Part shown: piece by piece, positions 1-64,000 of the stretch
Numbering within the stretch: the first letter of the stretch is position 1
How the letters are laid out: each line of letters opens with the position of its first letter
NCBI GenBank assembly: GCA_934154785.1
Contig: CAKPGL010000001.1
Location: 366,477 to 430,476 of the forward strand
Reading direction: 5' to 3'
DNA: 64,000 bases
Source: an uncultured Bacilli bacterium
GTDB lineage: Bacteria > Bacillota_I > Bacilli_A > RF39 > UBA660
Notes under the pieces: model-generated
What the model was told of the DNA's origin: nothing
Seen by the model: the letters and a program-made list of their open reading frames with translations, nothing else
Database searches by the model: none
Translations under genes and position numbers: made by a program

Positions 1-1527
1 GAAAGAACTGACGCTACTAAAGAAAAAACTGGTGTTAAAATAGAAGGTATTAGCGCAATTAATCCAGTAAATGGTAAAAGAATTCCTATTTGGATAAGTG
101 ATTATGTTTTAGCAAGTTATGGAACTGGGGCTATTATGGCTGTACCTGCTCATGATGAAAGAGATTATGCTTTTGCTAAAAAGTTTAATATTGATATTAT
201 TCCAGTTATCGAAGGTGGTAATACTTTAGAAGAAGCTTATGTTGGTGATGGTGTACATATTAATTCTGATTTCTTAGATGGTTTAAATAAAGAAGAATCT
301 ATTGAAAAAATGTTAAAATACTTAGAAGAAAATAAGATAGGTAAGAAGAAAGTTAACTATCGTTTACAAGATTGGGTATTCTCTCGTCAAAGATTCTGGG
401 GTGAACCAATCCCTATGATTTATTGTGAATCTTGTGGCTGGGTACCAGTACCAGAAAGGGAATTACCTGTAACATTACCAAATGTTGCATCTTATGAACC
501 AACTGATGATGGTGAGAGTCCACTTGCTAATATCACTGATTGGGTTAACACTATTTGTCCAAAATGTGGTGGCTCTGCTAAGAGAGAAACAGATACTATG
601 CCAAACTGGGCAGGCTCATCCTGGTATTATTTAAGATATATGGATGCTCACAATGATAAATGCTTTGTTAGTGAGGATGCTTTAAAATACTGGGGTATGG
701 TTGATTATTATAATGGTGGTATGGAACACGCTACTAGACATTTATTATATGCAAGATTTTGGCATAACTTCTTATATGATCAAGGTTTAGTACCATTTAG
801 TGAGCCATTTAAAAAACGTGTTGCACATGGTATGATTTTAGGTGCTAATGGCGAAAAAATGAGTAAATCAAAAGGTAATGTTGTTAATCCTGATGATATG
901 ATTAAGTCTTATGGTGCAGATGCATTAAGATGCTATGAACTATTTATTGGTGATTATACAGCTGATGCTTCTTGGAGTGAAGATGGATTAAAAGGATGTA
1001 AAAAATTCCTTGATAGAATTTATCGTTTAGGTACTAAGTTAAATGGTAATAGTGAATATACTAAAGAAGTAGAAATACTTATAAATCAAACTATTAAGAA
1101 AGTTACGGAAGATTTAGATAATATGAAGTATAATACGGCTGTATCCGCTCTTATGATTTTACTTAATGAATTAGAAAAATTAGATACAATTTCTAATAAA
1201 GATTATCGTACTTTACTTCATTTATTAAATCCTATTTCTCCACATATTACAGAAGAATTAAACGAAATGTACAACTTAGGAGATGCTTTATGTAATTCTA
1301 GTTTTCCTATATATGATGATTCTAAATTAACTAATGAAACATTTACTTTAGTAGTTCAAGTAAATGGTAAGGTTAGGGGAAAAATAGAAGTTAACTCTGA
1401 TACTACCAAAGAAGAGATGGAAGCAAAAGCTCTAGAAATAGATAATGTAAAAAAATACTTAGAGGGATTAACTATTGTTAAAATAGTTACTATTTCTGGT
1501 AAATTAGTCAGCATTGTTGCTAAATAA
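1..1527 (+). CDS. leuS: leucine--tRNA ligase, C-terminal part (5' end lies outside the window)
   Basis: Frame-1 ORF is open from position 1. The translation matches the LeuRS catalytic and C-terminal anticodon-binding region, including a KMSKS motif. Confidence 0.9.
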   Translation, partial: ERTDATKEKTGVKIEGISAINPVNGKRIPIWISDYVLASYGTGAIMAVPAHDERDYAFAKKFNIDIIPVIEGGNTLEEAYVGDGVHINSDFLDGLNKEESIEKMLKYLEENKIGKKKVNYRLQDWVFSRQRFWGEPIPMIYCESCGWVPVPERELPVTLPNVASYEPTDDGESPLANITDWVNTICPKCGGSAKRETDTMPNWAGSSWYYLRYMDAHNDKCFVSEDALKYWGMVDYYNGGMEHATRHLLYARFWHNFLYDQGLVPFSEPFKKRVAHGMILGANGEKMSKSKGNVVNPDDMIKSYGADALRCYELFIGDYTADASWSEDGLKGCKKFLDRIYRLGTKLNGNSEYTKEVEILINQTIKKVTEDLDNMKYNTAVSALMILLNELEKLDTISNKDYRTLLHLLNPISPHITEELNEMYNLGDALCNSSFPIYDDSKLTNETFTLVVQVNGKVRGKIEVNSDTTKEEMEAKALEIDNVKKYLEGLTIVKIVTISGKLVSIVAK

Positions 1528-1531
1528 AATA

Positions 1532-1571
1532 AAAAGTTACTTTATATGCTACTTATAAAGTAACTTTTTTG
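1532..1571 (+). terminator. rho-independent terminator after leuS
   Basis: Inverted repeat aaagttacttta...taaagtaacttt followed by a T-run. Confidence 0.6.
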
Positions 1572-1662
1572 TTGACAAAAAATAAACTCTTTGTTAAAAT
1601 AAAGACGTTTTAAAACTTATATTTGCTAGTACAGAAATATAACAAAATAGGAGGGTTTATAT

Positions 1663-2967
1663 ATGAAGAATTTAGAAGTAAATAAAAAATTACTTCAAAG
1701 TCTTGCTAAAAAGGGATCAAGTCTTGTTTTAGTAAGTTCTTTATTACTAGCAACACCTAACATATTACCAGTAAGCAGTAATTATGTATACGCTAGTAGT
1801 AGTGAAGAATTAGAAAATTTAACAGTAAAGGTAGGAATAAATTTATATCTAAACGATAAAGGATTTATACCAAAAGATGTAAATGGTAATGAAACATATC
1901 CATTTATCTTAAATGGAACTACATACGTACCAATAAGAGCCATAGCGGGATTATTTAACGCTAATATTAGTTGGGATGAAAGTAGTAATACAGTATCAAT
2001 AAATACAACAGGAGAAAGTGCCAAATTAACACATACACCAAGAATAACACAAGCTTTAGTAGATTATAATATTGGTGCAAAAAAGGGAACAAAACTAGTA
2101 ATAAATGGAGTAGAAGTAATACCAAAAGATGCGAATGGAAATATAAAAGATATATATGTCGCAAATGGAACAACATATGTACCAGTAAGAGCAGTATCAG
2201 AAGCATTAGGATTACCAATAACTTGGAGTGATAAAACAAATAGTGTATTTATAGGTAATCATAAGACTAGTGGTATAACTGTAGAGAATATTGATGATAT
2301 TTATAATTTTAACAGTTTATTAGATAAAGTATACAATGGAACACAATTTATGATGTTAGGCAAGGATGATGCAGGGAAATGGACTACGTTAGGAGCATCA
2401 TATTATACTCGATTTGCAGTAGTATTATTAGATGACGAGTACTATAACGATGATTTGTATAAAGAAATATTTTTAAATAATACTTTTAATCTTGATCGAT
2501 ATGGAGATGATTATAATTATGTCCCTGACGCTACTTCCACTTTTTCATTTAAAGAAGAATGTTTTAGAGAGATACAGTATTTTGGATATCAATATCAAGC
2601 TTTAATGAAAGCTGATGATTCTCCTTTTGATTGGAATAAAGTATTAATTAATCAAAAATATGCGGAATTTTTAAATAAATATCAAAATGTTATTTATATT
2701 GGCTACGAGCAAAACAATATTTTTAATATAAAAACGATGGTTGATAATTACATATCTGGTGTTGATAAAGAAGTGTATTATGGTTGTAATGTGATGTTAG
2801 ATTACTTGGTTGTTTCTTCTGCATTAGAAATTTATTATAACACTTCTGGTATATACTCTAAAACTTATGCAGATTTATATGATAGATATGAATTTTTAGA
2901 ATCAGAATTACTAAAAGAACAACAAAGAATTTATGATATAGTATTTTCTAAGAATTTAACAAAATAA
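1663..2967 (+). CDS. secreted protein with two copper-amine-oxidase N-terminal-like (stalk) repeats and a C-terminal domain of unknown function
   Basis: Signal peptide (KKGSSLVLVSSLLLATP). Two repeats, NGTTYVPIRAIAGLF...ISWDESSNTVSI and NGTTYVPVRAVSEALGLPITWSDKTNSVFI, are typical of the cu_amine_oxidN1 domain. Strong RBS AGGAGG. Confidence 0.55.
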   Translation: MKNLEVNKKLLQSLAKKGSSLVLVSSLLLATPNILPVSSNYVYASSSEELENLTVKVGINLYLNDKGFIPKDVNGNETYPFILNGTTYVPIRAIAGLFNANISWDESSNTVSINTTGESAKLTHTPRITQALVDYNIGAKKGTKLVINGVEVIPKDANGNIKDIYVANGTTYVPVRAVSEALGLPITWSDKTNSVFIGNHKTSGITVENIDDIYNFNSLLDKVYNGTQFMMLGKDDAGKWTTLGASYYTRFAVVLLDDEYYNDDLYKEIFLNNTFNLDRYGDDYNYVPDATSTFSFKEECFREIQYFGYQYQALMKADDSPFDWNKVLINQKYAEFLNKYQNVIYIGYEQNNIFNIKTMVDNYISGVDKEVYYGCNVMLDYLVVSSALEIYYNTSGIYSKTYADLYDRYEFLESELLKEQQRIYDIVFSKNLTK

Positions 2968-3049
2968 ATGTGGGCTTGCATCCTACATTTTTATTATATT
3001 TGTTGTAATTAAATTAAATTTATGCTAATATTTAATCATAGGTGATGCT

Positions 3050-3349
3050 ATGAAAAATGTAAAAAAAAGTGTGCTTTGCTTTTTTATTATTCTTGGTTTA
3101 ATGTATTGTGATGATGTTAGCGCTGCTAAGAAATATGATGCTACTACAAAAAACTATTCTGTTGGTGGGTGTAAAGATACGTATGCTTATTGTTGGCGCA
3201 ATTCTGGAACAGCATTTATGCTACAAGGTGTTAGAGTGAGTGCTTATAATGAAAATACTGAAAGAATTTCTGATATTGTTGATTTTACTAATGATTATAA
3301 TGCTGTTTCTATAATAAATAGTTCTTATTATTACACCCCAAATGTGTAA
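3050..3349 (+). CDS. small secreted Cys-rich protein, possibly the truncated 5' portion of a disrupted gene
   Basis: Signal peptide (LCFFIILGLMYCDDVSA); 99 aa. The next frame stays open for another 85 codons downstream (see the pseudogene feature). Confidence 0.4.
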   Translation: MKNVKKSVLCFFIILGLMYCDDVSAAKKYDATTKNYSVGGCKDTYAYCWRNSGTAFMLQGVRVSAYNENTERISDIVDFTNDYNAVSIINSSYYYTPNV

Positions 3350-3579
3350 AAAACCGAATTGATTATATAAATGTTAGTGGAGTCTCTAGAGATATTTCTC
3401 AACCAAAAATTGAATTCATTAATTTTAGATCATTTATTCAGGCAGACTTAACAACTAATACATCTATTCAAGATATATTTCGAAGTTCAACACTAGTAAC
3501 TATTGAAGATAAAATAAATCTTTGTAAAGGTAAGTATGCTAGTAATTGCAGTAATTTTTATAGTTGTGCTGATAAATAG
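3322..3579 (+). pseudogene. start-less 85-codon ORF in the -1 frame relative to 3050..3349; candidate frameshifted 3' part of the same gene
   Basis: The ORF has no ATG/GTG/TTG start and overlaps the TAA of the upstream ORF at an A6 run (3348-3353). The two pieces together would give a secreted protein of about 175 aa. Confidence 0.3.
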
Positions 3580-3712
3580 AATGGGATAGTATTAAAAACT
3601 ATTCTTTTTTTCTAAATAATATTTTTAAAAAGTATTGTTTAAACCTTATAAGCTGTGCTACAATTATAAAACATTATATTTATTTTGAATATTTTATAAA
3701 AGAGGGATAAAT

Positions 3713-4576
3713 ATGAATAGAAATATGGTAGTAAAAAAAGCTAGTTTATTTGGCATACTTGGTAATATATTTTTATTAATTATTAAAGGAACAATAGGAT
3801 TTACAACTAGAAGTCAATCTATGATAGCGGATTTTTTTAATAGTGCTGGGGATGTATTTTCATCATTTATGACATTTATTGGTAATAAGATAGCTAGTGT
3901 TCCTAATGATGATGATCATAATTTAGGTCATGGTAAAGCAGAGTATATATATTCAATGTTAATAAGTATTGTTATGCTATTAACGAGTTTATTAGTATTA
4001 AAAAATTCAATTTTATCAATATTTTTAAAAAAGAATTCAGAATTTTCGATATGGTTAATAGTTGTGTGTATAATAACCATTATAACTAAATTCACATTAT
4101 ATACTTATACAAATAAAATGTCTAAAGAGTTAAACAATTTATTATTGAAGACAAATTCTTTAGATCATAGAAATGATTGTATATTAACAACTCTTAACTT
4201 GTTTGCATGTTTAGCATCTTTAATAAATTTAAATTACATTGATGGCTTAGTTGGAAGCATTATATCTATTTGGCTTTTATTTTCATCTTTCAAGATATTT
4301 AAGGAAAGTTACGATGTACTTATTGATAAGTCTATGAACGAAGAACAAAGAAAAGAGGTTTATAATATAATAAAAAAATATGATTCAATAAAAAAAGTAA
4401 CCCATTTTAACTCTACACCAGTTGGTTATAAATATCAAATTTCTTTTTCTATATTTGTTGATGGTAATATGACTACTAAAGAAAGTCACGCTATTGCTGA
4501 TAAATTAGAAAAGGAAATAAGTGATACTCTAAATGATATTTATTTAACAGTAATTCATGTTAATCCTATCGAATAA
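3713..4576 (+). CDS. cation diffusion facilitator (CDF) family divalent-cation efflux transporter
   Basis: Six predicted TM helices plus a C-terminal cytoplasmic domain. CDF-like motifs include MIADFFNSAGDV and LGHGKAEYIYSM. RBS GAGGGA. Confidence 0.75.
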   Translation: MNRNMVVKKASLFGILGNIFLLIIKGTIGFTTRSQSMIADFFNSAGDVFSSFMTFIGNKIASVPNDDDHNLGHGKAEYIYSMLISIVMLLTSLLVLKNSILSIFLKKNSEFSIWLIVVCIITIITKFTLYTYTNKMSKELNNLLLKTNSLDHRNDCILTTLNLFACLASLINLNYIDGLVGSIISIWLLFSSFKIFKESYDVLIDKSMNEEQRKEVYNIIKKYDSIKKVTHFNSTPVGYKYQISFSIFVDGNMTTKESHAIADKLEKEISDTLNDIYLTVIHVNPIE

Positions 4577-4646
4577 ATATTGTTTAAATACTCTGCACAT
4601 GATATAATATAAATGTTATAATGCTTGGTAGAAATGAGTGTGAAGT

Positions 4647-5315
4647 ATGAATAACGAATTAGTAAATTTAGATGTAGATGAACAAACTAAAACAAATATA
4701 TTGTTTTTAATAATGAAAAGACTAACTGATATTACAATTGGTTTAATAGGTACAATTTTTTTAGTACCAATATCATTAGTTATAAAATTAGCTTTGATCA
4801 TTACAAAAGATAAAGGGCCACTATTTTTTAAACAGAAACGTGTTGGTAGATATGGAAAAGAAATATATATATATAAATTTCGTAGCATGATAGTTGGTGC
4901 AGAAGATGTATTAAAAGATTTAATGAGTAAAGATCCAAAAATAAAAAAAGAATATGAAACTAATAAAAAACTTGCTAATGATCCTAGAATAACTAAAGTA
5001 GGCAAATTTATTAGAAAAACTTGTATTGATGAAATGCCCCAATTTTTAAATCTTTTAAAAGGTGATATGTCTTTAATTGGACCTCGCCCTTATTTATTTG
5101 GTGAAGTTAAAGATATTGGTGATTCATTTGATACAATTGTATCAGTAAAACCAGGTATTACTGGTTTATGGCAAGTAAGTGAAAAAAGTGATATGTCATT
5201 TAAAAGAAGATGTGTAATTGATAAATATTACGCTAATAATTTAAATTTAAGATTAGATATAAAAATATTCTTTAAAACATTTTCAACAATTATTTTTAAC
5301 AAAGGAACAAAGTAG
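4647..5315 (+). CDS. bacterial sugar transferase (polyprenyl-phosphate hexose-1-phosphate transferase, WbaP/CpsE C-terminal-domain type)
   Basis: Single N-terminal TM helix, then KQKRVGRYGKEIYIYKFRSM ... DEMPQFLNLLKGDMSLIGPRP, the signature of the Bac_transf family. Confidence 0.8.
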   Translation: MNNELVNLDVDEQTKTNILFLIMKRLTDITIGLIGTIFLVPISLVIKLALIITKDKGPLFFKQKRVGRYGKEIYIYKFRSMIVGAEDVLKDLMSKDPKIKKEYETNKKLANDPRITKVGKFIRKTCIDEMPQFLNLLKGDMSLIGPRPYLFGEVKDIGDSFDTIVSVKPGITGLWQVSEKSDMSFKRRCVIDKYYANNLNLRLDIKIFFKTFSTIIFNKGTK

Positions 5316-5325
5316 GAGTGATTAC

Positions 5326-5847
5326 ATGGAAATATATATTCCAGACATTTATCAAAAGAGTATTTACGTTATAGATTATCAAAAATTAATAAATAGAGGT
5401 ATTAAGTGCTTATTATTTGATTTAGATAACACCTTAGTACCTATTAGTGATAAAAAGCCTAGTGAAAAATTAAAAAAATTTATTGATAAATTAAAAGAGA
5501 TGGGATTTAAGGTAGTAATATTTTCTAATAGTAATAAACATCGCTTATTGCCTTTTAAAAATGATTTAGATGTAGATTGTTCTGCTTCTAGTCATAAACC
5601 TCGTCCCACTAAGTTTTTACAGGTATTAAAATTATATGGTTACTCAATTAGTGAAGTTGCTATTATAGGAGATCAATTATTAACTGATGTATTAGGTGGT
5701 AATAGAATTGGTATAACTACTATTTTAGTTAACCCTATTAGCACTAAAGATTTCTTTTGGACAAGGTTTTCACGAAAAAAAGAAGCTAAAATAATGAACA
5801 AATTACGTGATAATGATTTGTTTGCTAAAGGAAGATATTATGAATAA
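5326..5847 (+). CDS. yqeG: YqeG-family HAD-IIIA phosphatase
   Basis: HAD motifs LLFDLDNTL and GDQLLTD. It is followed by yqeH, as in B. subtilis. Confidence 0.8.
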   Translation: MEIYIPDIYQKSIYVIDYQKLINRGIKCLLFDLDNTLVPISDKKPSEKLKKFIDKLKEMGFKVVIFSNSNKHRLLPFKNDLDVDCSASSHKPRPTKFLQVLKLYGYSISEVAIIGDQLLTDVLGGNRIGITTILVNPISTKDFFWTRFSRKKEAKIMNKLRDNDLFAKGRYYE

Positions 5848-6838
5848 GAAATGTATAGGTTGTGGCGCTACTTTACAAACAATTAATACTGAAGAAGTTG
5901 GATATGTTAGAGAGCAAAATCTAGAAAAGAGTAGTTTATGTGAAAGATGTTTTCGTATTAGAAATTATGGTGATTATAAAGTAGTTACCAAGGATAATGC
6001 CGAATATTTAAAAATACTAGAAAGTGTTAATACATCTAATGATTTAGTAGTATTAGTTGTAGATGTATTTAATATTAATGCTTATTTAAATAATCTTTCT
6101 AAAATATTAACTAATCCAATTCTTTTAGTTTTATCTAAAAGAGATATTTTACCTAAGGATATTTATGAACAAAAAATACTTGATTATATGGATAAATATA
6201 ATTTAAATATTGTAGACAAAATATTAATAAGTAGTAATAAAAATTATAATTTAGATGAATTATTTAGTATGATAAATAGTTATAAAAGGAGTAATAGAGT
6301 ATACGTAGTAGGAGAAAGTAATGCTGGTAAGTCTACTTTAATTAATAAATTATTGTATAATTATTCAGACAATAAAACAGTAATAACTACTAGTATGTTA
6401 CCATCTACTACTTTAGACACTATTGAAATAGAATTATCTAGTAGTTTAACATTAATAGATACCCCAGGTTTATTAAGTGATGGTAACATTACTAATATAC
6501 TAACTGGTAATGAATTAAAGAAAGTAGTACCTAGTAAAGAGATGAAACCACTTACTTATCAAATAAAAAGTAAACAATATATATTAATAGATAAATATGC
6601 TTATCTAGAGTTCATAGAACCTACTAATGTAACTTTATTTTTATCTAATAAATTAAGAATTGAGAGATTGTTTTCTTATAAAGGTAATAAAAAACTAGTA
6701 AAAAAGGCTTTATCTGTTAAAAATAATGAAGATATTGTTATAAATGGTTTATGTTTTATTAAAGTAAGTAAATCAGCTAAAATAAATATATATATTTTAG
6801 AAGGAGTTAATGTTTATTTAAGAGATTCTCTTATTTAA
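5840..6838 (+). CDS. yqeH: ribosome biogenesis GTPase YqeH
   Basis: N-terminal zinc ribbon (CIGCG...CERCFR) and a circularly permuted GTPase with GESNAGKST. Start taken at the ATG of MNKKCIGCG; the ORF track extends 33 nt further upstream. Confidence 0.8.
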   Translation: MNKKCIGCGATLQTINTEEVGYVREQNLEKSSLCERCFRIRNYGDYKVVTKDNAEYLKILESVNTSNDLVVLVVDVFNINAYLNNLSKILTNPILLVLSKRDILPKDIYEQKILDYMDKYNLNIVDKILISSNKNYNLDELFSMINSYKRSNRVYVVGESNAGKSTLINKLLYNYSDNKTVITTSMLPSTTLDTIEIELSSSLTLIDTPGLLSDGNITNILTGNELKKVVPSKEMKPLTYQIKSKQYILIDKYAYLEFIEPTNVTLFLSNKLRIERLFSYKGNKKLVKKALSVKNNEDIVINGLCFIKVSKSAKINIYILEGVNVYLRDSLI

Positions 6839-6936
6839 GAAATCAATCAATTATTAAATTTCTGATTAGAAATGATAATTGATTGATTTTTTTATCTATT
6901 AGTTATTTGGAATTGAAAAATATATAAAAAAATGTT

Positions 6937-8742
6937 ATGATAGTACTAGATTATGATAGGAGAATGTGTATGTTAGGAACAATTATAGGTACTAGTGATA
7001 ATGAAGTATTAATTAAATTAAATATTAATTTATATGAATTTGGTAGTTTAATCAATTATTATGTAATCATGGAACATGAAGATAGAAAAATAGTTGGAGA
7101 AATAGTTGATATTAAGGATAATATTGCTTATGCTAATTTACTTGGTGAAATTTTAGGTGAAAACTTTGTACCTGGAGTAATAAGAAAACCAGCTTTTTCA
7201 TCGACTGTAAAACTTGTATCAAAAGAAAAGGTGCCACTATTAATAAGTGTTGATAAATATGAAGAAAATAAACATCTTTATATTGGTAATAGTTCCGTTT
7301 ATGATAATGTACCAGTATGTGTTGACATTAACTCATTCTTTAGTAGCCACTTTGCTATATTTGGTTCTACTGGTAGTGGTAAATCCTGTGCCGTAGCGCG
7401 AATTTTACAAAATCTTTTTGAAAAACAACATTCTATTGCGTATAGAGCCAGTATGTTTATATTTGATGCTTATGGTGAATATCATAATGCATTTAAAAAT
7501 ATTAGTAGTAAAGTACCAGAGATAAGTTTTAAAGCTTATACTACGGATACGGGTATAACTGATGCAGAAGTATTAAAAATTCCACTTTGGTTATTAGATG
7601 TTGATGATGTAGCTATATTACTAGGTGCTGAAAATCATAACCAATTACCTATAATAGAAAAAGCTTTAAAGTTAGTTACAGTCTTTGGACAAGAAGAAAG
7701 TTTAGTTATAAAACATAAAAATGATATTATAGCGCGTGCTATTCTTGATATATTAACTAGTGGTAATTTACCTGCACAAATAAGAGATCAAATATTCTCA
7801 ATTTTATCTTATTATAATACTAAGGAATTAAACCTTGAAACAATAATATATCAACCGGGTTATAATCGCCCTTTAAAGCAGTGTTTATTAATAGATGCCA
7901 GTGGTAAGATTAGAGAAATTGATTTATTAACAACTTTCTTTGAAAGTTTCTTAGATGATTCTCTACAATTAAATTTACCAGATGGAACATTTAAATATAC
8001 TTTAAAAAATTTAGTTGATGCTTTTGACTTTGCTCTTATATCTGAAGGAGTATTAAAGAGTGATAAAGTATATGATGACGCTAATGTATTAAAGGTACGT
8101 TTACATTCTTTACTTAATAGTAATAAAAGTATTTATTTTGATGTGCCAGAATATATTACAAAACAACAATATATTAGAAACTTAATTACAGCCCCAAATG
8201 GTCGTAAAGCACAAATTATTAATTTCAATATTAACTCTGTAGATGATAGATTTGCTAAAGTAATTACTAAAATATATTCTAAATTATTATTTAGTTATGC
8301 TAAAGAATTAGAAAATAGAGCGTCTATTCCGTTCCATATATTACTAGAAGAAGCACACAGATATGTTCAAAATGATAGTGATATTAACTTATTAGGTTAT
8401 AATATATTTGATAGAATAGCTAAAGAGGGTAGAAAATATGGTGTACTTTTAGGGCTTATCACACAACGTCCTTCAGAAATGTCACCAACTACTTTATCAC
8501 AGTGTAATAACTTTATTATATTTAAGATGCAACACCCTATAGATGTAGATTATATTAGAGAAATGGTTCCTAATATTACTGATGAAACAGTAAAGAAACT
8601 TAAGATTTTACCTCCAGGAAATTGTATAGCTTTTGGATTAGCATTTAAAATACCAGTATTTATAAAATTAGCTATGCCAGATCCAGAACCATCTAGCAGT
8701 AGTTGTGATATTAGTGGTGTTTGGTTTGTAAATAAAGGATGA
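6937..8742 (+). CDS. HerA/FtsK-superfamily ATPase (DUF87-like) with an N-terminal HAS-barrel-like domain
   Basis: Walker A motif FGSTGSGKSC. HerA-type C-terminal motif GLITQRPSEMSPTTLSQCNNFIIFKMQHP. The N-terminal ~100 aa beta-rich region resembles a HAS barrel. The likely start is the ATG at 6970 (MLGTIIG), after a GGAG RBS. Confidence 0.6.
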   Translation: MIVLDYDRRMCMLGTIIGTSDNEVLIKLNINLYEFGSLINYYVIMEHEDRKIVGEIVDIKDNIAYANLLGEILGENFVPGVIRKPAFSSTVKLVSKEKVPLLISVDKYEENKHLYIGNSSVYDNVPVCVDINSFFSSHFAIFGSTGSGKSCAVARILQNLFEKQHSIAYRASMFIFDAYGEYHNAFKNISSKVPEISFKAYTTDTGITDAEVLKIPLWLLDVDDVAILLGAENHNQLPIIEKALKLVTVFGQEESLVIKHKNDIIARAILDILTSGNLPAQIRDQIFSILSYYNTKELNLETIIYQPGYNRPLKQCLLIDASGKIREIDLLTTFFESFLDDSLQLNLPDGTFKYTLKNLVDAFDFALISEGVLKSDKVYDDANVLKVRLHSLLNSNKSIYFDVPEYITKQQYIRNLITAPNGRKAQIINFNINSVDDRFAKVITKIYSKLLFSYAKELENRASIPFHILLEEAHRYVQNDSDINLLGYNIFDRIAKEGRKYGVLLGLITQRPSEMSPTTLSQCNNFIIFKMQHPIDVDYIREMVPNITDETVKKLKILPPGNCIAFGLAFKIPVFIKLAMPDPEPSSSSCDISGVWFVNKG

Positions 8743-9818
8743 TGAAAATGAGTAAGATAAACGATAATACTTACGTAAATAAAATAAAAAAAGAAATTAT
8801 GGAAGGTACTTTTGCTACGAAAGAAGATTTAATGAATTTTCTAATTAAAAATAGACAAAATATTTTAAATGATCCATTTTTTAATCAAGAATTAAATAAT
8901 TCATTTATAAAACTTAATTTGGAAACTATGAGTACTATGGAAAAAGAACTTTTAGAGTATTATGATAAAAGAAAAAATAATGATCTAAACTCTTTAAATT
9001 TAGATGGAGTATCAGGCTTTCAGGTTGATGATAAAGATTATATAAAATATAAAGATAAAGATGGAAATATTTCAGTTATTGATAATTCTCTTAGTAATAG
9101 AAACTTTGTGCAAGAATTTCAAGATAGACAAAATAATTTAGATTCAAATTCGCAAATGGATGCTGATAAAAGTAAAGAAGAGATAATGAATCAAATTACT
9201 AAAGAAAAAGTAAATGTTAATTTATCTAGTTCTAATGATGTAAATGTAAGAGATTTAACAGTAGAAGAAAAAAGACAATTTGCATCAATAATGCATTTAC
9301 CTGATGCTGATAATATTAACTTTTTAGTAGAACCAACAAGAAATATCTATATAAATAAAGATACTGGCGAAACTTATTTTGTAAATAAAAACCAGTATGG
9401 AGAGTTAGAAGTACATAAGGCAAATGAAGTAACTTCCGAAACCAAAAAAGAAGCTAGTGCCGTTATAAATAATAATGGTCAACAACAACAAGTAACAATG
9501 GAAACACCAATTGAGCCAAAATTTGAAGAACTTGGAGATTCTGATTTAGAGTACATTTATGAAAATAAATTAAATACCCTTACTTTAGAACAACAAGAAA
9601 GATTAAAAGAAATAATAAAAGAAAGAAAAGAAAAACAACTTGAACAATCATCTTTAGAAAAAAATAAAGTATCAGAAAAGCAATTTGTTAAAAAATTAAA
9701 TACTGTTTTACATACGCCTTATAATGGTTTTGTTAGTCTTGTTTTCTTATGTTCAACAGTAGGTTTCTTTGCCTTAGGATTCTTATTGTTAATAATGATT
9801 AAACTTAATATTAGTTAG
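8739..9818 (+). CDS. tail-anchored low-complexity/coiled-coil protein (hypothetical), translationally coupled to the HerA-like ATPase
   Basis: ATGA start/stop overlap with the upstream gene. N/Q/K/E-rich with a charged coiled-coil-like stretch (EQQERLKEIIKERKEKQLEQ). Single C-terminal TM helix (FVSLVFLCSTVGFFALGFLLLIMI). Confidence 0.45.
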   Translation: MMKMSKINDNTYVNKIKKEIMEGTFATKEDLMNFLIKNRQNILNDPFFNQELNNSFIKLNLETMSTMEKELLEYYDKRKNNDLNSLNLDGVSGFQVDDKDYIKYKDKDGNISVIDNSLSNRNFVQEFQDRQNNLDSNSQMDADKSKEEIMNQITKEKVNVNLSSSNDVNVRDLTVEEKRQFASIMHLPDADNINFLVEPTRNIYINKDTGETYFVNKNQYGELEVHKANEVTSETKKEASAVINNNGQQQQVTMETPIEPKFEELGDSDLEYIYENKLNTLTLEQQERLKEIIKERKEKQLEQSSLEKNKVSEKQFVKKLNTVLHTPYNGFVSLVFLCSTVGFFALGFLLLIMIKLNIS

Positions 9819-9831
9819 TAGGAGTTGAGTT

Positions 9832-10701
9832 ATGACTAGAGTAAATATTACGTATTTTTTAATTTTAATTACTTGGTACATTATATATATTATTTTTATG
9901 ATTTACTTATATTTTAGATATAGTAGACCATATAAAGTAAAAAAAATGTCTAAGTATTATAAAGATATCCCTGAAAAGCTAAATCCTACTGAACTTAGCA
10001 TGCTAATATATCATAAAATTACACCTAGTACTTTAAGTGCTACTATTGCATATTTAATTGAACAAGGATTAGTAATTAGAGATGGTAATATCTTAAGAAA
10101 AATAGAATCGGAACAATTATTATCTACAAGTCAAAATAGTGCTATTGAAATATTGTTTGATGTATTAGGTGATGGTAAGAAAGTAGATGTAACAAAAATA
10201 GATGGTTTTTGTCATAGTAATTCTACTGCTACAGATTATTTGTTAGCGTATGATATTTGGAATAATTTAGCTTTAAGAGAAGCTTCTAATAAACAATTTT
10301 ATGTTCAAAAACTAGATTATGAATTAGTAAGATGGTTTCAAATAATAGGTTATGTCTTGGCAGTTTTAAACTTTGTTTTTGGTATTCATAATGTAATGGG
10401 CTATGTAATTGTATTACCAGCATATTTTATATTACAATACTTTTATAAAACATATAAACGTACAAGAGAATATAATGAAGAATTTTATAAGTGGTTAGGG
10501 TTTGGTAATTATTTAGCAACATTTTCATCTAAAGATGAAATGAATGTAAATCATAGCACTGCCCTTGTATATAGTCTTATTTTAGATAAAGTATCACATA
10601 CAGAACAAGTATTACGTAATGAACAATTCTTAACTAATTTAGATAAATCACTACAAAAGTGTTATAGAAAGGCTTTCTTTTTTGGAAATAGGAAAATATA
10701 A
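9832..10701 (+). CDS. membrane protein (hypothetical; N-terminal TM helix, soluble domain, then two TM helices)
   Basis: Hydrophobic segments ITYFLILITWYIIYIIFMIYLYF and VLAVLNFVFGIHNVMGYVIVLPAYFILQYF. GGAG RBS. Sits 13 nt after the previous gene. Confidence 0.45.
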   Translation: MTRVNITYFLILITWYIIYIIFMIYLYFRYSRPYKVKKMSKYYKDIPEKLNPTELSMLIYHKITPSTLSATIAYLIEQGLVIRDGNILRKIESEQLLSTSQNSAIEILFDVLGDGKKVDVTKIDGFCHSNSTATDYLLAYDIWNNLALREASNKQFYVQKLDYELVRWFQIIGYVLAVLNFVFGIHNVMGYVIVLPAYFILQYFYKTYKRTREYNEEFYKWLGFGNYLATFSSKDEMNVNHSTALVYSLILDKVSHTEQVLRNEQFLTNLDKSLQKCYRKAFFFGNRKI

Positions 10702-11336
10702 TGAAATACATTTTGGATGACAAAGAATATAATGTTGAAATAGTTCGTAAGAACAATAGAAACACTTATGTTAGAGTAAAAGATGATCTAACTATTTATG
10801 TTACAACTTCTATCTTTACGACTGAAAAACAAATATTAAAACTCCTAAATGAAAATCATAATTTTCTAAAATCAACTATCCAATCAAAAAAGAAAAGACT
10901 ACCTGATCCTGATAGAATAAATTATTTAGGACAAAGTTATTATATTGCTATATCTAGATTAATGGATGATGTTTATTTTATGGGATTTAAAGTATTTACA
11001 CCTAGTAAAGAATTTCTTTATAAATGGTGTGATAAAAAAGTAGCAAAACTATTTCAAGAAAGATATGACCTATATTATAATAAATTTGAAGAAGATATTC
11101 CTTATTATAAATTAAAATTTCGTAAAATGAAAAGTAGATGGGGAGTATGTAATAAAAAAAGTAAGACTATTACTCTTAATACTAGATTATTAGAGTATGA
11201 ACTTCCTTGTTTAGACTATGTTATAGTTCATGAACTTAGTCATTTAATAGAATTTAATCATTCTAAGAACTTTTGGGCAATTGTTGAAAAATACTATCCA
11301 GATTACAAAAGTATTAAAAAAATCTTAAAGTATTAA
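10701..11336 (+). CDS. DUF45/YgjP-like (SprT/WLM-type) zinc metallohydrolase
   Basis: HExxH motif VIVHELSHLIEFNHSKNFW, typical of the YgjP/DUF45 family. Its start codon overlaps the stop of the upstream gene (TAATG). Confidence 0.6.
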   Translation: MKYILDDKEYNVEIVRKNNRNTYVRVKDDLTIYVTTSIFTTEKQILKLLNENHNFLKSTIQSKKKRLPDPDRINYLGQSYYIAISRLMDDVYFMGFKVFTPSKEFLYKWCDKKVAKLFQERYDLYYNKFEEDIPYYKLKFRKMKSRWGVCNKKSKTITLNTRLLEYELPCLDYVIVHELSHLIEFNHSKNFWAIVEKYYPDYKSIKKILKY

Positions 11337-11377
11337 ATTTCGACACTACACTTTGATATCATTATTTTGGTGATAAA

Positions 11378-11548
11378 ATGAAAGTTAAATTGTTTGATGA
11401 AAATCATGAAAAAGACCTAGAAGCTTCAGTTAATAATTTTTTAAGTGAATTAGAAGGTGAAGTAATAGAAATTAAATATCAAGTAGCAGTAGGTGTTTTC
11501 TCAGAAGAACAAGTATTTTGCTTTTCAGCAATGATTATATATACATAA
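11378..11548 (+). CDS. Cse60-like small sporulation protein (57 codons; not present in the supplied ORF track)
   Basis: The translation MKVKLFDENHEKDLEASVNNFLSELEGEVIEIKYQVAVGVFSEEQVFCFSAMIIYT resembles the B. subtilis Cse60/YteV family (DUF2758), as I recall it. Confidence 0.45.
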   Translation: MKVKLFDENHEKDLEASVNNFLSELEGEVIEIKYQVAVGVFSEEQVFCFSAMIIYT

Positions 11549-11550
11549 TT

Positions 11551-11577
11551 AGTACATGTAAATTGTACTTTTTTTGT
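11551..11577 (+). terminator. rho-independent terminator
   Basis: Hairpin agtaca-tgtaaat-tgtact followed by a T7 run. Confidence 0.55.
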
Positions 11578-11633
11578 TTAAAACTTTTTATTTAGTTACA
11601 CAATAAGCATAGAATGATATAGGAGATGATATA

Positions 11634-13958
11634 GTGTTTAATGAATTTAGCGAAGAAGCAAGAAAAATTATGGTCTCTGCTAAAGAAGAGATGTATTCTT
11701 TAAAACATCCTTATGTAGGTAGTGAACATCTTTTATTAGCAATCTTAAAAAATGATAATGATGTTTCTAAAAAACTAAAAGAATCAAAGTTAACTTATGA
11801 TACTTTTAAAAATGAAATAGTAAATACTATTGGTATAGGTAGTAATCCTAGTAAATGGTTTTTATATACACCTTTATTAAAAAGAATTATAGAAAGCGCT
11901 ATTATTGATAGTAAAGAAAATAATAATGGTATAGTTACTGTAGAACATTTATTTATAGGTCTTTTAGAAGAGGGTGAAGGTGTTGCAATTAGGATACTAC
12001 TAAGTATGAATATTGATATAGATGAATTATATCAAGAATTTTCTTATAAAATAATTAATATTACTAAATGTAAAAAAAGTAAAAAATTATTAGTGGATGA
12101 ACTAGGTTATGATTTAAATAAAAAAGCTAAAGAAGGTTGTTTTGACCCTGTAGTAGGAAGAAATAAAGAAATACAAAGATTACTAGAAATACTTTGCCGT
12201 CGTACTAAGAATAATCCTATTTTAATAGGAGATGCTGGTGTTGGAAAAACAGCTATTGTTGAAGAATTAAGTAGATTAATAGTAAATGGTGATGTTCCTT
12301 TAAGTTTACGTAATAAAAGAATTGTTAGTCTAGATATGGCAACTTTAGTAGCGGGTACTAAGTACCGTGGTGAATTTGAAGAACGTATGCGTAAACTATT
12401 AAAAGAAATAGAAGATAATGATGATATAATTTTATTTATTGATGAAATTCATACATTAGTAGGAGCGGGTGGGGCTGAAGGCGCTATAGATGCTTCTAAT
12501 ATATTTAAACCAGCACTATCTAGAGGTAAAATTAGAGTAATTGGTGCAACTACTACAGAAGAATATAAGAAATTTATTGAAAATGATAAAGCCTTAGAAC
12601 GAAGATTTCAAAAGATTGTAGTTAAAGCACCTAGTAGGGAAGTATTAAAACATATTTTAATGTGTGTTAAAGAAAATTATGAAAAATTTCATAATGTAAT
12701 AGTTGAAGAAAATATTATTGACTTAATAGTAAATTTATCTAATAAATATATTTATGACCGTAATGAACCAGATCGCTCTATAGATGTACTAGATGAAGTA
12801 TGTAGTTATGTAAGTTTAAAAGAAAGTGATGAATTAAAAGAATATAATAAATATAATAAAAAATTACATGAATTATTAGAAAATAAGAATAACGCTATTA
12901 TCAAAAATGATTTTAAATTAGCAGCATCTCTAAAACTACAAGAAAAAGAATTAATGGATAAAGTAAATAATTTGGAATTAACTTTATCAAATAATAATCA
13001 AAATAAAAAAGTTACTAAAGAAGATATAGCATTTGTTATAAATGCTAAAACAGGTATACCTGTATATGAATTATTAGAAGAAACTGATAAGATGATGTCT
13101 AACTTTGATAAAGAATTAAAAAGTACTATCTATGGTCAAGAACGCGCTATTAAAGAATTAGTTTATCTAGCACGACGTATAAAATTAGGGTATAAAGAAG
13201 AAAATAGTTGCTATTCAATTATGTTCTGTGGACCATCGGGAGTAGGAAAGACTTGTCTTGCTAAAAAATTTGGAGCAATGTTAGTAGGAGAATCTAATGT
13301 TATAAAAATAGACGCTAGTGAATATGTAGAAGCACATACTATTAGTAAAATAGTAGGAGCACCTCCAGGATATGTAGGATATACTGATAATAAGAATATC
13401 TTAGAAGAAATTAAAAATAAACCTTATTCAGTTCTAATAATAGATGAAATAGAAAAAGCTAATCCCGCTATTATAAATTTATTCTTTCAAATATTAGATG
13501 ATGGTAAGATAAAAGATTCTAAAGGAACAGAAGTAAGATTTGATAACGTTACTATTATTATGACTTCTAATATTGGTTATGAAAATAAAAACTTAGGATT
13601 TATCAATAGTGAAGAAGAAATAATTATGAACAAATTAAAGGATAACTTTAGTATTCCTTTTATTAATAGAATAGATAATTTAGTTATGTTTAATTATTTA
13701 AGCGAAGAAGTTATTAAAGTACTAGTAGAAAAGAAACTAGAAGATATTAAGAGTAAATATGAAACTAAGGATAGAGTTATTACTTATAATGATAGTATTA
13801 AGAGTGATATAGTAAGACTATCTAATTATAATGAATTTGGAGCTAGAAAACTAGATAAGTTAATAAAAGAATATGTAGAAAATCCTATTATTCAAGGTAT
13901 AATTGAAAATAAAAAAGAAATTAATATAGATAGTATCTCTGATAAAGTATTAATTTAA
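11634..13958 (+). CDS. clpC: ClpC-like Clp/Hsp100 ATPase (two AAA+ modules with an N-terminal Clp_N repeat domain)
   Basis: Clp_N repeats (GSEHLLLAIL and VEHLFIGLLEEGEGVA). Two Walker A motifs (GDAGVGKTA and GPSGVGKT). GTG start with a GGAG RBS. No CtsR heptad repeat was seen upstream. Confidence 0.8.
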   Translation: MFNEFSEEARKIMVSAKEEMYSLKHPYVGSEHLLLAILKNDNDVSKKLKESKLTYDTFKNEIVNTIGIGSNPSKWFLYTPLLKRIIESAIIDSKENNNGIVTVEHLFIGLLEEGEGVAIRILLSMNIDIDELYQEFSYKIINITKCKKSKKLLVDELGYDLNKKAKEGCFDPVVGRNKEIQRLLEILCRRTKNNPILIGDAGVGKTAIVEELSRLIVNGDVPLSLRNKRIVSLDMATLVAGTKYRGEFEERMRKLLKEIEDNDDIILFIDEIHTLVGAGGAEGAIDASNIFKPALSRGKIRVIGATTTEEYKKFIENDKALERRFQKIVVKAPSREVLKHILMCVKENYEKFHNVIVEENIIDLIVNLSNKYIYDRNEPDRSIDVLDEVCSYVSLKESDELKEYNKYNKKLHELLENKNNAIIKNDFKLAASLKLQEKELMDKVNNLELTLSNNNQNKKVTKEDIAFVINAKTGIPVYELLEETDKMMSNFDKELKSTIYGQERAIKELVYLARRIKLGYKEENSCYSIMFCGPSGVGKTCLAKKFGAMLVGESNVIKIDASEYVEAHTISKIVGAPPGYVGYTDNKNILEEIKNKPYSVLIIDEIEKANPAIINLFFQILDDGKIKDSKGTEVRFDNVTIIMTSNIGYENKNLGFINSEEEIIMNKLKDNFSIPFINRIDNLVMFNYLSEEVIKVLVEKKLEDIKSKYETKDRVITYNDSIKSDIVRLSNYNEFGARKLDKLIKEYVENPIIQGIIENKKEINIDSISDKVLI

Positions 13959-13963
13959 ATTTT

Positions 13964-13987
13964 AATCACCATCATGGTGATTTTTTA
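13964..13987 (+). terminator. rho-independent terminator after clpC
   Basis: Palindrome aatcaccat-catg-atggtgatt followed by TTTTTT. Confidence 0.6.
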
Positions 13988-14050
13988 AATTTATATAAAA
14001 AAAACTAGCAATTTTTAAAATTTATGATAAAATGAATATAGGGTGATACT

Positions 14051-14659
14051 ATGACTGATTTAGATACAATAAAAAATACATTAGATACTAATACATATTT
14101 ATCACAAGAAATGAAAGATAATATCTTTGAATTAGTAGTTCTATTTAATAAAAACTTTAATCAAATAGCACTCAATAATCTTAATGAAAGATTAAAAACT
14201 TTAAAAATAGAAAAAATAAGTAGTTTTTTAAGTAAAAGAGTTTCTAGATATGATATACATAAAAATACTATTTATTTTAATGATAAAGAATTAAAAAAAG
14301 ACTATGATGTTCGTCACATATTAATGTTAGAATTAATAAATATTATTTCATCAAATAATGAATTTAGTGGATTTAACTATGAAGATAAATTTGAAGCTTT
14401 AAATATTGGATATACAGAAATGCTTGCTAATTACTTAGTTGGTAATGATGGAGAAGAAATGATTTATCCACATGAAGCAGTAATGGCCAATTTACTTTCA
14501 ATTGTAATTGGAGAAGATGTACTAGAAAAAGCATATTTTCAAAATGATTATAAATTATTATTAGATAATGTAAAGAAAGTAGGAATTGAATTAGCTGGAA
14601 AAAATGGATTTATGAATTGGAATAGTTTAGCTAATTATTATTCTAATAGGGGAGAATAA
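14051..14659 (+). CDS. hypothetical protein (202 aa)
   Basis: ORF with a GGGTGA RBS. No recognised motif. Confidence 0.4.
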   Translation: MTDLDTIKNTLDTNTYLSQEMKDNIFELVVLFNKNFNQIALNNLNERLKTLKIEKISSFLSKRVSRYDIHKNTIYFNDKELKKDYDVRHILMLELINIISSNNEFSGFNYEDKFEALNIGYTEMLANYLVGNDGEEMIYPHEAVMANLLSIVIGEDVLEKAYFQNDYKLLLDNVKKVGIELAGKNGFMNWNSLANYYSNRGE

Positions 14660-14660
14660 A

Positions 14661-14918
14661 ATGGAATTTTTAAATTGGGGAAACAGTGGCAAATGGAATT
14701 TTGATAAAATTCAAGAAGGTTTTATTCGTATGATTTGTAATTGCGAATTAACTAAAGAACAAGTTGAGAGAATTTCTGCTAATTTAATATTTGATAATAG
14801 ATGTTTAAATAGTAAAGGTTTTAATAAGACATCTATTGAAAGATTTGATTTAGAAAAAGATTCTCTATTAATGGATGCTAGTAAATGGATAGAAGAAACG
14901 CATAAAAAAGTTATTTAG
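14661..14918 (+). CDS. hypothetical protein (85 aa), starting 2 nt after the previous gene
   Basis: ORF with a GGGGAG RBS. No recognised motif. Confidence 0.35.
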   Translation: MEFLNWGNSGKWNFDKIQEGFIRMICNCELTKEQVERISANLIFDNRCLNSKGFNKTSIERFDLEKDSLLMDASKWIEETHKKVI

Positions 14919-14985
14919 TTTCTTCTTTTTTTGTTGAAAAATAATGTTTTTTAGTATATACTAATACTTGTATTGGAGGAAGAAT

Positions 14986-16233
14986 ATGAAAAATATAAAA
15001 GAAGTAAATGTAAAAATAGAAGGAGAAAAGTGGAATAAGGCTATTGATACAGCTTATACTAAAGCAAGTTCTAAAGTTAAAATAGATGGTTTTAGACCTG
15101 GTCATGCTCCAAAAGAAATATTCTTTAAAAAGTATGGAAAAGAAGCATTATACCATGATGCTGCAGAAATAGTTTTAGAAGATGCTTATCGTGAAGTATT
15201 TGATAATAATAAAGATTTACAAATCGTTGCATACCCTGAAATAGATATTAAAGCTATTGATGAAAATGGTGTAGAGTTTACATTTAAATTAACTTTAAAA
15301 CCAGAAGTAAAACTTGGAAAATATAAAGGTTTAGATGTAAAGAAGAAAAGTGTAGAAGTTAGTGAAGAAGAAATAGAACATGAAATTGAACACTTACGTA
15401 GCCATTATGCTGAAGAAGTTGTTAAAGAAGGAACTTTAGAAGATGGCGATATCGCTGTTATAGATTTTGAAGGATTTAAAGATGGCGTAGCATTTGAAGG
15501 TGGCAAAGGTGAAAATTATTCATTAAAGATTGGTTCTAATACTTTTATACCTGGATTTGAAGAACAATTAATTGGTATGAATAAGGGTGAAGAAAGAGAT
15601 ATTAATGTAACTTTCCCAGAAGATTATCATAGTGAAGAATTAAAAGGTGCTAAAGTTGTATTTAAAGTAAAATTAAACGATATTAAGACAGTTAGTGTAC
15701 CAGAATTAGATAAAGATTTCTTTGATGATTTAGGTATGGAAGGTATTGATTCTAAAGAAAAATTAGAGGCACAAATTAAAGAAAATATTACAGCTCGTAA
15801 AGAAATGGATAATGAAAATGAATACATCGATGCTTTACTAGAAGAAGCTAGTAAGAATGTAGAAGTTGATATTCCAGATTGTATGATTAAAGAAGAACAA
15901 GATAGAATGTTAAAACAATATGAACAAAATTTAAAAATGCAAGGATTAACAATTGAACAATTTTATCAATTTACAAATTCTGATGAAGCTACATTAAAGG
16001 AACAAATGAAAGAAGAAGCTACTAAGAGAGTAACTATGCGTTTAATGCTAGAAGAAATTGTAAAAGAAGAAAAAATTGAAATAACTGATGAAGCTGTTAA
16101 TAAAGAAGCTGAACAATTAGCAGAAAAATATCAAATGAAGAAAGATGAATTCTTAAAAGCATTTGGTGGATTAGACATGATAAAATATGATTTAGAGATG
16201 CGTTCTGCTATAGACGTGATAAAAGGTGAGTAA
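14986..16233 (+). CDS. tig: trigger factor
   Basis: GFRPGHAPKEI, the trigger-factor signature loop, plus an FKBP-type PPIase middle domain and a C-terminal domain. Start taken at the ATG after the GGAGG RBS. Confidence 0.85.
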   Translation: MKNIKEVNVKIEGEKWNKAIDTAYTKASSKVKIDGFRPGHAPKEIFFKKYGKEALYHDAAEIVLEDAYREVFDNNKDLQIVAYPEIDIKAIDENGVEFTFKLTLKPEVKLGKYKGLDVKKKSVEVSEEEIEHEIEHLRSHYAEEVVKEGTLEDGDIAVIDFEGFKDGVAFEGGKGENYSLKIGSNTFIPGFEEQLIGMNKGEERDINVTFPEDYHSEELKGAKVVFKVKLNDIKTVSVPELDKDFFDDLGMEGIDSKEKLEAQIKENITARKEMDNENEYIDALLEEASKNVEVDIPDCMIKEEQDRMLKQYEQNLKMQGLTIEQFYQFTNSDEATLKEQMKEEATKRVTMRLMLEEIVKEEKIEITDEAVNKEAEQLAEKYQMKKDEFLKAFGGLDMIKYDLEMRSAIDVIKGE

Positions 16234-16273
16234 TCATCTTTTCTTTTTTTTAAACATTATGTTCAAAACTCAT

Positions 16274-16302
16274 TGACTTTTTTTGATAAATTATATAAAA
16301 TT
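16274..16302 (+). promoter_or_regulatory. candidate sigma-A-type promoter for the TasA-like gene array
   Basis: TTGACT followed, about 16 nt later, by a TAAAAT/TATAAA -10 region. It is the only long intergenic region between tig and the array. Confidence 0.3.
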
Positions 16303-16392
16303 ATACATGTAGGATAGGTGAGTGAGTGTCACTGAGCTACATGCAATATTATAGGACGTTATAAGCGAACGTTTTATGGAAGGAGGTATATA

Positions 16393-16980
16393 ATGGAAAA
16401 CAATGATAAGAAGTTTAGAGCTTTAGCGATAGCTGCTATATGTATTGCAATAGTTGGTATTTCAATTGCGTATGCTGCATTAGGTGCTGTATTAAATGTA
16501 ACAGGTACTGCTACTGTTAGTACAGCAAACTCTTGGAATGTTGCGGCAACACAAGGTAGTTGTACTAAAACTGCTGGTAGTCCAAGTGTTACTAAAAATT
16601 TAACTACTGTTGGTCAAACTGCTACTTGGTCAGCTTCATTTGTTGCTCCGGGGGATCAAATAACTTGTACATTTGATTGGACAAATTCTGGTAGTATCGA
16701 CGCAGCAGTTACAAATTTAGTTGTTAATGCTAGTGGCGACGCAAAAGATTATTTTACTTATAATGTTACAATGGGAACTACAGCTTTAAGTGCAGTTGTG
16801 CCTAAAAACAAATATTTAAAAGCTGGTAGTACAAAAACTGTTACTATGGTAGTTACATTTGATGAAAATAGCAACTTAACAAGTCAACAATTAGCTGACC
16901 TTGATACAAAATCTGCAACATTTACAGCTGCTTTTGAATTTGAACAAGCAGATAGTAGTATTACTTATACCGAATTATAA
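16393..16980 (+). CDS. TasA/camelysin-like secreted protein with a SipW-type signal peptide (paralog 1)
   Basis: Basic N-terminus, a hydrophobic segment and VAYA|ALGAVLNVTGTATV. It is immediately upstream of a SipW-like peptidase. Conserved C-terminus ATFTAAFEFEQADSSITYTEL. Confidence 0.5.
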   Translation: MENNDKKFRALAIAAICIAIVGISIAYAALGAVLNVTGTATVSTANSWNVAATQGSCTKTAGSPSVTKNLTTVGQTATWSASFVAPGDQITCTFDWTNSGSIDAAVTNLVVNASGDAKDYFTYNVTMGTTALSAVVPKNKYLKAGSTKTVTMVVTFDENSNLTSQQLADLDTKSATFTAAFEFEQADSSITYTEL

Positions 16981-17069
16981 TAGTTAAAAATTGTGATAGT
17001 CGCTCGCGTTATTATAACCTTTTTAACGTCCATATACAGATATTGATATTATAGATAAGGAAGAAAAAT

Positions 17070-17666
17070 ATGGGAAAAGATAGAAAATTTAGAACATTAG
17101 CTATTGCTGCAATTTGTGTAGCTATAGTTGGCGTATCAGTTGCATACGCAGCATTAAGCGCAGCATTAAATGTAACAGGTACTGCTACTGTTGATACAGC
17201 AGGTTCTTGGAATGTTACTCCTACACCTGTAAAATGTACAGCAAAAAATGGAGCATATTTCATAACAGGAGAAGAACATGTAACTACTAAAGATTTTACT
17301 GCAGTAGGTGGAACTGTTAATTGGGATGCAACATTTACAGCACCAAAACAATCAGTAACTTGTACATTTAGTTGGACTAACGGTGGTTCAATTGATGCTG
17401 CTGTTAAAAAATTAGTTGCTACAGTTAATGGAACTCAAGCTGCTAATTTTGATTACACAGTTACAATGGGAAATACAAAATTAACTCCAACTACACCTAA
17501 TAATAAGGTTTTAAAAGCTGGTAGTACAAAAAATGTTACAATGACAGTTATCTTTGATAAAGATGGTAAACTTGAAACATTACCTACAACAGAAGAAACT
17601 GCAACATTTACAGCTGCTTTTGAATTTGCACAAGCAGATAGTAGTGTAACTTATACTGAATTATAA
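17070..17666 (+). CDS. TasA/camelysin-like secreted protein with a SipW-type signal peptide (paralog 2)
   Basis: Same N-terminal motif (KFRTLAIAAICVAIVGVSVAYAALSAALNVTGTATV) and the same C-terminal ~22 aa as paralogs 1 and 3. Confidence 0.5.
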   Translation: MGKDRKFRTLAIAAICVAIVGVSVAYAALSAALNVTGTATVDTAGSWNVTPTPVKCTAKNGAYFITGEEHVTTKDFTAVGGTVNWDATFTAPKQSVTCTFSWTNGGSIDAAVKKLVATVNGTQAANFDYTVTMGNTKLTPTTPNNKVLKAGSTKNVTMTVIFDKDGKLETLPTTEETATFTAAFEFAQADSSVTYTEL

Positions 17667-17684
17667 AAAATAGGAGATATTAAA

Positions 17685-18284
17685 ATGGAAAAAGATAGAA
17701 AATTTAGAGCATTAGCAATTGCTGCAATTTGTGTAGCAGTAGTTGGTGTATCAGTTGCATATGCTGCATTAGGTGCTGCATTAAATGTAACAGGTACTGC
17801 TACTGTTAGTACTAAAGATTCTTGGAATGTAGTCGCTACAAATGCTACTTGTAGAGCTACAGGACAAGCATATTTCTTAGGAACAGATGACCAACATTTA
17901 ACAGAAAAAGTATTTAATGTTGATGGAACTTCATTAACTTGGGATGCAACATTTACCGCACCAAAAGATGCTGTAACTTGTACATTTACTTGGACTAATG
18001 GTGGTTCAATTGATGCTGCTGTTAAAAAATTAGTTGCTGATAAATCAGGAACTCAAGCTGCTAATTTTACTTATGATATTAAAATTGGTGATACTGCTAT
18101 TACTACAGAAAATATAACTGGTAAATACTTAAAAGCTAAAACTTCAAAAGAAGTTACAATTGTTGTTACTTTTGATAAAGATGGTAATCTTACAACATTA
18201 CCTACAACAAAAGAAACTGCAACATTTACAGCTGCTTTTGAATTTGCGCAAGCAGATAGTAGTACAACTTATACAGAATTATAA
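17685..18284 (+). CDS. TasA/camelysin-like secreted protein with a SipW-type signal peptide (paralog 3)
   Basis: Same conserved N- and C-termini. The central ~100 aa diverge between the paralogs. Confidence 0.5.
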   Translation: MEKDRKFRALAIAAICVAVVGVSVAYAALGAALNVTGTATVSTKDSWNVVATNATCRATGQAYFLGTDDQHLTEKVFNVDGTSLTWDATFTAPKDAVTCTFTWTNGGSIDAAVKKLVADKSGTQAANFTYDIKIGDTAITTENITGKYLKAKTSKEVTIVVTFDKDGNLTTLPTTKETATFTAAFEFAQADSSTTYTEL

Positions 18285-18300
18285 TATTAAAGGGATGTGT

Positions 18301-18324
18301 GAGCAAAAGGAAATCCTTTTGCTC
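18301..18324 (+). promoter_or_regulatory. stem-loop between the subunit genes and the peptidase gene; possible partial terminator or attenuator
   Basis: gagcaaaagg-aaat-ccttttgctc, a 10-bp stem with no downstream T-run. Confidence 0.3.
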
Positions 18325-18370
18325 TCATATCGATTATGTATTTAATACAAGAATATTAAAGGGTGATAAA

Positions 18371-19528
18371 ATGATGATGAGATTAAAAAAAATCTTTAAT
18401 AAAGCATATCTAATGCAATTTTTAATAGTTATCATGGTTTTATTTAATATTTTTGTATTAAATACGTATAGACTAAATACTTGGTATCCAACATTATATT
18501 GGGTTGCTTTAGCAATTATTTCTTATTTGATATTTGGATTAAGGAATAGGGTTCCATCCAAATTTATTGATGTTATACAACTTGTATTTATTTATTGTAT
18601 GGGATATGAACTTATTACTTATCTTTCTGGGTTGATACTGGGGTTTGTAAGAAGTCCTTATTCAATGCAAATAGTAACAATGATTAAAAATATAGCACCA
18701 TTTTTGGTTATGATCATTGCACAAGAAATAACAAGATATGCTGTAGTTACTAGATATAAAAAAAATAAGTATGTTCTGGTATCAATAACGATAGCGATAA
18801 TCTTATATGAAATATCTTATAGTATTGGTTCATATGATTTAAAGTCAGCAGCTGAGATCGTAAAGATGTTAACTATATTGGTTGGTGGCTCAATAACAAA
18901 AAACTGCTTGTGCTCTTATCTTGTATATAGAGCTGACTATAAACCGTCTATTTTATATAGATGTGTATTTGAACTTATTATTTATGTAGTACCTATATAT
19001 CCAAATTTAGGAGAATATATAGAAGCTATGGTAGCTATGATATTTCCAGTATTGCTTTTAGTTTCTATAATGGGATTATACGAGAAAAAGAAATATCGTA
19101 AAGAAAAGAAAACTTGGTTTGAGATGGTTGTTTTGTGGATTCCATCAATTATTGTAATGCTATTTATAGTGACATTACAAACAGGAGTATTTAAGTATAA
19201 AACAATGGCAATTGGTTCTCAATCAATGTATCCTAATATTAATAAGGGTGATGTTGTAGTAATAGATCAGTTCAAAGATGAGGAAAGATGCAAAGAAGTA
19301 GTTGAAGGGGAAGTTTTGGTATTTAAACATGATGGTATTATTATAGTTCACAGGGTTGTTAAAATAACTAAAAAGAATAATAGGTATATATTTAATACCA
19401 AAGGTGATAATAATAATGCTAAAGATTCTTATGATATAGATCAGTCACAGGTAGTTGGAGTTGCCAAGTTTAGAATTCCATTCATTGGTGGTCCATCCGT
19501 TTGGTTGAGTGAAACAATTAACGGTTAG
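18371..19528 (+). CDS. ER/archaeal-type (SipW-like, S26B) signal peptidase I domain fused to an N-terminal ~300-aa polytopic membrane domain of unknown function
   Basis: C-terminal ~110 aa carry GSQSMYP (catalytic Ser), IIVHRVV (His) and TKGDNNNAKDSYD (the GDNN motif typical of SipW/Sec11-type peptidases). The N-terminal part has about 8 hydrophobic helices. Start taken at MMMRLKK after a GGGTGA RBS. Confidence 0.65.
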   Translation: MMMRLKKIFNKAYLMQFLIVIMVLFNIFVLNTYRLNTWYPTLYWVALAIISYLIFGLRNRVPSKFIDVIQLVFIYCMGYELITYLSGLILGFVRSPYSMQIVTMIKNIAPFLVMIIAQEITRYAVVTRYKKNKYVLVSITIAIILYEISYSIGSYDLKSAAEIVKMLTILVGGSITKNCLCSYLVYRADYKPSILYRCVFELIIYVVPIYPNLGEYIEAMVAMIFPVLLLVSIMGLYEKKKYRKEKKTWFEMVVLWIPSIIVMLFIVTLQTGVFKYKTMAIGSQSMYPNINKGDVVVIDQFKDEERCKEVVEGEVLVFKHDGIIIVHRVVKITKKNNRYIFNTKGDNNNAKDSYDIDQSQVVGVAKFRIPFIGGPSVWLSETING

Positions 19529-19542
19529 AAAGGAATGTATTT

Positions 19543-20709
19543 ATGAGTAATGGTAAAGAAAAGAGTTTAAATACTGAAGAGCAAGAAAAAGTTATAATGA
19601 TTAATGATAATAAGAATGATAAGAATAAAAGTAAACTTAATAAGAGAATTTATATAGATACTCCACTTAGGATATTTGTATTAGCTGGTTTTGTATTTAT
19701 ATTTGCTTTTCTTTCATTAATATTTTTGAAAAAAGGATTGGAAACAAAAACATATACTAGTATTTATTATAGTGAAAAAAGTAATCTAGATTATAAGGTT
19801 TACCTAAAAGAGAATCCTTATTTCAATGAACCTTTTCTTACTAAAGGTAATCAGTATATAGCAAGTTTGATTAATTATATTGATGCGGATTTTAGTTATG
19901 ATTTTAGTGCATCTAATTTAATTGATTACCAATTTCGTTATTTAATTAAAGCTGATGTTACAGTCTATGAAAAAGGAGATACATCTAAGATACTTTATAA
20001 GTCATCTGATACTTTACTTCCAGAAAAAACAGTTCAATACTCTGGAGCAAGTACTTACTCTATTAGAGAGAATGTAAAAATAGATTATGATAAATATAAC
20101 AATATTGTATCATCATTTAAGAGGGATTACTCTTTAGCATTAGAGAGTCAATTAAAGGTTACATTATATGTATTTATGAATGGTACTTATAAAGAGATTA
20201 AACAACCATTATCATCTTCTCAAAATATGAGTTTAACTATTCCATTAACTGAACAAACAATTAATATTTCTATGAATTATAAGGAAGTTAATGATGCTAA
20301 CGTTGTTGAGGAATATTCAAATGTTGAAACAATAAATATTGTATTCTTTGTATTATTTGGTGTATCACTTATTGCTTCATTAGTATTAACTGTTAAATTA
20401 GTTAGATTCTTAAATAAAATTAAGACTAAAGGTACTGAGTATGATAGAATATTAGGAACAATTTTAAAAGATTATGAAGGTATAGTAGCACGTGTTAAAA
20501 AAGTTCCAGATTTTAGTGGTAGAACAGTTATTGAGTTAGAAACTTTTGATGAGATATTGGATATTAGTGAAAAACTAGATAAACCAATCCTATTCATAGA
20601 AATGCATAAACATCAAAAGAGTTGGTTTATAATTGTTAATCATAATGAAATATATAAATATTCTTTAAAACTAGTTGATGTTGATAAAGCTAGTAACGAA
20701 AAGAAATAA
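19543..20709 (+). CDS. bitopic membrane protein (hypothetical), a candidate accessory or anchor component of the fibre locus
   Basis: Charged N-terminus, a TM helix at about residues 45-65, a ~190-aa extracytoplasmic domain, a second TM helix (INIVFFVLFGVSLIASLVLTV), then a ~100-aa cytoplasmic tail. Last gene before a terminator. Confidence 0.4.
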   Translation: MSNGKEKSLNTEEQEKVIMINDNKNDKNKSKLNKRIYIDTPLRIFVLAGFVFIFAFLSLIFLKKGLETKTYTSIYYSEKSNLDYKVYLKENPYFNEPFLTKGNQYIASLINYIDADFSYDFSASNLIDYQFRYLIKADVTVYEKGDTSKILYKSSDTLLPEKTVQYSGASTYSIRENVKIDYDKYNNIVSSFKRDYSLALESQLKVTLYVFMNGTYKEIKQPLSSSQNMSLTIPLTEQTINISMNYKEVNDANVVEEYSNVETINIVFFVLFGVSLIASLVLTVKLVRFLNKIKTKGTEYDRILGTILKDYEGIVARVKKVPDFSGRTVIELETFDEILDISEKLDKPILFIEMHKHQKSWFIIVNHNEIYKYSLKLVDVDKASNEKK

Positions 20710-20712
20710 CAT

Positions 20713-20746
20713 AAGCATATGAAGCATAGTTTATATGCTTTTTGTT
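20713..20746 (+). terminator. rho-independent terminator
   Basis: aagcatat...atatgctt stem followed by a T-run. Confidence 0.5.
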
Positions 20747-20822
20747 TTATTATTGTGTAAAACAAAAATGTTTATCTTGTTATTAAAAGGTATTTTAGTG
20801 TATAATATCATTGAGGTTAAAT

Positions 20823-21455
20823 ATGGAAGATTTGTATAAATATGAAAAAGAATTATATAATAAAAATATAGAATATATTGGTGGTGTTGATGAAGTTGGT
20901 AGAGGTCCTTTAGTAGGACCAGTAGTTGCAGCTTGTGTCGTACTACCAAAAGACTTTGTATTAGAAGGATTAACTGATTCTAAAAAATTAAGTGAGAAAA
21001 AAAGAGATTTATTTTATGAATATATTAATGAGCATTCCTTAGCGTGGGATGTTGGTATAATAGGACCAGAAATAATTGATGAGGTTAATATATATGCTGC
21101 AACTAAACTGGCTATGAAAGAAGCTATTAATAAAGTAAGAAAAAAAATAAATGTTGAACATGTATTAATAGATGCTATGCCACTTGAAATTGATATTCCA
21201 ACGACATCAATTATAAAAGGTGATGCAAAAAGTATTTCTATTGCGGCAGCAAGTGTTATGGCAAAAGTAACTAGAGATAGAATGATGTACGAGTTAGATA
21301 AAAAGTATCCAGAGTATGGTTTTGGTTCTCATAAAGGTTATCCTACTAAAAAACATGTAGAAGCTATAAAAAAATATGGTTTAATAGATGGTTATAGAAA
21401 GTCTTATGGTCCTGTAAAAGAAATATTGGAGGGTGAAATTAATGCAACAAAATAG
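20823..21455 (+). CDS. rnhB: ribonuclease HII
   Basis: GVDEVGRGPLVGPVV and the DDSKKLSEKKR motif. Start taken at the ATG after a GAGG RBS; the ORF track starts at an upstream TTG. Confidence 0.85.
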   Translation: MEDLYKYEKELYNKNIEYIGGVDEVGRGPLVGPVVAACVVLPKDFVLEGLTDSKKLSEKKRDLFYEYINEHSLAWDVGIIGPEIIDEVNIYAATKLAMKEAINKVRKKINVEHVLIDAMPLEIDIPTTSIIKGDAKSISIAAASVMAKVTRDRMMYELDKKYPEYGFGSHKGYPTKKHVEAIKKYGLIDGYRKSYGPVKEILEGEINATK

Positions 21456-21693
21456 TTTTCAAAAAAACGGTTTATTAAATGTAAATCCCTCACCAAATAA
21501 TACTTACAATACTGGTAATTTTGGAAGAAGAAGTATACAAGATATAAAAGATGATATGTATAAGGCTAAAACTAAGAATTTTTCTAATTCTAATATGAAT
21601 GATAATAAACAGCCTACTAATTTAAATAATCTTGGTCAAAACGATCATCGGCAAAGAGTAGAAAATTTACAAAACTTTAATAGATGGAAGTGA
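21442..21693 (+). CDS. N/Q-rich low-complexity protein (hypothetical)
   Basis: ORF with a GGAGGGTGA RBS that overlaps the rnhB 3' end. Compositionally biased. Confidence 0.3.
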   Translation: MQQNSFQKNGLLNVNPSPNNTYNTGNFGRRSIQDIKDDMYKAKTKNFSNSNMNDNKQPTNLNNLGQNDHRQRVENLQNFNRWK

Positions 21694-21697
21694 TTAT

Positions 21698-22432
21698 ATG
21701 TTTGATATTTTTAAAAAGAAAAATCAGCCTACTAATGAGTCTGTTCCCCAAAATGACTTTTTAAGTAATGAAAATGCAGCTTTTAATACTGTTTCAAGTG
21801 AAGACGATTCATTTAAGGATTCTCCAGATTATCAAAGTTTAGTGTATCAAGAGCCTGTATATAATGTACCTAAATATAAAGCTAGTAATTTAAGTAATAT
21901 AGGTGTTGTTGTTAATAGTACAGATGTAGGCTTTGATAAAAATGCTATTAACCCTAATATAAAAACTATAGATATACCAAGTAATGAACAAGAAGAATTA
22001 AATAAATCTATAAAAACAGAAGAGCCAGTTGAGTTATTAGATATATTTTCACCTGCAGATGTAGAAAAAGAAGATGTTATACCAGATGTTTTAAATAATA
22101 ATATAAATGATAATATAAATAATAACTCAAATAGTGAAGAAATTAAAAATAGTATTCAAACTGAGAATAAAGAAAAAGAAAAAAATAGCAGTATTTTTAT
22201 GAATAATAACAATGAAGCTATTGGCATTTCTATATTTGGTTCTAATGATGGCGTAACAAACAAGAATAATTATACTTCAAGCAATCAATTTGAAGAACAA
22301 AAACAGGAGTTAACAAAAGAAGTAGAGTATACTAGTGATGGTAATAAGATATGTCCAAATTGTGGTGCAATACTTAAACCTGATGCCCCAGTATGTTTTA
22401 TGTGTAGTAAAAGTTTTATTTTAAAAAAATAA
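21698..22432 (+). CDS. N-rich low-complexity protein with a C-terminal zinc ribbon
   Basis: Ends with CPNCGAILKPDAPVCFMCS (a CxxC...CxxC motif). Good RBS. Confidence 0.4.
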   Translation: MFDIFKKKNQPTNESVPQNDFLSNENAAFNTVSSEDDSFKDSPDYQSLVYQEPVYNVPKYKASNLSNIGVVVNSTDVGFDKNAINPNIKTIDIPSNEQEELNKSIKTEEPVELLDIFSPADVEKEDVIPDVLNNNINDNINNNSNSEEIKNSIQTENKEKEKNSSIFMNNNNEAIGISIFGSNDGVTNKNNYTSSNQFEEQKQELTKEVEYTSDGNKICPNCGAILKPDAPVCFMCSKSFILKK

Positions 22433-22592
22433 TATTTCACTAAAACTTCAATAGATTATCACATTCGTATATTACAATTAATATGTCGGAGGTGATAGAT
22501 GATATATTAATAAAAACAAAGACATTATAAAACAATAAAAACGTACACTCCTTACTATACTAAAAAACTTACCTTAAAATAAAATATAAATT

Positions 22593-22620
22593 AAAGAAAC
22601 AGCTCCCTGTTTCTTTTCTG
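22593..22620 (+). terminator. rho-independent terminator
   Basis: aaagaaacag-ctcc-ctgtttcttt, a 10-bp stem with T-rich 3' flank. Confidence 0.55.
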
Positions 22621-22718
22621 TTTAATAGAGTTATCTATAGATGTTTATAATTTATTTTATAAAAATATTTTTATTGCTAAAAAGCATTTTATAATATATA
22701 ATTGTTCTGGGTGATTTT

Positions 22719-24908
22719 ATGAAAAAACCAGAACTTTTAGCCCCGGCTGGTAGCATGGATAGTTTATATGCTGCAATTATGGCTGGTTGTGATGCTGTTT
22801 ATTTAAGTGGTTACATGTTTGGTGCTAGACAATTTGCTACTAACTTTTCTGAAGAAGAAATAAAAAGTGCTATAAATATTTGTCATTTATATGGTGTAAA
22901 AGTTTATGTAACTGTTAATACTTTAATTTATGACGCTGAAGTAGAAACATTTTTAAATTATATAGATTTTTTACATAAGAATAATGTTGATGCAGTATTA
23001 ATTCAAGATATAGGAATGTTAGATTTAGTAAGACAAACTTATCCTAATTTAGAAGTTCATGCTTCTACACAAATGCATATTCATAATATGGATGGCATTA
23101 AATTTTGTGAAAAAATGGGTATTAAAAGAGTTGTCTTAGCACGTGAAACTAGTATTGATAATATAAAAGATATTAGAGATAATACAGATTTAGAATTAGA
23201 AGTATTTGTTCATGGTGCTCTTTGTATTAGTTATTCTGGTCAATGTTTAATGAGTAGTTTAATTGGTGGTAGAAGTGGTAACCGTGGTGCTTGTGCTGGT
23301 AGTTGCAGGTTACCATATAAAATAGTTGATTCTAAGAATAAAAAATATAATAAAGATAATTATCCTATTAGTACTAAAGACCTTTCTACTTTAGATAATA
23401 TTGGTAAACTGATAGATGTAGGTGTAGATTCTTTAAAAATAGAAGGAAGAATGAAAAGACCAGAATATGTTTATTTAGTAGTTTCACTTTATAGAAAAGC
23501 AATTGATTCTTATATAAGTAACCATAAAGTTGATATTTCTCTTTCGGATATTAAAGAAATGAAAAAAATATTTAATCGTATGTTTACTAAAGGATTTTTA
23601 TTTAATGATGATAATGATAATATAGTTAATCCTTATCGCCCTAATCATTTAGGTATAGAAGTAGGTAAAGTTATTAATTATAAGAATAATCTTGTAACAG
23701 TAAAACTTAATGATACTTTATCTTTAAACGATGGTATAAGAATTATCGAAAGAGATTTAGGATGCACTTTAACTAGTATGTTTAATAATCATAAAAAGGT
23801 TATTACCGCAAAAAATGGAGATATTATCTCCTTTAAATTGGAAGGTAACATTAAAGTAGGAGATACCTTAGTTAAAACTACTGACTATAATCAACTTATA
23901 AATATTCAAAATATTATTAAAGAAAGTAAACGTAAAGTTTTAATAAATGGTAATATAACTATTAAAGCTAATAAACCTATAATATTAGAAGTAAGTGATG
24001 GTAAGAATATTATAACATTAGAAAAAGGAATTGCCTCTAAAGCAATTAATAATCCTCTTACAGAAGATGATATTAAAAAGCAAATAGATAGACTTGGTAA
24101 TACAATATATAAGTTTTCTTCTTTAACAATAGATACAGATAATAATTCTTTTATAAATAACAAAGATTTAAACAATATAAGAAGAGAAGTAATAGAACTT
24201 CTAAATAATAAAAGATTATATGATATTAACTATAAAAAATGTAATTACACCCGTAACATAGAAGTATTACCAGATAATAAAATAATGTGTACTTTAATAG
24301 ATAGTATGGATATGTATAATAAAATTAAAAATGATTCTTATAAATATATTTATATAGAAAATAAAAACTTATATAATGAATTAAAAAGTGATACTAGAGT
24401 AGTATTAAAACTACCTAGAGTTATAGAACATAGCACTTTACATGATGAACCTTTAATGATTAGTGAATTAGGTAGTCTTGCTAATAAAAATATAATAGTT
24501 TCAGATTTTTCTTTAAATGTTGTTAATTCTTATTCTGTTGCGTTACTACATAGTCTAGGTGTAAATAGAGTAACTTTATCTTATGAACTATCAAAAGAAC
24601 AAATAAAAACACTTATCAATAACTTTTATAAAAGATATAATGTTTATCCAAATCTAGAACTAATTGCGTATTCTAAAATAGAAACTATGGTAAGTAAATT
24701 TAATATCAATGATTATTATAAAACCAAAGAAAATTTATTTTTAGTAGATAAATTTAATAATCACTATATAATAAAAAATAGAAATGGTTATATGTATATA
24801 ATTGATTACAAAGACCATTTTATTACTGACTATAAAGAATACTATAATCTAGGTATTAATAGTATTAGATTTGAATTTGTTAATACTGATTATAGAAAGT
24901 TTAATTAA
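22719..24908 (+). CDS. U32-family peptidase-like protein (729 aa, with a C-terminal extension)
   Basis: Peptidase U32 signature EVFVHGALCISYSGQCLMSS. Confidence 0.8.
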   Translation: MKKPELLAPAGSMDSLYAAIMAGCDAVYLSGYMFGARQFATNFSEEEIKSAINICHLYGVKVYVTVNTLIYDAEVETFLNYIDFLHKNNVDAVLIQDIGMLDLVRQTYPNLEVHASTQMHIHNMDGIKFCEKMGIKRVVLARETSIDNIKDIRDNTDLELEVFVHGALCISYSGQCLMSSLIGGRSGNRGACAGSCRLPYKIVDSKNKKYNKDNYPISTKDLSTLDNIGKLIDVGVDSLKIEGRMKRPEYVYLVVSLYRKAIDSYISNHKVDISLSDIKEMKKIFNRMFTKGFLFNDDNDNIVNPYRPNHLGIEVGKVINYKNNLVTVKLNDTLSLNDGIRIIERDLGCTLTSMFNNHKKVITAKNGDIISFKLEGNIKVGDTLVKTTDYNQLINIQNIIKESKRKVLINGNITIKANKPIILEVSDGKNIITLEKGIASKAINNPLTEDDIKKQIDRLGNTIYKFSSLTIDTDNNSFINNKDLNNIRREVIELLNNKRLYDINYKKCNYTRNIEVLPDNKIMCTLIDSMDMYNKIKNDSYKYIYIENKNLYNELKSDTRVVLKLPRVIEHSTLHDEPLMISELGSLANKNIIVSDFSLNVVNSYSVALLHSLGVNRVTLSYELSKEQIKTLINNFYKRYNVYPNLELIAYSKIETMVSKFNINDYYKTKENLFLVDKFNNHYIIKNRNGYMYIIDYKDHFITDYKEYYNLGINSIRFEFVNTDYRKFN

Positions 24909-24932
24909 AGAAGATAGATGTCTTCTTTTTTC
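24909..24932 (+). terminator. weak hairpin with a T-run after the U32 gene
   Basis: agaaga-tagatg-tcttct followed by TTTTTT. Confidence 0.45.
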
Positions 24933-24993
24933 TTTAAAACACTTTTAATTTAATAAAAAAAAAGGTATAATTATGATAATGGAGAGGATATTT

Positions 24994-26268
24994 ATGATAG
25001 TTGGTAAAAAATTAGATTTTGGTAAGGAATTGTCTAAATATAATAAAGTTAATACTTTTTTAAAACCTAAATATATATATATTCCATTAGTAAGTGGTAG
25101 TGATAAAAATATAACAATAGTTGCTAAAAAGGGGGATTATGTATATAAAGGTAGTATTGTAGGTAAAAGTAAAGGAAACTTTCGTATACCTATTTACTCT
25201 AGTGTAAGTGGTATTGTTTTAGGCTATGAAGAAAAATCTTATCTAGATGGAACTAAAGTAAAATGTATTAAAATAGAAAATGACTTTAAAGAACAAACTC
25301 TATCTAATAGTAGAGCTGTAAATAAGATAAGTAAATATTCAAAGGAAGATTTTATTAAAGTATTACAAGAATGTGGTGTAATTGGTTTAGGGGGAGCAGG
25401 TTTTCCTACTTATGTTAAATATAATACTGATAAAAAAATAGATACTTTAATAGTAAACGCTGTTGAATGTGAACCTTATATTACTTCTGACTATGTATTA
25501 GTAAATGATAAATTAGAAGAAGTACTAGAAGCTATGGACGCTGTTATAGAAATAAATGGTATTAAAGAAGGTATTATTGCTATTAAAAAGAGTAATAGTG
25601 ATTTAATAAAAAGATTTTCTAATTATTTAGGAACTTATCCTAAAATCAGAGTTGTAGGTGTTGATAATATATATCCTGCTGGTTGGGAACGCAGTATAAT
25701 TACTAAAGTTAAAGGTATAGACTATCATAGTTTACCACTAGAAAAAGGAATAGTTGTAAATAATGTATCAACTATGTACGCTATATATGAAGCTCTTAAG
25801 TATCATAAACCTTTAGTCGAGAGAATTGTAACTTTTACAGGTGAATCTTTAAAAACTCCACAAAATGTCTTAGTAAAAAATGGTACTCTTGTTACTGATA
25901 TTATAGAGTATTTAGGTGGTACTATAAATAATGATTATCTTTTAATAGCGGGTGGTCCAATGATGGGTAGTGATATAGAAGATAAAGATTTAGTTATAAC
26001 GGCTAATCTTAATTGTGTATTATTAAAAGAACCATTAGAAGATATAATAGTAAATTGTATGCGTTGTGGAAAATGTACTAACGTTTGTCCAGCACATTTG
26101 TCACCAGTTTTAATAAAAGATAATTTAGATAATGTAAAAAAACTATGTAAATTAAGAGCAAAACGTTGCATTGGTTGTGGTCTATGTTCTTATGTTTGCC
26201 CATCAAAAATTAGATTACGTGAATTAGTTGGTGAAGCTAAGAAAAAGATAGATAGTGGGGTGAAATAA
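24994..26268 (+). CDS. rnfC: RnfC-like electron-transport subunit (NADH-binding, 2x[4Fe-4S])
   Basis: GGAGFPTYVKYN (SLBB/51K-type motif) and two ferredoxin motifs, CMRCGKCTNVCP and CIGCGLCSYVCP. Start taken at MIVGKK after a GGAGAGG RBS. Confidence 0.7.
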   Translation: MIVGKKLDFGKELSKYNKVNTFLKPKYIYIPLVSGSDKNITIVAKKGDYVYKGSIVGKSKGNFRIPIYSSVSGIVLGYEEKSYLDGTKVKCIKIENDFKEQTLSNSRAVNKISKYSKEDFIKVLQECGVIGLGGAGFPTYVKYNTDKKIDTLIVNAVECEPYITSDYVLVNDKLEEVLEAMDAVIEINGIKEGIIAIKKSNSDLIKRFSNYLGTYPKIRVVGVDNIYPAGWERSIITKVKGIDYHSLPLEKGIVVNNVSTMYAIYEALKYHKPLVERIVTFTGESLKTPQNVLVKNGTLVTDIIEYLGGTINNDYLLIAGGPMMGSDIEDKDLVITANLNCVLLKEPLEDIIVNCMRCGKCTNVCPAHLSPVLIKDNLDNVKKLCKLRAKRCIGCGLCSYVCPSKIRLRELVGEAKKKIDSGVK

Positions 26269-26269
26269 T

Positions 26270-28036
26270 ATGGCTAAAATTGGACCTTTTATTAAAAGTA
26301 AAAATACCACTAATAAAATGATGCTTAATTTACTAGTATCTTTAATTCCAATTATAGTTTTTACGGTTTATAAAAATGGTGTTCTACCTTATCAAGCCGG
26401 TAAAATAGAATTTGTATATATTTTGTATCCTTTATTATTTATATTATTACCAGCACTAGTTTCATTCTTAATAGAAACTATATACGCAATAATATTTTTA
26501 AAGAAGAGAAATAAAGATATATTTAAGTATATTAAATCATCATATAGTTTCTTTCCTGGTTTGTTTTTGGGATTAATTCTTCCTATAAATATGCCTATTT
26601 GGATAGTATTACTAGGAGCAGTCATTGCATCACTTAGTAAGATGATATTTGGTGGATTTGGTAAAAATTGGTTTAATCCAGCCTTAGTAGGATATTTATT
26701 TATATTTATATTTTTTACTAGTTATTTTCAAATAAATGGAGGATATTTAAATAAGTTAGAGGTTGATACTATTAGTACTTCAACTCCTCTTACTAATTCT
26801 ATTGTTGTAGAGGGAATAGGAGATTATGATTCTTTAGTTAAACCTTATGGAAGTCTAGTAAATTTCTTTACTGGAATGATACCAGGTTCAATAGGAGAAA
26901 CAAGTACTTTACTTTGTTTAGTAGCGTTTATTTATTTAACAATATCAGGTGTAATTAAATGGAAAATACCTATTGTTTATGTATTAACTGTATTTTTTGC
27001 TACATTCTTAATTGGTAATATAAATAATTTAGGTATTTGGTATCCTTTATTTCAAATATTAAGTGGAGGCTTAATGTTTGGAGCGGTATTTATGGCAACT
27101 GATCCAGTAACTAGTCCTACTACGACACAAGGACAAATACTATATGGTTTATTCTTAGGAATACTTACTGTTGGTATTAGATACTTATCACCTTTACCTG
27201 AAGGAGTATTTATTAGTATTTTAGTAATGAATATATTTGTTAAAGTATTAGATACAATAGGTTATAAAGCTAAATTTGATTTTAGAGTATCATTACTTCC
27301 TTATATTGTAGTATGGATTCTTATAATTGGTTTAGGTTTCTATGTTGGAAATGATTACGCCAAAAAATCATCTTTAGTTGATAGTAACTTTAATATAGTA
27401 TCAAAAGAAACTAAAGGTAATAAAACAACTTATATTGTAACAGAGAAAGGTTATGTTGCTAATATCAAAGCAGAAGTAGTTATTAATAAAGAAAAAATAT
27501 TATCTTATAGGGTATTAGAACAAAGTGAATCATTCTATTATAAGATATATGATAGTAATTACTTAGATACATTAGTTAATAATCAATTTAGTTTAAAAGA
27601 TGTTGATACTGTAAGTGGCGCAACAGTTACTAGTAAGGCTTTAAAGAAATTGTTACAGAATGTACTTAAAGATTATAATAATTCTGATATACCAGACGAT
27701 GTAGAAGAAGAAAAAGATTTTGAAGTATTAAATATTGAAGACAATATAGATAATGTTATTTATAATGTTAGCAAAAAAAGTTTTGGTGGCAACTTAGAAC
27801 TTAAAATTACTTTTGTACATGATGTTATTGAAGAAATAACTATCGTAAATCAAAATGATTCTTATATGGGTTTAGTTATTGATGCTGATTTTATAAATAC
27901 ATTAATACGTAATCAACAAGATTTAGATAATGTTGATACTGTAAGTGGCGCAACAATTAGTTCAACAGCTATTAAAGATGCAGTTATAAAAACTATTGAA
28001 GCATATAATGCAAATAAACAAGAAGTTACAGAATAA
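26270..28036 (+). CDS. rnfD: RnfD/NqrB-family membrane subunit fused to two C-terminal FMN-binding (RnfG-like) domains
   Basis: FMATDPVTSP motif of RnfD/NqrB within a polytopic domain. The C-terminal domains have DTVSGATVTSKAL and DTVSGATISSTAI (the [S/T]GAT flavinylation motif). It starts 1 nt after the rnfC stop. Confidence 0.65.
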   Translation: MAKIGPFIKSKNTTNKMMLNLLVSLIPIIVFTVYKNGVLPYQAGKIEFVYILYPLLFILLPALVSFLIETIYAIIFLKKRNKDIFKYIKSSYSFFPGLFLGLILPINMPIWIVLLGAVIASLSKMIFGGFGKNWFNPALVGYLFIFIFFTSYFQINGGYLNKLEVDTISTSTPLTNSIVVEGIGDYDSLVKPYGSLVNFFTGMIPGSIGETSTLLCLVAFIYLTISGVIKWKIPIVYVLTVFFATFLIGNINNLGIWYPLFQILSGGLMFGAVFMATDPVTSPTTTQGQILYGLFLGILTVGIRYLSPLPEGVFISILVMNIFVKVLDTIGYKAKFDFRVSLLPYIVVWILIIGLGFYVGNDYAKKSSLVDSNFNIVSKETKGNKTTYIVTEKGYVANIKAEVVINKEKILSYRVLEQSESFYYKIYDSNYLDTLVNNQFSLKDVDTVSGATVTSKALKKLLQNVLKDYNNSDIPDDVEEEKDFEVLNIEDNIDNVIYNVSKKSFGGNLELKITFVHDVIEEITIVNQNDSYMGLVIDADFINTLIRNQQDLDNVDTVSGATISSTAIKDAVIKTIEAYNANKQEVTE

Positions 28037-28232
28037 AATAAAAATGATGATTAGAAAATAATGTTTGAACTGAATCCTAAAAGTTGGATAGTTTATAACA
28101 ATTTCTAATTATCATTTTTTTATAAATATTCTAAATTTTTTCTTGTATCTAGAACAAACGTTTAATATAATTTTGCACAGGGACATTTAATAAGTTGGGT
28201 GGAGCCAAACTTCAGTGAAGGGAGGCGATAAT

Positions 28233-28316
28233 ATGAACAAGAAAGATTTTTTAATTCTTTCTCAAGTAATTACTATCTTCCTTTTAATATTATTACTATT
28301 TATAGTTTTGATATAA
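28233..28316 (+). CDS. 27-aa hydrophobic peptide (hypothetical small membrane protein or toxin-like)
   Basis: ATG preceded by a GGGAGG RBS. MNKKDFLILSQVITIFLLILLLFIVLI. A strong hairpin lies immediately downstream. Confidence 0.3.
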   Translation: MNKKDFLILSQVITIFLLILLLFIVLI

Positions 28317-28324
28317 AAGAAAAT

Positions 28325-28348
28325 CCACCTAACCGCTAAGTTAGGTGG
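28325..28348. terminator. strong stem-loop, likely a bidirectional terminator (the T-rich flank is on the minus-strand side)
   Basis: ccacctaa-ccgctaag-ttaggtgg. A T-rich run follows on the minus strand. Confidence 0.45.
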
Positions 28349-28447
28349 AAACCAAAAACTTTTGGCAACACTCAACATGCACATTAAGTGTTCCTTTTAT
28401 TATATGCAAGTTTCCTTGACACATACATAATAACATATTTTTAGTTG

Positions 28448-28473
28448 ATTGTCAAAGAGTCTGTTCTAATTTT
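28448..28473. repeat. direct repeat copy 1 (attgtcaaagagtctgttctaatttt), just 3' of the KilA-N gene stop
   Basis: 24 of 26 positions match copy 2 at 29412..29437. On the minus strand it encodes a KLEQTL* pseudo-C-terminus. Confidence 0.7.
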
Positions 28474-29357
28474 TACAGTGGCAATTCTTGTTTAGTGTTA
28501 ACATCATTTTCAATATATTTTAGATTACTAAATGATTTATTATTTCTTAGTAATTCCATTTGTTTTCTAGCAATGTTATTTAATCTAACGAGCCTTTCAT
28601 TTTGTGGTATTTTCATTTCAATCAACTCTGCATTAATGTTTTCCAAATTATTTAATATTACTAAATGAAGTAGATCAGTATAGTCTCTGATGTTACTATT
28701 TTTGGACAATTCTGAATTATCTTTTCTCCATTCTTTAGCAGTAATACCAAATAAAGCAACATTTAAGACGTCTGCTTCTTCTGCATATATAAATTTTTTT
28801 TGTTCCTCTGTTAAAGTAGGAACAATTATATTTTTTATAGCATCAGTGTGAACTATGTAATTAACCTTTGATAAAATTCTATTGGCGTGCCAATCAATTT
28901 TATTTTGATATGCTTCATTTCTCTTTAACCTTTGAAATTCTTGAATAACATATAACTTAAATTCTGGGCTTAACCAACTAGCAAATTCAAATGCAATATC
29001 ACTTCTAGCATATGTTCCGCCGTTATTACCTGATTTAGAAATTATTCCAATAGCGTTTGTTTCCTTAATCCACTTTTGTGGCGAAATTTTAAATTTATTA
29101 CTGCCAGCTTCGTTTTGAAACGCGTCGAATTCGACACGTTTGAAATTTTCATTGTTAATACTTTCCCACAAGCCTAAATAGGAAATAACATCTTTATTTC
29201 TCATCCAATTTTGTATTGGATATCTAGGGTCGTCTTCATCAGCATATTTTGCCAAATCAGTAAGTGATATATATTCATTATTATTAATTCTTAAAACACC
29301 AATCTTTTGTTCTTTTACTTTAATTTCAGTTTTTATACTTTCTTTATTCATAGTCAC
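28473..29357 (-). CDS. KilA-N domain-containing protein (phage/mobile-element associated)
   Basis: N-terminal YISLTDLAKYADEDDPRYPIQNWMRNKDVISYLGLWE is typical of KilA-N/APSES-type DNA-binding domains. AAGGA RBS. Confidence 0.6.
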   Translation of the reverse strand: MTMNKESIKTEIKVKEQKIGVLRINNNEYISLTDLAKYADEDDPRYPIQNWMRNKDVISYLGLWESINNENFKRVEFDAFQNEAGSNKFKISPQKWIKETNAIGIISKSGNNGGTYARSDIAFEFASWLSPEFKLYVIQEFQRLKRNEAYQNKIDWHANRILSKVNYIVHTDAIKNIIVPTLTEEQKKFIYAEEADVLNVALFGITAKEWRKDNSELSKNSNIRDYTDLLHLVILNNLENINAELIEMKIPQNERLVRLNNIARKQMELLRNNKSFSNLKYIENDVNTKQELPL

Positions 29358-29411
29358 GTCCTTTCTTGTTTCTTAAGTTGAATAAGTTTTAAATTTTTTA
29401 ATTTTCAATTA

Positions 29412-29437
29412 ATTGTCAAAGTGTCTGTTCCAATTTT
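29412..29437. repeat. direct repeat copy 2 (attgtcaaagtgtctgttccaatttt), overlapping the last 7 codons and stop of the radical-SAM gene
   Basis: On the minus strand it encodes ...RKLEQTL*, the native C-terminus of the 29416..30357 gene. Confidence 0.7.
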
Positions 29438-30357
29438 CTACCTTGATAAGAATCTCTTCTTTTTAGTTCTTTATCTATATCATTTAATACACAAAACTTT
29501 TTTACTAACCAATTTGGTTCGATTAAATCTTCTTTTTTAGGGTCACCAGTAATTCTATTAATAACTATTTCTGGTCTTAGATATTCTAGTTCATCACAAA
29601 CAATATCAACATATTCTTCTTTAGTAAGGACATGAAATTTTTCTTTTTCATAAAACTTTTCTAAAGCAGTATTTTTTAAAATACTTAACATATGTATTTT
29701 TATACCTTGAATATCTAATTGATTTATGTGTTTAATAGTTTCAATCATCATTTCTTTTGTTTCAAAAGGTAAGCCATTAATAATATGAACTACAACATTA
29801 ATATTTCTTTTTCTAAGTTCTGTTACCATATTATCAAAACACTCTAAGGAATGACATCTATTTATTAGTTTTGTTGTAGTAGGGTGTATTGTTTGTAGGC
29901 CGAGTTCAATAGTTAAATAAGTTTTTTTATTTAATTCTTCTAAGTATTCTAAGCATTCTTCATTAATAGCATCAGCACGAGTAGCGATATTTAAGCCAAC
30001 TACATTATCTAGTTTTAATATGGTTTCATATTTTTCCTTTAATACAGATACTGGTGCGTAAGTATTAGTATTAGCTTGAAAATAACCTATGTATAAACTA
30101 TTCGGCCATTTCTTAGAAATCATATCTTTTACTTCATTAAATTGTGTTATTAAGTCTTTTTCTTTATCTCCGGCGAATTCTCCACTACCTAGTTTGGAGC
30201 AATATATACAACCGCCATAGCCTACAGTTCCGTCAATATTAGGACAGGAAAATCCAGCATTAAGACTAACTTTAAATACTTTACTATTAAATTTATGTTT
30301 ATAAAAATAATCTAAAGTATGATATCTTTTATTAGAATCACTATATTTAAATGTCAT
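29416..30357 (-). CDS. TIGR01212-family radical SAM protein
   Basis: CPNIDGTVGYGGCIYC cluster near the N-terminus and overall similarity to the YhcC/TIGR01212 family. Confidence 0.7.
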   Translation of the reverse strand: MTFKYSDSNKRYHTLDYFYKHKFNSKVFKVSLNAGFSCPNIDGTVGYGGCIYCSKLGSGEFAGDKEKDLITQFNEVKDMISKKWPNSLYIGYFQANTNTYAPVSVLKEKYETILKLDNVVGLNIATRADAINEECLEYLEELNKKTYLTIELGLQTIHPTTTKLINRCHSLECFDNMVTELRKRNINVVVHIINGLPFETKEMMIETIKHINQLDIQGIKIHMLSILKNTALEKFYEKEKFHVLTKEEYVDIVCDELEYLRPEIVINRITGDPKKEDLIEPNWLVKKFCVLNDIDKELKRRDSYQGRKLEQTL

Positions 30358-30482
30358 ATAACCACTTCCTACCCAAGATTATAACAAATTCTTAGTAAAA
30401 ATAGTGAAAAAATGGTGAAAAATCATAAAAAACCTTTAATTTTATTAAAAACAAGTGTTATAATGATAATGGAGGTTATATA

Positions 30483-31922
30483 ATGAAAAAAGATAAGAGT
30501 AAGAGAAGTAGTAAGTATAGTTTACTAAAAGCTATAGGTATTGCATTTTTGATTTTTGCAGTTCTTTCTTGGATAATTCCAGCAGGAACTATTAGTAATG
30601 GTACCTATACAAAAAATACTGATGGTACAATACCAGTTGGTTTATTTGGACTATTTAGTAATCCACTATATAGTTTTGGCATATTTGCTCAATATTTTCT
30701 ATTGTTACTAAGTATCGGTGGATTATATGGTGTATTAAATAAAACTGGTGTATATACTAAAATAGTTGATAACTTTGGAAGTTGTGTTGAAAAACATAAA
30801 AAATTATGGTTAATAGTTATTACATTTTTGTTAGCATTAATTTCTTCTATAGTTGGTAATCAAATAGTATTATTTATTTTAGTACCATTCTTTGTAGCAG
30901 TTCTTATGAAAGGTGGATTTAATAAAGTTACATCTATAGCCGCAACTGCTGGTGCAATTATTATTGGTGTCGCAGGTTCAATTTTTGGTAATGATGTAAT
31001 TTATATTAGTTTCTTTAAGGCAAAAGTATTTACAGGAACAATAACTAAAGTAATATATTTTGTTTTAATAACAACTTTATATGTGTTATTCCTATTACTT
31101 CAAAATAAGATGTTATCAAAGAAAGAAAAAAAATTGGATATTAAAGATTTAGACATCTTTAAATCAGAAGAAATTCCTTTATATGAAAAAAACGAAAGCA
31201 ATAAGAGTGCTATTCCACTAATTATAATGAGTATTATATTATTGTTAATAGTATTTATTGGATGTATTAACTGGACTTATACATTTGATGTAAGTTTCTT
31301 TACAGAACTAGATACAAAAATTAATGATATTTCTTGGTTACCTAAAGTATTTGGTACTTTACCAGTAATGGGATATTTTGGTAATTATGATGTTGCTGCA
31401 GTAATTTTAATATTTACATTTATAATTAAATGGCTTTATAGCATTAAATTTGATGAATTTATTGATGCTTTTAAAGATGGTATGAAACAAATGATAACAC
31501 CTGCAGTATATGCCATTTTAGCATCTACTATATTTGCAGTAATGGTTAACTCTAATACTGGTGCTAATATTAGTACAACTATTTCTAATTCTATTTTAGG
31601 TATTAGTGATAAATTCTATGTATTAACAGTTACATTACTTGGTTTTGTTGGTGGCTTCTTCTTTAATGATTTAGCATACTTAACTAATAGCATATATAGT
31701 TTATTAGCAACTTATGGTTCTGCTAGTGTAACAATAATGGGTATTTTATTACAAACAGGATACGCTATTGCTATGTTATGCTTACCAGTAAGTGTAGTTT
31801 TAATAGCTGCTTTAAAATACTTAAATGTATCTTACAAAGAATGGATGAAATACATTTATAAATTCTTACTTGCTATGTTTGTCCTTGTCATTGTATTTGG
31901 ATTAATAGCATTAGCACTTTAA
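30483..31922 (+). CDS. polytopic transporter-like membrane protein, possibly YfcC family
   Basis: Basic N-terminus then LLKAIGIAFLIFAVLSWIIPAG, resembling YfcC-family starts. About 12 TM helices. Confidence 0.4.
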   Translation: MKKDKSKRSSKYSLLKAIGIAFLIFAVLSWIIPAGTISNGTYTKNTDGTIPVGLFGLFSNPLYSFGIFAQYFLLLLSIGGLYGVLNKTGVYTKIVDNFGSCVEKHKKLWLIVITFLLALISSIVGNQIVLFILVPFFVAVLMKGGFNKVTSIAATAGAIIIGVAGSIFGNDVIYISFFKAKVFTGTITKVIYFVLITTLYVLFLLLQNKMLSKKEKKLDIKDLDIFKSEEIPLYEKNESNKSAIPLIIMSIILLLIVFIGCINWTYTFDVSFFTELDTKINDISWLPKVFGTLPVMGYFGNYDVAAVILIFTFIIKWLYSIKFDEFIDAFKDGMKQMITPAVYAILASTIFAVMVNSNTGANISTTISNSILGISDKFYVLTVTLLGFVGGFFFNDLAYLTNSIYSLLATYGSASVTIMGILLQTGYAIAMLCLPVSVVLIAALKYLNVSYKEWMKYIYKFLLAMFVLVIVFGLIALAL

Positions 31923-31924
31923 AA

Positions 31925-31948
31925 ACAACCTTTTGGTTGTTTTTTTTA
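31925..31948 (+). terminator. rho-independent terminator (acaacc-tttt-ggttgt followed by T8)
   Basis: Hairpin plus T-run. The core is identical to the one at 32768. Confidence 0.6.
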
Positions 31949-31992
31949 TTTTGATATGATACAATTTTACTGTAGAGTAGAGGAGAAATAAG

Positions 31993-32757
31993 ATGGATAG
32001 TCAACTAAAAAATGATATTGTAATTTCTGCAGCATCTAAAGTACATGAGGATTGGTGCTTACAGGAATTAAGTGCGTATTTTAAAAGAGCACAAGAAGAA
32101 CTTAAAAAGACAGATAGACTTGGTGAAGTATTTAGAAATGCTTGCTATAAAGGTGAACAAAAAAGAAATGAAGTAGATTTGGATGTTGCATATTTGGAAG
32201 GTCATGATACTGAAGTTGATACATGTTTAAGTGATTTTTCAATGTTTATGTTTTTATTCAAGATCGGCGCTATAGACGTAAAAAGATTTGTTAATAGAGA
32301 ATTAACAGAAGAAGAAAAGCAAAAAATACCTGCTAGTGAATATGTTGATGGTAAAGAAAATATATTAAGACCATTTGTAAAACTTTCTATGGCTTCTAAA
32401 AAAGAGAATTTAGAGGCTGCAATTGGTGCATTCAATGTATATGAACAAATGAGTAAAGCTGGAATATCTATTGATGATATGCAAAATAATCCAGAAATAA
32501 AGAATATGATAGGTATTGCCATCCATACAGATTGGTTAAAAAGAAATATGGATCATCCTAATGAAAGTTTAAAAGTACCTTATTCTCAATTAGATGAATG
32601 GACTCAACAACAAGATTTAACTGTTTTTGCTGCCTTACTTGATGTTGTAAAAACTAATTTAGAAAAATATGGTATTAAAAAAGAAGATGGTTTTACTTTA
32701 CCAAATTATGAAGAAGAAGAAAAACAATTACTTGGTATTGCTCCTAAAAGCAAATAA
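31993..32757 (+). CDS. hypothetical cytoplasmic protein (254 aa)
   Basis: ORF with an AGAGGAG RBS. Acidic, with no recognised motif. Flanked by identical hairpin repeats. Confidence 0.4.
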   Translation: MDSQLKNDIVISAASKVHEDWCLQELSAYFKRAQEELKKTDRLGEVFRNACYKGEQKRNEVDLDVAYLEGHDTEVDTCLSDFSMFMFLFKIGAIDVKRFVNRELTEEEKQKIPASEYVDGKENILRPFVKLSMASKKENLEAAIGAFNVYEQMSKAGISIDDMQNNPEIKNMIGIAIHTDWLKRNMDHPNESLKVPYSQLDEWTQQQDLTVFAALLDVVKTNLEKYGIKKEDGFTLPNYEEEEKQLLGIAPKSK

Positions 32758-32767
32758 TGATTATTAA

Positions 32768-32790
32768 GACAACCTTTTGGTTGTTTTTTC
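32768..32790 (+). terminator. rho-independent terminator; second copy of the acaaccttttggttgtttttt element
   Basis: Its 21-bp core is identical to the copy at 31925..31948. Confidence 0.55.
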
Positions 32791-32831
32791 TTACTATAAA
32801 TGGTATAATCAAACAGAAAAGAGGAATAACT

Positions 32832-33584
32832 ATGGAATTGTTTTTAACTTTAATAGCGGGATTATTTATAGTTTTAGGAACTATTTTAATACTATTTACA
32901 AATAATAATAAAAGAATAGTTGATCTATCTATTAGTATGGCTTTTGGTGTTATGATAACACTAGGAGTGTTAGAATTACTACCAGAATCTTATAAAACTA
33001 TATCAAGATTTATCAAAGTACCATTTAATGTAGTAGTAATTATTATTGGTATTATAATTGGAATAGAAATTCTAAAAATATTAGATAGATTTGTACCAGA
33101 TCATGGTCATGATCATAAAAAAGATAAAGATCATAAACGTAATTTATATCATGTAGGAATTATTACTTCTGTAGCACTTATTTTACATAACTTTATAGAA
33201 GGTATTACACTATATGGAATGCTTTGTGCTTCATTAAAAATGGGTATTTTAATGTGTATAGGTATAGGGTTACATAATATACCAATTGGTATGATAATAA
33301 CATCAACATTTTATAAGAAAAATAAAAGTAAATTAAAAACTATATTAATAAGTATTGGTATATCTTTATCAACTTTTATTGGTGCCTTAGTAGCGTTATT
33401 ATCTTCATCTTTAGCAAATAATGAGTTTTTAGAAGGTGTACTTCTTGCTGTTACACTAGGTATGATAATTTATATAACATTATTTGAACTTATTAATCAA
33501 TTAAAAGAAATTGAAGATAAAAGAATTCGCTATGGTGGTGTTCTTTTAGGAATTATTTTATTAGTAATTAGTATATTGTTATAG
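32832..33584 (+). CDS. ZIP-family metal (zinc) transporter
   Basis: His-rich loop HGHDHKKDKDHKRN and ZIP signature HNFIEGITLYG/GLHNIPIG. Start taken at MELFL after an AGAGGA RBS. Confidence 0.7.
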   Translation: MELFLTLIAGLFIVLGTILILFTNNNKRIVDLSISMAFGVMITLGVLELLPESYKTISRFIKVPFNVVVIIIGIIIGIEILKILDRFVPDHGHDHKKDKDHKRNLYHVGIITSVALILHNFIEGITLYGMLCASLKMGILMCIGIGLHNIPIGMIITSTFYKKNKSKLKTILISIGISLSTFIGALVALLSSSLANNEFLEGVLLAVTLGMIIYITLFELINQLKEIEDKRIRYGGVLLGIILLVISILL

Positions 33585-33591
33585 GTGACTT

Positions 33592-34047
33592 ATGTTTAAT
33601 AAAGAGAATATAGATATTAGATGTACTCAAATAATAGATATTGTAAATAATTTTTTAAAAGTACTGCCATTAGAAAGTGATGCTATTATTTATTTAGGAA
33701 CTACTGAAGAGGTTTGTACATTAAATCTCAAAACAAACAATTATGAGTTTTCTAAAAAATTAATACTACATAGTAATTTCAAAAGAATTTTATATGATAG
33801 AGTTTTTTGGGATTTGTTTAACAAGTATATTGATGATAATACTGTTAATATTACACCCAAGATGATAGAGGATGATATTAATGGCAACAAATGGCAAATT
33901 GTTATGAATAATACTCAAACAAACGCAACGGTAATTCTAGATTTTGCAATTGAAAATAATAAAGATTTTGTTTGGATAAGTAACGCTATTGATAAGTGGA
34001 ACTATATGGTTAAAGCTAAAGAATTTCAAAAAACTAAATCAAGATAA
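33592..34047 (+). CDS. hypothetical protein (151 aa)
   Basis: ORF with no recognised motif. Confidence 0.35.
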   Translation: MFNKENIDIRCTQIIDIVNNFLKVLPLESDAIIYLGTTEEVCTLNLKTNNYEFSKKLILHSNFKRILYDRVFWDLFNKYIDDNTVNITPKMIEDDINGNKWQIVMNNTQTNATVILDFAIENNKDFVWISNAIDKWNYMVKAKEFQKTKSR

Positions 34048-34146
34048 CGAAAGTTATCTTTTTCTGTATTATGAAGTATAATTTATTGATATTTTTAATT
34101 ATTTAAGATAAAATTAATATATAGTAATTATTATTAGGCGGGTGAT

Positions 34147-35064
34147 TTGGTGAAAAGATGTGTGGTGGTTTATAACCCTATAAGTGGTAAAGAAAAAAAT
34201 AAAGAGTGTATTGAAGATTTTTATACAGCCTTAAAAAAGTATGATTATGATTTAGAACTTATCTATACTAAAAAGAAGGGTGATGCTATAGATATTGTAA
34301 AAAATTTAAATAATCCTGATTTGGTAATTAGTGCGGGAGGAGATGGCACTCTAAATGAAGTAATTAAGGGTAACCTAAGTAGAGAAGAGCGCCTACTTAT
34401 AGGTATATTACCACTCGGTACAACTAATGATGTTGGAAGAATGCTAGGTTATACTAAGGATTATGTTAAAAACTTAGATTTATTATTAAGTGGTAGTAGA
34501 CGTCAATATGATATTGGTCTAATAGATAATAATCCATTTATATATATAGCAGCTTTAGGTAAGTTAACTAGAGTATCTTATACAACACCTAGTATAAAAA
34601 AAAGAAAGTATGGACATTTAGCTTACCTTGTACAGTGCTTAAAAGAAATATTTAAGAAAGTAGAATTATATGATATCAAATATAAAATAAATAATAAGTT
34701 TTATCAAGGAATTTATTCTTACGTATTTATAACTAATACCAATACTGTTGGGGGAAAGAAAAACATTTACAAAGATGTTAAATTAAATGATAAATTACTT
34801 GAAGTGATTTTTGTAAAAGCTAAGACTAGGTTGCAGTTATTAAAAGTATTTTATTATATTTTTAGATCTAAGATTGCAGATAGCCCTTATGTTGAGTTTT
34901 ATAAGACAGGCCATATTGATATAAGTGTTCAAGATAATAAAAGTGTATCTTGGTGTATTGATGGCGAAGAATTAAATATTGATAGTTCTAAAATAAAAAT
35001 TAATATTAATTCTAATAGTAGCATGCTAATACCAAATAAAAATATTGATAAATTATTTAAGTAG
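34147..35064 (+). CDS. diacylglycerol-kinase-family lipid kinase (YegS/DagK-like)
   Basis: VVYNPISGKEK...SAGGDGTLNEV, the DAGK catalytic-domain signature. Starts with TTG/GTG. Confidence 0.75.
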   Translation: MVKRCVVVYNPISGKEKNKECIEDFYTALKKYDYDLELIYTKKKGDAIDIVKNLNNPDLVISAGGDGTLNEVIKGNLSREERLLIGILPLGTTNDVGRMLGYTKDYVKNLDLLLSGSRRQYDIGLIDNNPFIYIAALGKLTRVSYTTPSIKKRKYGHLAYLVQCLKEIFKKVELYDIKYKINNKFYQGIYSYVFITNTNTVGGKKNIYKDVKLNDKLLEVIFVKAKTRLQLLKVFYYIFRSKIADSPYVEFYKTGHIDISVQDNKSVSWCIDGEELNIDSSKIKININSNSSMLIPNKNIDKLFK

Positions 35065-35076
35065 AAAGAGGTTTTT

Positions 35077-35745
35077 ATGATAAACGTAGTAGCAAAATAT
35101 TTTATTCTTTTTATGATTTATTCCTTTATAGGATGGTGTATGGAAGTATTAACTGTTCTTATTCCTAAGAAAAAATTTGTTAATAGAGGATTTTTAATTG
35201 GTCCTTATTGTCCTATATATGGATACGGGTGCTTATTAATTATTATTCTATTAAAAAATAATTTAGATGATCCTTTGGCACTATTTTTAAAAGCAATTGT
35301 AATATGTTCATTGCTTGAATATTTTACTAGTTTCTTTATGGAAAAGTTATTTAATGCCAGATGGTGGGATTATAGTAATAAAAAATTTAATATTAATGGA
35401 AGAATATGTTTAGAAACCATGCTACCATTTGGTATCTTAGCATGTTTAGTAATGTATGTGTTAAATCCATTCTTTGAATCAAAGATTAATTTATTACCAG
35501 ATTTAGCAGTGCTTATTATCGCGGGTATATTATTTGTTATATATTTAGTGGATAATATTGTTTCTTTTAAAATAATATCAGGATTTAGTAAAACAGTTAA
35601 GAAAGTTGCTAAAGACAGTACAGAAGAAATTACTAATAAAGTTAGAAGTGTTTTAAAACAAAAAAATATTTTAACTAAACGTCTTACAGAAGCTTTCCCT
35701 AAGTTTCAGGCTAAATTAAAAGAAATGACAAGAAGAAAAAAATAA
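35077..35745 (+). CDS. membrane protein (hypothetical; the GPYCPIYGYG motif may place it in the DUF1113 'putative ABC-transporter permease' family)
   Basis: Several TM helices and the conserved motif LIGPYCPIYGYGCLLI. Confidence 0.35.
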   Translation: MINVVAKYFILFMIYSFIGWCMEVLTVLIPKKKFVNRGFLIGPYCPIYGYGCLLIIILLKNNLDDPLALFLKAIVICSLLEYFTSFFMEKLFNARWWDYSNKKFNINGRICLETMLPFGILACLVMYVLNPFFESKINLLPDLAVLIIAGILFVIYLVDNIVSFKIISGFSKTVKKVAKDSTEEITNKVRSVLKQKNILTKRLTEAFPKFQAKLKEMTRRKK

Positions 35746-35753
35746 TTTAATTA

Positions 35754-35784
35754 AAACAACCAACAAAATAATGTTGGTTGTTTT
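35754..35784 (+). terminator. rho-independent terminator; third member of the aacaacc/ggttgtt stem family
   Basis: aacaaccaaca-aaataa-tgttggttgtt followed by TTT. Confidence 0.5.
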
Positions 35785-35857
35785 AGTATAAAAGTAAAAA
35801 AAATAATCAAAATATATTTAGTTATATATTTTGGTTGGTACTGCTTAAATGAATTTA

Positions 35858-36058
35858 CTATCTTGATTTATATTCGTTATAGAATATTTTATCAGGTGTT
35901 GTTTTGAATACTGATGCTATTCTTACTGCCATTTCATATGATAGCTTTCTAGAATTATTTTCAATTTGCCAATAATAGGATTTACTTATTTTTAATGTAT
36001 CTGCCATATCTTGACAAGTTAAATTATTAGTAATCCTAATGTTTTTTAAATTACCCAT
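35858..36058 (-). CDS. XRE-family helix-turn-helix transcriptional regulator (66 aa)
   Basis: HTH_XRE pattern (LTCQDMADTLKISKSYYWQIENN). AAGGAG RBS. Confidence 0.7.
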   Translation of the reverse strand: MGNLKNIRITNNLTCQDMADTLKISKSYYWQIENNSRKLSYEMAVRIASVFKTTPDKIFYNEYKSR

Positions 36059-36194
36059 TTAATCACTCCTTACCAATATTATATATTAAGTTTAAATTAA
36101 CTTCAATAGCAAAAATTACTTAAAAGTTAACTTTGTTTAAAATTCTTTATTACTTGCTATAATGATGTTAACAAATAGATTACGGAGGAAGTAT

Positions 36195-36551
36195 ATGATT
36201 ATTGGTGAAAGAATTAAAATGGCAAGAAAGAATAAAGATTTAACACAACAAGAATTAGGTGATATTTTAGGAGTGTCAAAAGTTTCAATTTGTGGTTATG
36301 AAAATGGCACTAGAGTTCCAACAGTGGAGAATTTTGTTCAATTGCTAGATGTTTTGGAGGTAGAACCAGATTATTTGTTAGGAAGAGAAAACATGGTAAT
36401 ATGTGAAGAGAATGAACAATATTGTATCCATATTGCTAAAGAAGATTTAGATATATTAAATGAATTAAAGAAATATAACAGTTTATATAATAAATTAATT
36501 GCGGATTCTAAAAGAACAGTAGAATTAATCGCTAGAAGAATGAAAAAGTAG
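36195..36551 (+). CDS. XRE-family helix-turn-helix transcriptional regulator (118 aa), divergent from the previous gene
   Basis: LTQQELGDILGVSKVSICGYENGTRVP. Start taken at MIIGERIK after a GGAGGA RBS. Confidence 0.7.
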   Translation: MIIGERIKMARKNKDLTQQELGDILGVSKVSICGYENGTRVPTVENFVQLLDVLEVEPDYLLGRENMVICEENEQYCIHIAKEDLDILNELKKYNSLYNKLIADSKRTVELIARRMKK

Positions 36552-36595
36552 TAGTTTAACTGCTTTTTTTTTGATATAATGATTATGGTGATAAT

Positions 36596-37870
36596 ATGAA
36601 TATACTAGAGTTAATAGATAAAAAACGTTTGAAAAAAGAATTGAGTTATCAAGAACTAGAATATATTGTAAATAACTATTTAAATGGAACTATACCAGAT
36701 TATCAGATGAGTTCTTTATTAATGGCTATTACATTAAATGGTATGAGTGATGAGGAAACAATAAACTTAACTGATATTATGATTCGTAGTGGTGATACAA
36801 TCGATTTAAGTGTTGTAGATGGTATTGTAGTAGATAAACATTCTACCGGTGGTATAGGAGATAAAACAACATTAATACTTGCTCCATTAGTTGCGGCAAG
36901 TGGAGTTCGTGTCGCTAAAATGAGTGGTCGTGGTCTAGGGTTTACTGGTGGAACAATTGATAAATTAGAATCTATAGAAGGTTTCAATGTTGAAATGAGT
37001 TTTGACAAATTTATTAATCAAGTTAATGATATTGGTATATCTATAGTTAGTCAAATGGGTAATTTAGTTCCTGCAGATAAAAAAATATATGCTTTACGAG
37101 ATATTACAGGTACGGTTGCATCTATTCCTTTAATTGCGTCTAGTATTATGAGTAAAAAGATTGCTAGTGGTGCAGACAGTATTGTTATTGATGTAAAAGT
37201 AGGAAATGGTGCTTTAGTAAATAATATCGAAGATGCTCGAAAACTTGCTAATATTATGATTAGAATAGGTAAGGAATACAATAAAAAAGTTGTATGTGTT
37301 GTAACGGATATGAATCGTCCACTAGGTCGCGCTATAGGCAATTCGATAGAAGTAATGGAAGCTATTAATACACTTCGTTGTAAAGGACCAGAAGATGTAA
37401 ATGAACTTGTAATTACCTTAGGTAGTTATATGGTTTCTTTAGGATTGCAAATTAGTATAGATGATGCTAAAAAAATAGTAACAGAAAAACTTAAAGATGG
37501 CTCAGCTTTAAAGAAATTTTTTGAATTTGTAAAAGTTCAAGGTGGTAATATAGATACTTTAAATGTTAGTAAGACGGTAATATCTATTAAGAGTAGTAAA
37601 ACAGGTTTTATAAAAAGTATTGATGCTTATAATCTTGGTAATATTGTTAAAGAAATTGGTGGTGGTCGTGAGAAAAAAGGTGACAAGATAGATTATGGTG
37701 TTGGAATATTACTTTCTAAGCAAATTGGAGATTATGTACTAAAAGATGAAGAATTAGCTAAAGTATATATTAACAAAATAGATTTAGATATAAATAGATT
37801 AGTAGATTGTTTTGAGATAGCTAATGAAGTAGGGGAAATACCAAAATTAATTAAAGAAATAATTAAATAA
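36596..37870 (+). CDS. pdp: pyrimidine-nucleoside (thymidine) phosphorylase
   Basis: HSTGGIGDKTTL and SGRGLGFTGGTIDKLESI, the thymidine/pyrimidine-nucleoside phosphorylase signatures. Confidence 0.85.
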   Translation: MNILELIDKKRLKKELSYQELEYIVNNYLNGTIPDYQMSSLLMAITLNGMSDEETINLTDIMIRSGDTIDLSVVDGIVVDKHSTGGIGDKTTLILAPLVAASGVRVAKMSGRGLGFTGGTIDKLESIEGFNVEMSFDKFINQVNDIGISIVSQMGNLVPADKKIYALRDITGTVASIPLIASSIMSKKIASGADSIVIDVKVGNGALVNNIEDARKLANIMIRIGKEYNKKVVCVVTDMNRPLGRAIGNSIEVMEAINTLRCKGPEDVNELVITLGSYMVSLGLQISIDDAKKIVTEKLKDGSALKKFFEFVKVQGGNIDTLNVSKTVISIKSSKTGFIKSIDAYNLGNIVKEIGGGREKKGDKIDYGVGILLSKQIGDYVLKDEELAKVYINKIDLDINRLVDCFEIANEVGEIPKLIKEIIK

Positions 37871-37950
37871 TGTAAATATTTGTCAAATTTTAAACATATT
37901 CTTGAAGAAATGTTAAATATGTTATATTATAGGTATAGAGGGAGGCAAAT

Positions 37951-38145
37951 ATGATATATCCATCTATCGATAAATTACTTGTTAAAGTAGGATCAAAATA
38001 TTTATTAGTTAATTTAATATCAAAAAGAGTAAAAGAAATAGAAACAACTGGTCAATACCAAATGGCTGAAAATGAATATAAATCTACTAAGAATATTGGT
38101 CGTGCATTAGAAGAAGTATCAAAAGATCTAATTCATATTAAATAG
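37951..38145 (+). CDS. rpoZ: DNA-directed RNA polymerase subunit omega
   Basis: YPSIDKLLVKVGSKYLLVNLISKRVKEI closely resembles the B. subtilis RpoZ (YloH) N-terminus. Confidence 0.7.
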   Translation: MIYPSIDKLLVKVGSKYLLVNLISKRVKEIETTGQYQMAENEYKSTKNIGRALEEVSKDLIHIK

Positions 38146-38214
38146 TGAATTAGATTTTTTAGTAAAGTGTTTACAAACAATAGTTTGTGTGTTAAAATGC
38201 AAATGGAGGTAATT

Positions 38215-38982
38215 ATGTATAAAATAAAAAATATAAAAAAGTGTGGTGAATCTAAATATCAAATAGAATTTACAGATAATAGTAAAATTAAAATCTATGA
38301 TAATGTATTATTAAAAAACAATATTTTATTTAAAAAAGAATTAAATGATGAACTTTATAACGGCATACTAAAAGAAAATACTAAGGAGGATAATTATTAT
38401 CAAGTTGTTAAATTTATTTCTAAAAAAATGCGTTCTAAAAAAGAAGTAATTGATTTTATAGATAAACTTGATTATGATTATAAAGAAAAAGAAGAAGTAT
38501 TAAAGAGACTAATTTCTAACCATTTAATTAATGATAAAATGTATGCTAGAGCGTATGTACAAGATAAATTTTCTTTAACTAGTGATGGACCTATTAAAAT
38601 AAGAGAAAGTTTAGTTCATAATAATATTGATAATTCTATTATAGAAGAATTACTAAATGAATTAGATGAAAATGAAATATACTCTAAACTAGAAAAACTA
38701 ATTAACAAAAAAATTAAATCTAATACAACTAAATCGAGTTATGCTTTAAAGCAAAAGATAATTTATGATATGAAAAATCTCGGATATGATATATCTATGA
38801 TTAATGAAATATTGGATAACTCTAATATTAGTAGTAATGGCAATGTTATTAGTAAAGAGTATAGTAAACTATATCGAAAATTTAGTAATAAGTATAAAGG
38901 TGAAGAATTATCTCGACAAATATATTATAAATTACGTAGTAAAGGTTTTAACGATGAAGAGATAACTAATATAAAGATATAA
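38215..38982 (+). CDS. recX: RecX-like regulatory protein
   Basis: Repeated three-helix modules of about 50 aa rich in K/E/Y (YQVVKFISKKMRSKKEVIDFIDKL...). The size is similar to B. subtilis RecX. Start taken at MYKIKN after a GGAGG RBS. Confidence 0.45.
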   Translation: MYKIKNIKKCGESKYQIEFTDNSKIKIYDNVLLKNNILFKKELNDELYNGILKENTKEDNYYQVVKFISKKMRSKKEVIDFIDKLDYDYKEKEEVLKRLISNHLINDKMYARAYVQDKFSLTSDGPIKIRESLVHNNIDNSIIEELLNELDENEIYSKLEKLINKKIKSNTTKSSYALKQKIIYDMKNLGYDISMINEILDNSNISSNGNVISKEYSKLYRKFSNKYKGEELSRQIYYKLRSKGFNDEEITNIKI

Positions 38983-39008
38983 AAAAACTACCGAGCGGTA
39001 GTTTTTAA
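38983..39008. terminator. bidirectional rho-independent terminator between recX (+) and prsA-like (-)
   Basis: aaaaactaccg-agc-cggtagttttt. Confidence 0.6.
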
Positions 39009-39010
39009 TT

Positions 39011-40045
39011 TTATTTGGCTGAATTTAAACTTTTAACATTAGCGTCATAAACTCTTTGAATATCAGTGTCAACAATGCTTAAGTTATATTTCTTATGAAT
39101 TTCAACCCAAGTTTTTTCTGTTAAATTTTTATCATCAGAAATTTTAGCGCTAACAACGTTATCATATAAAGAGTCTTTCATTTCTTCAAAAGATTTTTTT
39201 GGAGTATGACTAACTTTATAAATAATATGATATCCAAATTTTGATTTAACTGGTTCAGTAGTATATTTTCCTACTTCTAGTTTATTAGCAGCATCCCAGA
39301 ATTCAGTAATATATTTGTCTTTAACAACATTATTGATTACACCACCATTACTAGCGCTTCCAGTATCTTTTGAAAATTCTTTAGCTAGTTTTTCGAAATC
39401 TTCGCCATTATCTAATTTTTTGATGATTTCTTTGGCTTGCTCTAAAGCAGCACCTTCCGCTTTTTTCTTTTCATCGCTAGTAGCATTATCAGCAACGTCT
39501 GGTTTGATTAAGATATGTTTTACACTTAACTCATCAGAAACATGCTTCTCATAATAATTTTTTAATTCTTCATCAGTGATACTTTCTTTGATGTATTTTT
39601 TAGCAACTTGTTCGCGTAAATAACTATTCATTACTACTTCTTTAAAAGCATCAACGCTTTCATAACCATTACTTGTTAATAAATCTTTAAAAGATATAGA
39701 AGAATTCTTATATTGTTCTTCATATTGAGCAATAATAGATTCAGCATATTTTTTAGCGTCATCCTTATTTTCTATTTCTTTATTAATAATAAAGTCATCA
39801 ACTAAAGTAGTTAAAACATTATAACCACCTTGTTTATTTAATTCAGTATATAAGTCTTCAGCAGTAAATTCTTTCCCATCGATGCTAGCAACAACTTGCT
39901 TTCCATCAGATAGTTTTGGATGTGTGCCTTTACAAACTAAGCATATAATAACTGTTAGTAAGACAACTATAATACAAATAAGAGTAATAGTAATATATCT
40001 GTTTTTATCCTTTCCTTCTTGTGATGGTTTGTTAATATTTTTCAT
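39011..40045 (-). CDS. prsA: membrane-anchored parvulin-type peptidyl-prolyl isomerase (PrsA-like foldase)
   Basis: PpiC/parvulin domain (KHILIK...FGYHIIYK), SurA-like N-terminal part, N-terminal membrane anchor. Start taken at MKNINKP after an AAAGGAAG RBS. Confidence 0.7.
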   Translation of the reverse strand: MKNINKPSQEGKDKNRYITITLICIIVVLLTVIICLVCKGTHPKLSDGKQVVASIDGKEFTAEDLYTELNKQGGYNVLTTLVDDFIINKEIENKDDAKKYAESIIAQYEEQYKNSSISFKDLLTSNGYESVDAFKEVVMNSYLREQVAKKYIKESITDEELKNYYEKHVSDELSVKHILIKPDVADNATSDEKKKAEGAALEQAKEIIKKLDNGEDFEKLAKEFSKDTGSASNGGVINNVVKDKYITEFWDAANKLEVGKYTTEPVKSKFGYHIIYKVSHTPKKSFEEMKDSLYDNVVSAKISDDKNLTEKTWVEIHKKYNLSIVDTDIQRVYDANVKSLNSAK

Positions 40046-40202
40046 GATATCTTCCTTTCTTGTTTTTATATTTGTATTCAACCATACAAACAATATAATA
40101 ACAAAAAATAAAATAAAATACAATAATTTTATGATTATTCAAGCACATATATTCTAAAATTCCATAGAATAATGTGAAAAGACAAAAAGGAGGATGATTT
40201 CA

Positions 40203-40286
40203 ATGTGTAATAATGGTATATCTGGTGCTGCTATTGTATTAGTATTATTTATTCTTTTAATTATCATACTAGGAGCTTATATTTAA
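40203..40286 (+). CDS. YjcZ-like tiny transmembrane protein (27 aa)
   Basis: MCNNGISGAAIVLVLFILLIIILGAYI. The VLFILLII-LGA core matches the 'tiny TM' sporulation-associated YjcZ family. Confidence 0.45.
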   Translation: MCNNGISGAAIVLVLFILLIIILGAYI

Positions 40287-40304
40287 TAGGTAAGGAGGTT
40301 CAAC

Positions 40305-40430
40305 ATGGCTTGTTGCAATTCTAATGATTCTTGCAATTCTAAATGTGGTTCTTCAAGTATCAATTATGTTATCTTACTAGTATTATATATATTACTTGCT
40401 ATTATTTTAGGAGCTACATTTTATTGTTAA
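40305..40430 (+). CDS. YjcZ-like tiny transmembrane protein (41 aa, Cys/Ser-rich N-terminus)
   Basis: MACCNSNDSCNSKCGSSSINYVILLVLYILLAIILGATFYC. Same hydrophobic core. AAGGAGG RBS. Confidence 0.45.
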   Translation: MACCNSNDSCNSKCGSSSINYVILLVLYILLAIILGATFYC

Positions 40431-40437
40431 TTAAAAT

Positions 40438-40463
40438 AAAATCTACATTAATTTGTAGATTTT
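40438..40463. terminator. bidirectional terminator hairpin
   Basis: aaaatctaca-ttaatt-tgtagatttt. Confidence 0.55.
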
Positions 40464-40464
40464 A

Positions 40465-41523
40465 TTATGCATTTTTATTTTCTGTAAATACTTTGTTATA
40501 ACAGTAAGAGCTTTTTTCTTGCCAATATAAATTGTGAAATTCATTAATTAAATTACTTGCTCGATTAAAAAATGGATAAAAATTTAAATTTCCTTTTAAA
40601 GACATTATAGCAAGGACATATGGCTGTTTATCAAAAACAATAGCAGTATCATGAATTGCTGCAGAATTCCATCCAGACTTGTGTGCGATTTTTATATCTT
40701 TGTTATCTAGAAATATTAATCTGGCTACAGAATTAAAATGGTAGTTTAAAAGTTCTTCTTTTACTTGTGGGTTTTCATTTATAAATTTATATAACTGTTT
40801 CATATATATAGAACCGTCGTAAGATGTGATTGAACCCCAAATATTCCCTGACCAAAAATAATTAGCACCTAAATTTTTCCAATAATCTTTTACTCCTTTA
40901 TTTGAAACATAATAAGATAACATTGTGTAAGCAATATTATCACTATCAACTATAGCTCGTCTTGTAAGTTCTTTGATTGTATAAGTGCTACCAACAGGTT
41001 GAAATTGTATATAACCTGATCCTCCAACGTAGTGTTGTTTTTGATATGTTAGCACTGTTTTTAAATCAAGCTCACCATCTGTATATAATTTATATACGTA
41101 TAAAATTACTGGTGCCTTAATAGCACTAGCAGCAAAGTATGTTTGGTTTTCATTGTAAGATATGTGTAATCCTGTATATAAATCTTCATAAGAAAATGAT
41201 ACTTTTTCATGGGAACTAGAAAAATATTTTTCAATTTCATTATATTTGTTTTTCATTTCATTTGTAAAATCTTCTTGTTTCATTGGTTCTTGATAACAAG
41301 ATACAAAGTTTGATAGATTATTGTCAAGAATATCTTCTTCATAAATATATGTATCATTGTATGTTAAATTAAGTTTAGTATCATCAATATCATTGCCACC
41401 TTTTTCATAAAGTTTAACTTTACTAGATAAAGAAAAAGCAATGTAGATTAATCCTATTATAAAGTACACTCCTAAGACAATTCCTGCTTTCTTTAATAGT
41501 CTTGAAATTAGTTCTTTATTCAT
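40465..41523 (-). CDS. membrane-anchored serine hydrolase (class A beta-lactamase / penicillin-binding-protein-like fold)
   Basis: N-terminal TM helix. S-x-x-K motif in AASAIKAPVILYVY. AGGTGG RBS. Confidence 0.5.
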   Translation of the reverse strand: MNKELISRLLKKAGIVLGVYFIIGLIYIAFSLSSKVKLYEKGGNDIDDTKLNLTYNDTYIYEEDILDNNLSNFVSCYQEPMKQEDFTNEMKNKYNEIEKYFSSSHEKVSFSYEDLYTGLHISYNENQTYFAASAIKAPVILYVYKLYTDGELDLKTVLTYQKQHYVGGSGYIQFQPVGSTYTIKELTRRAIVDSDNIAYTMLSYYVSNKGVKDYWKNLGANYFWSGNIWGSITSYDGSIYMKQLYKFINENPQVKEELLNYHFNSVARLIFLDNKDIKIAHKSGWNSAAIHDTAIVFDKQPYVLAIMSLKGNLNFYPFFNRASNLINEFHNLYWQEKSSYCYNKVFTENKNA

Positions 41524-41643
41524 CTTACCACCTATTATAAATTATAGATTATATTTTTTTTAAAATCAACCTATTATTATTTTTTATTTGCATTTATCAA
41601 TCTATATTGCTATAATTAATATGATGGTAGTTGGAGGATATAT

Positions 41644-43329
41644 ATGAACAAGAAATTAACAAAAACAATACTTAAAAACTGCAAGAAAGAGATTACTCTT
41701 GAATTCTTGGTATGTATAATACTTCGAGGAATATTACTTATAATTCCTATTTTATATAGTAACGCTATTAATTTTGCATCAATAACTTTATATGAAAAAG
41801 CTATTCACATGATAATAATATATGTAGTTGTTATAACTATTTATAAAGTTACTGAATATTTACGCCAAAGAACATTTTATAATTTATATAACAAAATGTA
41901 TAAAGAATATACTGTTAAAGCAGTAGAAAATACTTGTGCTAATTCTATATTTAGTTTATCAAGATTTACTACTGGGGAGTATATGAATATTTTAAATAGT
42001 GACATAGATACTATTTGTAGTTTTTTCTGCAATGCTGTATATAGAAGTGTTCAAATCTTAGAATTTGCATTTATATATTATTATTTTTATACTATCAGCT
42101 TGGAGTTATTTATTGTATCTGTTATATCTTCAATTATAGTTCTTTTGGGTATCTTATTATTTGGTAGACGTTTAGAAAAACTAAATAAAAAAAGAAAAGA
42201 TAGCTTAGATATAAAGACTGGTATTGTAAATGATATTTTTGTTGGTATAAAGGAAATAAAAGGTTTTAATATTTTAAACTTTGTTAGTAAAAAAGTAGAA
42301 ATTGGTGCTGATGAATATGTTAGTGCTAATGCTAAGTATAATAGAGAATATAATTTATCTAATATAATTGCTATATACATATTTGAAATAATACGTTTAG
42401 TAATGTTGATATATGGTATTTATATGATTAAAGATGGATATATGGAAATAGGTATTTTAATGATAATATATAGTTATTTCCAAAAAATAATTGATAACTT
42501 TACTTTAGTATCAACTGTTAATGTAGAATATCGTAGTTTAAATGTATCTTTAAAAAGATATAATAAGATAGTTGAATATGCTAGAAAGAGTATCGAAGAT
42601 GGTAAATTTATAGATAATAATGATACTAATGGCAAAATAGAATTTAAAAATATTTTATATGGATATAAGAATGACCCAGTATTAAAAGACTTTAATCTAA
42701 AGATAAGAGAACATTCTATTTATTCTATTACTGGTGTATCTGACAGTGGCAAAATGGGTATATTTGAATTATTATTAAAACTTAATCGTCAACATGAAGG
42801 TAATATATTAGTAGATAATAATGAAATATCTGAAATAAATGATGAAGCATATTATAAATTAATATCTTATGCTAGAAGTAATCCTATATTTTTTGATTGT
42901 AGTATTAGAGATAACTTAATGCTTGTTGAACCAGACTTTTCTAAAATAGAAAAAGTATGTAAAATGGTTAAGGTACATGATGATATTTTAAAATTAAAAG
43001 ATGGATATGACACAATAATTGGTACAGATTGTACAGTACTTTCATCTACAACAAAGAAATTATTATCAATAGCGAGAGTTATACTTAAAGATAGTCGTAT
43101 TTTATTATTTGATGAAATAATTGATTCATTAGATAAGACTAATAAAAAAAATATTATTAAAGTATTACAAAAATTAAGTGAAGAACATACAATTTTAATT
43201 ATTACTCGTGATAAGGGTATATTAAAATTATCTGATGAAATAATTCTACTTGATCAAGGAAAGGTAGAAGCAGTAGGTAGACATAACGAACTTATGGAAA
43301 CCAGTGATATTTATAAACAACTTTATTAA
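41644..43329 (+). CDS. ABC exporter-type half-transporter (TMD-NBD) with degenerate nucleotide-binding motifs
   Basis: Six N-terminal TM helices. Walker A reads GVSDSGKM (no Ser/Thr after the Lys). The signature position reads LSSTTKK instead of LSGGQ. Walker B is ILLFDE. GGAGG RBS. Confidence 0.55.
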   Translation: MNKKLTKTILKNCKKEITLEFLVCIILRGILLIIPILYSNAINFASITLYEKAIHMIIIYVVVITIYKVTEYLRQRTFYNLYNKMYKEYTVKAVENTCANSIFSLSRFTTGEYMNILNSDIDTICSFFCNAVYRSVQILEFAFIYYYFYTISLELFIVSVISSIIVLLGILLFGRRLEKLNKKRKDSLDIKTGIVNDIFVGIKEIKGFNILNFVSKKVEIGADEYVSANAKYNREYNLSNIIAIYIFEIIRLVMLIYGIYMIKDGYMEIGILMIIYSYFQKIIDNFTLVSTVNVEYRSLNVSLKRYNKIVEYARKSIEDGKFIDNNDTNGKIEFKNILYGYKNDPVLKDFNLKIREHSIYSITGVSDSGKMGIFELLLKLNRQHEGNILVDNNEISEINDEAYYKLISYARSNPIFFDCSIRDNLMLVEPDFSKIEKVCKMVKVHDDILKLKDGYDTIIGTDCTVLSSTTKKLLSIARVILKDSRILLFDEIIDSLDKTNKKNIIKVLQKLSEEHTILIITRDKGILKLSDEIILLDQGKVEAVGRHNELMETSDIYKQLY

Positions 43330-43449
43330 CGTAGGTTAAATATATTTACAAAAAGATAAAAGTTTTATATAATTGATATGTAATAAAAATAAGGGTAGTG
43401 ATAACATGACTAAAACTATTATAATAAATGATTTACAATTTGTTAACCA

Positions 43450-43458
43450 AGGGGGGGG
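43450..43458. repeat. G9 homopolymeric tract, about 115 bp upstream of the 43572 start codon
   Basis: A run of nine G in a genome of about 27% GC, lying between the ABC gene and the large secreted-protein gene. Confidence 0.9.
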
Positions 43459-43571
43459 GTTATAGTCATACCTTAGTAAATAATAAAGACACAAATAGCA
43501 GTTGGAGGTAAGCTCTAATTTGTTTTTTTGTGTCTTTTTGTTGTAATTAAATAAGGAAAGGAAGAATATCT

Positions 43572-45203
43572 ATGAAAGATAGAAATAAAAGAAAATTAAT
43601 AATATACGCTTTAGTTGGAGTATTGATGCTAACTACAGTTGCGTATGCATCATTACAAACAATATTAAATGTATCAGGTACCGTAGTAAAGAAAGGTAAC
43701 TTGTGGAATATATATTTTACTAATTCCAGTAGTGCTAGTATAGTAGGAACAGCAACAGGTAGTAGTTTAAATATACAAGCATCTAAATTAGATTTTTCAG
43801 TAAGTTTATATAAACCTAGAGATAAAGTAAGTTATACAGTAGATATAAAAAATGGAGGAACTATAGATGCCGTATTAAATAGTATATCCTTAACAGGATT
43901 AGATACTGCAAAAAGTAATAGTCTAAATTATACAGTAACATATTCTAATGGAAGTACTATAAAAGAGGGAGATACTTTAAATGCTGGATCAAGTAAGACA
44001 ATAAAGATAACAGTAGAGTTTGATAGTAGTGCGACTAGTTTACCAGAAAGTGATGTTAACTTAACATTTGGAGTAACCCTAATATATGGACAAACCACAA
44101 GTAGTAGTTCTACTGGAACTAGTGGAATAACAAGTAATAATGTTATTGCGGGAATATATGGGAATAGTACTCAAAATGGAACCCCAACGCCAACTAGTCC
44201 AGTAGAGATACAAAGTGTAGGTGAAAAAAGTACTAATTTAATTCCATTTAATTATACTTCGAGAACTAAAAATGGTGTTACTATTACAGTAAATAATGAT
44301 GGCTCATTAACTTATAATGGTACCGCTACAGCTAGCGTTTCATATGAATTGTTTAATGGAAAGATGTCATTGGTTGAAGGAAAAAAATATTATTTTTCAG
44401 ATTGCTACGCTCAGTTGAATGGTCAATCTGGAAATATTATGACAAATGGTTATACAGCTAAGTCTGGAGATTATATCAGTTTAATTTGGATTTGGAATGC
44501 ATCAGGAACAGTATTTGATAATGTCGTAAAAAAACCAATGATTTCTAATAATCAAATTACAAGTTCTAATTATGAACACCCGGGTTATAAAGTACCAATT
44601 ACAGCAAGTAATGGAAGTGATACTAAGACAACAAACATTTATTTAAAAGAACCATTACGTAAAATGGGAGATTCTGCCGATTACTTAGATTTAACAAATA
44701 AGAAAGTAGTAAGAAATGTAAAAGAGTATAAAATTACTGGTAAAGAACAATGGGCACTAGTTTGGACAACTGATACGACTACAATTTATAAATCAGAGTC
44801 ATTGTTTACTGATGCAAAACCTAATAGTAATAAAACAACTATAGGGACAAAGTCCAATAAATTGGGAGCTATTAGTTACGATGGTTATTCTGCTGGTGTT
44901 GCTTCTATGTGGCAAATAAGAAAAAATGACAATTACAAATATCAAGTAGCAATTAATTACTATAATAATTCTTGTGGTAGCCTTTTTATAAAAAATATAG
45001 ATTATAAATCAGATGTTTCAAACTTTAAGAAATGGTTAAGTGATCAATACGATAGTGGAGATCCCGTGTTAGTGGATTATATCTTAACAACACCAACCGA
45101 AGAAAGTGTAAATATACCAGAGCTACCAAGTCTTACCGGTAATGTAACATACAGTATAGGTACAAGTATAAAACCAAGTAGTATAAATTATACTACTAGA
45201 TAA
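43572..45203 (+). CDS. large secreted protein: SipW-type signal peptide, then a TasA-like N-terminal domain, a Ser/Thr-rich linker and the shared C-terminal module
   Basis: N-terminus KRKLIIYALVGVLMLTTVAYASLQTILNVSGTVV...WNIYF matches the signal motif of the three paralogs at 16.4-18.3 kb. Residues ~40-175 align with those paralogs (for example DIKNGGTIDAVLNS vs SWTNGGSIDAAVKK). The C-terminal ~330 aa are shared with the next gene. Confidence 0.55.
   Translation: MKDRNKRKLIIYALVGVLMLTTVAYASLQTILNVSGTVVKKGNLWNIYFTNSSSASIVGTATGSSLNIQASKLDFSVSLYKPRDKVSYTVDIKNGGTIDAVLNSISLTGLDTAKSNSLNYTVTYSNGSTIKEGDTLNAGSSKTIKITVEFDSSATSLPESDVNLTFGVTLIYGQTTSSSSTGTSGITSNNVIAGIYGNSTQNGTPTPTSPVEIQSVGEKSTNLIPFNYTSRTKNGVTITVNNDGSLTYNGTATASVSYELFNGKMSLVEGKKYYFSDCYAQLNGQSGNIMTNGYTAKSGDYISLIWIWNASGTVFDNVVKKPMISNNQITSSNYEHPGYKVPITASNGSDTKTTNIYLKEPLRKMGDSADYLDLTNKKVVRNVKEYKITGKEQWALVWTTDTTTIYKSESLFTDAKPNSNKTTIGTKSNKLGAISYDGYSAGVASMWQIRKNDNYKYQVAINYYNNSCGSLFIKNIDYKSDVSNFKKWLSDQYDSGDPVLVDYILTTPTEESVNIPELPSLTGNVTYSIGTSIKPSSINYTTR
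44173..44699. repeat. 527-bp direct repeat copy A (~95% identical to copy B; contains a ~230-bp stretch that differs at one base)
   Basis: Codes the shared module TPTPTSPVEIQSVGEKSTNLIPFNY...YLDLTN inside the 43572 gene. Confidence 0.85.
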
Positions 45204-45220
45204 TAGAAAGAAGTGATAAA

Positions 45221-46588
45221 TTGAAAAATAAAGGATTTACTTTAGTAGAACTACTAGCGGTGATAGTAGTTCTATCTATTATCGCTTTAATAGGATATTC
45301 TGCAGTAGGAAATGTAATAAGTTCTACACAAGATAATAGTAATAAGATAACTATGAAAAATTACGCTAAAGCGGTAGATCAAGCGGTGTTCTTATATGAA
45401 ATGAATAATAGTGATAGTAATTTATCAGAATTAAATGCAAACTGGCTAAAAGAAAATGTTAAATTTGAGAAAGCAACCGTAGAATGTGAATATGCAACAT
45501 ATGATAAAACAAGTAGTTTATATGGATGTAAAGTAAATGATAGTGATAAGACATATTGTTATATTAGTGATACAGCAGTTGAATGTAATAAAGATAAATT
45601 ATCTAAAATATATGGAGAAAGTATCCAAAATGGAACACCAACTCCAACTAGTCCAGTGGAGATACAAAGTGTTGGAGAAAAAAGTACTAATTTAATTCCA
45701 TTTAATTATATTTCGAGAACTAAAAATGGTGTTACTATTACAGTAAATAATGATGGCTCATTAACTTATAATGGTACCGCTACAGCTAGCGTTTCATATG
45801 AATTGTTTAATGGAAAGATGTCATTGGTTGAAGGAAAAAAATATTATTTTTCAGATTGCTACGCTCAGTTGAATGGTCAATCTGGAAATATTATGACAAA
45901 TGGTTATACGGCTAAGTCTGGGGATTATATCAGTTTAATTTGGATTTGGAATGAATCAGGTACAGTATTTGACAATGTAGTAAAAAAACCAATGATTTCT
46001 AATAATCAAATTACAAGTTCTAATTATGAACACCCGGGTTATAAAATACCAATTACCGTAAGTAATGGAACAGAAACAAAGACAACAAATATCTATTTAA
46101 AAGAACCATTACGTAAAATAGGAGAATATGCTGACTATTTAGATTTAACAAATGGTAAAGTAACAAGATATGTAACAGAAGTAGTATTTACAGGAAGTGA
46201 AACATGGAGTAAATATACAAGTGTAAGAAATCATTATCAAATAACTGTAAATAATAATTTTTTTGATATACAAAATAATTTAATTCTATCGAATTATTAT
46301 AATAACACTAATACTAAAATTAATTATTATTCGTCAGCAGATTATGATGTAATTTCTGCCGATGGCTATAGAATAAGATTTAAAAATAAAGATATTGAAA
46401 CTTTAGAAGAATGGGAAAATCATGTTTTAAATAAATATAATAGTGGGATACCAATAAAAGTAGTTTATGTATTAATGGCACCAACTGAAGAAAGCATAGA
46501 CGTACCAGAAATACCAAGTCTTACAGGTAATGTAACTTATAGTGTAGATACAAGTATAAAGTCTAGTAAAATGGAATATGGATATTAA
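45221..46588 (+). CDS. type IV pilin-like protein (class III prepilin signal) carrying the same C-terminal module
   Basis: TTG start. MKNKG|FTLVELLAVIVVLSIIALIG is a canonical prepilin peptidase site, with Glu at +5. The downstream ~330 aa are near-identical to the C-terminal part of the 43572 protein. Confidence 0.6.
   Translation: MKNKGFTLVELLAVIVVLSIIALIGYSAVGNVISSTQDNSNKITMKNYAKAVDQAVFLYEMNNSDSNLSELNANWLKENVKFEKATVECEYATYDKTSSLYGCKVNDSDKTYCYISDTAVECNKDKLSKIYGESIQNGTPTPTSPVEIQSVGEKSTNLIPFNYISRTKNGVTITVNNDGSLTYNGTATASVSYELFNGKMSLVEGKKYYFSDCYAQLNGQSGNIMTNGYTAKSGDYISLIWIWNESGTVFDNVVKKPMISNNQITSSNYEHPGYKIPITVSNGTETKTTNIYLKEPLRKIGEYADYLDLTNGKVTRYVTEVVFTGSETWSKYTSVRNHYQITVNNNFFDIQNNLILSNYYNNTNTKINYYSSADYDVISADGYRIRFKNKDIETLEEWENHVLNKYNSGIPIKVVYVLMAPTEESIDVPEIPSLTGNVTYSVDTSIKSSKMEYGY
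45626..46153. repeat. 527-bp direct repeat copy B
   Basis: See copy A. The offset between copies is about 1453 bp. Confidence 0.85.
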
Positions 46589-46600
46589 TTAATAGACTAG

Positions 46601-46628
46601 AAAGCTCTTTTGAAATAGAGCTTTTTTT
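46601..46628 (+). terminator. rho-independent terminator
   Basis: aaagctct-tttgaaat-agagcttt followed by T6. Confidence 0.6.
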
Positions 46629-46656
46629 GGTATAATATTATTAGTGAGATGGTTAT

Positions 46657-49113
46657 ATGAAAAAAAATAAGAATATTTCTATATTATTAATTATAGGTTT
46701 AATACTTTGTTTAATTTCTATTTTTAGTGGAAAGTTATTTGGTTCTAATGTCGATTGGATAAATCAACATGTTACTTTTGCCAATTATTTTCGAAATAAT
46801 TTTTATAAAACAGGTAAACTTTTACCCGATATAGCATGGAATTTAGGATTAGGACAAAATATATATAATTTTTCTTATTATGGATTATTAAATCCTATTA
46901 TTCTTATTTCTTATTTACTTCCTTTTATTTCTATGACTAATTATATAATGATTAGTAATATTATTTTATATTTACTAAGTATATACTTATTTTATAAATG
47001 GGTTAGTCCAAAATATAGTAGTAAACTATCACTATTATTAACCACTATATTCATGCTTAGTGGACCATTATTTTACCAATTTCATCGTCAAATAATGTTT
47101 GTAAATTATATGCCATTTTTACTTTTGAGTTTAATAGAAATAGATAAAAATAGAAAGAGTAGTTTATTTTTACTAACTATATATATTACTTTAATAATAT
47201 TAAGTAGTTACTATTATAGTGTAGGAGCTATACTATGCATAATAATTTATTATATATTTGTTCATTTTAATGATAGTATTCATGAAAAGTTAAAAATATT
47301 TATTCCTATTATAATTAGTGCTTTGTTATCAGGCATATTAATTATTCCAACTATTGATACTATTATAAGTGGTAGAAATGATATTAAAACTAGTATCAAT
47401 TTGTTAAATTTATTTATTCCTAACTTTGCAATTGGTAAAGTTATATATGGTTCTTATACCTTAGGAATTACTGCAATAATTATACCTAGTTTAGTTAGTT
47501 TATTAGTAAGTAAGGATAAAAAAAATAAATATTTAGGAGCGATTTTGTCAATACTTATTATATTTCCTATTTTTAGATATTTACTAAATGGTTGTTTATA
47601 TATTCGTAGTAAGGCTTTAATACCATTTTTACCATTATATATATATGGAATAGGTATATTTATAAAAGATTGTATTAATAAAGACGTAGATTATAAGTTA
47701 GTAATAAAAGTAACTTTAATAATTGCTTTATTAGGTTTAATTACAGGTTACTTTAATCTAGGATATTATTTAGATATAATTCTTTCTATAATTATCTTGA
47801 TGCTATTTATAAGTGATAAAAAAATATTATCTGGTTTCATAATTATTATCGAAATTCTTGCTATGTTTGTTGCATTTAATATTGATGAAAAATATGTAGA
47901 TAAAAGTGAGTATAATTCTTGGAATTTATACCAAGAAGAGTTAAGCAAGGTTATAGAAAATGATAGGTCTATTTATAGAATATCTGATGTACTAGAACCT
48001 ATTAACAATATTAATTATATTGGAGTTAATAATTATTATAAGGCTTCTTTATATTCATCTACTTATAATTATTACTATTATAATTTTTATCATAATACTT
48101 TAAATGCTAATAATATAACTTATAATCATCTTATGTTAGCGGATACTACAAATTTAATTATGAACCGTTTATTAGGAATAAAGTATATTGTAAGTAATGA
48201 GAAGTTAAATTTTGGATATAGTTTGTTAAGCAACAAAGATAATTTTTATTTATATAAGAATGATTATGCTTTACCTTTAGGTTACGCAACTAATAGAGTA
48301 TATAATAAAGATAGTTTTGCATCATTAAATTATCCTTATAATTTAGAAGTATTACTAACAGGAATAGTTACTGATAATTATACAAATTTTAATTTGGAAT
48401 ATACAAAAGTTCTTGATACTAAATATAATATAACTTTAGGAGATAATATTAGTGTTAGTAATAATGATGATTTTAGTATAGTTCAAGTATTAAAAGATTC
48501 TAGTATAAATTTGTCTTTTAATGAAGTAATTGCCAATAAATTATTATTTATAGAAATTAGTGGATTAGAAGAAAATAGCTGTAATACAGAACTTAGTATT
48601 GAAATAAATGGTGTTAAAAATAAATTAACATGTAAAGAATGGGGGTACCCTAATAAAAATAATACATTTCATTTTTTAGTTAGTGATGATGATATTTCTT
48701 CTTTAAATATTAATATTTCTAAAGGAATTTATAAAATAACAGATTTAAAATTATATACAATGGATAAAGATGTTCTTAATAAAGAATTTGATTTAATGGA
48801 AGATATTCAAATTAATGATAATAAACTAATTGGTAATATTAATGTTACCGATGATGGTTATATGGTTTTATCTATTCCATATGATAAAAACTTTATTGTA
48901 AAAATAGATGACAATGTTGTAGATTATGAATTAGTTAATTCAGGATTTGTTGGCTTTAAAATAAATAAAGGAAATCACAACATTGAACTAACTTATGTAA
49001 ATAGCAAAAAAACTTTAGGTATAATTAGTAGTTCAATCGGTTTATTATGTTTATTTATTTTAATTATTTTTAATTTAAAAAATTATAAATCAATTGACAT
49101 TTTAAAACAATAA
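46657..49113 (+). CDS. YfhO-family GT-C fold membrane glycosyltransferase
   Basis: N-terminal region SGKLFGSNVDWINQHVTFANYF...NLGLGQNIYNFSYYGLLNP matches the YfhO family (B. subtilis YfhO-like). About 13 TM helices plus a large C-terminal extracytoplasmic domain. Confidence 0.75.
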   Translation: MKKNKNISILLIIGLILCLISIFSGKLFGSNVDWINQHVTFANYFRNNFYKTGKLLPDIAWNLGLGQNIYNFSYYGLLNPIILISYLLPFISMTNYIMISNIILYLLSIYLFYKWVSPKYSSKLSLLLTTIFMLSGPLFYQFHRQIMFVNYMPFLLLSLIEIDKNRKSSLFLLTIYITLIILSSYYYSVGAILCIIIYYIFVHFNDSIHEKLKIFIPIIISALLSGILIIPTIDTIISGRNDIKTSINLLNLFIPNFAIGKVIYGSYTLGITAIIIPSLVSLLVSKDKKNKYLGAILSILIIFPIFRYLLNGCLYIRSKALIPFLPLYIYGIGIFIKDCINKDVDYKLVIKVTLIIALLGLITGYFNLGYYLDIILSIIILMLFISDKKILSGFIIIIEILAMFVAFNIDEKYVDKSEYNSWNLYQEELSKVIENDRSIYRISDVLEPINNINYIGVNNYYKASLYSSTYNYYYYNFYHNTLNANNITYNHLMLADTTNLIMNRLLGIKYIVSNEKLNFGYSLLSNKDNFYLYKNDYALPLGYATNRVYNKDSFASLNYPYNLEVLLTGIVTDNYTNFNLEYTKVLDTKYNITLGDNISVSNNDDFSIVQVLKDSSINLSFNEVIANKLLFIEISGLEENSCNTELSIEINGVKNKLTCKEWGYPNKNNTFHFLVSDDDISSLNINISKGIYKITDLKLYTMDKDVLNKEFDLMEDIQINDNKLIGNINVTDDGYMVLSIPYDKNFIVKIDDNVVDYELVNSGFVGFKINKGNHNIELTYVNSKKTLGIISSSIGLLCLFILIIFNLKNYKSIDILKQ

Positions 49114-49149
49114 TTATATACTTTTTATAGAGTAGAAAGTGGGATAAAT

Positions 49150-49752
49150 ATGAGAAGAAGAAGTGAAAATAGTCGTGAAAATAAAAGATATATTAGAGAA
49201 TTAATAATTATGGCTCTTTTAGTTACTATAATTGGTTTAACTGTGTCTTATGTTGCAGCAAGTACAGCCTTTAATATTGTTGGTATTTCAAATGTTAGAA
49301 CGGCAGATTGGAATGTTGGCTTTTCTTCTGCTAAAGTTGTAGCAAAGACAGGTGATGTCAATATAATAAATGATCCTAAGATATCAGGTCAAACTATTAA
49401 TTATGAAGTTGGATTAAAAAATGAAGGCGATAGTGTCACGATTGAAGCTATAGTAAAAAACTATGGAAATTTAGATGCTAAATTAAATTCTTACGTCATT
49501 ACAGGAATTACTAGTAATTATCAAAATAATGTTAGTTACAAGATAACTGATAAAAATGGTAGTGAATTAAAAGAAAACACTATTTTGAAAAGTGCGGAAG
49601 CTGATTATAATCAAAATATAATGCCAATATACATCACAATTACTTATGATAAATTCATATATGAAGATGTAGCGGGCACTATTTCATTTAACTTAGGTTT
49701 AAGTCTTAACTTTGTTCAAAATTGTACTACTTGTAATACAAATTTTAGCTAA
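49150..49752 (+). CDS. small TasA-like secreted protein with a SipW-type signal peptide (fifth member of the family in this window)
   Basis: N-terminus RELIIMALLVTIIGLTVSYVAASTAFNIVGISNVRTADWNVGF has the same motif. 200 aa. Confidence 0.45.
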   Translation: MRRRSENSRENKRYIRELIIMALLVTIIGLTVSYVAASTAFNIVGISNVRTADWNVGFSSAKVVAKTGDVNIINDPKISGQTINYEVGLKNEGDSVTIEAIVKNYGNLDAKLNSYVITGITSNYQNNVSYKITDKNGSELKENTILKSAEADYNQNIMPIYITITYDKFIYEDVAGTISFNLGLSLNFVQNCTTCNTNFS

Positions 49753-49829
49753 ATACTATTTACAAAATTTAGTTTTATGATATAATTATTGGTATAAAAG
49801 AAAAGCGAAGAAAAAGAAGTAGTAATATA

Positions 49830-49997
49830 TTGATGCTTTTAAGAGAGTTTGTGGTTGGTGAAAACAAATAAGTTAGATATATGAATTCGTCTTTGGAGCT
49901 GTTGTTACCGGTAATGCGTTATAGTTTTGAGGTTATATTTTATAACAAATTAAGGTGGTACCACGTAATCACGTCCTTATAGGATGTGATTTTTTTA
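49830..49997 (+). promoter_or_regulatory. T-box riboswitch leader of pheS-pheT
   Basis: Conserved T-box sequence aattaaggtggtaccacg (49948-49966) overlaps the 5' arm of a terminator (aatcacgtcc...ggatgtgatt plus T7). An AGAGAG stem-I element lies upstream, and a TTC-containing candidate specifier sits at about 49888. Confidence 0.6.
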
Positions 49998-50011
49998 TAG
50001 GAGGAATTTTT

Positions 50012-51058
50012 ATGAAAGAAAAAGTTATTGCGATTCAAAAAGAAATTGAAGAAAAATTAAGTAATGTTACTAATTTAAAAGAATTAAATGATATTCGTAT
50101 TTCTTATTTAAGTAAGAAAGGACCTATTTCTGAGTTATCTAGTTCTTTAGCAACTATGACTATTGATGAGAAAAAAGAATTTGGAGCGGTATTAAATAAC
50201 TTAAAAAATACTATTAATAACCAAATTGAATCTATTAAAAATAAATTAGAGCAAGAAGAATTAAATAAAAAGTTAGAAAGTGAAAAAATAGATATTAGTT
50301 TGCCCGCTACTAAAGTACCAGTAGGAGCCCCTAATATTTTAGAGCGTGTGGTTGAAGAAATTGAAGAATTACTAATGAGTATGGGATACGATGTAGTAGA
50401 TGGACCAGAGATAGAGGAAGATAAATTTAATTTTGAAATGCTAAATATTCCAAAGGGACATCCTGCTAGAGATGCTCAAGATACATTCTATATTGAGGAT
50501 GAAAAAATACTTTTACGTAGTCAAACTTCTCCAGTTCAAGCTAGAACGATGTTAAAAGGGGAAGGTAAAACACCTATTAGAATGATTTGCCCTGGTAAAA
50601 CATATCGTAGAGATGATGATGACGCAACACATTCACATCAATTTATGCAAATTGAAGGATTATTGGTTGATAAAAATATTAGTTTATCAGATTTAAAAGG
50701 TACTTTTGATGTTATTGCTAAAAAGTTATTTGGTGAAGATTGTAAAACAAGATTTAGACCTAGTTATTACCAATTCACAGAACCATCAGTAGAAACAGAT
50801 ATTAGTTGCTTTGCTTGTAAAGGAACAGGTTGTAGTTTATGTAAAAATACTGGTTGGATTACAGTATCTGGTGCGGGTATGGTACATCCTAATGTTTTAA
50901 GAAACTGTGGTTATGATCCAGATGTATGGAGTGGCTTTGCCTTTGGATTTGGTGCCGAAAGACTTGCTATGCTTAAATATGGTATTAATGATATTAGAAC
51001 TTTTTATCAAACTGATTTAAGAGAAGTAGGTACATTTGATAGAAAGGATGTTGATTAA
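50012..51058 (+). CDS. pheS: phenylalanine--tRNA ligase alpha subunit
   Basis: Class II aaRS motifs. Start taken at MKEKVIA after a GGAGGA RBS; the ORF track start is upstream inside the T-box leader. Confidence 0.9.
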   Translation: MKEKVIAIQKEIEEKLSNVTNLKELNDIRISYLSKKGPISELSSSLATMTIDEKKEFGAVLNNLKNTINNQIESIKNKLEQEELNKKLESEKIDISLPATKVPVGAPNILERVVEEIEELLMSMGYDVVDGPEIEEDKFNFEMLNIPKGHPARDAQDTFYIEDEKILLRSQTSPVQARTMLKGEGKTPIRMICPGKTYRRDDDDATHSHQFMQIEGLLVDKNISLSDLKGTFDVIAKKLFGEDCKTRFRPSYYQFTEPSVETDISCFACKGTGCSLCKNTGWITVSGAGMVHPNVLRNCGYDPDVWSGFAFGFGAERLAMLKYGINDIRTFYQTDLREVGTFDRKDVD

Positions 51059-51059
51059 G

Positions 51060-53441
51060 ATGATTAGTTTAAATTGGGTAAAAGATTATATTGATTTAAA
51101 TGGTCTAGATTTAAAAGAATTAGCAGTTAAGGTAACTAAAGCAGGCATTAACGTTGAAAAGGTTATTACTAATCATATTGATCACTTAGTAGTAGGTGAG
51201 GTATTAGAGTGTGTTTCTCATCCAGATAGTGATCATCTACATGTTTGCCAAGTTAATATCGGTAGTGAAACAACACAAATAGTTTGTGGTGCTAAAAACG
51301 TAAGAGCAGGTATTAAAGTAATAGTAGCGTTACCAGGTGCCGTTTTACCAGGTAACTTTGAAATAAAGAAAAGTACTATTCGTGGAGTAGAATCTAATGG
51401 CATGATTTGTGCTTTATTTGAACTTGGTTTAGAGGAAAAAACTGAAGAAAATTATAATAAAGGTATTCATGAATTAGATGCTGACGCTCCGGTTGGTGAA
51501 GATCCTCTTGCATACCTTGGACTTGATGATACATTATATGAATTAGATGTTCATAAACATCGTAATAATGACTGTTATTATCATATTGGATTTGCTTATG
51601 AAATAGCATCTATCTTAAATAAGAAAGTAACACTTCCAGAAGATAGTTTTACAGAAATAGAAGATTCTATTAATAATCATTTCAATTTAAAGGTTGAAAC
51701 TAAGAAGTGTCCTTATTACTTAGCAAAAATGGTTACAGACATTGAAATAAAAGAATCTCCAGATTTTATAAAGAAAAGATTAATTGCTGCTGGTATGCGT
51801 CCTATTAATAATGTCGTTGATATATCTAATTATGTAATGTTAGAATATGGTCAACCAATGCACTTCTTTGATAAAGATAAATTAGGTAATACTATTGTAG
51901 TAAGAGATGCTAAGGAAGATGAAAAAATAGTTACTTTAGATGAAAAAGAACGTATTTTAAAATCTAGTGATATAGTTATTACTGATGGTGAGAAACCTGT
52001 TTGTATTGCTGGTGTAATGGGTGGCTTAAATACTGATGTTGATAGCGCTACAAAAACTATTTTAATAGAGAGTGCTATATTTGACGCTACTAGTATTAGA
52101 TATACAGCGGGACATTTAAATTTACGCAGTGAAGCTTCTATTCGTTATGGTAAAGGATTAAACTATGAATATACTGGTCTTGCTATGTTAAGAGCATGTC
52201 ATTTACTTCAAAAATACGCTAATGCTAAAGTATTAAGTGGTATGATGATTTATGATAATGTCGATAAGACTCCAAAAATAGTTGAATTTAAAGCTGAAGA
52301 TGTAAATAAGTTATTAGGAATAAATATTAGTACTAAAGATATGGAAGTTGAATTAGATAGACTAGGTTTTAAATATACTTATAATGAAAATACTGATATG
52401 TTTAAAGCAATTATTCCTAATCGTAGATTAGATATTGATCCTAATGTAAATGATATAGCGGAAGAAATAGGTAGATTGTATGGTTATCATAATTTAGTTT
52501 CTACTTTACCACGTATACCTTTACGTAAAGGTGAATACGTAGGTGATGTAAAGTATCGTAAGTTAGTTTCTAAACGTTTACGTACTTTAGGTTTAAATGA
52601 ATGTAAGACTTATACTTTAACTAGTCCAGAAATGGCTAAATTATTTAAATATGATAATAAAGAAAATGTTGTTTTACCAAATCCAATGAGTATGGATAAA
52701 TCTGTTGTTAGAACAAGCATTTTACCATCTTTATTAAATACTTATGAATATAATAAGGCTAGAAAAGTAAATGATATTTTACTTTATGAAATAAGTAAAG
52801 TATACGATATTAATTATAATGAAGAAACTAAGATAGCTCTTCTTATGAAAGGTAATTATATTTGTAATAATTGGCAAAATAATGTTGTTAAAGTTGATTT
52901 TTATCTAATTAAAGGCATGGTAGAAAATGTTTTAGACTACTTAGGTTTTAAAAATAGATATACATTTACAGTTGATAATACTAGTGATATGCATCCTGGA
53001 ATGAGCGCAACAATATTATTAGATAGAGAACCAATTGGTATAGTAGGTAGAGTACATCCTTCACTAAGTAAAGATGATATATTTGTAGCGGAGTTATCAC
53101 TTACTAAAATTATGGGTAAACAGATAAAAGCAATAAAATATAAAGAATCATCTAAGTATCCAGAAATCAAAAAAGATCTTGCTTTTGTAGTAAATAAGAG
53201 TGTTCCATCTAGTGAATTAGTTAATCAAATTAAAAAATCTGGTGGTAGACTTTTAACTAATATAGATGTATTTGATATTTATACTGGAGAAAATGTTAAA
53301 GAAGATGAAAAATCTATTGCGTATACTTTAACATTTAGTGATGCTACTCGTACTTTATTAGAAGATGAAGTAAATACCGTTTTCCGTAAAATAATTGATG
53401 AAGTAGAAAATAAATGTAACGCTCGTTTGCGTGATAAGTAA
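51060..53441 (+). CDS. pheT: phenylalanine--tRNA ligase beta subunit
   Basis: N-terminal MISLNWVKDYIDL, B3/4, B5 and C-terminal FDX-ACB domains. The ATG is 2 nt after the pheS stop. Confidence 0.9.
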   Translation: MISLNWVKDYIDLNGLDLKELAVKVTKAGINVEKVITNHIDHLVVGEVLECVSHPDSDHLHVCQVNIGSETTQIVCGAKNVRAGIKVIVALPGAVLPGNFEIKKSTIRGVESNGMICALFELGLEEKTEENYNKGIHELDADAPVGEDPLAYLGLDDTLYELDVHKHRNNDCYYHIGFAYEIASILNKKVTLPEDSFTEIEDSINNHFNLKVETKKCPYYLAKMVTDIEIKESPDFIKKRLIAAGMRPINNVVDISNYVMLEYGQPMHFFDKDKLGNTIVVRDAKEDEKIVTLDEKERILKSSDIVITDGEKPVCIAGVMGGLNTDVDSATKTILIESAIFDATSIRYTAGHLNLRSEASIRYGKGLNYEYTGLAMLRACHLLQKYANAKVLSGMMIYDNVDKTPKIVEFKAEDVNKLLGINISTKDMEVELDRLGFKYTYNENTDMFKAIIPNRRLDIDPNVNDIAEEIGRLYGYHNLVSTLPRIPLRKGEYVGDVKYRKLVSKRLRTLGLNECKTYTLTSPEMAKLFKYDNKENVVLPNPMSMDKSVVRTSILPSLLNTYEYNKARKVNDILLYEISKVYDINYNEETKIALLMKGNYICNNWQNNVVKVDFYLIKGMVENVLDYLGFKNRYTFTVDNTSDMHPGMSATILLDREPIGIVGRVHPSLSKDDIFVAELSLTKIMGKQIKAIKYKESSKYPEIKKDLAFVVNKSVPSSELVNQIKKSGGRLLTNIDVFDIYTGENVKEDEKSIAYTLTFSDATRTLLEDEVNTVFRKIIDEVENKCNARLRDK

Positions 53442-53718
53442 AATGTTTCTAGACTTTTATAGGATAACAAATAATTTTTAAATCTTAGGTTTAAGCAATT
53501 TTAAATATATACATTTTTAAAATTGCTTTTTATGTACAAAATTATAGTTAGTTAGCAAATATACATCTTTCTAATTTGGATGGATTTTTTCTAAAATTTG
53601 TGCTACTATGGATATAATAGAAGTGTCGTTAAGGAGATTTATTAATATTTAAAATAAAAGAAGTAAACTGTGTAGTTTATAGATTTGTACACTACTATTT
53701 AAAAATAGAGGTAAGGTT

Positions 53719-54771
53719 ATGGAAAAAAGTAGAAATTATGGAATTGATTTGCTCCGCATTGTTTTGATTTTTATGGTCTGTGTTTTGCACACACTTGGTC
53801 ATGGGGGAGTTTTAAATACTAGTGTAGCGGGCACATTAAAATATAATGTTTATTGGTTAATTGCAATTTTTTCATATTGTGCAGTAGATGGATTTGCCAT
53901 AATAAGTGGGTATACCGCTAATAATAAACCAAAAAAGTATGAAAAAATTGTAGACAAGTGGTTTCAGATATTATTTTATTCCTTTGTTGTAACTTTAATA
54001 TTTACTGTTATAGGCATAAATGATAATTTTGGGATAAAGGAAATAATAAAGTGTTTGTTACCGATTACATTTAATAAATTTTGGTATATGACAGCATATT
54101 TTGCTTTGTTTTTTTCAATGCCAATTTTAAATAAATTTGTTTTTGAAACAAATGAAAATACTTTAAAAAAAGAATTAATAATTACTTTTATTTTATTTTC
54201 TATAATGGGCGTTTTAGGTGACCCATTCAAATCATCCGCAGGTTATTCAACAATATGGTTAATGGTTTTATATTATATTGGGGCTATATCTAAAAGAATT
54301 CATTTGTTTGAAAGTAAAAAATCTGTTACATTAATACTAATGTGGTTAACATGTATATTTGTTACTTGGATTACTTATATATTTTTAGGAACTTCCAGAC
54401 TAATAAATTATATATCGCCAACTATTTTGTTAAGTGGTTTAATAATGGTTATTTTATTTTCTAGAATGAAATTAAAGGGAAATATTATTTCTAAGGTATC
54501 ATCATTAACTTTGGGCGTTTATTTATTTCAGTTAAATCAAGTTGTTTGGAATAATATAATTAATGGTGCATTTTGTTCAATAGTTACTAAAAATATAATA
54601 CTAGGAGTACTATTAGTTTTGCTTTGTGCCAGTATAATTTTTATTCTAGGGTTAACTGTTGAGTTTATAAGAAATAAATTATTTAAGTTACTTAATGTAT
54701 CGTTATTAAGTCAAAAAGTTGTTGAATGTTCAAAATGTTTAATAGAAAAATCATTTTTCTTTTTAAAGTAG
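53719..54771 (+). CDS. acyltransferase-3 family membrane protein
   Basis: GIDLLRIVLIFMVCVLHT at the N-terminus and about 10 TM helices. Confidence 0.65.
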   Translation: MEKSRNYGIDLLRIVLIFMVCVLHTLGHGGVLNTSVAGTLKYNVYWLIAIFSYCAVDGFAIISGYTANNKPKKYEKIVDKWFQILFYSFVVTLIFTVIGINDNFGIKEIIKCLLPITFNKFWYMTAYFALFFSMPILNKFVFETNENTLKKELIITFILFSIMGVLGDPFKSSAGYSTIWLMVLYYIGAISKRIHLFESKKSVTLILMWLTCIFVTWITYIFLGTSRLINYISPTILLSGLIMVILFSRMKLKGNIISKVSSLTLGVYLFQLNQVVWNNIINGAFCSIVTKNIILGVLLVLLCASIIFILGLTVEFIRNKLFKLLNVSLLSQKVVECSKCLIEKSFFFLK

Positions 54772-54857
54772 TTTTGAGATAACCTTATCAATAAAAAATA
54801 TATAATTAGGTTGCGATAAAGTATGCCATATGATATAATCAAATTGGGAGGTAAGTT

Positions 54858-56228
54858 ATGGATATTATCAATAATGTAAATGATTTTATAAATAATATTG
54901 TTTGGGGTATACCTATGATAGTATTAATATTTGGAACAGGTATTTATTTTACAATAAGATTAAAATTTATACAGGTTACCAAAATTAAAGAGATTTTTAA
55001 CAATACAGTAAAAAAAGTTTTTAAAAAATCAGATGGAAAAGGAGTAATTCAATCTGGAGAGGCTGCCTTAATATCAATGGGTGAAATTGTTGGTTCTGGA
55101 AATATTGCTGGTGTTGCCACGGCTATAGCTAGTGGTGGACCAGGTTCAATATTTTGGATGTGGATAGCAGGATTTTTTGGAATGGCAATTAAATATATTG
55201 AAATTGCTTTAGGTATTATATATAGAAAAGTGTCAAAAAAAGATGGTTCTATAAAAGGTAATCCAATGTATTATTTAAAAGATGGTTTAAATAGTAAATT
55301 TTTAGCCGCTTTTTATGCAGTAATGGCTGTACTTTCATATATTGTTATAGTAGCAATGGTTGATACTAACACGATTGTTAATGCTGTTAATACAAAATTT
55401 AGTACTGTATCACCTAAAATTATAGCTTTAGTATTAGTTGTAATAGTAGGCGCTATTGTATTTGGTGGTATTAAGAGACTAGGTAATTTTAGTAAATATT
55501 TTGTGCCTATAATGGGAATAGTTTATATAATATCTGGATTAATAGTTATTGGTTGTAAATGGAATTTAGTAGGTAGTGCTTTTGCTACAATATTTTCTAG
55601 TGCATTTACTCCACAAGCAGCAGTTGGAGGCTTTGCTGGTGCTAGTATTGCACAGATAATTAGATATGGTTTAGCACGTGGTATTTATTCTAATGAAGCA
55701 GGTTTAGGTACTGCTGCCTTTGCCCATAGTGCTGCTAAAACTGATAGTCCAGTAAAACAAGCTATGTGGGGTCCAGTAGAAATATTTTTTGATACATTAA
55801 TTATTAATACAATTACAGGCTTAGTTGTTATAATAGCGGGTCTTTGGACTACAGGAATTTCTGGATCTGAATTAGTCATAAAATCATTTGATTTAGTTTT
55901 ACCTGGAGGTTTAGGAAGCTACATTATTATGATTGCATCAATTATGTTCTCATTTACTTGTTTAACTTCAGCAAGTTATGTATGTGAAGAATGCTTTGAA
56001 TATTTATTTGGTGCTAAAAGTATTATTATAGTTCGAATATTGTGGCTAGTATTTATTGTTCTAGGTGCATTAACAAGTTTGGAATTAGTATGGAATTTAG
56101 CTGATACAGTCAATGGTTTAATGTTAATACCTAATATGATTGGTATTATATTCTTAGGAAATAAAGTAGTTAAATTAACAAATGAATATTTTAAAAATAA
56201 TAAAAAAGCAAAAAAAGTTATCGATTGA
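54858..56228 (+). CDS. alanine/glycine:cation symporter (AGCS family)
   Basis: GEAALISMGEIVGSGNIAGVATAIASGGPGSIFWMWIAGFFGMAIKYIE is the AGCS signature region. Confidence 0.8.
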   Translation: MDIINNVNDFINNIVWGIPMIVLIFGTGIYFTIRLKFIQVTKIKEIFNNTVKKVFKKSDGKGVIQSGEAALISMGEIVGSGNIAGVATAIASGGPGSIFWMWIAGFFGMAIKYIEIALGIIYRKVSKKDGSIKGNPMYYLKDGLNSKFLAAFYAVMAVLSYIVIVAMVDTNTIVNAVNTKFSTVSPKIIALVLVVIVGAIVFGGIKRLGNFSKYFVPIMGIVYIISGLIVIGCKWNLVGSAFATIFSSAFTPQAAVGGFAGASIAQIIRYGLARGIYSNEAGLGTAAFAHSAAKTDSPVKQAMWGPVEIFFDTLIINTITGLVVIIAGLWTTGISGSELVIKSFDLVLPGGLGSYIIMIASIMFSFTCLTSASYVCEECFEYLFGAKSIIIVRILWLVFIVLGALTSLELVWNLADTVNGLMLIPNMIGIIFLGNKVVKLTNEYFKNNKKAKKVID

Positions 56229-56235
56229 TAACTTT

Positions 56236-56823
56236 TTATGCTTTTTTAATACTTTCAATGTATTTATTTACTTTACTAGCCCAGGATTTATCTTCAGCAT
56301 ATCTTTTGTTAATAAGTTCTGGAGTAGTTAAACCTTTAGAATAATAGTTATTATATAACATATTTAAATAGTAATTTATACCATCTTCTAAAGTATCAAA
56401 TCTTTTGTAAGAACCTCCATTGCAACCAGGGCTACCTTTGATACCCGCTACGTTATTACATTTTTTTAGTAGGGAACTACATCCCCATTTACATCCAGTT
56501 TCATGCATTGTAATAGCGACCGCTAAGTAAGGGTCTAACCCAAGTTCAATAGATTTTTCTGCAAACACTTTACCATATCCAGTTAAATCTGAAGTAAGTG
56601 TTCGATCTAATTTCTCCGTTAATTCTTGCATAGTTAAGTTATCCCAAACAATTGGTTCTTCAATAACTATTTCATTAGGAGATTCTAAAGTTGTCCTTTC
56701 TTCTTCTATACTAAAACTTTCTTGTTTTTTTGTTTCACTATTATAAATAGTTGTAATAGTAATTATAAGCATCATTGTAACTATAGTTGTTAAAATAGCG
56801 ATGCTTTTTTTATTAAACTTCAT
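56236..56823 (-). CDS. membrane-anchored glucosaminidase-domain protein (peptidoglycan hydrolase-like)
   Basis: N-terminal TM helix. Glucosaminidase-like core LDPYLAVAITMHETG ... YYLNMLYNNY. GAGAGGTG RBS. Confidence 0.5.
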   Translation of the reverse strand: MKFNKKSIAILTTIVTMMLIITITTIYNSETKKQESFSIEEERTTLESPNEIVIEEPIVWDNLTMQELTEKLDRTLTSDLTGYGKVFAEKSIELGLDPYLAVAITMHETGCKWGCSSLLKKCNNVAGIKGSPGCNGGSYKRFDTLEDGINYYLNMLYNNYYSKGLTTPELINKRYAEDKSWASKVNKYIESIKKA

Positions 56824-56958
56824 AATGCACCTCTCTTTAAATTTGCGTGAAACATTATCAATTTTAACATAATTTAGCTAAATAGTCAAATTAAGGTGAT
56901 TATGCTAATTTATATTAATGATTAATTATGAACGGGAAATTTAGAAGATATACATGAA

Positions 56959-56987
56959 TTGACAAAGAATAATTATAATGTTAGAAT
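56959..56987 (+). promoter_or_regulatory. candidate sigma-A promoter for mtaB
   Basis: TTGACA, a 17-nt spacer, then TAGAAT. Confidence 0.4.
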
Positions 56988-57013
56988 TATCTTATTTAGA
57001 AAGAAGTGGTTGT

Positions 57014-58300
57014 ATGAAATATTATATTAGTACTTTAGGATGCAAAGTAAATACTTATGAAAGTAGTGTTATTTGTGATATCTTAACCAATGCTGGTTTT
57101 ACAAAAGTATCTACTCCAAGTCTTGCTGATATATGCATAGTAAATACTTGTACAGTAACAAATACAGCTGATAATAAATCATTAAAGGTAGTAAGACAAA
57201 TGCATCGCTATAATGAAAACGCTATTATAGTGGTTTGTGGTTGTATGGCCCAAAAAGATGCTTCAAAAGTTAAAAATATACCTGGTGTAGCTGTTATTTT
57301 AGGTAATAGAGGTAAAACTAAAATAGTGGATTATATAAATGAATTTCTTGCTAATAAAAAACAAATTATTGATATTTCAGATTTATCTAATGTTTCATTT
57401 GAAAATATGAAACTAAATAATTTTGAACATACTAGAGCATTTGTTAAAATCCAAGATGGTTGTAATAATTTCTGTTCATATTGTATTATTCCTTATACAC
57501 GTGGTAATGTTAGAAGTAAAGAACGAAAAGATGTGTTAGAAGAGGTAAATAATTTAGTTAAACAAGGTCATAAGGAAGTTGTTTTAACTGGTATTCATAC
57601 TGGTAATTATGGAGCGGAATTTGATAATTATCATTTAGCGGATTTACTTTTAGATATTTTAAAAATCAAAGGATTAGAAAGATTACGTATTTCTTCTATT
57701 GAAATAACTGAATTAAATGATAAAGTATTAGATATATTAAAAGATAATAGTATTTTAGTGGATCACTTACATATACCATTACAGTCAGGTTCAAATCATA
57801 TATTAAAATTAATGAATCGTAAATATGATAAAGAATACTTCATAGATAAGATTAATAAAATTAGAACTATTAGACCTAATATATCTATTACTACAGATAT
57901 TATAGTAGGTTTTCCTGGTGAAACAGAAGAAGATTTTTTAGAAACAATTGCTACTGCCAAAATATGTAAATTTAGTAAGATACACGTTTTTCCTTATTCT
58001 TTAAGAGAAGGAACAAAAGCAGAGCAATTACCTAATCATATACCTGAAGAAGTAAAAAAAGAAAGAGTAAAGAAATTAATAGAAATATCTAAGGAATTAG
58101 AAATAGATTACATGAATAAATTTAAAGGTGCTAAGGTTATTTTTATTCCAGAAACTATAAAAGAAAACTATTTATATGGTCATACTGGTAATTATTTATA
58201 TATACGTGCTAAAGGATGTAAAGAAATGTTACATAAAGATATAGAAGTTATTGTTAAAAAAATTAATTATCCTTATGTAGATGCTGATATAATTAGTTAA
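57014..58300 (+). CDS. mtaB: tRNA methylthiotransferase, MtaB(YqeV)-like
   Basis: MTTase N-domain (YISTLGCKVNTYES), radical-SAM CNNFCSYC, and a C-terminal TRAM-like domain. Start taken at MKYYIST. Confidence 0.7.
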   Translation: MKYYISTLGCKVNTYESSVICDILTNAGFTKVSTPSLADICIVNTCTVTNTADNKSLKVVRQMHRYNENAIIVVCGCMAQKDASKVKNIPGVAVILGNRGKTKIVDYINEFLANKKQIIDISDLSNVSFENMKLNNFEHTRAFVKIQDGCNNFCSYCIIPYTRGNVRSKERKDVLEEVNNLVKQGHKEVVLTGIHTGNYGAEFDNYHLADLLLDILKIKGLERLRISSIEITELNDKVLDILKDNSILVDHLHIPLQSGSNHILKLMNRKYDKEYFIDKINKIRTIRPNISITTDIIVGFPGETEEDFLETIATAKICKFSKIHVFPYSLREGTKAEQLPNHIPEEVKKERVKKLIEISKELEIDYMNKFKGAKVIFIPETIKENYLYGHTGNYLYIRAKGCKEMLHKDIEVIVKKINYPYVDADIIS

Positions 58301-58340
58301 CAATTTATCTTTTTTGCATACATTATATTAGGTGGTTATC

Positions 58341-58721
58341 ATGGATAAAAAGGTAGAATTTAAAAATTTTGTTAAAGAGAATCCTCGTCTAATTAAGTTT
58401 GTTAAAAATGGCGAAATGACATGGCAAAAATTTTATGAACTTTATGATATGTATGGTACTGATGATAATGTTTGGGCAAATTATTTAAAAGATACAGTTG
58501 CTGCTACGGCTGCCACAGCAGCGGCGGCAACAACTGCTTCTGGTTTATCTTTTAATGATGTAATTAATTGGGTAAAAGGTATTGATTTAGATAGTGTTCA
58601 GTCGGGCATTAATAATATTCAAAGGGTAGTAGGTATGGTTCAAGACTTTTCTAAAAAAGATACTAAGACGACTAAAGAAGAATATAAACCCCGTCCAGTA
58701 TATAAACACTTTGAAGACTAA
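58341..58721 (+). CDS. YlbD-like (spore-coat-associated) protein
   Basis: FKNFVKENPRLIKFVKNGEMTWQKFYELYDMYGTDDNVW resembles B. subtilis YlbD as recalled. It lies just upstream of a YlbE-like ORF and rsmD, matching the ylbD-ylbE-...-ylbH synteny. Confidence 0.4.
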   Translation: MDKKVEFKNFVKENPRLIKFVKNGEMTWQKFYELYDMYGTDDNVWANYLKDTVAATAATAAAATTASGLSFNDVINWVKGIDLDSVQSGINNIQRVVGMVQDFSKKDTKTTKEEYKPRPVYKHFED

Positions 58722-58942
58722 TGAGTTTAGAATTACAATTTAAAATAAAAAATAATCCTAATTACTTGCGTTATTTAAGAGAACACTCTTATTGGTATAA
58801 AGAATTAAATCGTAATCCTAAAAACTTTCTCTTATTTGAAGAGAAAGTAAAAGAGGATTACAGATTACGTCCAACTGATAGAATTAGTAAAGCTCTAGAA
58901 ATGATAGAAATGGCACAAACTATTATTTCAACTTTAAAATAA
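58721..58942 (+). CDS. YlbE-like small protein
   Basis: 73 aa. Its start overlaps the stop of the previous gene. Position matches ylbE. Confidence 0.35.
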   Translation: MSLELQFKIKNNPNYLRYLREHSYWYKELNRNPKNFLLFEEKVKEDYRLRPTDRISKALEMIEMAQTIISTLK

Positions 58943-58971
58943 TTATGATAGAATGTATTTGGTGATTATAT

Positions 58972-59523
58972 ATGGCTAATAATTTAAAAATAATTAGTGG
59001 TAAATATCGTGGTTTAAGTTTTGAAGGCGATAATATAGTAGGTACTAGACCAACCATGAATAGGGTCAAAGAATCTTTGTTTGCTATGATACAAGATAAA
59101 ATTAAAGGTAGTATTTGCTTAGATTTATTTTCCGGTTCTGGTAATTTAGGTTTTGAAGCCCTAAGTAATGGTGCAAATACTTGTTATTTTGTTGATAACA
59201 ATAAAATAGCGGTTGATACTATAAATAAAAATATAAATAAACTTCATATTACAGAAGAACATTATGTAATAAAAAAAGATTATGAAGAAGCATTAAAATA
59301 TTTTAAAGCTAATGCAATAAAATTTGATGTTATCTTCTTAGATCCGCCATATCAACTTTATCTAATTAATAATTGCTTAGATAAAATATATAAATATGAT
59401 TTATTAAATGATGGTGGAGTTATTATCTGTGAATATGAAACAGAAAATATCTTTAACACTAATTTTAAATTATTAAAAGAAAGAACTTATGGTAGTAAAA
59501 AAGTAACAATTTTAGGAAAATGA
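58972..59523 (+). CDS. rsmD: 16S rRNA (guanine966-N2)-methyltransferase RsmD
   Basis: LDLFSGSGNLGFEALS and the DPPY motif. Confidence 0.85.
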   Translation: MANNLKIISGKYRGLSFEGDNIVGTRPTMNRVKESLFAMIQDKIKGSICLDLFSGSGNLGFEALSNGANTCYFVDNNKIAVDTINKNINKLHITEEHYVIKKDYEEALKYFKANAIKFDVIFLDPPYQLYLINNCLDKIYKYDLLNDGGVIICEYETENIFNTNFKLLKERTYGSKKVTILGK

Positions 59524-59548
59524 AATTTTTTTCATTTTTTTTTGTGTA
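59518..59548 (+). terminator. rho-independent terminator after rsmD
   Basis: aaatgaaa...tttcattt followed by T9. Confidence 0.5.
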
Positions 59549-59600
59549 AAAAAAAGGATATTTCTTTTTGATAGGGTATGTTTATATTAGGGAGGTAAAA

Positions 59601-61658
59601 ATGCAGAAATATCCATTTATAAAACAAGAGGATTTGAAGGACTGTGGTCCAGCTTGTCTTGCTATGATAATTAAATATTACAGAGGTTATATACCTATTA
59701 GTGAATTATGTGAACTAAGTAAAACTAGTAAAAATGGTACAGATGCTTATCATTTAATAGAAGCTTCTAAAAAAGTTGGTTTTAATGCTAGAGGTATAAA
59801 AAAAGAATTAGATAATAATTTAATATTACCAATCATAGCGCATGTTATAATTAATAATAATTTAGGTCACTTTGTAGTAATATATAAAATAAATATTAAA
59901 CATAATTATATTATTATAGGAGATCCCGCTAAAGGAATATATAAAACTTCTATTGATGATTTTAATTTAATTTGGAATAATATTTTAATAGAATTATATC
60001 CTAAATCTACTTTACCTAAAGTAGGAGAAACATCATTATTAAAATTTATTATTAATTACATAAATTATGATAGAAAAACTATATTTGTATTATTTATATC
60101 GTCTATATTAATAACTTTGTTTTCTTGTTTTATGTCATTTTATTTTCGCTTAACTATTGATAATATAAATACATCAAAAAAACTTTTAACAACGATTTTA
60201 ATAGTATTTATAATTGTATATTTGTTAAAAGTAATAATTGATTATTTAAAAAATAAAATATTTATAAGCTTTAAAAGAAGATTGGATATGAATATGTCTT
60301 GTAATATTTTTGCTAAAATAATAGACCTCCCTTATCAATATTATCGTAATCGAACTACTGGTGAAATCTTAGGAAGATTTAATGATTTAGAGTACGTTCG
60401 ACAAATGTTATACCATTTAATCTTTTCTTTATTTTCAGATTTACCATTTATTATAGGAAGTATTATTTTACTATTTATAATAAATAGTCATTTAGCGGTA
60501 TTATCACTTATAGTACTAGGTATATACACTTTTGTATTTTTGAGTTTTAACCCTATATTTCAAAAATATATTAGTGCTATAAGAGAACAAAGTTCTAAAA
60601 CTAATTCTTTAATGACAGAATCTATTAGTGGCTTTGAATCATTAAACAATTGTTGCTTAAAGGAAAGTGCTAAAAGTAAATTTGCTAATAATTATTATGA
60701 ATTATTAAATCAAGATTATAAGTTTTCTAATTTTATAATTATTAGACAAATTATTAGTGAGATTATTTATCAATTAGGAGTATATTTAATTGTTTATTTA
60801 GGTTCAATGTTAGTTTTTGATAATAAAATGTCTTTAGGAAATCTAGTTATGTTTTATTCTGTTTTAATGTCTTTTTCTAGTCCTTTAAAAAATATAATTG
60901 ATAACGATTTAAGTATTGGACAAGCTAAAATAGCGTTAAAAAGAATGCTTGGTGTATTTATAGATAAGCCAGATAGAGGTTTATTAGATAATCTAGCTAG
61001 TACACAAATAGAATTTAAAAATTTAGATTTTTATTATAATGATATTGATTTAATACTAAGTAATATTAATTTAAAAATAAATCCTAAAGAAAAAGTATTG
61101 ATAATTGGTAAAAGTGGAAGTGGGAAAAGTACTTTATTAAAGTTAATTATGAAATATTATAGTGTTAATGACGGATTATATATTGATGGAATAAACATTA
61201 ATAATTATAAAAATGATACTTTAAAAAATAAAATAGGTTATATATCACAACAAGAAACTTTATTTACAGATAGTATTTTAAATAATTTAGATAGTAGTGA
61301 TTTTAAAGAGGTATTAGATATAAGTAGAATATGTGAAATAGATAAAATATTAAGTACGAGAAACATTAATTATTATTCTATGTTAGAAGAAAATGGTTTT
61401 AATTTATCTGGCGGTGAAAGACAGAGAATTATTTTAGGTAGATTGTTATTAAAAAAATTTGATATTTTACTTATAGATGAAGGATTAAATCAAATGGATA
61501 TTAACTTGGAAAGAAGAATATTAAAAAGAATTTTTAGAAAGTTTAAAGATAAAACTATAGTTATAGTTTCTCATCGCTTAGAGAATATGGATTTATATAA
61601 TCATGTTATTGAACTTTCTAATGGAAAAATAGTAAAGGATGTTATGAAGAATGAATAG
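59601..61658 (+). CDS. peptidase-C39-domain bacteriocin/peptide ABC exporter (processing and secretion)
   Basis: N-terminal C39 domain with the catalytic Cys in LKDCGPACLAM. Six TM helices. Walker A GKSGSGKST. Signature LSGGERQRI. Walker B ILLIDE. Confidence 0.85.
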   Translation: MQKYPFIKQEDLKDCGPACLAMIIKYYRGYIPISELCELSKTSKNGTDAYHLIEASKKVGFNARGIKKELDNNLILPIIAHVIINNNLGHFVVIYKINIKHNYIIIGDPAKGIYKTSIDDFNLIWNNILIELYPKSTLPKVGETSLLKFIINYINYDRKTIFVLFISSILITLFSCFMSFYFRLTIDNINTSKKLLTTILIVFIIVYLLKVIIDYLKNKIFISFKRRLDMNMSCNIFAKIIDLPYQYYRNRTTGEILGRFNDLEYVRQMLYHLIFSLFSDLPFIIGSIILLFIINSHLAVLSLIVLGIYTFVFLSFNPIFQKYISAIREQSSKTNSLMTESISGFESLNNCCLKESAKSKFANNYYELLNQDYKFSNFIIIRQIISEIIYQLGVYLIVYLGSMLVFDNKMSLGNLVMFYSVLMSFSSPLKNIIDNDLSIGQAKIALKRMLGVFIDKPDRGLLDNLASTQIEFKNLDFYYNDIDLILSNINLKINPKEKVLIIGKSGSGKSTLLKLIMKYYSVNDGLYIDGININNYKNDTLKNKIGYISQQETLFTDSILNNLDSSDFKEVLDISRICEIDKILSTRNINYYSMLEENGFNLSGGERQRIILGRLLLKKFDILLIDEGLNQMDINLERRILKRIFRKFKDKTIVIVSHRLENMDLYNHVIELSNGKIVKDVMKNE

Positions 61659-62055
61659 TAAGGATTTATTATTTAAAAAACAATCTAATTATATATTATT
61701 TTGGATAGTTATTAGTACTGTATTATTATTTTTATTATTGTTTAGTTACTTTTATAAATATAAACCTTACTATGTTACTACTGGCATCTATGATAAGGAG
61801 GCTAAAAATGTTGTTATTTTGCTTGAAAATAATAAGTTACATTACATCAATGATACTAAGATAAAAATAAATAAAGTAAGTGTAGATAAAGAAAACATTT
61901 TAGTTGGTGAATATATTTCTGTTGATAACAAAATATATAATCAAATATTTATTAAGATATCTAATATAGATATAGAACAATCTGTTATTACTGTAACATT
62001 TGAATTACCTGAAACAACTATATTAAAAAGATTATGGAAAGGATTGATAGAATGA
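61651..62055 (+). CDS. single-pass membrane protein (hypothetical; possible accessory or immunity component)
   Basis: Overlaps the transporter 3' end by 8 nt. TM helix ILFWIVISTVLLFLLLFSYFY. Confidence 0.3.
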   Translation: MNSKDLLFKKQSNYILFWIVISTVLLFLLLFSYFYKYKPYYVTTGIYDKEAKNVVILLENNKLHYINDTKIKINKVSVDKENILVGEYISVDNKIYNQIFIKISNIDIEQSVITVTFELPETTILKRLWKGLIE

Positions 62056-62189
62056 ATTTAACAAAAAATGAATTATTAAATATTCAAGGTGGTGGTGTAA
62101 GTTTTGGATTATTAACTCTCTTAGGAGCGGGAGTAGTATTTTTAATAGGTGTAATAGATGGTTATGTAAGACCATTAAAATGTAATTAG
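62052..62189 (+). CDS. double-glycine-leader peptide 1 (class II bacteriocin precursor candidate)
   Basis: MNLTKNELLNIQGG|GVSFGLLTLLGAGVVFLIGVIDGYVRPLKCN. Leader has the LxxIxGG pattern. The mature 31 aa carry GxxxG-like motifs. Confidence 0.6.
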   Translation: MNLTKNELLNIQGGGVSFGLLTLLGAGVVFLIGVIDGYVRPLKCN

Positions 62190-62197
62190 GAGGAATT

Positions 62198-62362
62198 ATG
62201 GAGATAAATAAAAGTGAATTAGTATTAATACAGGGCGGTGGTTCAATTACAGGGACATTAATAAATTCTTTTGCCCGAGGAATAAATGTATTACTAGATT
62301 TAGGAAGAAGCTTAGGTACCGCTATTAGAAGAATTGGTAGTAATAAGTTATGCTCAATGTAA
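62198..62362 (+). CDS. double-glycine-leader peptide 2 (class II bacteriocin precursor candidate)
   Basis: MEINKSELVLIQGG|GSITGTLINSFARGINVLLDLGRSLGTAIRRIGSNKLCSM. GGAGGA RBS. Confidence 0.6.
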   Translation: MEINKSELVLIQGGGSITGTLINSFARGINVLLDLGRSLGTAIRRIGSNKLCSM

Positions 62363-62529
62363 AATCATTTTTAAAAAAATATAAAATTGAGTTATCTATA
62401 ATACTAGTTTTGTTATTAATACCAGTATTAGAACCAATTTTAGAAGTATTAATAGATTGTCTTTTTACAACGGGACAATATGTTGGAACCTGGGTTAGAG
62501 GTGTTTCAAACGGTTATTTATGCCACTAA
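62350..62529 (+). CDS. 59-aa hydrophobic protein (possible immunity protein)
   Basis: MLNVKSFLKKYKIELSIILVLLLIPVLEPILEVLIDCLFTT... Overlaps peptide 2's stop. Followed by a terminator. Confidence 0.3.
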   Translation: MLNVKSFLKKYKIELSIILVLLLIPVLEPILEVLIDCLFTTGQYVGTWVRGVSNGYLCH

Positions 62530-62556
62530 AAGCGTAGTTTTACGCTTTTTTTTCAT
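62530..62556 (+). terminator. rho-independent terminator
   Basis: aagcgta-gttt-tacgctt followed by T9. Confidence 0.7.
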
Positions 62557-62629
62557 ATAAATAAACTTTTTCTTGTAATAAAATAATTTAAGTGTTATAA
62601 TAATGACAGTCAAGAAGGGAGGGATTATA

Positions 62630-62824
62630 ATGTCTACAATAGTTGTTAAAAATGGCAATGTTGAGGGTGCTTTACGTACTATGAAACAAAAAAATATGAA
62701 AGACGGCCTCCTAAAAGCAGTTAGAGAAAGAAACGAAGGTTATATGAAACCTGGAGTTAAAAGAAGAAAAGCTAAACAAGAAGCTATTAGAAATAGTCGT
62801 AAAAAAAATAGAGAATATAGATAA
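62630..62824 (+). CDS. rpsU: 30S ribosomal protein S21
   Basis: MSTIVVKNGNVEGALRTMKQK...RRKAKQEAIRNSRKK. GGGAGGG RBS. Confidence 0.85.
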   Translation: MSTIVVKNGNVEGALRTMKQKNMKDGLLKAVRERNEGYMKPGVKRRKAKQEAIRNSRKKNREYR

Positions 62825-62873
62825 TATGTGATAGAACCGTTGTGGTTCTATTTTTAGAAAGGATAGTCTATAT

Positions 62874-63317
62874 ATGAAACAAAAAATTTTAAATGATTTA
62901 AAAAACGCTATGAAAAATCAAAATAAAGAATTATTATCAGTAGTACGTATGGTAAAAGGTGCTATTCAAATGGAAGAAATAAAAGTAAAGCATGAACTTT
63001 CTGATGATGAAGTTATTGGGATTATAGCACGTGAAATTAAAACTAGAAAAGAATCTATTAAAGAGTTTGAAAAAGGAAATCGTACTGATTTAATAGAACA
63101 AACTAAAAAAGAAATAGATATTTTAAATAGATATATGCCAGAACAAATGAGTGAAGAAGAAATAAACACTACTATTGATAGTGTATTTGCTAAAGTAAAT
63201 CCTACTAAACCTTCAGATATGGGAGCAATTATGAAAGAAATTACACCACTTGTAAAAGGTAAAGCAGATATGTCTTTAGTAAGTTCTAAAATAAAAGAAA
63301 AGCTAAGTAATTTATAA
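62874..63317 (+). CDS. yqeY: GatB/YqeY-domain protein
   Basis: YqeY-like sequence. It follows rpsU, as in B. subtilis. Confidence 0.75.
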   Translation: MKQKILNDLKNAMKNQNKELLSVVRMVKGAIQMEEIKVKHELSDDEVIGIIAREIKTRKESIKEFEKGNRTDLIEQTKKEIDILNRYMPEQMSEEEINTTIDSVFAKVNPTKPSDMGAIMKEITPLVKGKADMSLVSSKIKEKLSNL

Positions 63318-63341
63318 TATAATAATGGGGGTTATTCTATT

Positions 63342-63701
63342 ATGGAAAAAGATATTGTTGTTGATTCTTGTTACGTTGTAGGTACTTGTTTGTTATATAA
63401 AAATTTTGTTGATAGAGATTTATTAAATAGAATACAAATAAGATTATCAAAATACTATGAAATTGATTTAAGCAAAGAGAAAATTAATGATACCGTTTTA
63501 GAATGGCAAGATTTTTTCAGGTTTAATGGTGAAGGGAATGTTATTCTTACTAAAGAAGGATTATTAAATAAAGAATTAGTTAGATATCTATTTGCTGATG
63601 CTTTAGAACCAGAAATATTTGATAAACTATTAAATGCAATTTTGAATGTAAAAGAAGAACAAGCCCCAACAAAGGCAAAAGTATTAAGGTTTCCTAAATA
63701 A
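63342..63701 (+). CDS. hypothetical protein (119 aa)
   Basis: ORF with a GGGGG RBS. No recognised motif. Confidence 0.35.
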   Translation: MEKDIVVDSCYVVGTCLLYKNFVDRDLLNRIQIRLSKYYEIDLSKEKINDTVLEWQDFFRFNGEGNVILTKEGLLNKELVRYLFADALEPEIFDKLLNAILNVKEEQAPTKAKVLRFPK

Positions 63702-63710
63702 CCTTTTAAC

Positions 63711-63786
63711 GCTGAAATAGCTCAGTTGGTAGAGCAGCTCCCTCGTAAAGAGCAGGTCGTAGGTTCGAATCCTATTTTCAGCACCA
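63711..63786 (+). tRNA. tRNA-Thr (anticodon CGT)
   Basis: 76-nt cloverleaf. Acceptor GCTGAAA/TTTCAGC, D-arm GCTC-AGTTGGTA-GAGC, anticodon loop CTCGTAA, T-arm GTAGG-TTCGAAT-CCTAT, encoded CCA. Confidence 0.75.
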
Positions 63787-63789
63787 TTT

Positions 63790-63863
63790 GCTGGTATAGT
63801 ATAATGGTATTACGAGGCCATGGTAAGGCTTTAATCAGTGTTCAATTCACTGTACCAGCACCA
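63790..63863 (+). tRNA. tRNA-Thr (anticodon GGT), with a short or imperfect D-arm
   Basis: Acceptor GCTGGTA/TACCAGC, anticodon arm AGGCC-ATGGTAA-GGCTT, T-arm CAGTG-TTCAATT-CACTG, encoded CCA. Confidence 0.6.
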
Positions 63864-63965
63864 TTGAGGTTAAAAGTCGCACTTTAGCGATTACTATATA
63901 GATAAAGTTCATAGTATTTGATATTATGGGCTTTTTTCATTGTCTAAAGGAGTTGATGAATATTT

Positions 63966-64000
63966 ATGAAAACGACCATAGAAACTTTAGAATTTCCTTG
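63966..64000 (+). CDS. 5' end of an ORF that continues beyond the window
   Basis: ATG after an AAGGAG RBS. MKTTIETLEFP... Confidence 0.3.
   Translation, partial: MKTTIETLEFP

Follow-up and report, generated by a model that had tools for sequence, protein, structure and literature searches.

Does a run of four closely packed genes in an uncultured Bacilli bacterium encode a dedicated system, or have separate genes come to lie side by side? The genes, which we analysed within a 64,000-nt stretch of DNA (the window), specify a HerA/FtsK-superfamily ATPase, a membrane-anchored protein (gene 2), a membrane protein with a DUF2207 C-terminal domain (gene 3) and a YgjP-like metallohydrolase (gene 4). 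From their layout, a sequence-only reading had suggested a four-part machine. We conclude that the cluster is probably composite rather than a dedicated system.

Layout and transcription signals

The ORFs, spacing and domain assignments of the sequence-only reading agree with the ORF list, the sequence and profile searches (Table 1). As ORFs, HerA and gene 2 share an ATGA overlap (8739-8742), genes 2 and 3 are separated by a 13-nt gap (9819-9831) that contains an AGGAG ribosome-binding site, and genes 3 and 4 overlap in TAATG (10699-10703). HerA probably starts at ATG 6970 and not at 6937. Gene calls open at ATG 6970, an AGGAG lies upstream of it at 6958-6962, and database homologues are about 590 amino acids in length in 120 of the 120 matches listed; the promoter-like site spans 6913-6941 and therefore overlaps the ATG at 6937. 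Gene 2 probably starts at ATG 8748; called from there, it follows the HerA stop after a 5-nt gap, and the overlap previously described for this junction is one of ORFs only. Tight spacing is common in the window: in 16 of 51 same-strand neighbour pairs (31%), the gap is at most 14 nt. Three consecutive tight junctions are thus only mildly unusual (about 3% if junctions are independent).

Table 1. Features of the four-gene block and its flanks (positions in the window)
Feature	Position	Strand	Listed ORF	Description
yqeG	5326-5847	+		HAD phosphatase; Pfam family on identical contig L001
yqeH	5840-6838	+		GTPase; Pfam family on identical contig L001
Hairpin	6837..6893	+		AT-rich hairpin then seven U; candidate intrinsic terminator of yqeG-yqeH
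Promoter-like site	6913..6941	+		TTGAAA-17-TATGAT, extended -10 TG; suitably placed for transcription of HerA (ATG 6970)
HerA	6970..8742	+	6937..8742 (601 aa)	HerA/FtsK-superfamily ATPase, 590 aa; DUF87, PADLOC HerA, Walker motifs
Gene 2	8748..9818	+	8739..9818 (359 aa)	356 aa, C-terminal membrane anchor; lineage-restricted family
Gene 3	9832..10701	+	9832..10701 (289 aa)	Membrane protein, only DUF2207 C-terminal domain; DUF2207_C 3e-14
Gene 4	10701..11336	+	10701..11336 (211 aa)	YgjP-like (DUF45) HExxH metallohydrolase; YgjP-like 4e-40, SprT-like 2e-7 (Pfam)
Cse60-like ORF	11378..11548	+		56 aa, after ygjP; Pfam Spore_Cse60 on L001, L092, L093

The hairpin after yqeH, also recorded as inverted repeat I15, is the probable terminator of yqeG-yqeH. 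It folds with a dG of -21.6 kcal/mol (z -5.4; 0 of 200 shuffles as good) and was missed by a consensus scan because the scan requires three G-C pairs. The promoter-like site matches 10 of 12 consensus positions, with the TG present, as a consensus match only; in many relatives, TGTGATAnAAT-type elements that resemble it precede the HerA ribosome-binding site. Because of this terminator, the promoter-like site and three internal junctions that are too short for terminators, co-transcription of the four genes in the source organism is plausible. The Cse60-like ORF is possibly the final gene of the transcript, and the hairpin 3' of it is weak (z -0.9). To this extent joint expression of the four genes, read from their layout as co-translation, stands as plausible; the step from spacing to a four-part functional machine does not survive comparative genomics.

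A HerA clade without a partner

The assignment of the first gene is borne out by matches to Pfam DUF87 (3e-27) and the PADLOC HerA model PDLC04102 (383 bits), and by intact Walker A (GSTGSGKS, residues 132-139) and Walker B (ILLEEAH, residues 457-463) motifs. A Pfam search detects no HAS-barrel at the N terminus; the sole basis for that reading is an alignment, from residue 54 onward, to PDB 9C1M, the HerA of the HerA-DUF4297 anti-phage system of Bacillus sp. HMH5848 (bioRxiv 10.1101/2024.10.24.620088). All of the nearest HerAs that have been characterised are anti-phage proteins, a fact that, with the PADLOC score, counts against a composite reading.

At least 583 GTDB species genomes carry a relative of this HerA, at 53-91% identity. 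The carriers are uncultured low-GC gut Bacilli, with the MAG labels Bacilli, Tenericutes and Candidatus Faecisoma/Coprosoma. Over 51 loci, the mean identity is 68% for HerA, 48% for YqeH and 60% for YqeG, and HerA is the more conserved protein in 50 loci when compared with YqeH and in 44 when compared with YqeG. Co-occurrence with yqeG-yqeH, which had been proposed as a check, is frequent: among the 70 loci whose HerA is at least 60% identical, 49 have yqeH directly upstream, and yqeG and yqeH are the sole HerA neighbours conserved beyond the genus. Genes downstream vary by species and are often on the opposite strand (radical SAM, CitMHS, LtaS, L28/DnaE, Dus/RDD and PFOR).

As the sequence-only reading had noted for NurA, no NurA, SIR2 or DUF4297 partner was found near HerA, and SIR2 occurs nowhere in the 64 kb. 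Homologues with an adjacent SIR2 are only 31-34% identical to the window HerA and form a separate clade. A neighbour-joining (NJ) tree splits 144 partner-less HerAs from 8 SIR2-linked HerAs, and context classes follow its clades (yqeGH-type, 82; sepF/divIVA-type, 30; ylxM/ffh-type, 20). Plasmid homologues (31-33% identical) have SIR2 immediately upstream, and viral contigs carry relatives at 27-34% identity only; neither source yielded a member of the window clade above 34% identity, and gene 2 was not found on viral contigs. The suggested link to defence islands was not seen: the neighbours of the block have housekeeping functions and include neither an integrase nor other defence genes. We treat HerA as a putative core gene of a slowly evolving, partner-less and probably vertically inherited clade. 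The interest of the locus lies in this clade, together with a second paralogous HerA subfamily that is present in at least two genomes.

Genes 2 to 4 and the conservation of the quartet

Gene 2 has no family match in Pfam, NCBIfam, PADLOC or PHROGs. Its family comprises 23 homologue clusters (37-95% identical; none with a Pfam match) with conserved motifs and a C-terminal transmembrane helix. It had been described as an N/Q-rich coiled-coil protein with a single C-terminal anchor; the composition (N+Q 17%, versus 8-12% in the five neighbouring proteins compared) and the hydrophobic helix (residues 327-355) hold, but the AF2 model (pLDDT 73.5) is mixed alpha/beta rather than a plain coiled coil. 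Foldseek found no fold match for this model in the PDB (best E-value, 0.34). Among HerA-anchored loci, on which this distribution rests, gene 2 adjoins HerA only in the species of the window and close relatives; more distant homologues are 37-43% identical (for example, MBE6152067.1).

Gene 3, from a family of 22 homologue clusters, is the three-helix membrane protein that had been proposed. Its AF2 model (pLDDT 85.6) has long hydrophobic helices at residues 2-30, 160-182 and 188-207, with predicted cytoplasmic helical and winged-helix-like inserts. The metallohydrolase assignment of gene 4 is likewise upheld, with HELSH at residues 177-181. The 1-nt overlap of genes 3 and 4 is kept in five of five contexts (the window and loci L086, L091, L092 and L093), and by this overlap the two are a translationally coupled pair. 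Nine distant loci also have a YgjP orthologue (43-49% identity), without gene 3, at a distance of 3-8 kb downstream from HerA. A general literature search, without a dedicated YgjP/DUF45 query, met no report of a YgjP/DUF2207_C pairing, and genes 2-4 match no PADLOC model. The four products appear to lie in the cytoplasm or to face it at the membrane; this is compatible with a complex and counts against a composite reading.

We compared approximately 170-175 HerA-anchored loci of related organisms, with flanks of up to 8 kb on each side, and searched them for genes 2 and 3 by tblastn, phmmer and HMM. Both genes are absent from these flanks except in L001, L002, L086, L092 and L093, and the close relative L093 (yqeH-HerA-g3-g4) lacks gene 2. 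The quartet is therefore not conserved, and the neighbours downstream of HerA differ between species; the combination still matches no described system, as had been claimed. Radical SAM (minus strand) and CitMHS genes follow HerA in at least 13 relatives and lie at 29416-31922 in the window. In the sister taxa L086 and L092, respectively, identity to the window is 88 and 78% for HerA, 62 and 48% for gene 2, 68 and 61% for gene 3, and 71 and 57% for gene 4; the rate of divergence of genes 2-4 is two to three times that of HerA. Judged from these comparisons, two units are conserved: HerA by itself, with yqeG-yqeH upstream of it, and the pair of genes 3 and 4.

Within the species of the window and its close relatives, HerA adjoins this pair in five of seven species-level contexts (the window, L086, L092, L093 and a 9544-bp contig assigned by length match only), an adjacency that may reflect a functional link of recent origin and counts against a composite reading. 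The exceptions are L088/L089, in which HerA is followed by Dus and RDD genes, and L091, in which the pair follows recA.

In the composite reading, HerA would be a stand-alone member of its clade, with its own promoter-like site after the yqeH terminator, and homology suggests a hexameric, ATP-driven translocase on nucleic acid. Gene 2 would be a fast-evolving anchored protein, and the probable role of gene 3 is to hold the soluble gene 4 hydrolase at the inner membrane face or to regulate it there. A rearrangement in the genus of the window probably shifted the radical-SAM and CitMHS genes from between herA and ygjP to 29.4-31.9 kb and placed genes 3 and 4 (and gene 2) against HerA. In a genome with a coding density of 89%, the outcome would be one tightly packed, probably co-transcribed block.

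Rival readings and known systems

It is unlikely that the block is a recently assembled, species-group-specific machine in which gene 2 and/or the DUF2207_C protein would tether a HerA hexamer while the YgjP-like hydrolase processes the substrate, whether as a membrane-coupled translocase or, by analogy with Cdc48-Wss1, as a module that processes DNA-protein crosslinks. Such a machine would fit the tight or overlapping junctions, the single promoter-like site and terminator that bracket the block, the recurrence of HerA-g2-g3-g4 or HerA-g3-g4 in the window, L086, L092 and L093, and the predicted placement of all soluble domains in the cytoplasm. However, hundreds of species without genes 2 and 3 nearby carry a HerA of 53-77% identity, and the conserved C-terminal motif of HerA shows no change that tracks the presence of these genes. 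The dispensability of gene 2 in L093, the pair after recA in L091, the faster divergence of genes 2-4 and the frequency of equally tight junctions also speak against it.

A HerA-based anti-phage module, with gene 2, gene 3 or YgjP as a novel effector in place of SIR2/DUF4297, seems very improbable to us, even though the nearest structures and relatives are defence HerAs (9C1M, 8J4U and the plasmid SIR2-HerA loci), PDLC04102 recognises HerA and the region 3' of HerA varies greatly from species to species. The NCBIfam anti-phage equivalogs have cut-offs of 800-850 bits, and the window HerA reaches 161-172. It is a conserved protein that keeps synteny with yqeG-yqeH, evolves more slowly than YqeH and falls in a clade apart from SIR2-linked HerAs, a clade absent above 34% identity from plasmids and viral contigs. 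The neighbours are housekeeping genes, PADLOC recognises none of genes 2-4, and the window has no SIR2. HerA classically pairs with an adjacent nuclease, NurA, and gene 2 has no assigned function, but we give hardly any credence to a HerA-NurA-type DNA end-resection system with gene 2 as a divergent nuclease. Gene 2 is most unlikely to be a NurA-type nuclease: none of its 23 members has a Pfam or NCBIfam match, the Foldseek search gave no NurA or RNase H-like hit, and the protein is membrane-anchored and missing from most HerA-bearing relatives.

Among known systems, HerA-DUF4297 provides the best PDB sequence match of the window HerA (9C1M; 158 bits, two stretches). The two proteins are of one length class (9C1M, 585 aa) and have in common the Walker motifs and a C-terminal 'PxPEPxS...W' tail, but the window HerA has no adjacent DUF4297 or other effector gene, and its clade is conserved and syntenic, unlike a sporadic defence locus. 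Sir2-HerA (for example, Lactobacillus kefiranofaciens pWW2 and Listeria plasmids; PDB 8J4U, 8WIV) is homologous over its full length at 31-34% identity, and the HerA models of PADLOC and NCBIfam detect the window protein as well. In the two plasmid loci SIR2 runs into the 5' end of herA, and in the six metagenome loci it is the gene just upstream, whereas the window herA has yqeH and a terminator upstream, and its clade is separate. Archaeal/Deinococcus HerA-NurA (PDB 4D2I; 97 bits) shares the ATPase family; the window HerA has no NurA nearby and scores 96-110 bits with NCBIfam HerA repair models, whose equivalog cut-offs are far higher (800-970). FtsK/SpoIIIE shares the superfamily (weak Pfam FtsK_SpoIIIE match, 6e-6), and one partner-less HerA subclade adjoins sepF-divIVA, but HerA lacks the membrane and gamma domains. 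In L116 a HerA homologue has a canonical 757-aa, 4-TM FtsK as its immediate neighbour; HerA is thus not just a substitute for FtsK.

As for the downstream pair, full-length DUF2207 proteins have a C-terminal transmembrane domain to which gene 3 is homologous; in relatives L085 and L090 such proteins adjoin LemA, and gene 3 matches their C-terminal parts at 23-28% identity. It differs from the LemA-DUF2207 pair in lacking the N-terminal extracellular DUF2207 domain and in having the C-terminally anchored gene 2, not LemA, as its upstream neighbour. Gene 4 matches the full domain of YgjP/DUF45 (PF01863), the SprT/WLM-like HExxH metallohydrolases, and has the HExxH motif; it differs from them in its apparent translational coupling to a DUF2207_C membrane protein.

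Layout and transcription of the four genes

ORF listing and reading of the sequence reproduce the arrangement that a sequence-only reading had described: four plus-strand open reading frames, the first two overlapping at ATGA (8739–8742), the last two at TAATG (10699–10703), and genes 2 and 3 separated by 13 nt that contain an AGGAG ribosome-binding site ahead of 9832. The true starts of HerA and gene 2 are probably later than the openings of their ORFs. Among the database matches listed, every homologue of HerA is approximately 590 amino acids in length, and the called start of HerA is the ATG at 6970, with AGGAG ahead; a promoter-like element overlies the ATG at 6937. The called start of gene 2, at 8748, lies 5 nt past the HerA stop.

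A hairpin followed by U7 lies directly after yqeH, and HerA and the next three genes are therefore plausibly a single transcript in this organism. Tight spacing is common in the window, which is about 89% coding and has gaps of 14 nt or less in 16 of 51 same-strand neighbour pairs. Among the yqeH–herA spacers of 45 related loci, about one-third contain a clear hairpin and U-run terminator, and many carry an extended −10-like element (TGTGATAnAAT) directly 5′ of the HerA ribosome-binding site. These spacer elements suggest that herA is transcribed independently of yqeGH, even though the adjacency is conserved.

The quartet genes are 100% identical to human-gut metagenome contigs, and the closest genomes are metagenome-assembled genomes (MAGs) that carry the labels Bacilli, Tenericutes or Candidatus Faecisoma/Coprosoma; in the NCBI taxonomy, Candidatus Faecisoma is placed in Mycoplasmatota incertae sedis. 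A Cse60-like ORF and YlbD/YlbE in the window, SpoVA in L086 and SspI in L085 and L090 (three loci from related genomes) are sporulation-linked, which points to sporulation genes in a lineage filed under that heading. The window has a GC content of about 25%, and its GC skew goes negative at 28–30 kb. Elsewhere, three tandem paralogues (195–199 amino acids, 56–68% identical), each starting with a hydrophobic anchor or signal, precede a Peptidase_S24-like gene and a DUF5305 gene, and local GC here rises to 0.33 (vs about 0.25); this stretch resembles a signal-peptidase-dependent secreted-protein cluster.

Coordinates of features in the window and in related loci (L-numbers)
Feature	Locus	Position	Remark
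yqeG	window	5326–5847	
yqeH	window	5840–6838	
Terminator hairpin	window	6837–6893	18-bp AT-rich hairpin + U7; dG −21.6 kcal/mol, z −5.4
Promoter-like element	window	6913–6941	TTGAAA-17-TATGAT, extended −10 TG
HerA (gene 1)	window	6937–8742 (+)	called gene 6970–8742
Gene 2	window	8739–9818 (+)	called gene 8748–9818
Gene 3	window	9832–10701 (+)	
Gene 4 (ygjP)	window	10701–11336 (+)	
Cse60-like ORF	window	11378–11548	
Cse60-like ORF	L092	3046–3216	
Cse60-like ORF	L093	4649–4819	
Tandem paralogues and following genes	window	16393–20709	
KilA-N (−), radical SAM (−), CitMHS (+)	window	28473–31922	
Radical SAM/CitMHS pair	window	29416–31922	
T-box leader	window	49799–49981	upstream of pheS–pheT; 113 bits; ordinary feature
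YlbD/YlbE	window	~58341–58942	
Two tRNA genes	window	63711–63860	window end; ordinary feature
Full-length DUF2207 with LemA and DUF5411	L085	14245–16954	
Full-length DUF2207 with LemA and DUF5411	L090	14016–16658	
Two HerA paralogues	L017	5240–9776	
Two HerA paralogues	L071	171–1925, 8001–9539	

Conservation of the quartet and the nature of genes 2 to 4

The quartet is not a conserved entity; three units with independent evolutionary histories have been compacted into one block. With GTDB scanned at one genome per species, at least 583 genomes encode a HerA relative, and gene context was analysed in the best 80 of these (HerA 53–91% identical). Searches with tblastn and phmmer and clustering of ORFs leave yqeG and yqeH as the only genes that recur beside HerA in those 80 loci. 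Directly upstream of HerA (median gap of about 70 nt), yqeH is found in 49 of 70 loci with a HerA identity of at least 60% and in none of 52 below that value. The genes downstream vary by species, often lie on the opposite strand and include radical SAM and CitMHS, LtaS, L28/DnaE, CDP-alcohol phosphatidyltransferase, Dus/RDD and PFOR. Genes 2 and 3 adjoin HerA only in the window's own species (L001 and L002) and close relatives; they are missing from about 165 other HerA-anchored loci, and a profile HMM of the complete set of 23 gene 2 homologues hit no further locus among 175.

The four-gene machine or conserved operon that had been proposed is not borne out: HerA alone of the four recurs with yqeG–yqeH, and even close relatives carry variants of the set. 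A functional link between HerA and genes 2–4 confined to this genus would fit the plausible shared transcript and the full quartets of L086 (HerA 88%, gene 2 62%, gene 3 68% and gene 4 71% identical to the window) and L092 (78%, 48%, 61% and 57%, respectively), but we consider it unlikely, given that L093 (HerA 80%) has the order yqeH–HerA–gene 3–gene 4–cse60 with gene 2 absent, L088 and L089 (HerA 80%) have HerA followed by Dus–RDD, and L091 has recA–gene 3–gene 4. The composite reading also accommodates the distant relatives, nine of which have ygjP alone (43–49% identity) 3–8 kb downstream of herA, usually past a minus-strand radical SAM gene and CitMHS. This radical SAM/CitMHS pair lies directly downstream of herA in many relatives and is displaced by about 20 kb in the window, pointing to a rearrangement in this genus that would have brought ygjP, with gene 3, against herA. 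The surroundings of genes 2 and 3 were searched for repeats at their flanks and for traces of mobile elements; this turned up the terminator hairpin and AT-rich repeats attributable to chance, and nothing else. Type IV pilin-like (N_methyl) genes occur near HerA in 18 of 84 loci, about what their density in the window predicts, and we treat them as chance neighbours.

Gene 2 matches no family in Pfam, NCBIfam, PADLOC or PHROGs. Its own family is nonetheless real: 23 clusters of 345–359 amino acids, 37–95% identical, share conserved motifs and a C-terminal membrane helix, in agreement with the anchor claimed from the sequence, and none of these homologues has a Pfam match. The AlphaFold2 (AF2) model is mixed alpha/beta (pLDDT 73.5) and has no neighbour among PDB folds and no NurA-like match, so gene 2 is not NurA-like. 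Given the lack of a family in the four libraries, of a Pfam match among the homologues and of a PDB fold match, we reject the reading of gene 2 as NurA or another nuclease. The protein is predicted to face the cytoplasm, held in the membrane by its C-terminal anchor. A distant gene 2 homologue and a HerA, compared by NCBI accession numbers, are proteins from different MAGs.

Gene 3 (289 amino acids) matches the DUF2207 C-terminal transmembrane domain (PF20990, 3e-14, 53.8 bits vs a cut-off of 33), which is also annotated, in precomputed form, on 21 of 22 homologue clusters. The extracellular DUF2207 domain (PF09972) that forms the N terminus of full-length members is missing, and gene 3 has no LemA gene beside it. 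Its AF2 model (pLDDT 85.6), with three hydrophobic helices and cytoplasmic inserts, agrees with the predicted three-helix membrane protein and is without a neighbour in the PDB. L085 and L090 encode, some 5 kb past herA on its downstream side, full-length DUF2207 proteins (684–685 amino acids) beside LemA and DUF5411; their C-terminal parts are 23–28% identical to gene 3, which therefore resembles a truncated paralogue. Gene 4 encodes a YgjP-like/DUF45 protein (PF01863, 4e-40, 138.5 bits vs a cut-off of 26) with HELSH at residues 177–181, as expected of the HExxH zinc hydrolase that had been recognized in the sequence. The 1-nt overlap between the gene 3 stop and the gene 4 start is kept in five of five contexts, and the pair is a real coupled unit, independent of HerA. 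The membrane protein would position or regulate the zinc hydrolase, itself soluble, on the cytoplasmic side of the membrane. We found nothing relevant in the literature on HerA paired with DUF2207; the coupling of genes 3 and 4 is a first contextual clue to DUF2207_C and YgjP/DUF45, neither of which has a known function. A 56-amino-acid Cse60-like ORF consistently follows ygjP, in the window and in L092 and L093.

The partner-less HerA clade

Gene 1 is a HerA-family ATPase. It matches PF01935 (the DUF87/HerA central domain; 3e-27, 96.5 bits vs a cut-off of 23.2) and the general PADLOC HerA model (383 bits), and the Walker A (GSTGSGKS, residues 132–139) and Walker B (ILLEEAH, 457–463) motifs of its P-loop core are intact and invariant in 16 orthologues, which upholds its original assignment to the FtsK–HerA superfamily. 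An N-terminal HAS-barrel is not found by Pfam at E ≤ 1, and alignment to the HerA structure 9C1M starts from residue 54. By family homology, the protein would form a hexameric, ATP-driven ring that translocates nucleic acid. Longer homologues (663–943 amino acids) were considered for domain fusions as a clue to function; all that they add is low-complexity, S/N/T-rich and probably disordered tails, in which Pfam finds no domain. In four partner-less HerAs (753–943 amino acids; P0122, P0124, P0125 and P0133) such extensions, N- or C-terminal, are 165–350 residues long, and the motif ‘EHNPALDFG’ recurs in P0125.

HerA changes more slowly than the flanking genes: its mean identity to the window is 68%, that of YqeG 60% and that of YqeH 48%, and it is more conserved than YqeH in 50 of 51 loci. 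In 80 further loci from a metagenome scan (HerAs 31–73% identical), the neighbours are again core genes. With FtsY, YlxM, SepF and DivIVA assigned by eye from sequence rather than by HMM, eight loci (L097–L100, L105, L110, L112 and L127) have HerA inside a signal-recognition-particle operon, in the order ftsY, small transmembrane protein (82–166 amino acids, about 90 in most loci; two or three helices), ylxM, HerA, ffh; in 14 loci, HerA is followed by sepF and a DivIVA-domain gene. Single-case neighbours are UvrA, ValRS, HtpG, a PP2C phosphatase and, in L116, a canonical 4-TM FtsK, whose presence in the lineage argues against HerA as a simple FtsK replacement.

A SIR2 gene lies immediately upstream only in the most distant homologues (31–34% identity). 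A midpoint-rooted neighbour-joining tree, with SIR2-linked outgroups only, splits eight SIR2-linked HerAs (and one short contig) from 144 partner-less ones, and the partner-less clades follow the context classes: 82 of yqeGH type, 30 of sepF type as its sister and 20 of ylxM type at the base. HerAs of the yqeGH type and of the ylxM/ffh type, about 48% identical to each other, occur together in L017 and again in L071, which makes the ylxM type a paralogous subfamily. Between the two paralogues of L017 lie two small pilin-like (N_methyl family) genes.

These data show a HerA that is vertically inherited and constrained, with its own promoter-like site and without a recurring adjacent partner. 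This partner-less, core-like clade is new within a known family, and we found no account of it, or of HerA with YqeH, in the literature. We tentatively read it, with somewhat more doubt than confidence in the reading as a whole, as an uncharacterized branch of the HerA family with a housekeeping role, of which the loci sampled from a large lineage of uncultured, small-genome gut Bacilli carry one or two paralogues, and which is sister, within the sample, to the SIR2-linked anti-phage HerAs. Such a HerA may serve a core DNA or nucleoprotein transaction, for example in handling the chromosome close to division or in processing ends where other machinery is lacking, with gene 2 perhaps recruited as a membrane anchor in this genus. 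The clade is also a possible evolutionary source or sink of defence HerAs.

Comparison with known HerA systems

Current understanding gives bacterial HerA one of two roles: it partners NurA, or it provides the ATPase scaffold in abortive infection (Sir2–HerA and HerA–DUF4297). The top solved-structure match, 9C1M (158 bits), is the HerA of a HerA–DUF4297 defence system. The anti-phage NCBIfam equivalogs are not reached (NF042943, 172 bits vs 800; NF042944, 161 bits vs 850), nor are the repair equivalogs (96–110 bits vs cut-offs of 800–970). PADLOC recognizes HerA only, with no defence-model match for genes 2–4, tblastn with eight SIR2 partner proteins finds no SIR2 in the window, and searches of phages, plasmids and viral contigs return no close relatives (plasmid and viral relatives 34% identical at most; viral contigs 27–34%); a defence island is accordingly rejected. 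Nor is the distribution sporadic, island-like or mobile: synteny with yqeG–yqeH is conserved, HerA evolves more slowly than YqeH and its clades match the context classes. With no adjoining effector and sub-threshold anti-phage scores besides, the defence module once entertained for these genes is very unlikely. Defence-finder HMM matches to HerA in these gut lineages are likely to be false positives, and the quartet, although it indeed matches no described system as a four-gene set, should not enter catalogues as a newly found machine or defence system.

In the HerA–NurA repair system NurA is adjacent, whereas here, as the sequence-only reading had anticipated, no gene up to about 8 kb away belongs to that family, either in the window or in relatives. 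In Sir2–HerA and HerA–DUF4297 the effector adjoins herA, whereas here yqeH and a terminator lie upstream, and PADLOC and Pfam find no SIR2 or DUF4297 downstream. The best plasmid HerA matches (Lactobacillus kefiranofaciens and Listeria; 31% identity) are annotated as a SIR2 family protein with an ATP-binding/DUF87 protein. Beside these two uses of the HerA motor, a partner-less, core-syntenic clade under stronger constraint than its ribosome-assembly GTPase neighbour suggests a third, housekeeping one.

Follow-up and report, generated by a model that had tools for sequence, protein, structure and literature searches.

The operon that lies between tig and rnhB in a 64,000-nt stretch of DNA (the window) from an uncultured Bacilli bacterium probably encodes, as judged from homology, a secreted fibre of the TasA superfamily, assembled by donor-strand complementation and of the AbpX type. 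AbpX of Pyrodictium abyssi, a member of the same superfamily that forms a calcium-dependent donor-strand fibril, was described in a January 2026 preprint (10.64898/2026.01.04.697558), and on profile comparison it is the nearest described system, rather than TasA/SipW of B. subtilis. The extracellular-fibre reading of the initial annotation is supported by this homology, with AbpX in place of tapA-sipW-tasA as the closest system.

Organisation of the operon

Downstream of the 3' end of tig (16233; TIGR00115, E 1.4e-122), three tandem paralogues are followed by the gene for an ER/archaeal-type signal peptidase, a membrane-protein gene and a terminator, all on the + strand. The absence of clpP/clpX after tig was borne out, the next gene being rnhB. 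The paralogues, located at 16393-16980, 17070-17666 and 17685-18284, encode proteins of 195, 198 and 199 aa (family profile E 1.3e-71, 3.7e-70 and ~1e-70, respectively), in agreement with the tandem arrangement initially described, and the first gene has a strong Shine-Dalgarno sequence, AAGGAGG. The fusion peptidase (385 aa; TIGR02228, E 6e-25) is encoded at 18371-19528 and the membrane protein (388 aa) at 19543-20709. All of the elements initially proposed were found in place, and three details were corrected, namely the strength of a hairpin, the size of the peptidase and the number of membrane spans of the last protein.

The order of subunit gene or genes followed by the fused peptidase gene was repeated in seven out of seven independent loci. 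The gene after that for the peptidase encodes a DUF5305 protein in six of them, and in the other (L010) its place is taken by a gene of similar size without a recorded Pfam match. DUF5305 genes are also found in most abpX loci. Unlike the latter, the present operon contains neither an SLH/LPXTG cell-wall anchor nor regulators; a TapA-like gene is also absent from the locus. The host, which belongs to a low-GC uncultured lineage of Bacilli, is not a thermophile, another difference from AbpX loci.

A promoter had been proposed ahead of the subunit genes, and a sigma-70-like site (TTGACT-17-TAAAAT, 10/12 consensus matches) is present at 16273-16301, 92 nt upstream of the first of them. As such sites were rarer in the actual than in shuffled sequence in the promoter scan, this promoter is plausible but lacks statistical support. 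After the last subunit gene and ahead of the peptidase gene, an RNA hairpin initially regarded as weak (18294-18331) turned out to be strong, with -28 kcal/mol and a z of -6.58, and none of 200 shuffles folded equally well; it has no canonical U tract. Hairpins at the matching position were seen by eye, without folding, in L001, with an identical stem sequence, and in L006 and L007, with different sequences, and none was evident by eye in L008. We infer that the hairpin may attenuate transcription or stabilise the 3' end of the subunit mRNA and thereby keep this mRNA in excess. At the end of the locus, the predicted terminator was confirmed as an intrinsic-terminator-like hairpin and a subsequent T run, TTTTTGTTTT, at 20713-20750 (-16.7 kcal/mol, z -3.79).

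Subunits and their relationship to AbpX

Subunit 3 has 59% identity to subunit 1 and 68-69% to subunit 2. In its AF2 model (pLDDT 85.4), residues 49-199 form a beta-sandwich core; the region ahead of residue 49 lacks assigned regular secondary structure, and the pLDDT is below 50 in the signal peptide (1-27). The top fold matches for the modelled subunit were donor-strand filament subunits, with modest scores.

The signal peptide (MENNDKKFRALAIAAICIAIVGISIAYA in subunit 1) is nearly invariant, with 90% pairwise identity, whereas identity in the core is 33%; this near-invariance is a new feature of the present subunits. The paralogues show synonymous differences, so that selection is favoured over recent gene conversion. 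Subunit 1 has the predicted mature N-terminus ALGAVLNVTGTATV. An A-x-A site with a small P1' residue is kept in 72 of the 74 family members, and the segment that directly follows it is amphipathic, with alternating hydrophobics, and likewise conserved, with an invariant L33 and a conserved G37.

Single-sequence searches with the subunits found neither AbpX nor TasA, and pairwise similarity to AbpX is undetectable; the link is visible with profiles alone. When the family profile was compared with the PDB, the best solved relative was AbpX (9sj2, E 9e-5), and a broader profile placed two AbpX and two TasA structures in the first four ranks, the latter being weaker (E 0.03-0.04). The comparison by hhalign of the family with P. 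abyssi AbpX and its relatives gave a probability of 96.0% and E 4.3e-9 over 155 columns that run from the signal helix across the cleavage site into the core. In the profile alignment, AYA↓AL aligns exactly with TYA↓QW of AbpX, and ALGAALNV with its donor strand, QWSETLSL. AbpX polymerises through donor-strand complementation, as seen by cryo-EM (PDB 9SJ2, 9RHP; 10.64898/2026.01.04.697558), and the alignment with it supports the cleavage at AYA↓AL and the N-terminal donor strand that had been predicted. The wider cleavage context, SVAYA↓AL, resembles LTYA↓QW of AbpX and also GGTWA↓AF of TasA (PMC10269814), which likewise has an aromatic P2 and a bulky hydrophobic P2'.

AbpX shares with the present subunits a signal helix, cleavage after an aromatic-Ala pair and a donor strand, and its loci are known from archaea, with relatives in Bacillota and Chloroflexota (10.64898/2026.01.04.697558). 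In contrast, its signature aromatic and acidic donor-strand residues are missing here, where mature positions 2 and 4 of the operon subunits are Leu and Ala; family-wide, these positions are 14% aromatic and 5% acidic. The absence of this signature is new here. AbpX is also more acidic (pI ~4.0, Asp+Glu ~15%) than the present subunits (pI 4.4-5.1, 8-11%).

Another new finding is a pair of further family members, encoded on the + strand at a distance of 23–29 kb on the downstream side of the operon. The first (43572-45203, 543 aa; A1 profile E 1.6e-30) has the same type of N-terminal module, made of signal, donor strand and jelly roll, plus a C-terminal domain of ~350 aa; it may be a tip or adhesin subunit processed by the peptidase of the operon. 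The second (49150-49752, 200 aa; profile E 5.7e-28) deviates in its cleavage context, SYVA↓AS, and its basic N-region is longer; we regard it as a candidate for a minor or base subunit. AbpX loci likewise include small 'minor' paralogues, along with larger tip-like proteins that share the module.

The fused signal peptidase and the DUF5305 protein

The assignment of the peptidase as SipW-type was right in part: it is an archaeal/ER-type enzyme with a GDNN motif, but with 385 aa and about nine TM helices it is not a small SipW-like one. Its eight N-terminal TM helices form a CPBP/CAAX-protease fold (residues ~1-240), followed by an anchor helix (249-271) and an extracytoplasmic ER/archaeal-type signal peptidase I domain (model pLDDT 88.1). 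This catalytic domain is SEC11-like (SEC11C, E 3.6e-21), and its Ser285, His327, Asp346 and Asp352 do not vary among 64 homologues. Homology to the peptidase encoded next to abpX in P. abyssi extends along the full length of the protein (hhalign probability 99.3% over 311 columns, membrane domain included); the AbpX-linked enzyme also has ~380 aa, with multiple membrane helices and an ER-type catalytic domain.

The last protein, initially described as bitopic, has two membrane spans instead and belongs to Pfam DUF5305 (PF17231, E 9.4e-13). A short cytoplasmic N-terminus, a first TM segment (~44-62) and an extracytoplasmic domain of ~190 aa are followed by a second TM segment (~266-284) and a cytoplasmic C-terminal domain of ~100 aa. 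DUF5305 proteins were proposed as peptidase accessories in AbpX and Tafi loci (10.64898/2026.01.04.697558; PMC11821415), and by analogy the present one is proposed to be an accessory subunit of the peptidase. The haloarchaeal Tafi system (TafA/C/E, TafD, TafG; PDB 9P0A) resembles this locus in its donor-strand filament subunits, dedicated S26 peptidase and DUF5305 protein (TafG). However, Tafi subunits use the Tat pathway and are more distant in sequence from the present family, and TafD, with four membrane helices, has its domains in another order.

Alternative readings and proposed assembly

A canonical TasA/camelysin fibre with SipW, orthologous to tapA-sipW-tasA, to B. cereus sipW-tasA-calY or to C. 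perfringens sipW-bsaA, is very unlikely. The B. subtilis system (TasA/SipW/TapA; PDB 8AUR, 5OF1) does share with the present locus the superfamily and an adjoining gene for a dedicated ER-type Ser/His signal peptidase, TasA fibres form by donor-strand exchange, as proposed for the present subunits, and both the cleavage context and the place of TasA among the top four structures fit. Moreover, Peptidase_M73 is weakly matched by 7 of the 74 family members (best E 1.6e-4), and the SipW equivalog model matches the peptidase catalytic domain with E 4.6e-19. Nevertheless, the present proteins fall below every family threshold, with 68.7 bits against a cut-off of 190 for SipW, 12 against 450 for the NCBIfam TasA equivalog model, and 13.8 against 22.5 for Peptidase_M73 on the operon subunits (best E 0.05); these scores bear out the initially suggested divergence from TasA/CalY. 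In addition, TapA is missing, the peptidase is extended by an eight-helix domain and accompanied by a DUF5305 partner, and AbpX is clearly a better match. The profile scores already point to subunits and a peptidase outside the TasA/SipW clades. It is unlikely, too, that the subunits are non-polymerising Ig-like or CARDB-like surface proteins (adhesins, coat proteins or variable antigens), with the peptidase used for their export alone. Weak matches to CARDB, DUF11, DUF7507 and SpaA-like Ig domains are consistent with such proteins, as are the detection by the family profile of DUF11-type repeats of giant surface proteins (P0228), the position of the module at the N-terminus of large adhesin-like proteins in many relatives, the modest fold-search scores and a core as variable as in surface antigens. 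Against this, the conserved post-cleavage segment aligns with the AbpX donor strand, the best fold matches are specifically donor-strand filament subunits, and tandem small subunits with larger module-bearing proteins make up a major/minor/tip pilin pattern. The exceptional conservation of the signal helix could also reflect an intramembrane job of uncleaved type II membrane proteins, the neighbouring peptidase acting on other substrates. This is hardly credible given the nearly universal A-x-A site, its alignment with the cleavage site of AbpX, which was studied in a 163-aa mature form (10.64898/2026.01.04.697558), and the co-occurrence of the peptidase gene in every locus; furthermore, there is a direct precedent in Tafi, where neither TafA processing nor filament formation takes place once the peptidase TafD is deleted (PMC11821415).

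A different question, restricted to one step of the mechanism, is whether the CPBP-fold domain is an active second protease that, for example, clears the cleaved signal peptide. In 63 of the 64 homologues its fourth helix bears Glu119 and Arg122, 59 of the 64 have an acidic residue at position 147, and conservation extends to Asn178 and Arg197; the archaeal AbpX-linked peptidase likewise retains the ExxR pair, and some bacterial CAAX-like proteins are active (PMC12260438). However, no conserved histidine was found in this domain among the 64 homologues, so that CPBP motifs 2 (FxxxH) and 3 (HxxxD/N) are missing, and motif 1 is QExxR, not EExxxR. No member of the peptidase family reaches any of the Pfam CPBP models, sequence similarity of the domain to any CPBP family is undetectable, and its best structural match is SpdC, which like SpbR and LnsB is a non-catalytic scaffold with degenerate motifs (PMC12260438) resembling those found here. 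A second protease is thus quite improbable, and by analogy the domain is most likely a scaffold that would recognise the signal helix in the membrane and position or gate its cleavage. In S. aureus, the CPBP fold acts as a non-catalytic partner of a single-pass membrane enzyme in SpdC-SagB (PDB 6U0O) and in SpbR-SpsB, where SpbR, a degenerate CAAX-like protein, binds and regulates the signal peptidase SpsB (PMC12260438). SpbR and SpsB are a physical pair of proteins, whereas both domains are parts of one polypeptide here, and SpsB is P-type, whereas the present enzyme is ER-type.

For the AbpX-type fibre that we favour, homology suggests that the three paralogous precursors would enter the membrane via their nearly invariant N-terminal signal-anchor helix, and that their extracytoplasmic part would fold as an incomplete beta-sandwich. 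The dedicated peptidase, with its SEC11-like Ser/His/Asp domain on the eight-helix CPBP-fold domain, would cut after Ala-Tyr-Ala27 and release the amphipathic strand A28-V41, ALGAALNVTGTATV, which would complete the fold of a neighbouring subunit to give a head-to-tail polymer. The CPBP-fold domain would scaffold the signal helix, with the DUF5305 protein as accessory, the hairpin would keep subunit transcripts in excess, and the two more distant family members, of 543 and 200 aa, would probably serve as tip or minor subunits.

Organisation of the operon between tig and rnhB

The interval between tig, which encodes trigger factor (TIGR00115, E 1.4e-122) and ends at 16233, and rnhB, the next gene after the operon (start at about 20811), contains five genes, all oriented in the same direction. 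The genes for subunit paralogues 1, 2 and 3, all on the + strand, lie at 16393-16980 (195 aa), 17070-17666 (198 aa) and 17685-18284 (199 aa), and are followed on the same strand by the genes for a fusion peptidase (18371-19528, 385 aa) and a DUF5305 protein (19543-20709, 388 aa). Subunit 1 is 59% and subunit 2 68-69% identical to subunit 3. The first subunit gene has a strong Shine-Dalgarno sequence, and the ATG of the peptidase gene at 18371 has an AGGGTG ribosome-binding site just upstream and is the start called in public assemblies. The initial annotation had proposed this layout of tandem subunit genes, a peptidase gene and a membrane-protein gene after tig, and it stands, apart from three details that concern a hairpin, the peptidase and the last protein.

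A sigma-70-like site (TTGACT-17-TAAAAT, 16273-16301) was found in the spacer between tig and the first subunit gene; it was graded as plausible only, because such sites were rarer in the scan than in shuffled sequence. The leader of about 90 nt downstream of it (16302-16392) gave two hairpins upon folding (-23 kcal/mol, z -3.0) and did not match any Rfam family. In the spacer between subunit 3 and the peptidase gene, the RNA hairpin at 18294-18331, which had been described as weak, was strong when folded (-28 kcal/mol, z -6.6). The operon ends with a hairpin followed by a T run (20713-20750).

Several features around the operon were also recorded. Two small ORFs of 202 and 85 aa between the gene for a ClpC-like ATPase and tig (14051-14918) gave no significant family match, and their position is conserved in related assemblies. 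Downstream of rnhB (21433-22432), two low-complexity Asn-rich proteins are encoded, both conserved in L001, a related MAG syntenic with the window; the second carries a C-terminal zinc-ribbon-like CPNCG...CFMC motif. A PrsA-like PPIC-type peptidyl-prolyl isomerase (39011-40123, - strand; Rotamase_3, E 5e-23) could aid the folding of secreted proteins. Further downstream, a T-box leader (RF00230, 113 bits) at 49799-49981 lies directly upstream of the ORF at 49955-51058, which by eye looks like pheS, and two tRNA genes are found at 63711-63860.

The subunit family and its relationship to AbpX and TasA

None of the three subunits reached a Pfam or NCBIfam threshold; only faint matches to CARDB, SpaA-like and Peptidase_M73 (E 0.05) models were obtained, and the family has no Pfam model. 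A word-indexed homologue search found 61 relatives without any annotation, a result that suggested a very small family. When 1.84 billion cluster representatives were searched exhaustively with the profile, the number rose into the thousands (E ≤ 1e-3, 6,792 matches; E ≤ 1e-10, 4,114), counts to be read as upper bounds because some matches, such as P0228, are generic DUF11/CARDB-type repeats. Many of the matches are about 175-210 aa long, and others, of 350-2,000 aa, carry the subunit module of about 190 aa at the N-terminus with adhesin-like domains after it, which suggests that tip adhesins based on this fibre system form a large repertoire. In these longer proteins (P0229-P0355 and proteins encoded in L007, L008, L010 and L011, loci described below), the C-terminal parts resemble leucine-rich or glycine-rich repeats, or give weak Laminin_G matches in Pfam.

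Conservation within the close family is concentrated at the N-terminus. The first 27 residues (MEKDRKFRALAIAAICVAIVGVSVAYA) show 90% pairwise identity, compared with 60% for the 22 residues after the signal peptide and 33% for the core. As the signal-peptide stretch contains 6-11 synonymous codon differences among the three paralogues, selection at the protein level is indicated, and not recent gene conversion. An A-[YF]-A site is followed by a conserved alternating pattern, A-L-x-x-x-L-x-[IV]-x-G-T-A-x-V, in which L33 does not vary within the close family and hardly varies in the broad one, and G37 is conserved likewise. In the mature subunits, the amphipathic strand positions are L2, A4, L6, V8, A12 and V14. 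The AF2 model of paralogue 3 (pLDDT 85.4, core >90) has a C-terminal beta-sandwich core, a signal peptide (residues 1-27) with pLDDT <50 and no regular secondary structure before residue 49. This monomer model and the fold matches to filament subunits are the only hints at polymerisation of the subunits by donor-strand complementation. Foldseek with the subunit model ranked the same filament subunits first, with a best E of only 5e-3 and no match in the PDB at E ≤ 1e-3. Fold scores were modest, with generic Ig-like domains as close competitors, and AbpX, the calcium-dependent donor-strand fibril protein of Pyrodictium abyssi from the TasA superfamily, was absent from both fold searches, its entries being possibly too recent for those libraries.

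The relationship to AbpX became visible only with profiles, as single-sequence searches with the subunits found neither AbpX nor TasA. Against PDB sequences, the close-family profile matched AbpX (9SJ2, E 9.3e-5; 9RHP, E 1.5e-3), and the top four matches of a broader 74-sequence profile were AbpX twice (E 1e-3 and 1.4e-2) and TasA twice (E 0.03-0.04). When aligned by hhalign to a set that combined the full AbpX precursor of P. abyssi with four relatives, the family scored a probability of 96.0% (E 4.3e-9, 155 columns) and the close family 93%. The alignment begins within the signal helix, with VGVSVAYA↓ALGAALNV over AIGLTYA↓QWSETLSL, so the predicted cleavage site of the subunits falls where mature AbpX begins. 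Their conserved segment aligns with the donor strand of AbpX (W2, L6, L8, A10, I12), which inserts into the next protomer as seen by cryo-EM (bioRxiv 10.64898/2026.01.04.697558).

The initial annotation had placed the locus with the TasA/SipW type. The cleavage context of the subunits (aromatic P2, Ala at P1 and P1', bulky hydrophobic P2') does resemble the site cut by SipW in TasA, GGTWA↓AF (PMC10269814). Nevertheless, TasA and camelysin thresholds were not reached (Peptidase_M73, 13.8 bits against 22.5; TasA equivalog NF046066, 12.2 against 450), both matches being confined to paralogue 1, and a check for a SipW-cognate signal gave no TIGR04088-type or other exported-by-SipW model in NCBIfam at E ≤ 1. 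Matches to CLIPPER/DUF7507 isopeptide domains were weak (best E 1.2e-3).

Downstream of the operon, at a distance of 23-29 kb, the family profile also matched two ORFs, both on the + strand, encoding proteins of 543 aa (43572-45203, E 1.6e-30) and 200 aa (49150-49752, E 5.7e-28). The peptidase profile matched only the 18371 gene in the window, and this peptidase presumably serves all five family members. The N-region of the 200-aa member is long and basic, and the cleavage context of this protein, SYVA↓AS, is deviant. Within 43572-46588, two adjacent genes share a C-terminal passenger domain of about 330-350 aa, 64% identical overall and near-identical over about 180 aa. At its N-terminus, the 543-aa protein carries a TasA/AbpX-like signal, donor-strand and jelly-roll module, whereas its 455-aa neighbour starts as a type IV pilin (MKNKGFTLVELLAV; N_methyl, E 1.6e-7). 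One 'head' therefore appears to be mounted on two unrelated fibre systems. In the stretch 46657-49752, the gene for a polytopic membrane protein of the YfhO family (PF09586, E 2e-51) separates the pilin-like gene from that of the 200-aa member, and YfhO-type glycosylation may possibly be connected with these surface proteins.

The fusion peptidase, its proposed accessory protein and their genomic contexts

The C-terminal 110 residues of the peptidase are an ER/archaeal-type signal peptidase I (TIGR02228, E 6e-25, 87.9 bits against a cut-off of 51.85), with human SEC11C and SEC11A as the closest solved relatives (E 3.6e-21). Ser285, His327, Asp346 and Asp352 do not vary among 64 homologues. The SipW equivalog model NF046067 gave 68.7 bits, below its cut-off of 190. 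In contrast to SipW, of about 190 aa, the fusion peptidase has 385 aa with an eight-helix N-terminal domain, so the size implied by a SipW-type assignment does not apply to this large protein with many membrane helices. Length is constant throughout the peptidase family, at about 375-385 aa (209 matches). In the AF2 model (pLDDT 88), nine long helices precede the catalytic domain, or ten if 2-12 and 14-30 are split. Judging from the basic N-terminus and from a KKKYRKEKK loop that precedes the last helix, the catalytic domain lies outside the cell.

Fold comparison, the sole method to identify this relationship, detected an eight-helix CPBP fold in the membrane domain, which had no match in Pfam or among PDB sequences. 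Of the CAAX motifs EExxxR, FxxxH and HxxxD/N (PMC12260438), only a remnant, QE119xxR122, is present in the fourth helix. An acidic residue occupies position 147 in 59 of 64 homologues and Asn178 and Arg197 are also conserved, with no conserved histidine in the membrane domain and no match to the Pfam CPBP models in the same 64 sequences. Given the motif remnant and these two absences, the domain has the CPBP fold without being a member of the family by sequence. It is probably non-catalytic, like SpdC, LnsB and SpbR, proteins with a CAAX-like fold and no catalytic function. The degenerate CAAX-like protein SpbR binds SpsB, a signal peptidase, and regulates cleavage by this enzyme (PMC12260438); in that case the partners are two separate proteins, whereas here the CPBP-fold domain and the signal peptidase are fused in one. 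The peptidases linked to AbpX are described as having 'ten TM helices', and the CPBP fold is not mentioned in that preprint (bioRxiv 10.64898/2026.01.04.697558); our literature search yielded no paper connecting a TasA-type signal peptidase with a CPBP domain. The abpX-linked peptidase of P. abyssi (380 aa) aligned with the fusion-peptidase family by hhalign at 99.3% probability over 311 columns, including the membrane domain and its ExxR pair.

The last protein of the operon matched DUF5305 (PF17231, E 9.4e-13, 48.5 bits against a cut-off of 29). In the predicted layout, a short cytoplasmic N-terminus and a cytoplasmic tail of about 100 aa flank two spans, at about 44-62 and about 266-284, with an extracytoplasmic domain of about 190 aa between them; hence, the protein has two membrane spans and not the single one that had been attributed to it. 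This layout fits the description of DUF5305 as a 'signal peptidase accessory' in AbpX loci and in those of the haloarchaeal Tat-fimbriae (Tafi), where fusions of it with the peptidase also occur (bioRxiv 10.64898/2026.01.04.697558; PMC11821415).

The gene order was compared in seven independent contexts: the window together with the syntenic uncultured-Bacilli MAG L001, counted as one, and six loci with distant peptidase homologues (L006-L011, 25-40% identity). One to three small family members lie directly upstream of the fused peptidase in all seven, and a DUF5305 gene comes after it in six; in L010, the gene after the peptidase is of similar size and has no recorded Pfam match. Flanking proteins of 493-796 aa begin with the subunit module in four loci (L007, 9200-11206; L008, 9315-11702; L010, 3634-5163; L011, 3762-5240), as would be expected of tip or minor subunits. 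Judged by eye, a hairpin occupies the position of that in the window in L001, L006 and L007; its sequence is a different one in each of the latter two, and none is evident in L008. A scan of GTDB genomes with over-specific patterns returned a single locus, in an uncultured Bacilli MAG.

Three other candidates, a type IV pilin, a sortase pilus and an exosortase/archaeosortase, were rejected. A type IV pilus would call for a G↓FTLxE motif, which the subunits lack, and no prepilin peptidase (A24) was found in the window; likewise, for a sortase pilus, the subunits have no LPXTG and no sortase was found in the window. The membrane domain of the peptidase does not contain the conserved Cys/Arg/His set of exosortases and archaeosortases. 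The closer question is whether this is an AbpX locus in the strict sense. The subunits are homologous to P. abyssi AbpX at the profile level, an adjacent signal peptidase I with about ten membrane helices and a DUF5305 accessory are both present, and thus subunits, peptidase and DUF5305 protein each have a homologous counterpart in AbpX loci. However, AbpX-like, calcium-responsive proteins are defined by mature positions 2 and 4 and by acidity (bioRxiv 10.64898/2026.01.04.697558). [quoted passage not shown] The paralogues are acidic, yet clearly less so than AbpX (pI 4.40, 5.06 and 4.77 and Asp+Glu 7.8%, 8.8% and 11.0%, against about 4.0 and about 15%). With components homologous to the AbpX ones but without these three defining features, the locus is classed here as a sister family in the TasA superfamily that uses an AbpX-type processing module, and neither a TasA/SipW orthologue nor a strict AbpX member. 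The lack of a calcium/aromatic signature suggests that assembly is triggered differently.

Proposed assembly mechanism and its meaning

By homology, the precursors would be inserted in a Sec-dependent manner through the signal-anchor helix, and the incomplete jelly-roll would fold outside the membrane. The CPBP-fold domain may then recognise the near-invariant signal helix, the Ser285/His327 site would cleave after Ala27, and the freed strand A28-V41 would enter the next subunit. AbpX polymerises by donor-strand complementation (bioRxiv 10.64898/2026.01.04.697558), and in the Tafi system the peptidase TafD is needed both for processing of TafA and for filament formation (PMC11821415). The three paralogues could act as alternative or mixed major subunits and the 543-aa and 200-aa proteins as tip and minor (or base) subunits, while the hairpin at 18294-18331 would hold the transcripts of the subunits above those of the processing machinery.

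A more detailed joint reading, which we regard as unlikely in its entirety, would make the CPBP-fold domain an intramembrane receptor for the signal helix that couples cleavage to fibre growth; the newest subunit would stay tethered by its uncleaved anchor until the peptidase frees its donor strand for the groove of the subunit that arrives next, so that the fibre grows from its base, with the DUF5305 protein as a chaperone or accessory, the 200-aa paralogue as an uncleaved base and the 543-aa protein as a tip adhesin. If true, polymerisation driven by a signal peptidase would be a third logic of fibre assembly in Gram-positive bacteria, beside the sortase-based and type IV ones, and would operate in a family of >4,000 sequence clusters.

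Fibres of the TasA superfamily scaffold the biofilms of Bacillus and several archaeal matrices, and the AbpX branch has been studied in one hyperthermophilic archaeon only. The three-part machine of subunits, multi-helix signal peptidase and DUF5305 protein is present in uncultured low-GC Bacilli, and the CPBP fold of its peptidase offers a testable idea of how dedicated peptidases may recognise their substrates, with parallels in the SpbR-SpsB and SpdC-SagB pairs of S. aureus.

Follow-up and report, generated by a model that had tools for sequence, protein, structure and literature searches.

A single KilA-N gene lies directly behind a radical-SAM gene in the window (the whole 64,000-nucleotide stretch of DNA analysed here), and it was probably placed there by an insertion with long target duplication (ILTD) whose cargo was not a restriction-modification (RM) system. 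In such an event a one-gene segment of 938 bp would have been inserted just after the stop region of the radical-SAM gene, in an ancestor of the species, and 26 bp of the target (the last six codons, the stop codon and 4 nt) would have been duplicated. The radical-SAM gene would have kept its own end (copy 2), the displaced copy 1 would have come to lie beyond the insert, and no integrase, transposase or conserved element ends would have been involved. The features concerned are collected in Table 1, together with the direct repeats that bracket related genes elsewhere.

Table 1. Positions of the features in the window, and repeats bracketing related genes at other loci (matching/total positions)
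Feature	Positions	Strand	Remarks
Repeat copy 2 (proximal)	29412-29437	-	Codons K-L-E-Q-T-L, stop and 4 nt past the stop of the radical-SAM gene
Repeat copy 1 (distal)	28448-28473	-	Displaced pseudo 3' end, duplicate of copy 2
Possible degenerate extension of the repeat	28437-28447	-	8/11 against 29401-29411
Inserted segment, 938 bp	28474-29411	-	60-nt leader and KilA-N ORF to its native stop
KilA-N / PDC-S22 gene	28473-29351	-	292 aa from ATG; 294 aa from the upstream GTG at 29357
A8/T8 homopolymer inside the KilA-N gene	28794-28801	-	Site of 1-nt indel
Target gene, TIGR01212-type radical-SAM, 313 aa	29416-30357	-	Pfam Radical_SAM and Radical_SAM_C
Terminator-like hairpin downstream of the insertion	28324-28349		Closes the radical-SAM/KilA-N unit and a convergent small ORF
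Locus L194			57/57 bp, perfect; closest non-self relative, 86% aa
Locus L157			49/49
Locus L171			39/39; terminator after a tRNA gene
Locus L123			39/39
Locus L162			53/53
Locus L151			75/76
Locus L268			34/35
Locus L244/245			30/30
Locus L258			~110 bp; insert is the KilA-N gene and a short Bro-N-like ORF
Locus L139			142/160; 5' end of an hsdM-like gene

The repeat pair and the inserted gene

A sequence-only reading of this DNA had described two 26-nt direct repeats on either side of the KilA-N gene. They were found where it had placed them, and match at 24 of 26 positions. A repeat search could extend the pair to 37 nt (28437-28473 and 29401-29437, 32/37 matching); the added 11 nt contain three differences, which are fixed across all strains compared. 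Because these differences are fixed, the real unit is taken to be 26 bp; the extension probably lies outside the duplication, and the match there may be due to chance. Copy 2 does encode the true C-terminus of the TIGR01212 radical-SAM gene (29416-30357, minus strand), which ends in GRKLEQTL and a stop codon. Copy 1 had been credited with the same heptapeptide and stop, but it encodes the hexapeptide KLEQTL and a stop, preceded by TAA; the Arg codon of the tail is replaced there by the stop codon of the KilA-N gene, and base 28473, at the end of copy 1, is the third base of that stop codon.

Both mismatches between the 26-mers are synonymous in copy 2. In strains L082-84 and L086 the two copies are identical (AAAATTGGAACAGACTCTTTGACAAT in gene orientation), and the same two alleles at the mismatch positions segregate in either copy among conspecific strains. 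As the mismatches are within-species polymorphisms, the duplication was most likely perfect (26/26) when it formed, and the alleles common to both copies suggest later exchange between them. An origin of the synonymous mismatches in two different radical-SAM alleles (attP versus attB) was rejected, since the polymorphisms are common to both copies across strains.

The repeat is not a common terminator-like element, a finding which the sequence-only reading had named as one that would count against its insertion. With up to three mismatches allowed, the 26-mer pattern occurs at only two sites in the 64-kb window and is thus not dispersed there; 100 shuffles give a chance expectation of zero matches, and the 26-mer has no hairpin potential (z = +0.49). 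It could still be proposed that the repeat arose by chance or serves a function, as a promoter -35 or a regulatory site, and has nothing to do with the arrival of the gene: it contains TTGACA, TGtTATTAT follows 17 nt after copy 1, and the sequence is AT-rich. This is very improbable given the shuffling result, the identity of the copies over all 26 positions in several strains, boundaries that coincide with those of a lineage-specific segment, relatives bracketed by unrelated sequences, and the lack at copy 2 of a -10 element fitting TTGACA.

The gap between the repeats is 938 bp rather than the 962 bp originally given, and their start-to-start spacing is 964 bp. The KilA-N gene (28473-29351/29357, minus strand), with its own RBS, is indeed the sole gene between them; the RBS, GAAAGGA, lies in the 60-nt leader. 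Neither terminal inverted repeats nor a second gene was found in the 938-bp insert, which is made up of one ORF and 60 nt and ends exactly at the native stop of that ORF. The encoded protein ends at the native C-terminus of its family (KQELP, then L, I or M, then stop). Homologues of serine and tyrosine recombinases, of relaxases and of IS30 and ISLre2 transposases were absent from the 64-kb window by tblastn, and the ORF list agrees with the earlier statement that no integrase is present at the site; no mobility gene was found in or next to the insert.

TIGR01212 is the NCBI family name of the relatives of the target protein. The conserved part of this protein stops at YQG, and the tail beyond it differs in every species; RKLEQTL is a species-specific tail. 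Since no promoter-like or terminator-like site was found between the radical-SAM and KilA-N genes, the latter is probably transcribed by read-through from the former. The spacer at 28.0-28.45 kb gave no Rfam match to an RNA element at E values up to 1.

The KilA-N protein matches Pfam KilA-N (6e-21, 74.7 bits against a gathering cut-off of 23.8), the PADLOC profile PDC-S22 over its full length (E = 1e-118, residues 7-279 on profile positions 4-275 of 281) and PHROG 2657 (2e-47). The 292-aa form starting at ATG is already on record; the exact 294-aa product of the GTG start is absent from the records. An AlphaFold (AF2) model (pLDDT 78) has a confident KilA-N N-terminal domain and a helical C-terminal half. 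Foldseek against the PDB returned only weak DNA-binding matches, to DdrC and Mbp1/APSES, and sequence and profile searches of NCBIfam and the PDB with the protein gave no match. The idea that the protein is its own transposase or nuclease was discarded, as Foldseek revealed no nuclease or recombinase fold and there was no PDB or NCBIfam match. Because the model contains no catalytic fold, the protein is probably selected cargo rather than the catalyst of its own movement. It is a candidate single-gene anti-phage defence protein: PDC families are defence candidates chosen by their enrichment in defence islands, and homologues have defence-type neighbours (nSTAND3, an hsdM-like gene, Abi_2 and MazF-like cassettes). 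In 5/9 conspecific strains the gene is frameshifted by a 1-nt indel in its A8 run.

The locus in related strains and species

Relatives of the radical-SAM protein come solely from MAGs of uncultured gut Bacilli or 'Tenericutes'. Among the 80 closest genomes (73-86% protein identity), no KilA-N homologue lies within 6 kb of the radical-SAM gene. In the nearest syntenic relatives (L001, L103 and L104), whose radical-SAM proteins are 86-87% identical to that of the window, the gene order is DcuC, radical-SAM, a convergent gene of 173-178 aa, RnfDG and RnfC; relatives at this level have neither the KilA-N gene nor the KLEQTL tail. No protein falls between the window's own cluster (at least 95%) and 87% in a collection of 5.8 billion proteins, and no lineage at 89%-98% nucleotide identity is on record.

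All conspecific contigs that extend beyond the radical-SAM gene (98.5-100% nucleotide identity) have the KilA-N gene between the repeats, and the diversity of this gene among strains (99.1-100% identity) equals that of the flanking genes. By these comparisons the insertion is lineage-specific and fixed, and has been vertically inherited ever since. Look-ups with the radical-SAM protein, with the cluster variants P0248, P0251 and P0254 and with RnfDG found no one-copy empty site of the window's species; every hit was a filled site, a site disrupted by an IS or a case of more distant synteny. Before the insertion, the locus would have held one copy of the repeat.

The radical-SAM tail is an insertion hot spot. 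It is interrupted by an ISLre2/UPF0236 element in the conspecific L099/L100, whose contigs break off in the IS before reaching past the radical-SAM gene, and by an IS30-like element in the sister lineage L101/L102. Outside the species, the nearest lineages either have another tail or an IS in this place. That the same few bases of the tail are struck by these elements would fit a transposase that makes long duplications, of the IS30 type like IS1630 or of the ISLre2/IS1634 type, with the KilA-N gene as its non-autonomous passenger or as a replacement of the IS. IS1630, an IS30-family element of Mycoplasma fermentans, often duplicates inverted repeats and carries a DDE transposase and terminal inverted repeats. 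Its target duplications are 19-26 bp long (quoted in PMC2853133), which puts the 26 bp of the window at the top of the range. There are further likenesses: long variable duplications, Mollicute-related hosts, and a preference for hairpins or terminators in several PDC-S22 cases, where the repeats are hairpins of the type that IS1630 duplicates. Unlike IS1630, however, the insert in the window has no transposase and no terminal inverted repeats, nor does it show the fixed short duplication of DDE elements. Neither inverted repeats nor IS remnants were found at the ends of this or the other bracketed inserts, the 64-kb window holds no transposase homologue, its 26-mer does not form a hairpin, and the family's repeats of up to 110-160 bp are far beyond the IS30 range. 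We therefore regard movement by such a transposase as distinctly unlikely.

Bracketed genes across the PDC-S22 family and its phages

More than 8000 homologues of the window's protein were scored; each of the top 120 is at least 82% identical to it, yet they stand in different contexts. These include an element with a large serine recombinase, Mob_Pre and KilA-N (L090-92), variable islands with the gene at their end (L185-193), Bro-N neighbours or islands (L093-98), prophages, streptococcal satellite phages and Staphylococcus phage EW. Between the window and other contexts, DNA homology is confined to the ORF (from ~29366/29352 to ~28498); the shared stretch begins at the RBS and stops about 25 nt short of the stop codon. 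These comparisons indicate that the ORF is horizontally mobile.

About 176 homologue loci, drawn from metagenomes, IMG/VR and exact-protein look-ups, were scanned for bracketing direct repeats, and some 12 independent loci of the family proved to be bracketed (Table 1). The repeats range from 26 to 160 bp, are unrelated to each other and are drawn from the local sequence, in many cases from a terminator or the end of a gene. Between them lie 846-1444 bp that hold the PDC-S22 gene alone (with a short Bro-N-like ORF in addition at L258), and conserved termini or inverted repeats were absent across the bracketed inserts. In six of the loci there is no gap between the stop codon and the downstream repeat, or the two overlap. 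At L194 a tRNA-synthetase gene has its true 3' end in the downstream copy (YFEDDALIESHIKKYEK followed by the stop codon and 4 nt), and the KilA-N gene is antisense to that gene. As a control, other ORFs of 200-400 aa at the same loci were examined; 3/393 were bracketed, two of these three being cassettes of the same phage array, and an earlier control had found tandem paralogues only.

Some brackets in the family may be of other origin. L177 was set aside as ambiguous because it lies in REP-like repeats, as were L121/L122, where the hairpin co-varies in both copies and the downstream flanks differ; that hairpin may be an operator. Significant folding was seen in 5/8 family repeats tested, and targeting of hairpins or terminators was rejected as a general rule, since the repeat of the window and two others do not fold.

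The sequence-only reading had taken the repeats for att-like sites of a site-specific integration. In its fuller form, this explanation holds that a mobilizable element, satellite or prophage targeting the radical-SAM 3' end integrated here, and that the KilA-N gene is its remnant or a derivative mobilised in trans (CIME-like); the 26-mers would be attL and attR, and everything else in the element, its integrase included, would have been lost. Integrases classically insert DNA at the 3' end of a gene and restore that end, as in prophages, ICEs/IMEs and CIMEs, and so small a unit could in principle be mobilised in trans. Homologues are also found at the edge of elements with a serine recombinase and Mob_Pre (L090-92, L192-193) and adjoin the integrase end of streptococcal satellite phages. 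Large serine recombinases leave no long direct repeats, however, which counts against this explanation. No recombinase, and so no cognate integrase, was found in the 64-kb window. The insert is one ORF and its 60-nt leader ending exactly at the native stop; the ORF is all that it has in common with its relatives, and its ends are not conserved. The ~12 bracketed loci have no common core, and their unrelated repeats of varied length, up to 160 bp, are the opposite of a shared integrase core site. Furthermore, no site-specific element is integrated at the radical-SAM 3' end in the 80 related genomes. We give this explanation little credence. The alternative of a decayed larger element, which had also been put forward, is unlikely as well, as the bracketed inserts hold one gene. 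What stands of the mini-insertion originally described is a mobile gene behind a radical-SAM gene whose 3' end is intact, with no integrase; its site-specific, att-like mode is not supported.

Empty and filled sites could be compared in phages. For the L244/245 family, IMG/VR was searched with a 24-mer from the repeat. At least 15 IMG/VR phage contigs (L283, L287, L288, L295-297, L302, L308, L309 and L311 among them) carry the repeat once, its left and right flanks being contiguous, and L242, L305 and L306 carry two copies, 972 bp apart, around the KilA-N gene. The comparison of one-copy empty sites with two-copy filled sites shows that duplication on insertion is real in the PDC-S22 family. 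The repeated sequence in these phages comes from an XRE-type repressor gene, where it begins the C-terminal tail. In the arrays of L299 and L245 a further copy of the repressor tail comes after each gene (Abi_2, PemK/MazF-like and others), and 3-4 repeat copies separate different defence genes. The repeats then support the building of arrays, and genes other than KilA-N also take this route. A reused boundary sequence of the same kind is present in a second phage family (L268/L315). The phage repeats are reused boundary or terminator sequences, and homologous exchange through them could take place with no de novo duplication.

The same thought can be applied to the window: a ready-made cassette may have come by homologous recombination from a close donor, through a linear 'duplication-insertion' or a Campbell-type circle carrying the gene and one 26-mer, or a local tandem duplication may have been filled later through gene replacement, with no duplication made at the time of insertion. 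The alleles common to both copies across strains suggest recombination or gene conversion, the phage arrays with their 3-4 copies show that repeat-mediated homologous exchange operates, and the PeSL cassettes and mini-circles of T4-type phages offer a precedent (PMC2839356). Such a route merely shifts the origin of the duplication to the donor, however; 26 bp is very short for RecA-dependent recombination, and with a species-specific radical-SAM tail the donor had to be of the same lineage. As an account of the window, arrival as a ready-made cassette is rather unlikely, but it is compatible with a spread phase of ILTD rather than exclusive of ILTD.

Known systems, mechanism and implications

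ILTD was first described for RM genes in Helicobacter pylori (Nobusato et al. 2000, Gene 259:99) and later found for RM systems of types I-IV in several phyla (Furuta et al. 2010, NAR 38:2428, PMC2853133). Its examples have repeats of 46-47 bp and more and no mobility genes; for the mechanism the authors offered guesses, namely that the restriction enzyme breaks the DNA, that the repeats allow amplification, and that there is a virus-like cycle (PMC2853133). The window and its relatives resemble these cases in the small gene unit between direct repeats of variable length, in the absence of transposase, integrase and conserved ends, and in a defence-type cargo, which in the window is a candidate. 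The repeat as a one-copy sequence in genomes lacking the insert is found among the phage relatives; in the host lineage, relatives at 86-87% lack the gene and the KLEQTL tail. In contrast to the published cases, the cargo of the window is one KilA-N/PDC-S22 gene with no recognisable nuclease and not an RM system, its host is an uncultured gut Bacilli lineage, and the PDC-S22 pattern is also present in phage genomes as multi-cassette arrays. The repeat core of 26 bp, matching at 26/26 positions in some strains, exceeds the classical target duplications of under 10 bp but is below the cut-off of Furuta et al. (repeats >30 bp, PMC2853133), and would reach 37 bp only with the doubtful extension. 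No report linking ILTD with KilA-N or PDC-S22 genes was found in the literature.

Among known systems, the phage arrays (repressor tail, cassette, tail, cassette) come closest to the PeSL cassettes that Arbiol et al. (2010, PMC2839356) described in T4-type phages. These and integron cassettes share with the present units single ORFs bracketed by repeats, arrays and possible circles, but the boundary in the window is a duplicated piece of the local target and not a promoter/terminator motif or an attC; its 26-mer does not fold, and no integron integrase was found in the window. BstA, a prophage abortive-infection protein with a KilA-N-like N-terminus (2021, PMC8585504), resembles the window's protein by domain layout only, having a KilA-N N-terminus and a second domain, and is likewise borne by prophages or mobile elements, often downstream of a repressor. 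It differs in that the window's protein matches the PADLOC candidate PDC-S22, and no aba-like immunity element was identified.

The mechanism that we favour for ILTD at this locus has two stages. In the first, a staggered break or gap in the target would take up a linear DNA fragment de novo, and the 26-160 nt between the two nicks would be copied by fill-in; we infer this enzymology, staggered-break capture being the favoured form. In the second, the bracketed cassette would spread, be lost or build arrays by homologous recombination between the repeat copies, through linear 'duplication-insertion' or excised circles. Recombination mediated by the repeats would thus account for spread, loss, arrays and the sharing of alleles between copies, and it is because of selection that the surviving insertions would be those at gene ends and terminators.

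Defence genes move quickly, and many are genomic 'orphans' with no visible mobility machinery. The event in the window adds an instance to a known, unexplained class; its cargo is new to that class, and the pattern recurs across the family. It can be proposed, tentatively, that single-gene defence cassettes (PDC-S22/KilA-N and, in phages, Abi_2 and MazF-like genes) spread without recombinases among Firmicutes-type bacteria and the phages of these, landing at gene ends and terminators, duplicating 26-160 bp and leaving the neighbouring gene undamaged. A cargo with no recognisable nuclease weakens the idea that ILTD starts from breaks made by a restriction enzyme. As a warning for annotation, such repeats should not be called att sites. 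The PDC-S22 family, with more than 8000 homologues, fresh perfect duplications and matched empty sites, is suited to working out the mechanism; if the proposal is true, staggered-break capture, Cas1/casposase-like off-target integration and SSAP-mediated duplication-insertion would be the candidates for its enzymology. ILTD would then not be peculiar to RM systems, would be independent of cleavage by restriction enzymes, and would represent an unrecognised major mode of defence-gene mobility.

Insertions at the tail of the radical-SAM gene

The position occupied by the KilA-N gene is also used by other elements. An ISLre2/UPF0236 element in conspecific strains and an IS30-like element in the sister lineage both break the radical-SAM tail within one and the same stretch of a few bases, as judged on the near side of each element only, and this site is an insertion hot spot. 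The TTA allele is present in the conspecific strain L099; elsewhere among the strains it is confined to repeat copy 1, the displaced duplicate of the tail beyond the insert.

Coordinates of features at the insertion site and in compared loci (window positions unless a locus is named)
Feature	Position	Strand	Details
Near-consensus promoter	28455..28427	minus	TTGACA, 17 nt, TG-n-TATTAT; 11/12
A8/T8 run	28794-28801		within KilA-N gene
27-aa ORF	28234-28316	+	strong RBS
Hairpin (terminator-like)	28324-28349		accompanies 27-aa ORF
80-nt internal repeat	27550-27629, 27880-27959		75% identity; in fused RnfD-RnfG-type gene (26270-28036)
ISLre2/UPF0236 transposase element	L099:5931-6869, L100:5157-5431		conspecific strains
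IS30-like element	L101:1044-2557, L102:1110-1165		HTH_38 + rve; sister lineage
35-bp tandem unit ACTTTTTTAATTTCCTGATTATGACCGGAATCGCC	L194:3601-3768		4 copies; directly upstream of KilA-N insertion in closest non-self relative
KilA-N homologue	L139:1345-2741		between two hsdM-like pieces
Phage cassette arrays (IMG/VR)	L299:10399-13340, L245:4860-8200, L258:4470-5965, L312:1640-2640		3' of XRE-type repressor

The KilA-N gene and the region downstream

Within the KilA-N gene, a 1-nt indel in the A8/T8 run of five of the nine conspecific strains leads to a stop at amino acid 196, and two of these five carry an additional stop at amino acid 15. These changes could reflect decay of the gene; alternatively, they could be homopolymer phase variation of a candidate defence gene.

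The predicted promoter begins within repeat copy 1 and points at the terminator, and a transcript of ~80-100 nt could be made, antisense to the 27-aa ORF; the putative transcript region had no match in Rfam. Since the 27-aa ORF is similar to the N-terminal signal-anchor of a 173-178-aa gene, which in three syntenic relatives has the radical-SAM gene on one side and RnfDG on the other, it is probably a remnant of that gene. A segment at ~28204-28336 is absent from one conspecific strain (L087). The 80-nt repeat units further along correspond to the two FMN_bind modules of the RnfD-RnfG-type gene.

KilA-N homologues in other settings

In L139, the homologue is flanked on one side by a truncated hsdM-like 5' fragment with an in-frame TAG and on the other by a full hsdM-like gene. 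These pieces share 89% identity across 160 bp and, because most differences lie (by eye) at third codon positions, appear to derive from different alleles; the comparison suggests that RM loci have recombined here, and not that a new duplication was made.

The phage arrays are made up of KilA-N/PDC-S22, Abi_2, PemK/MazF-like and Bro-N genes, and behind every one of these genes the ~110-bp 3' tail of the repressor is repeated. The arrays have no integrase and resemble integron or PeSL defence cassette arrays.
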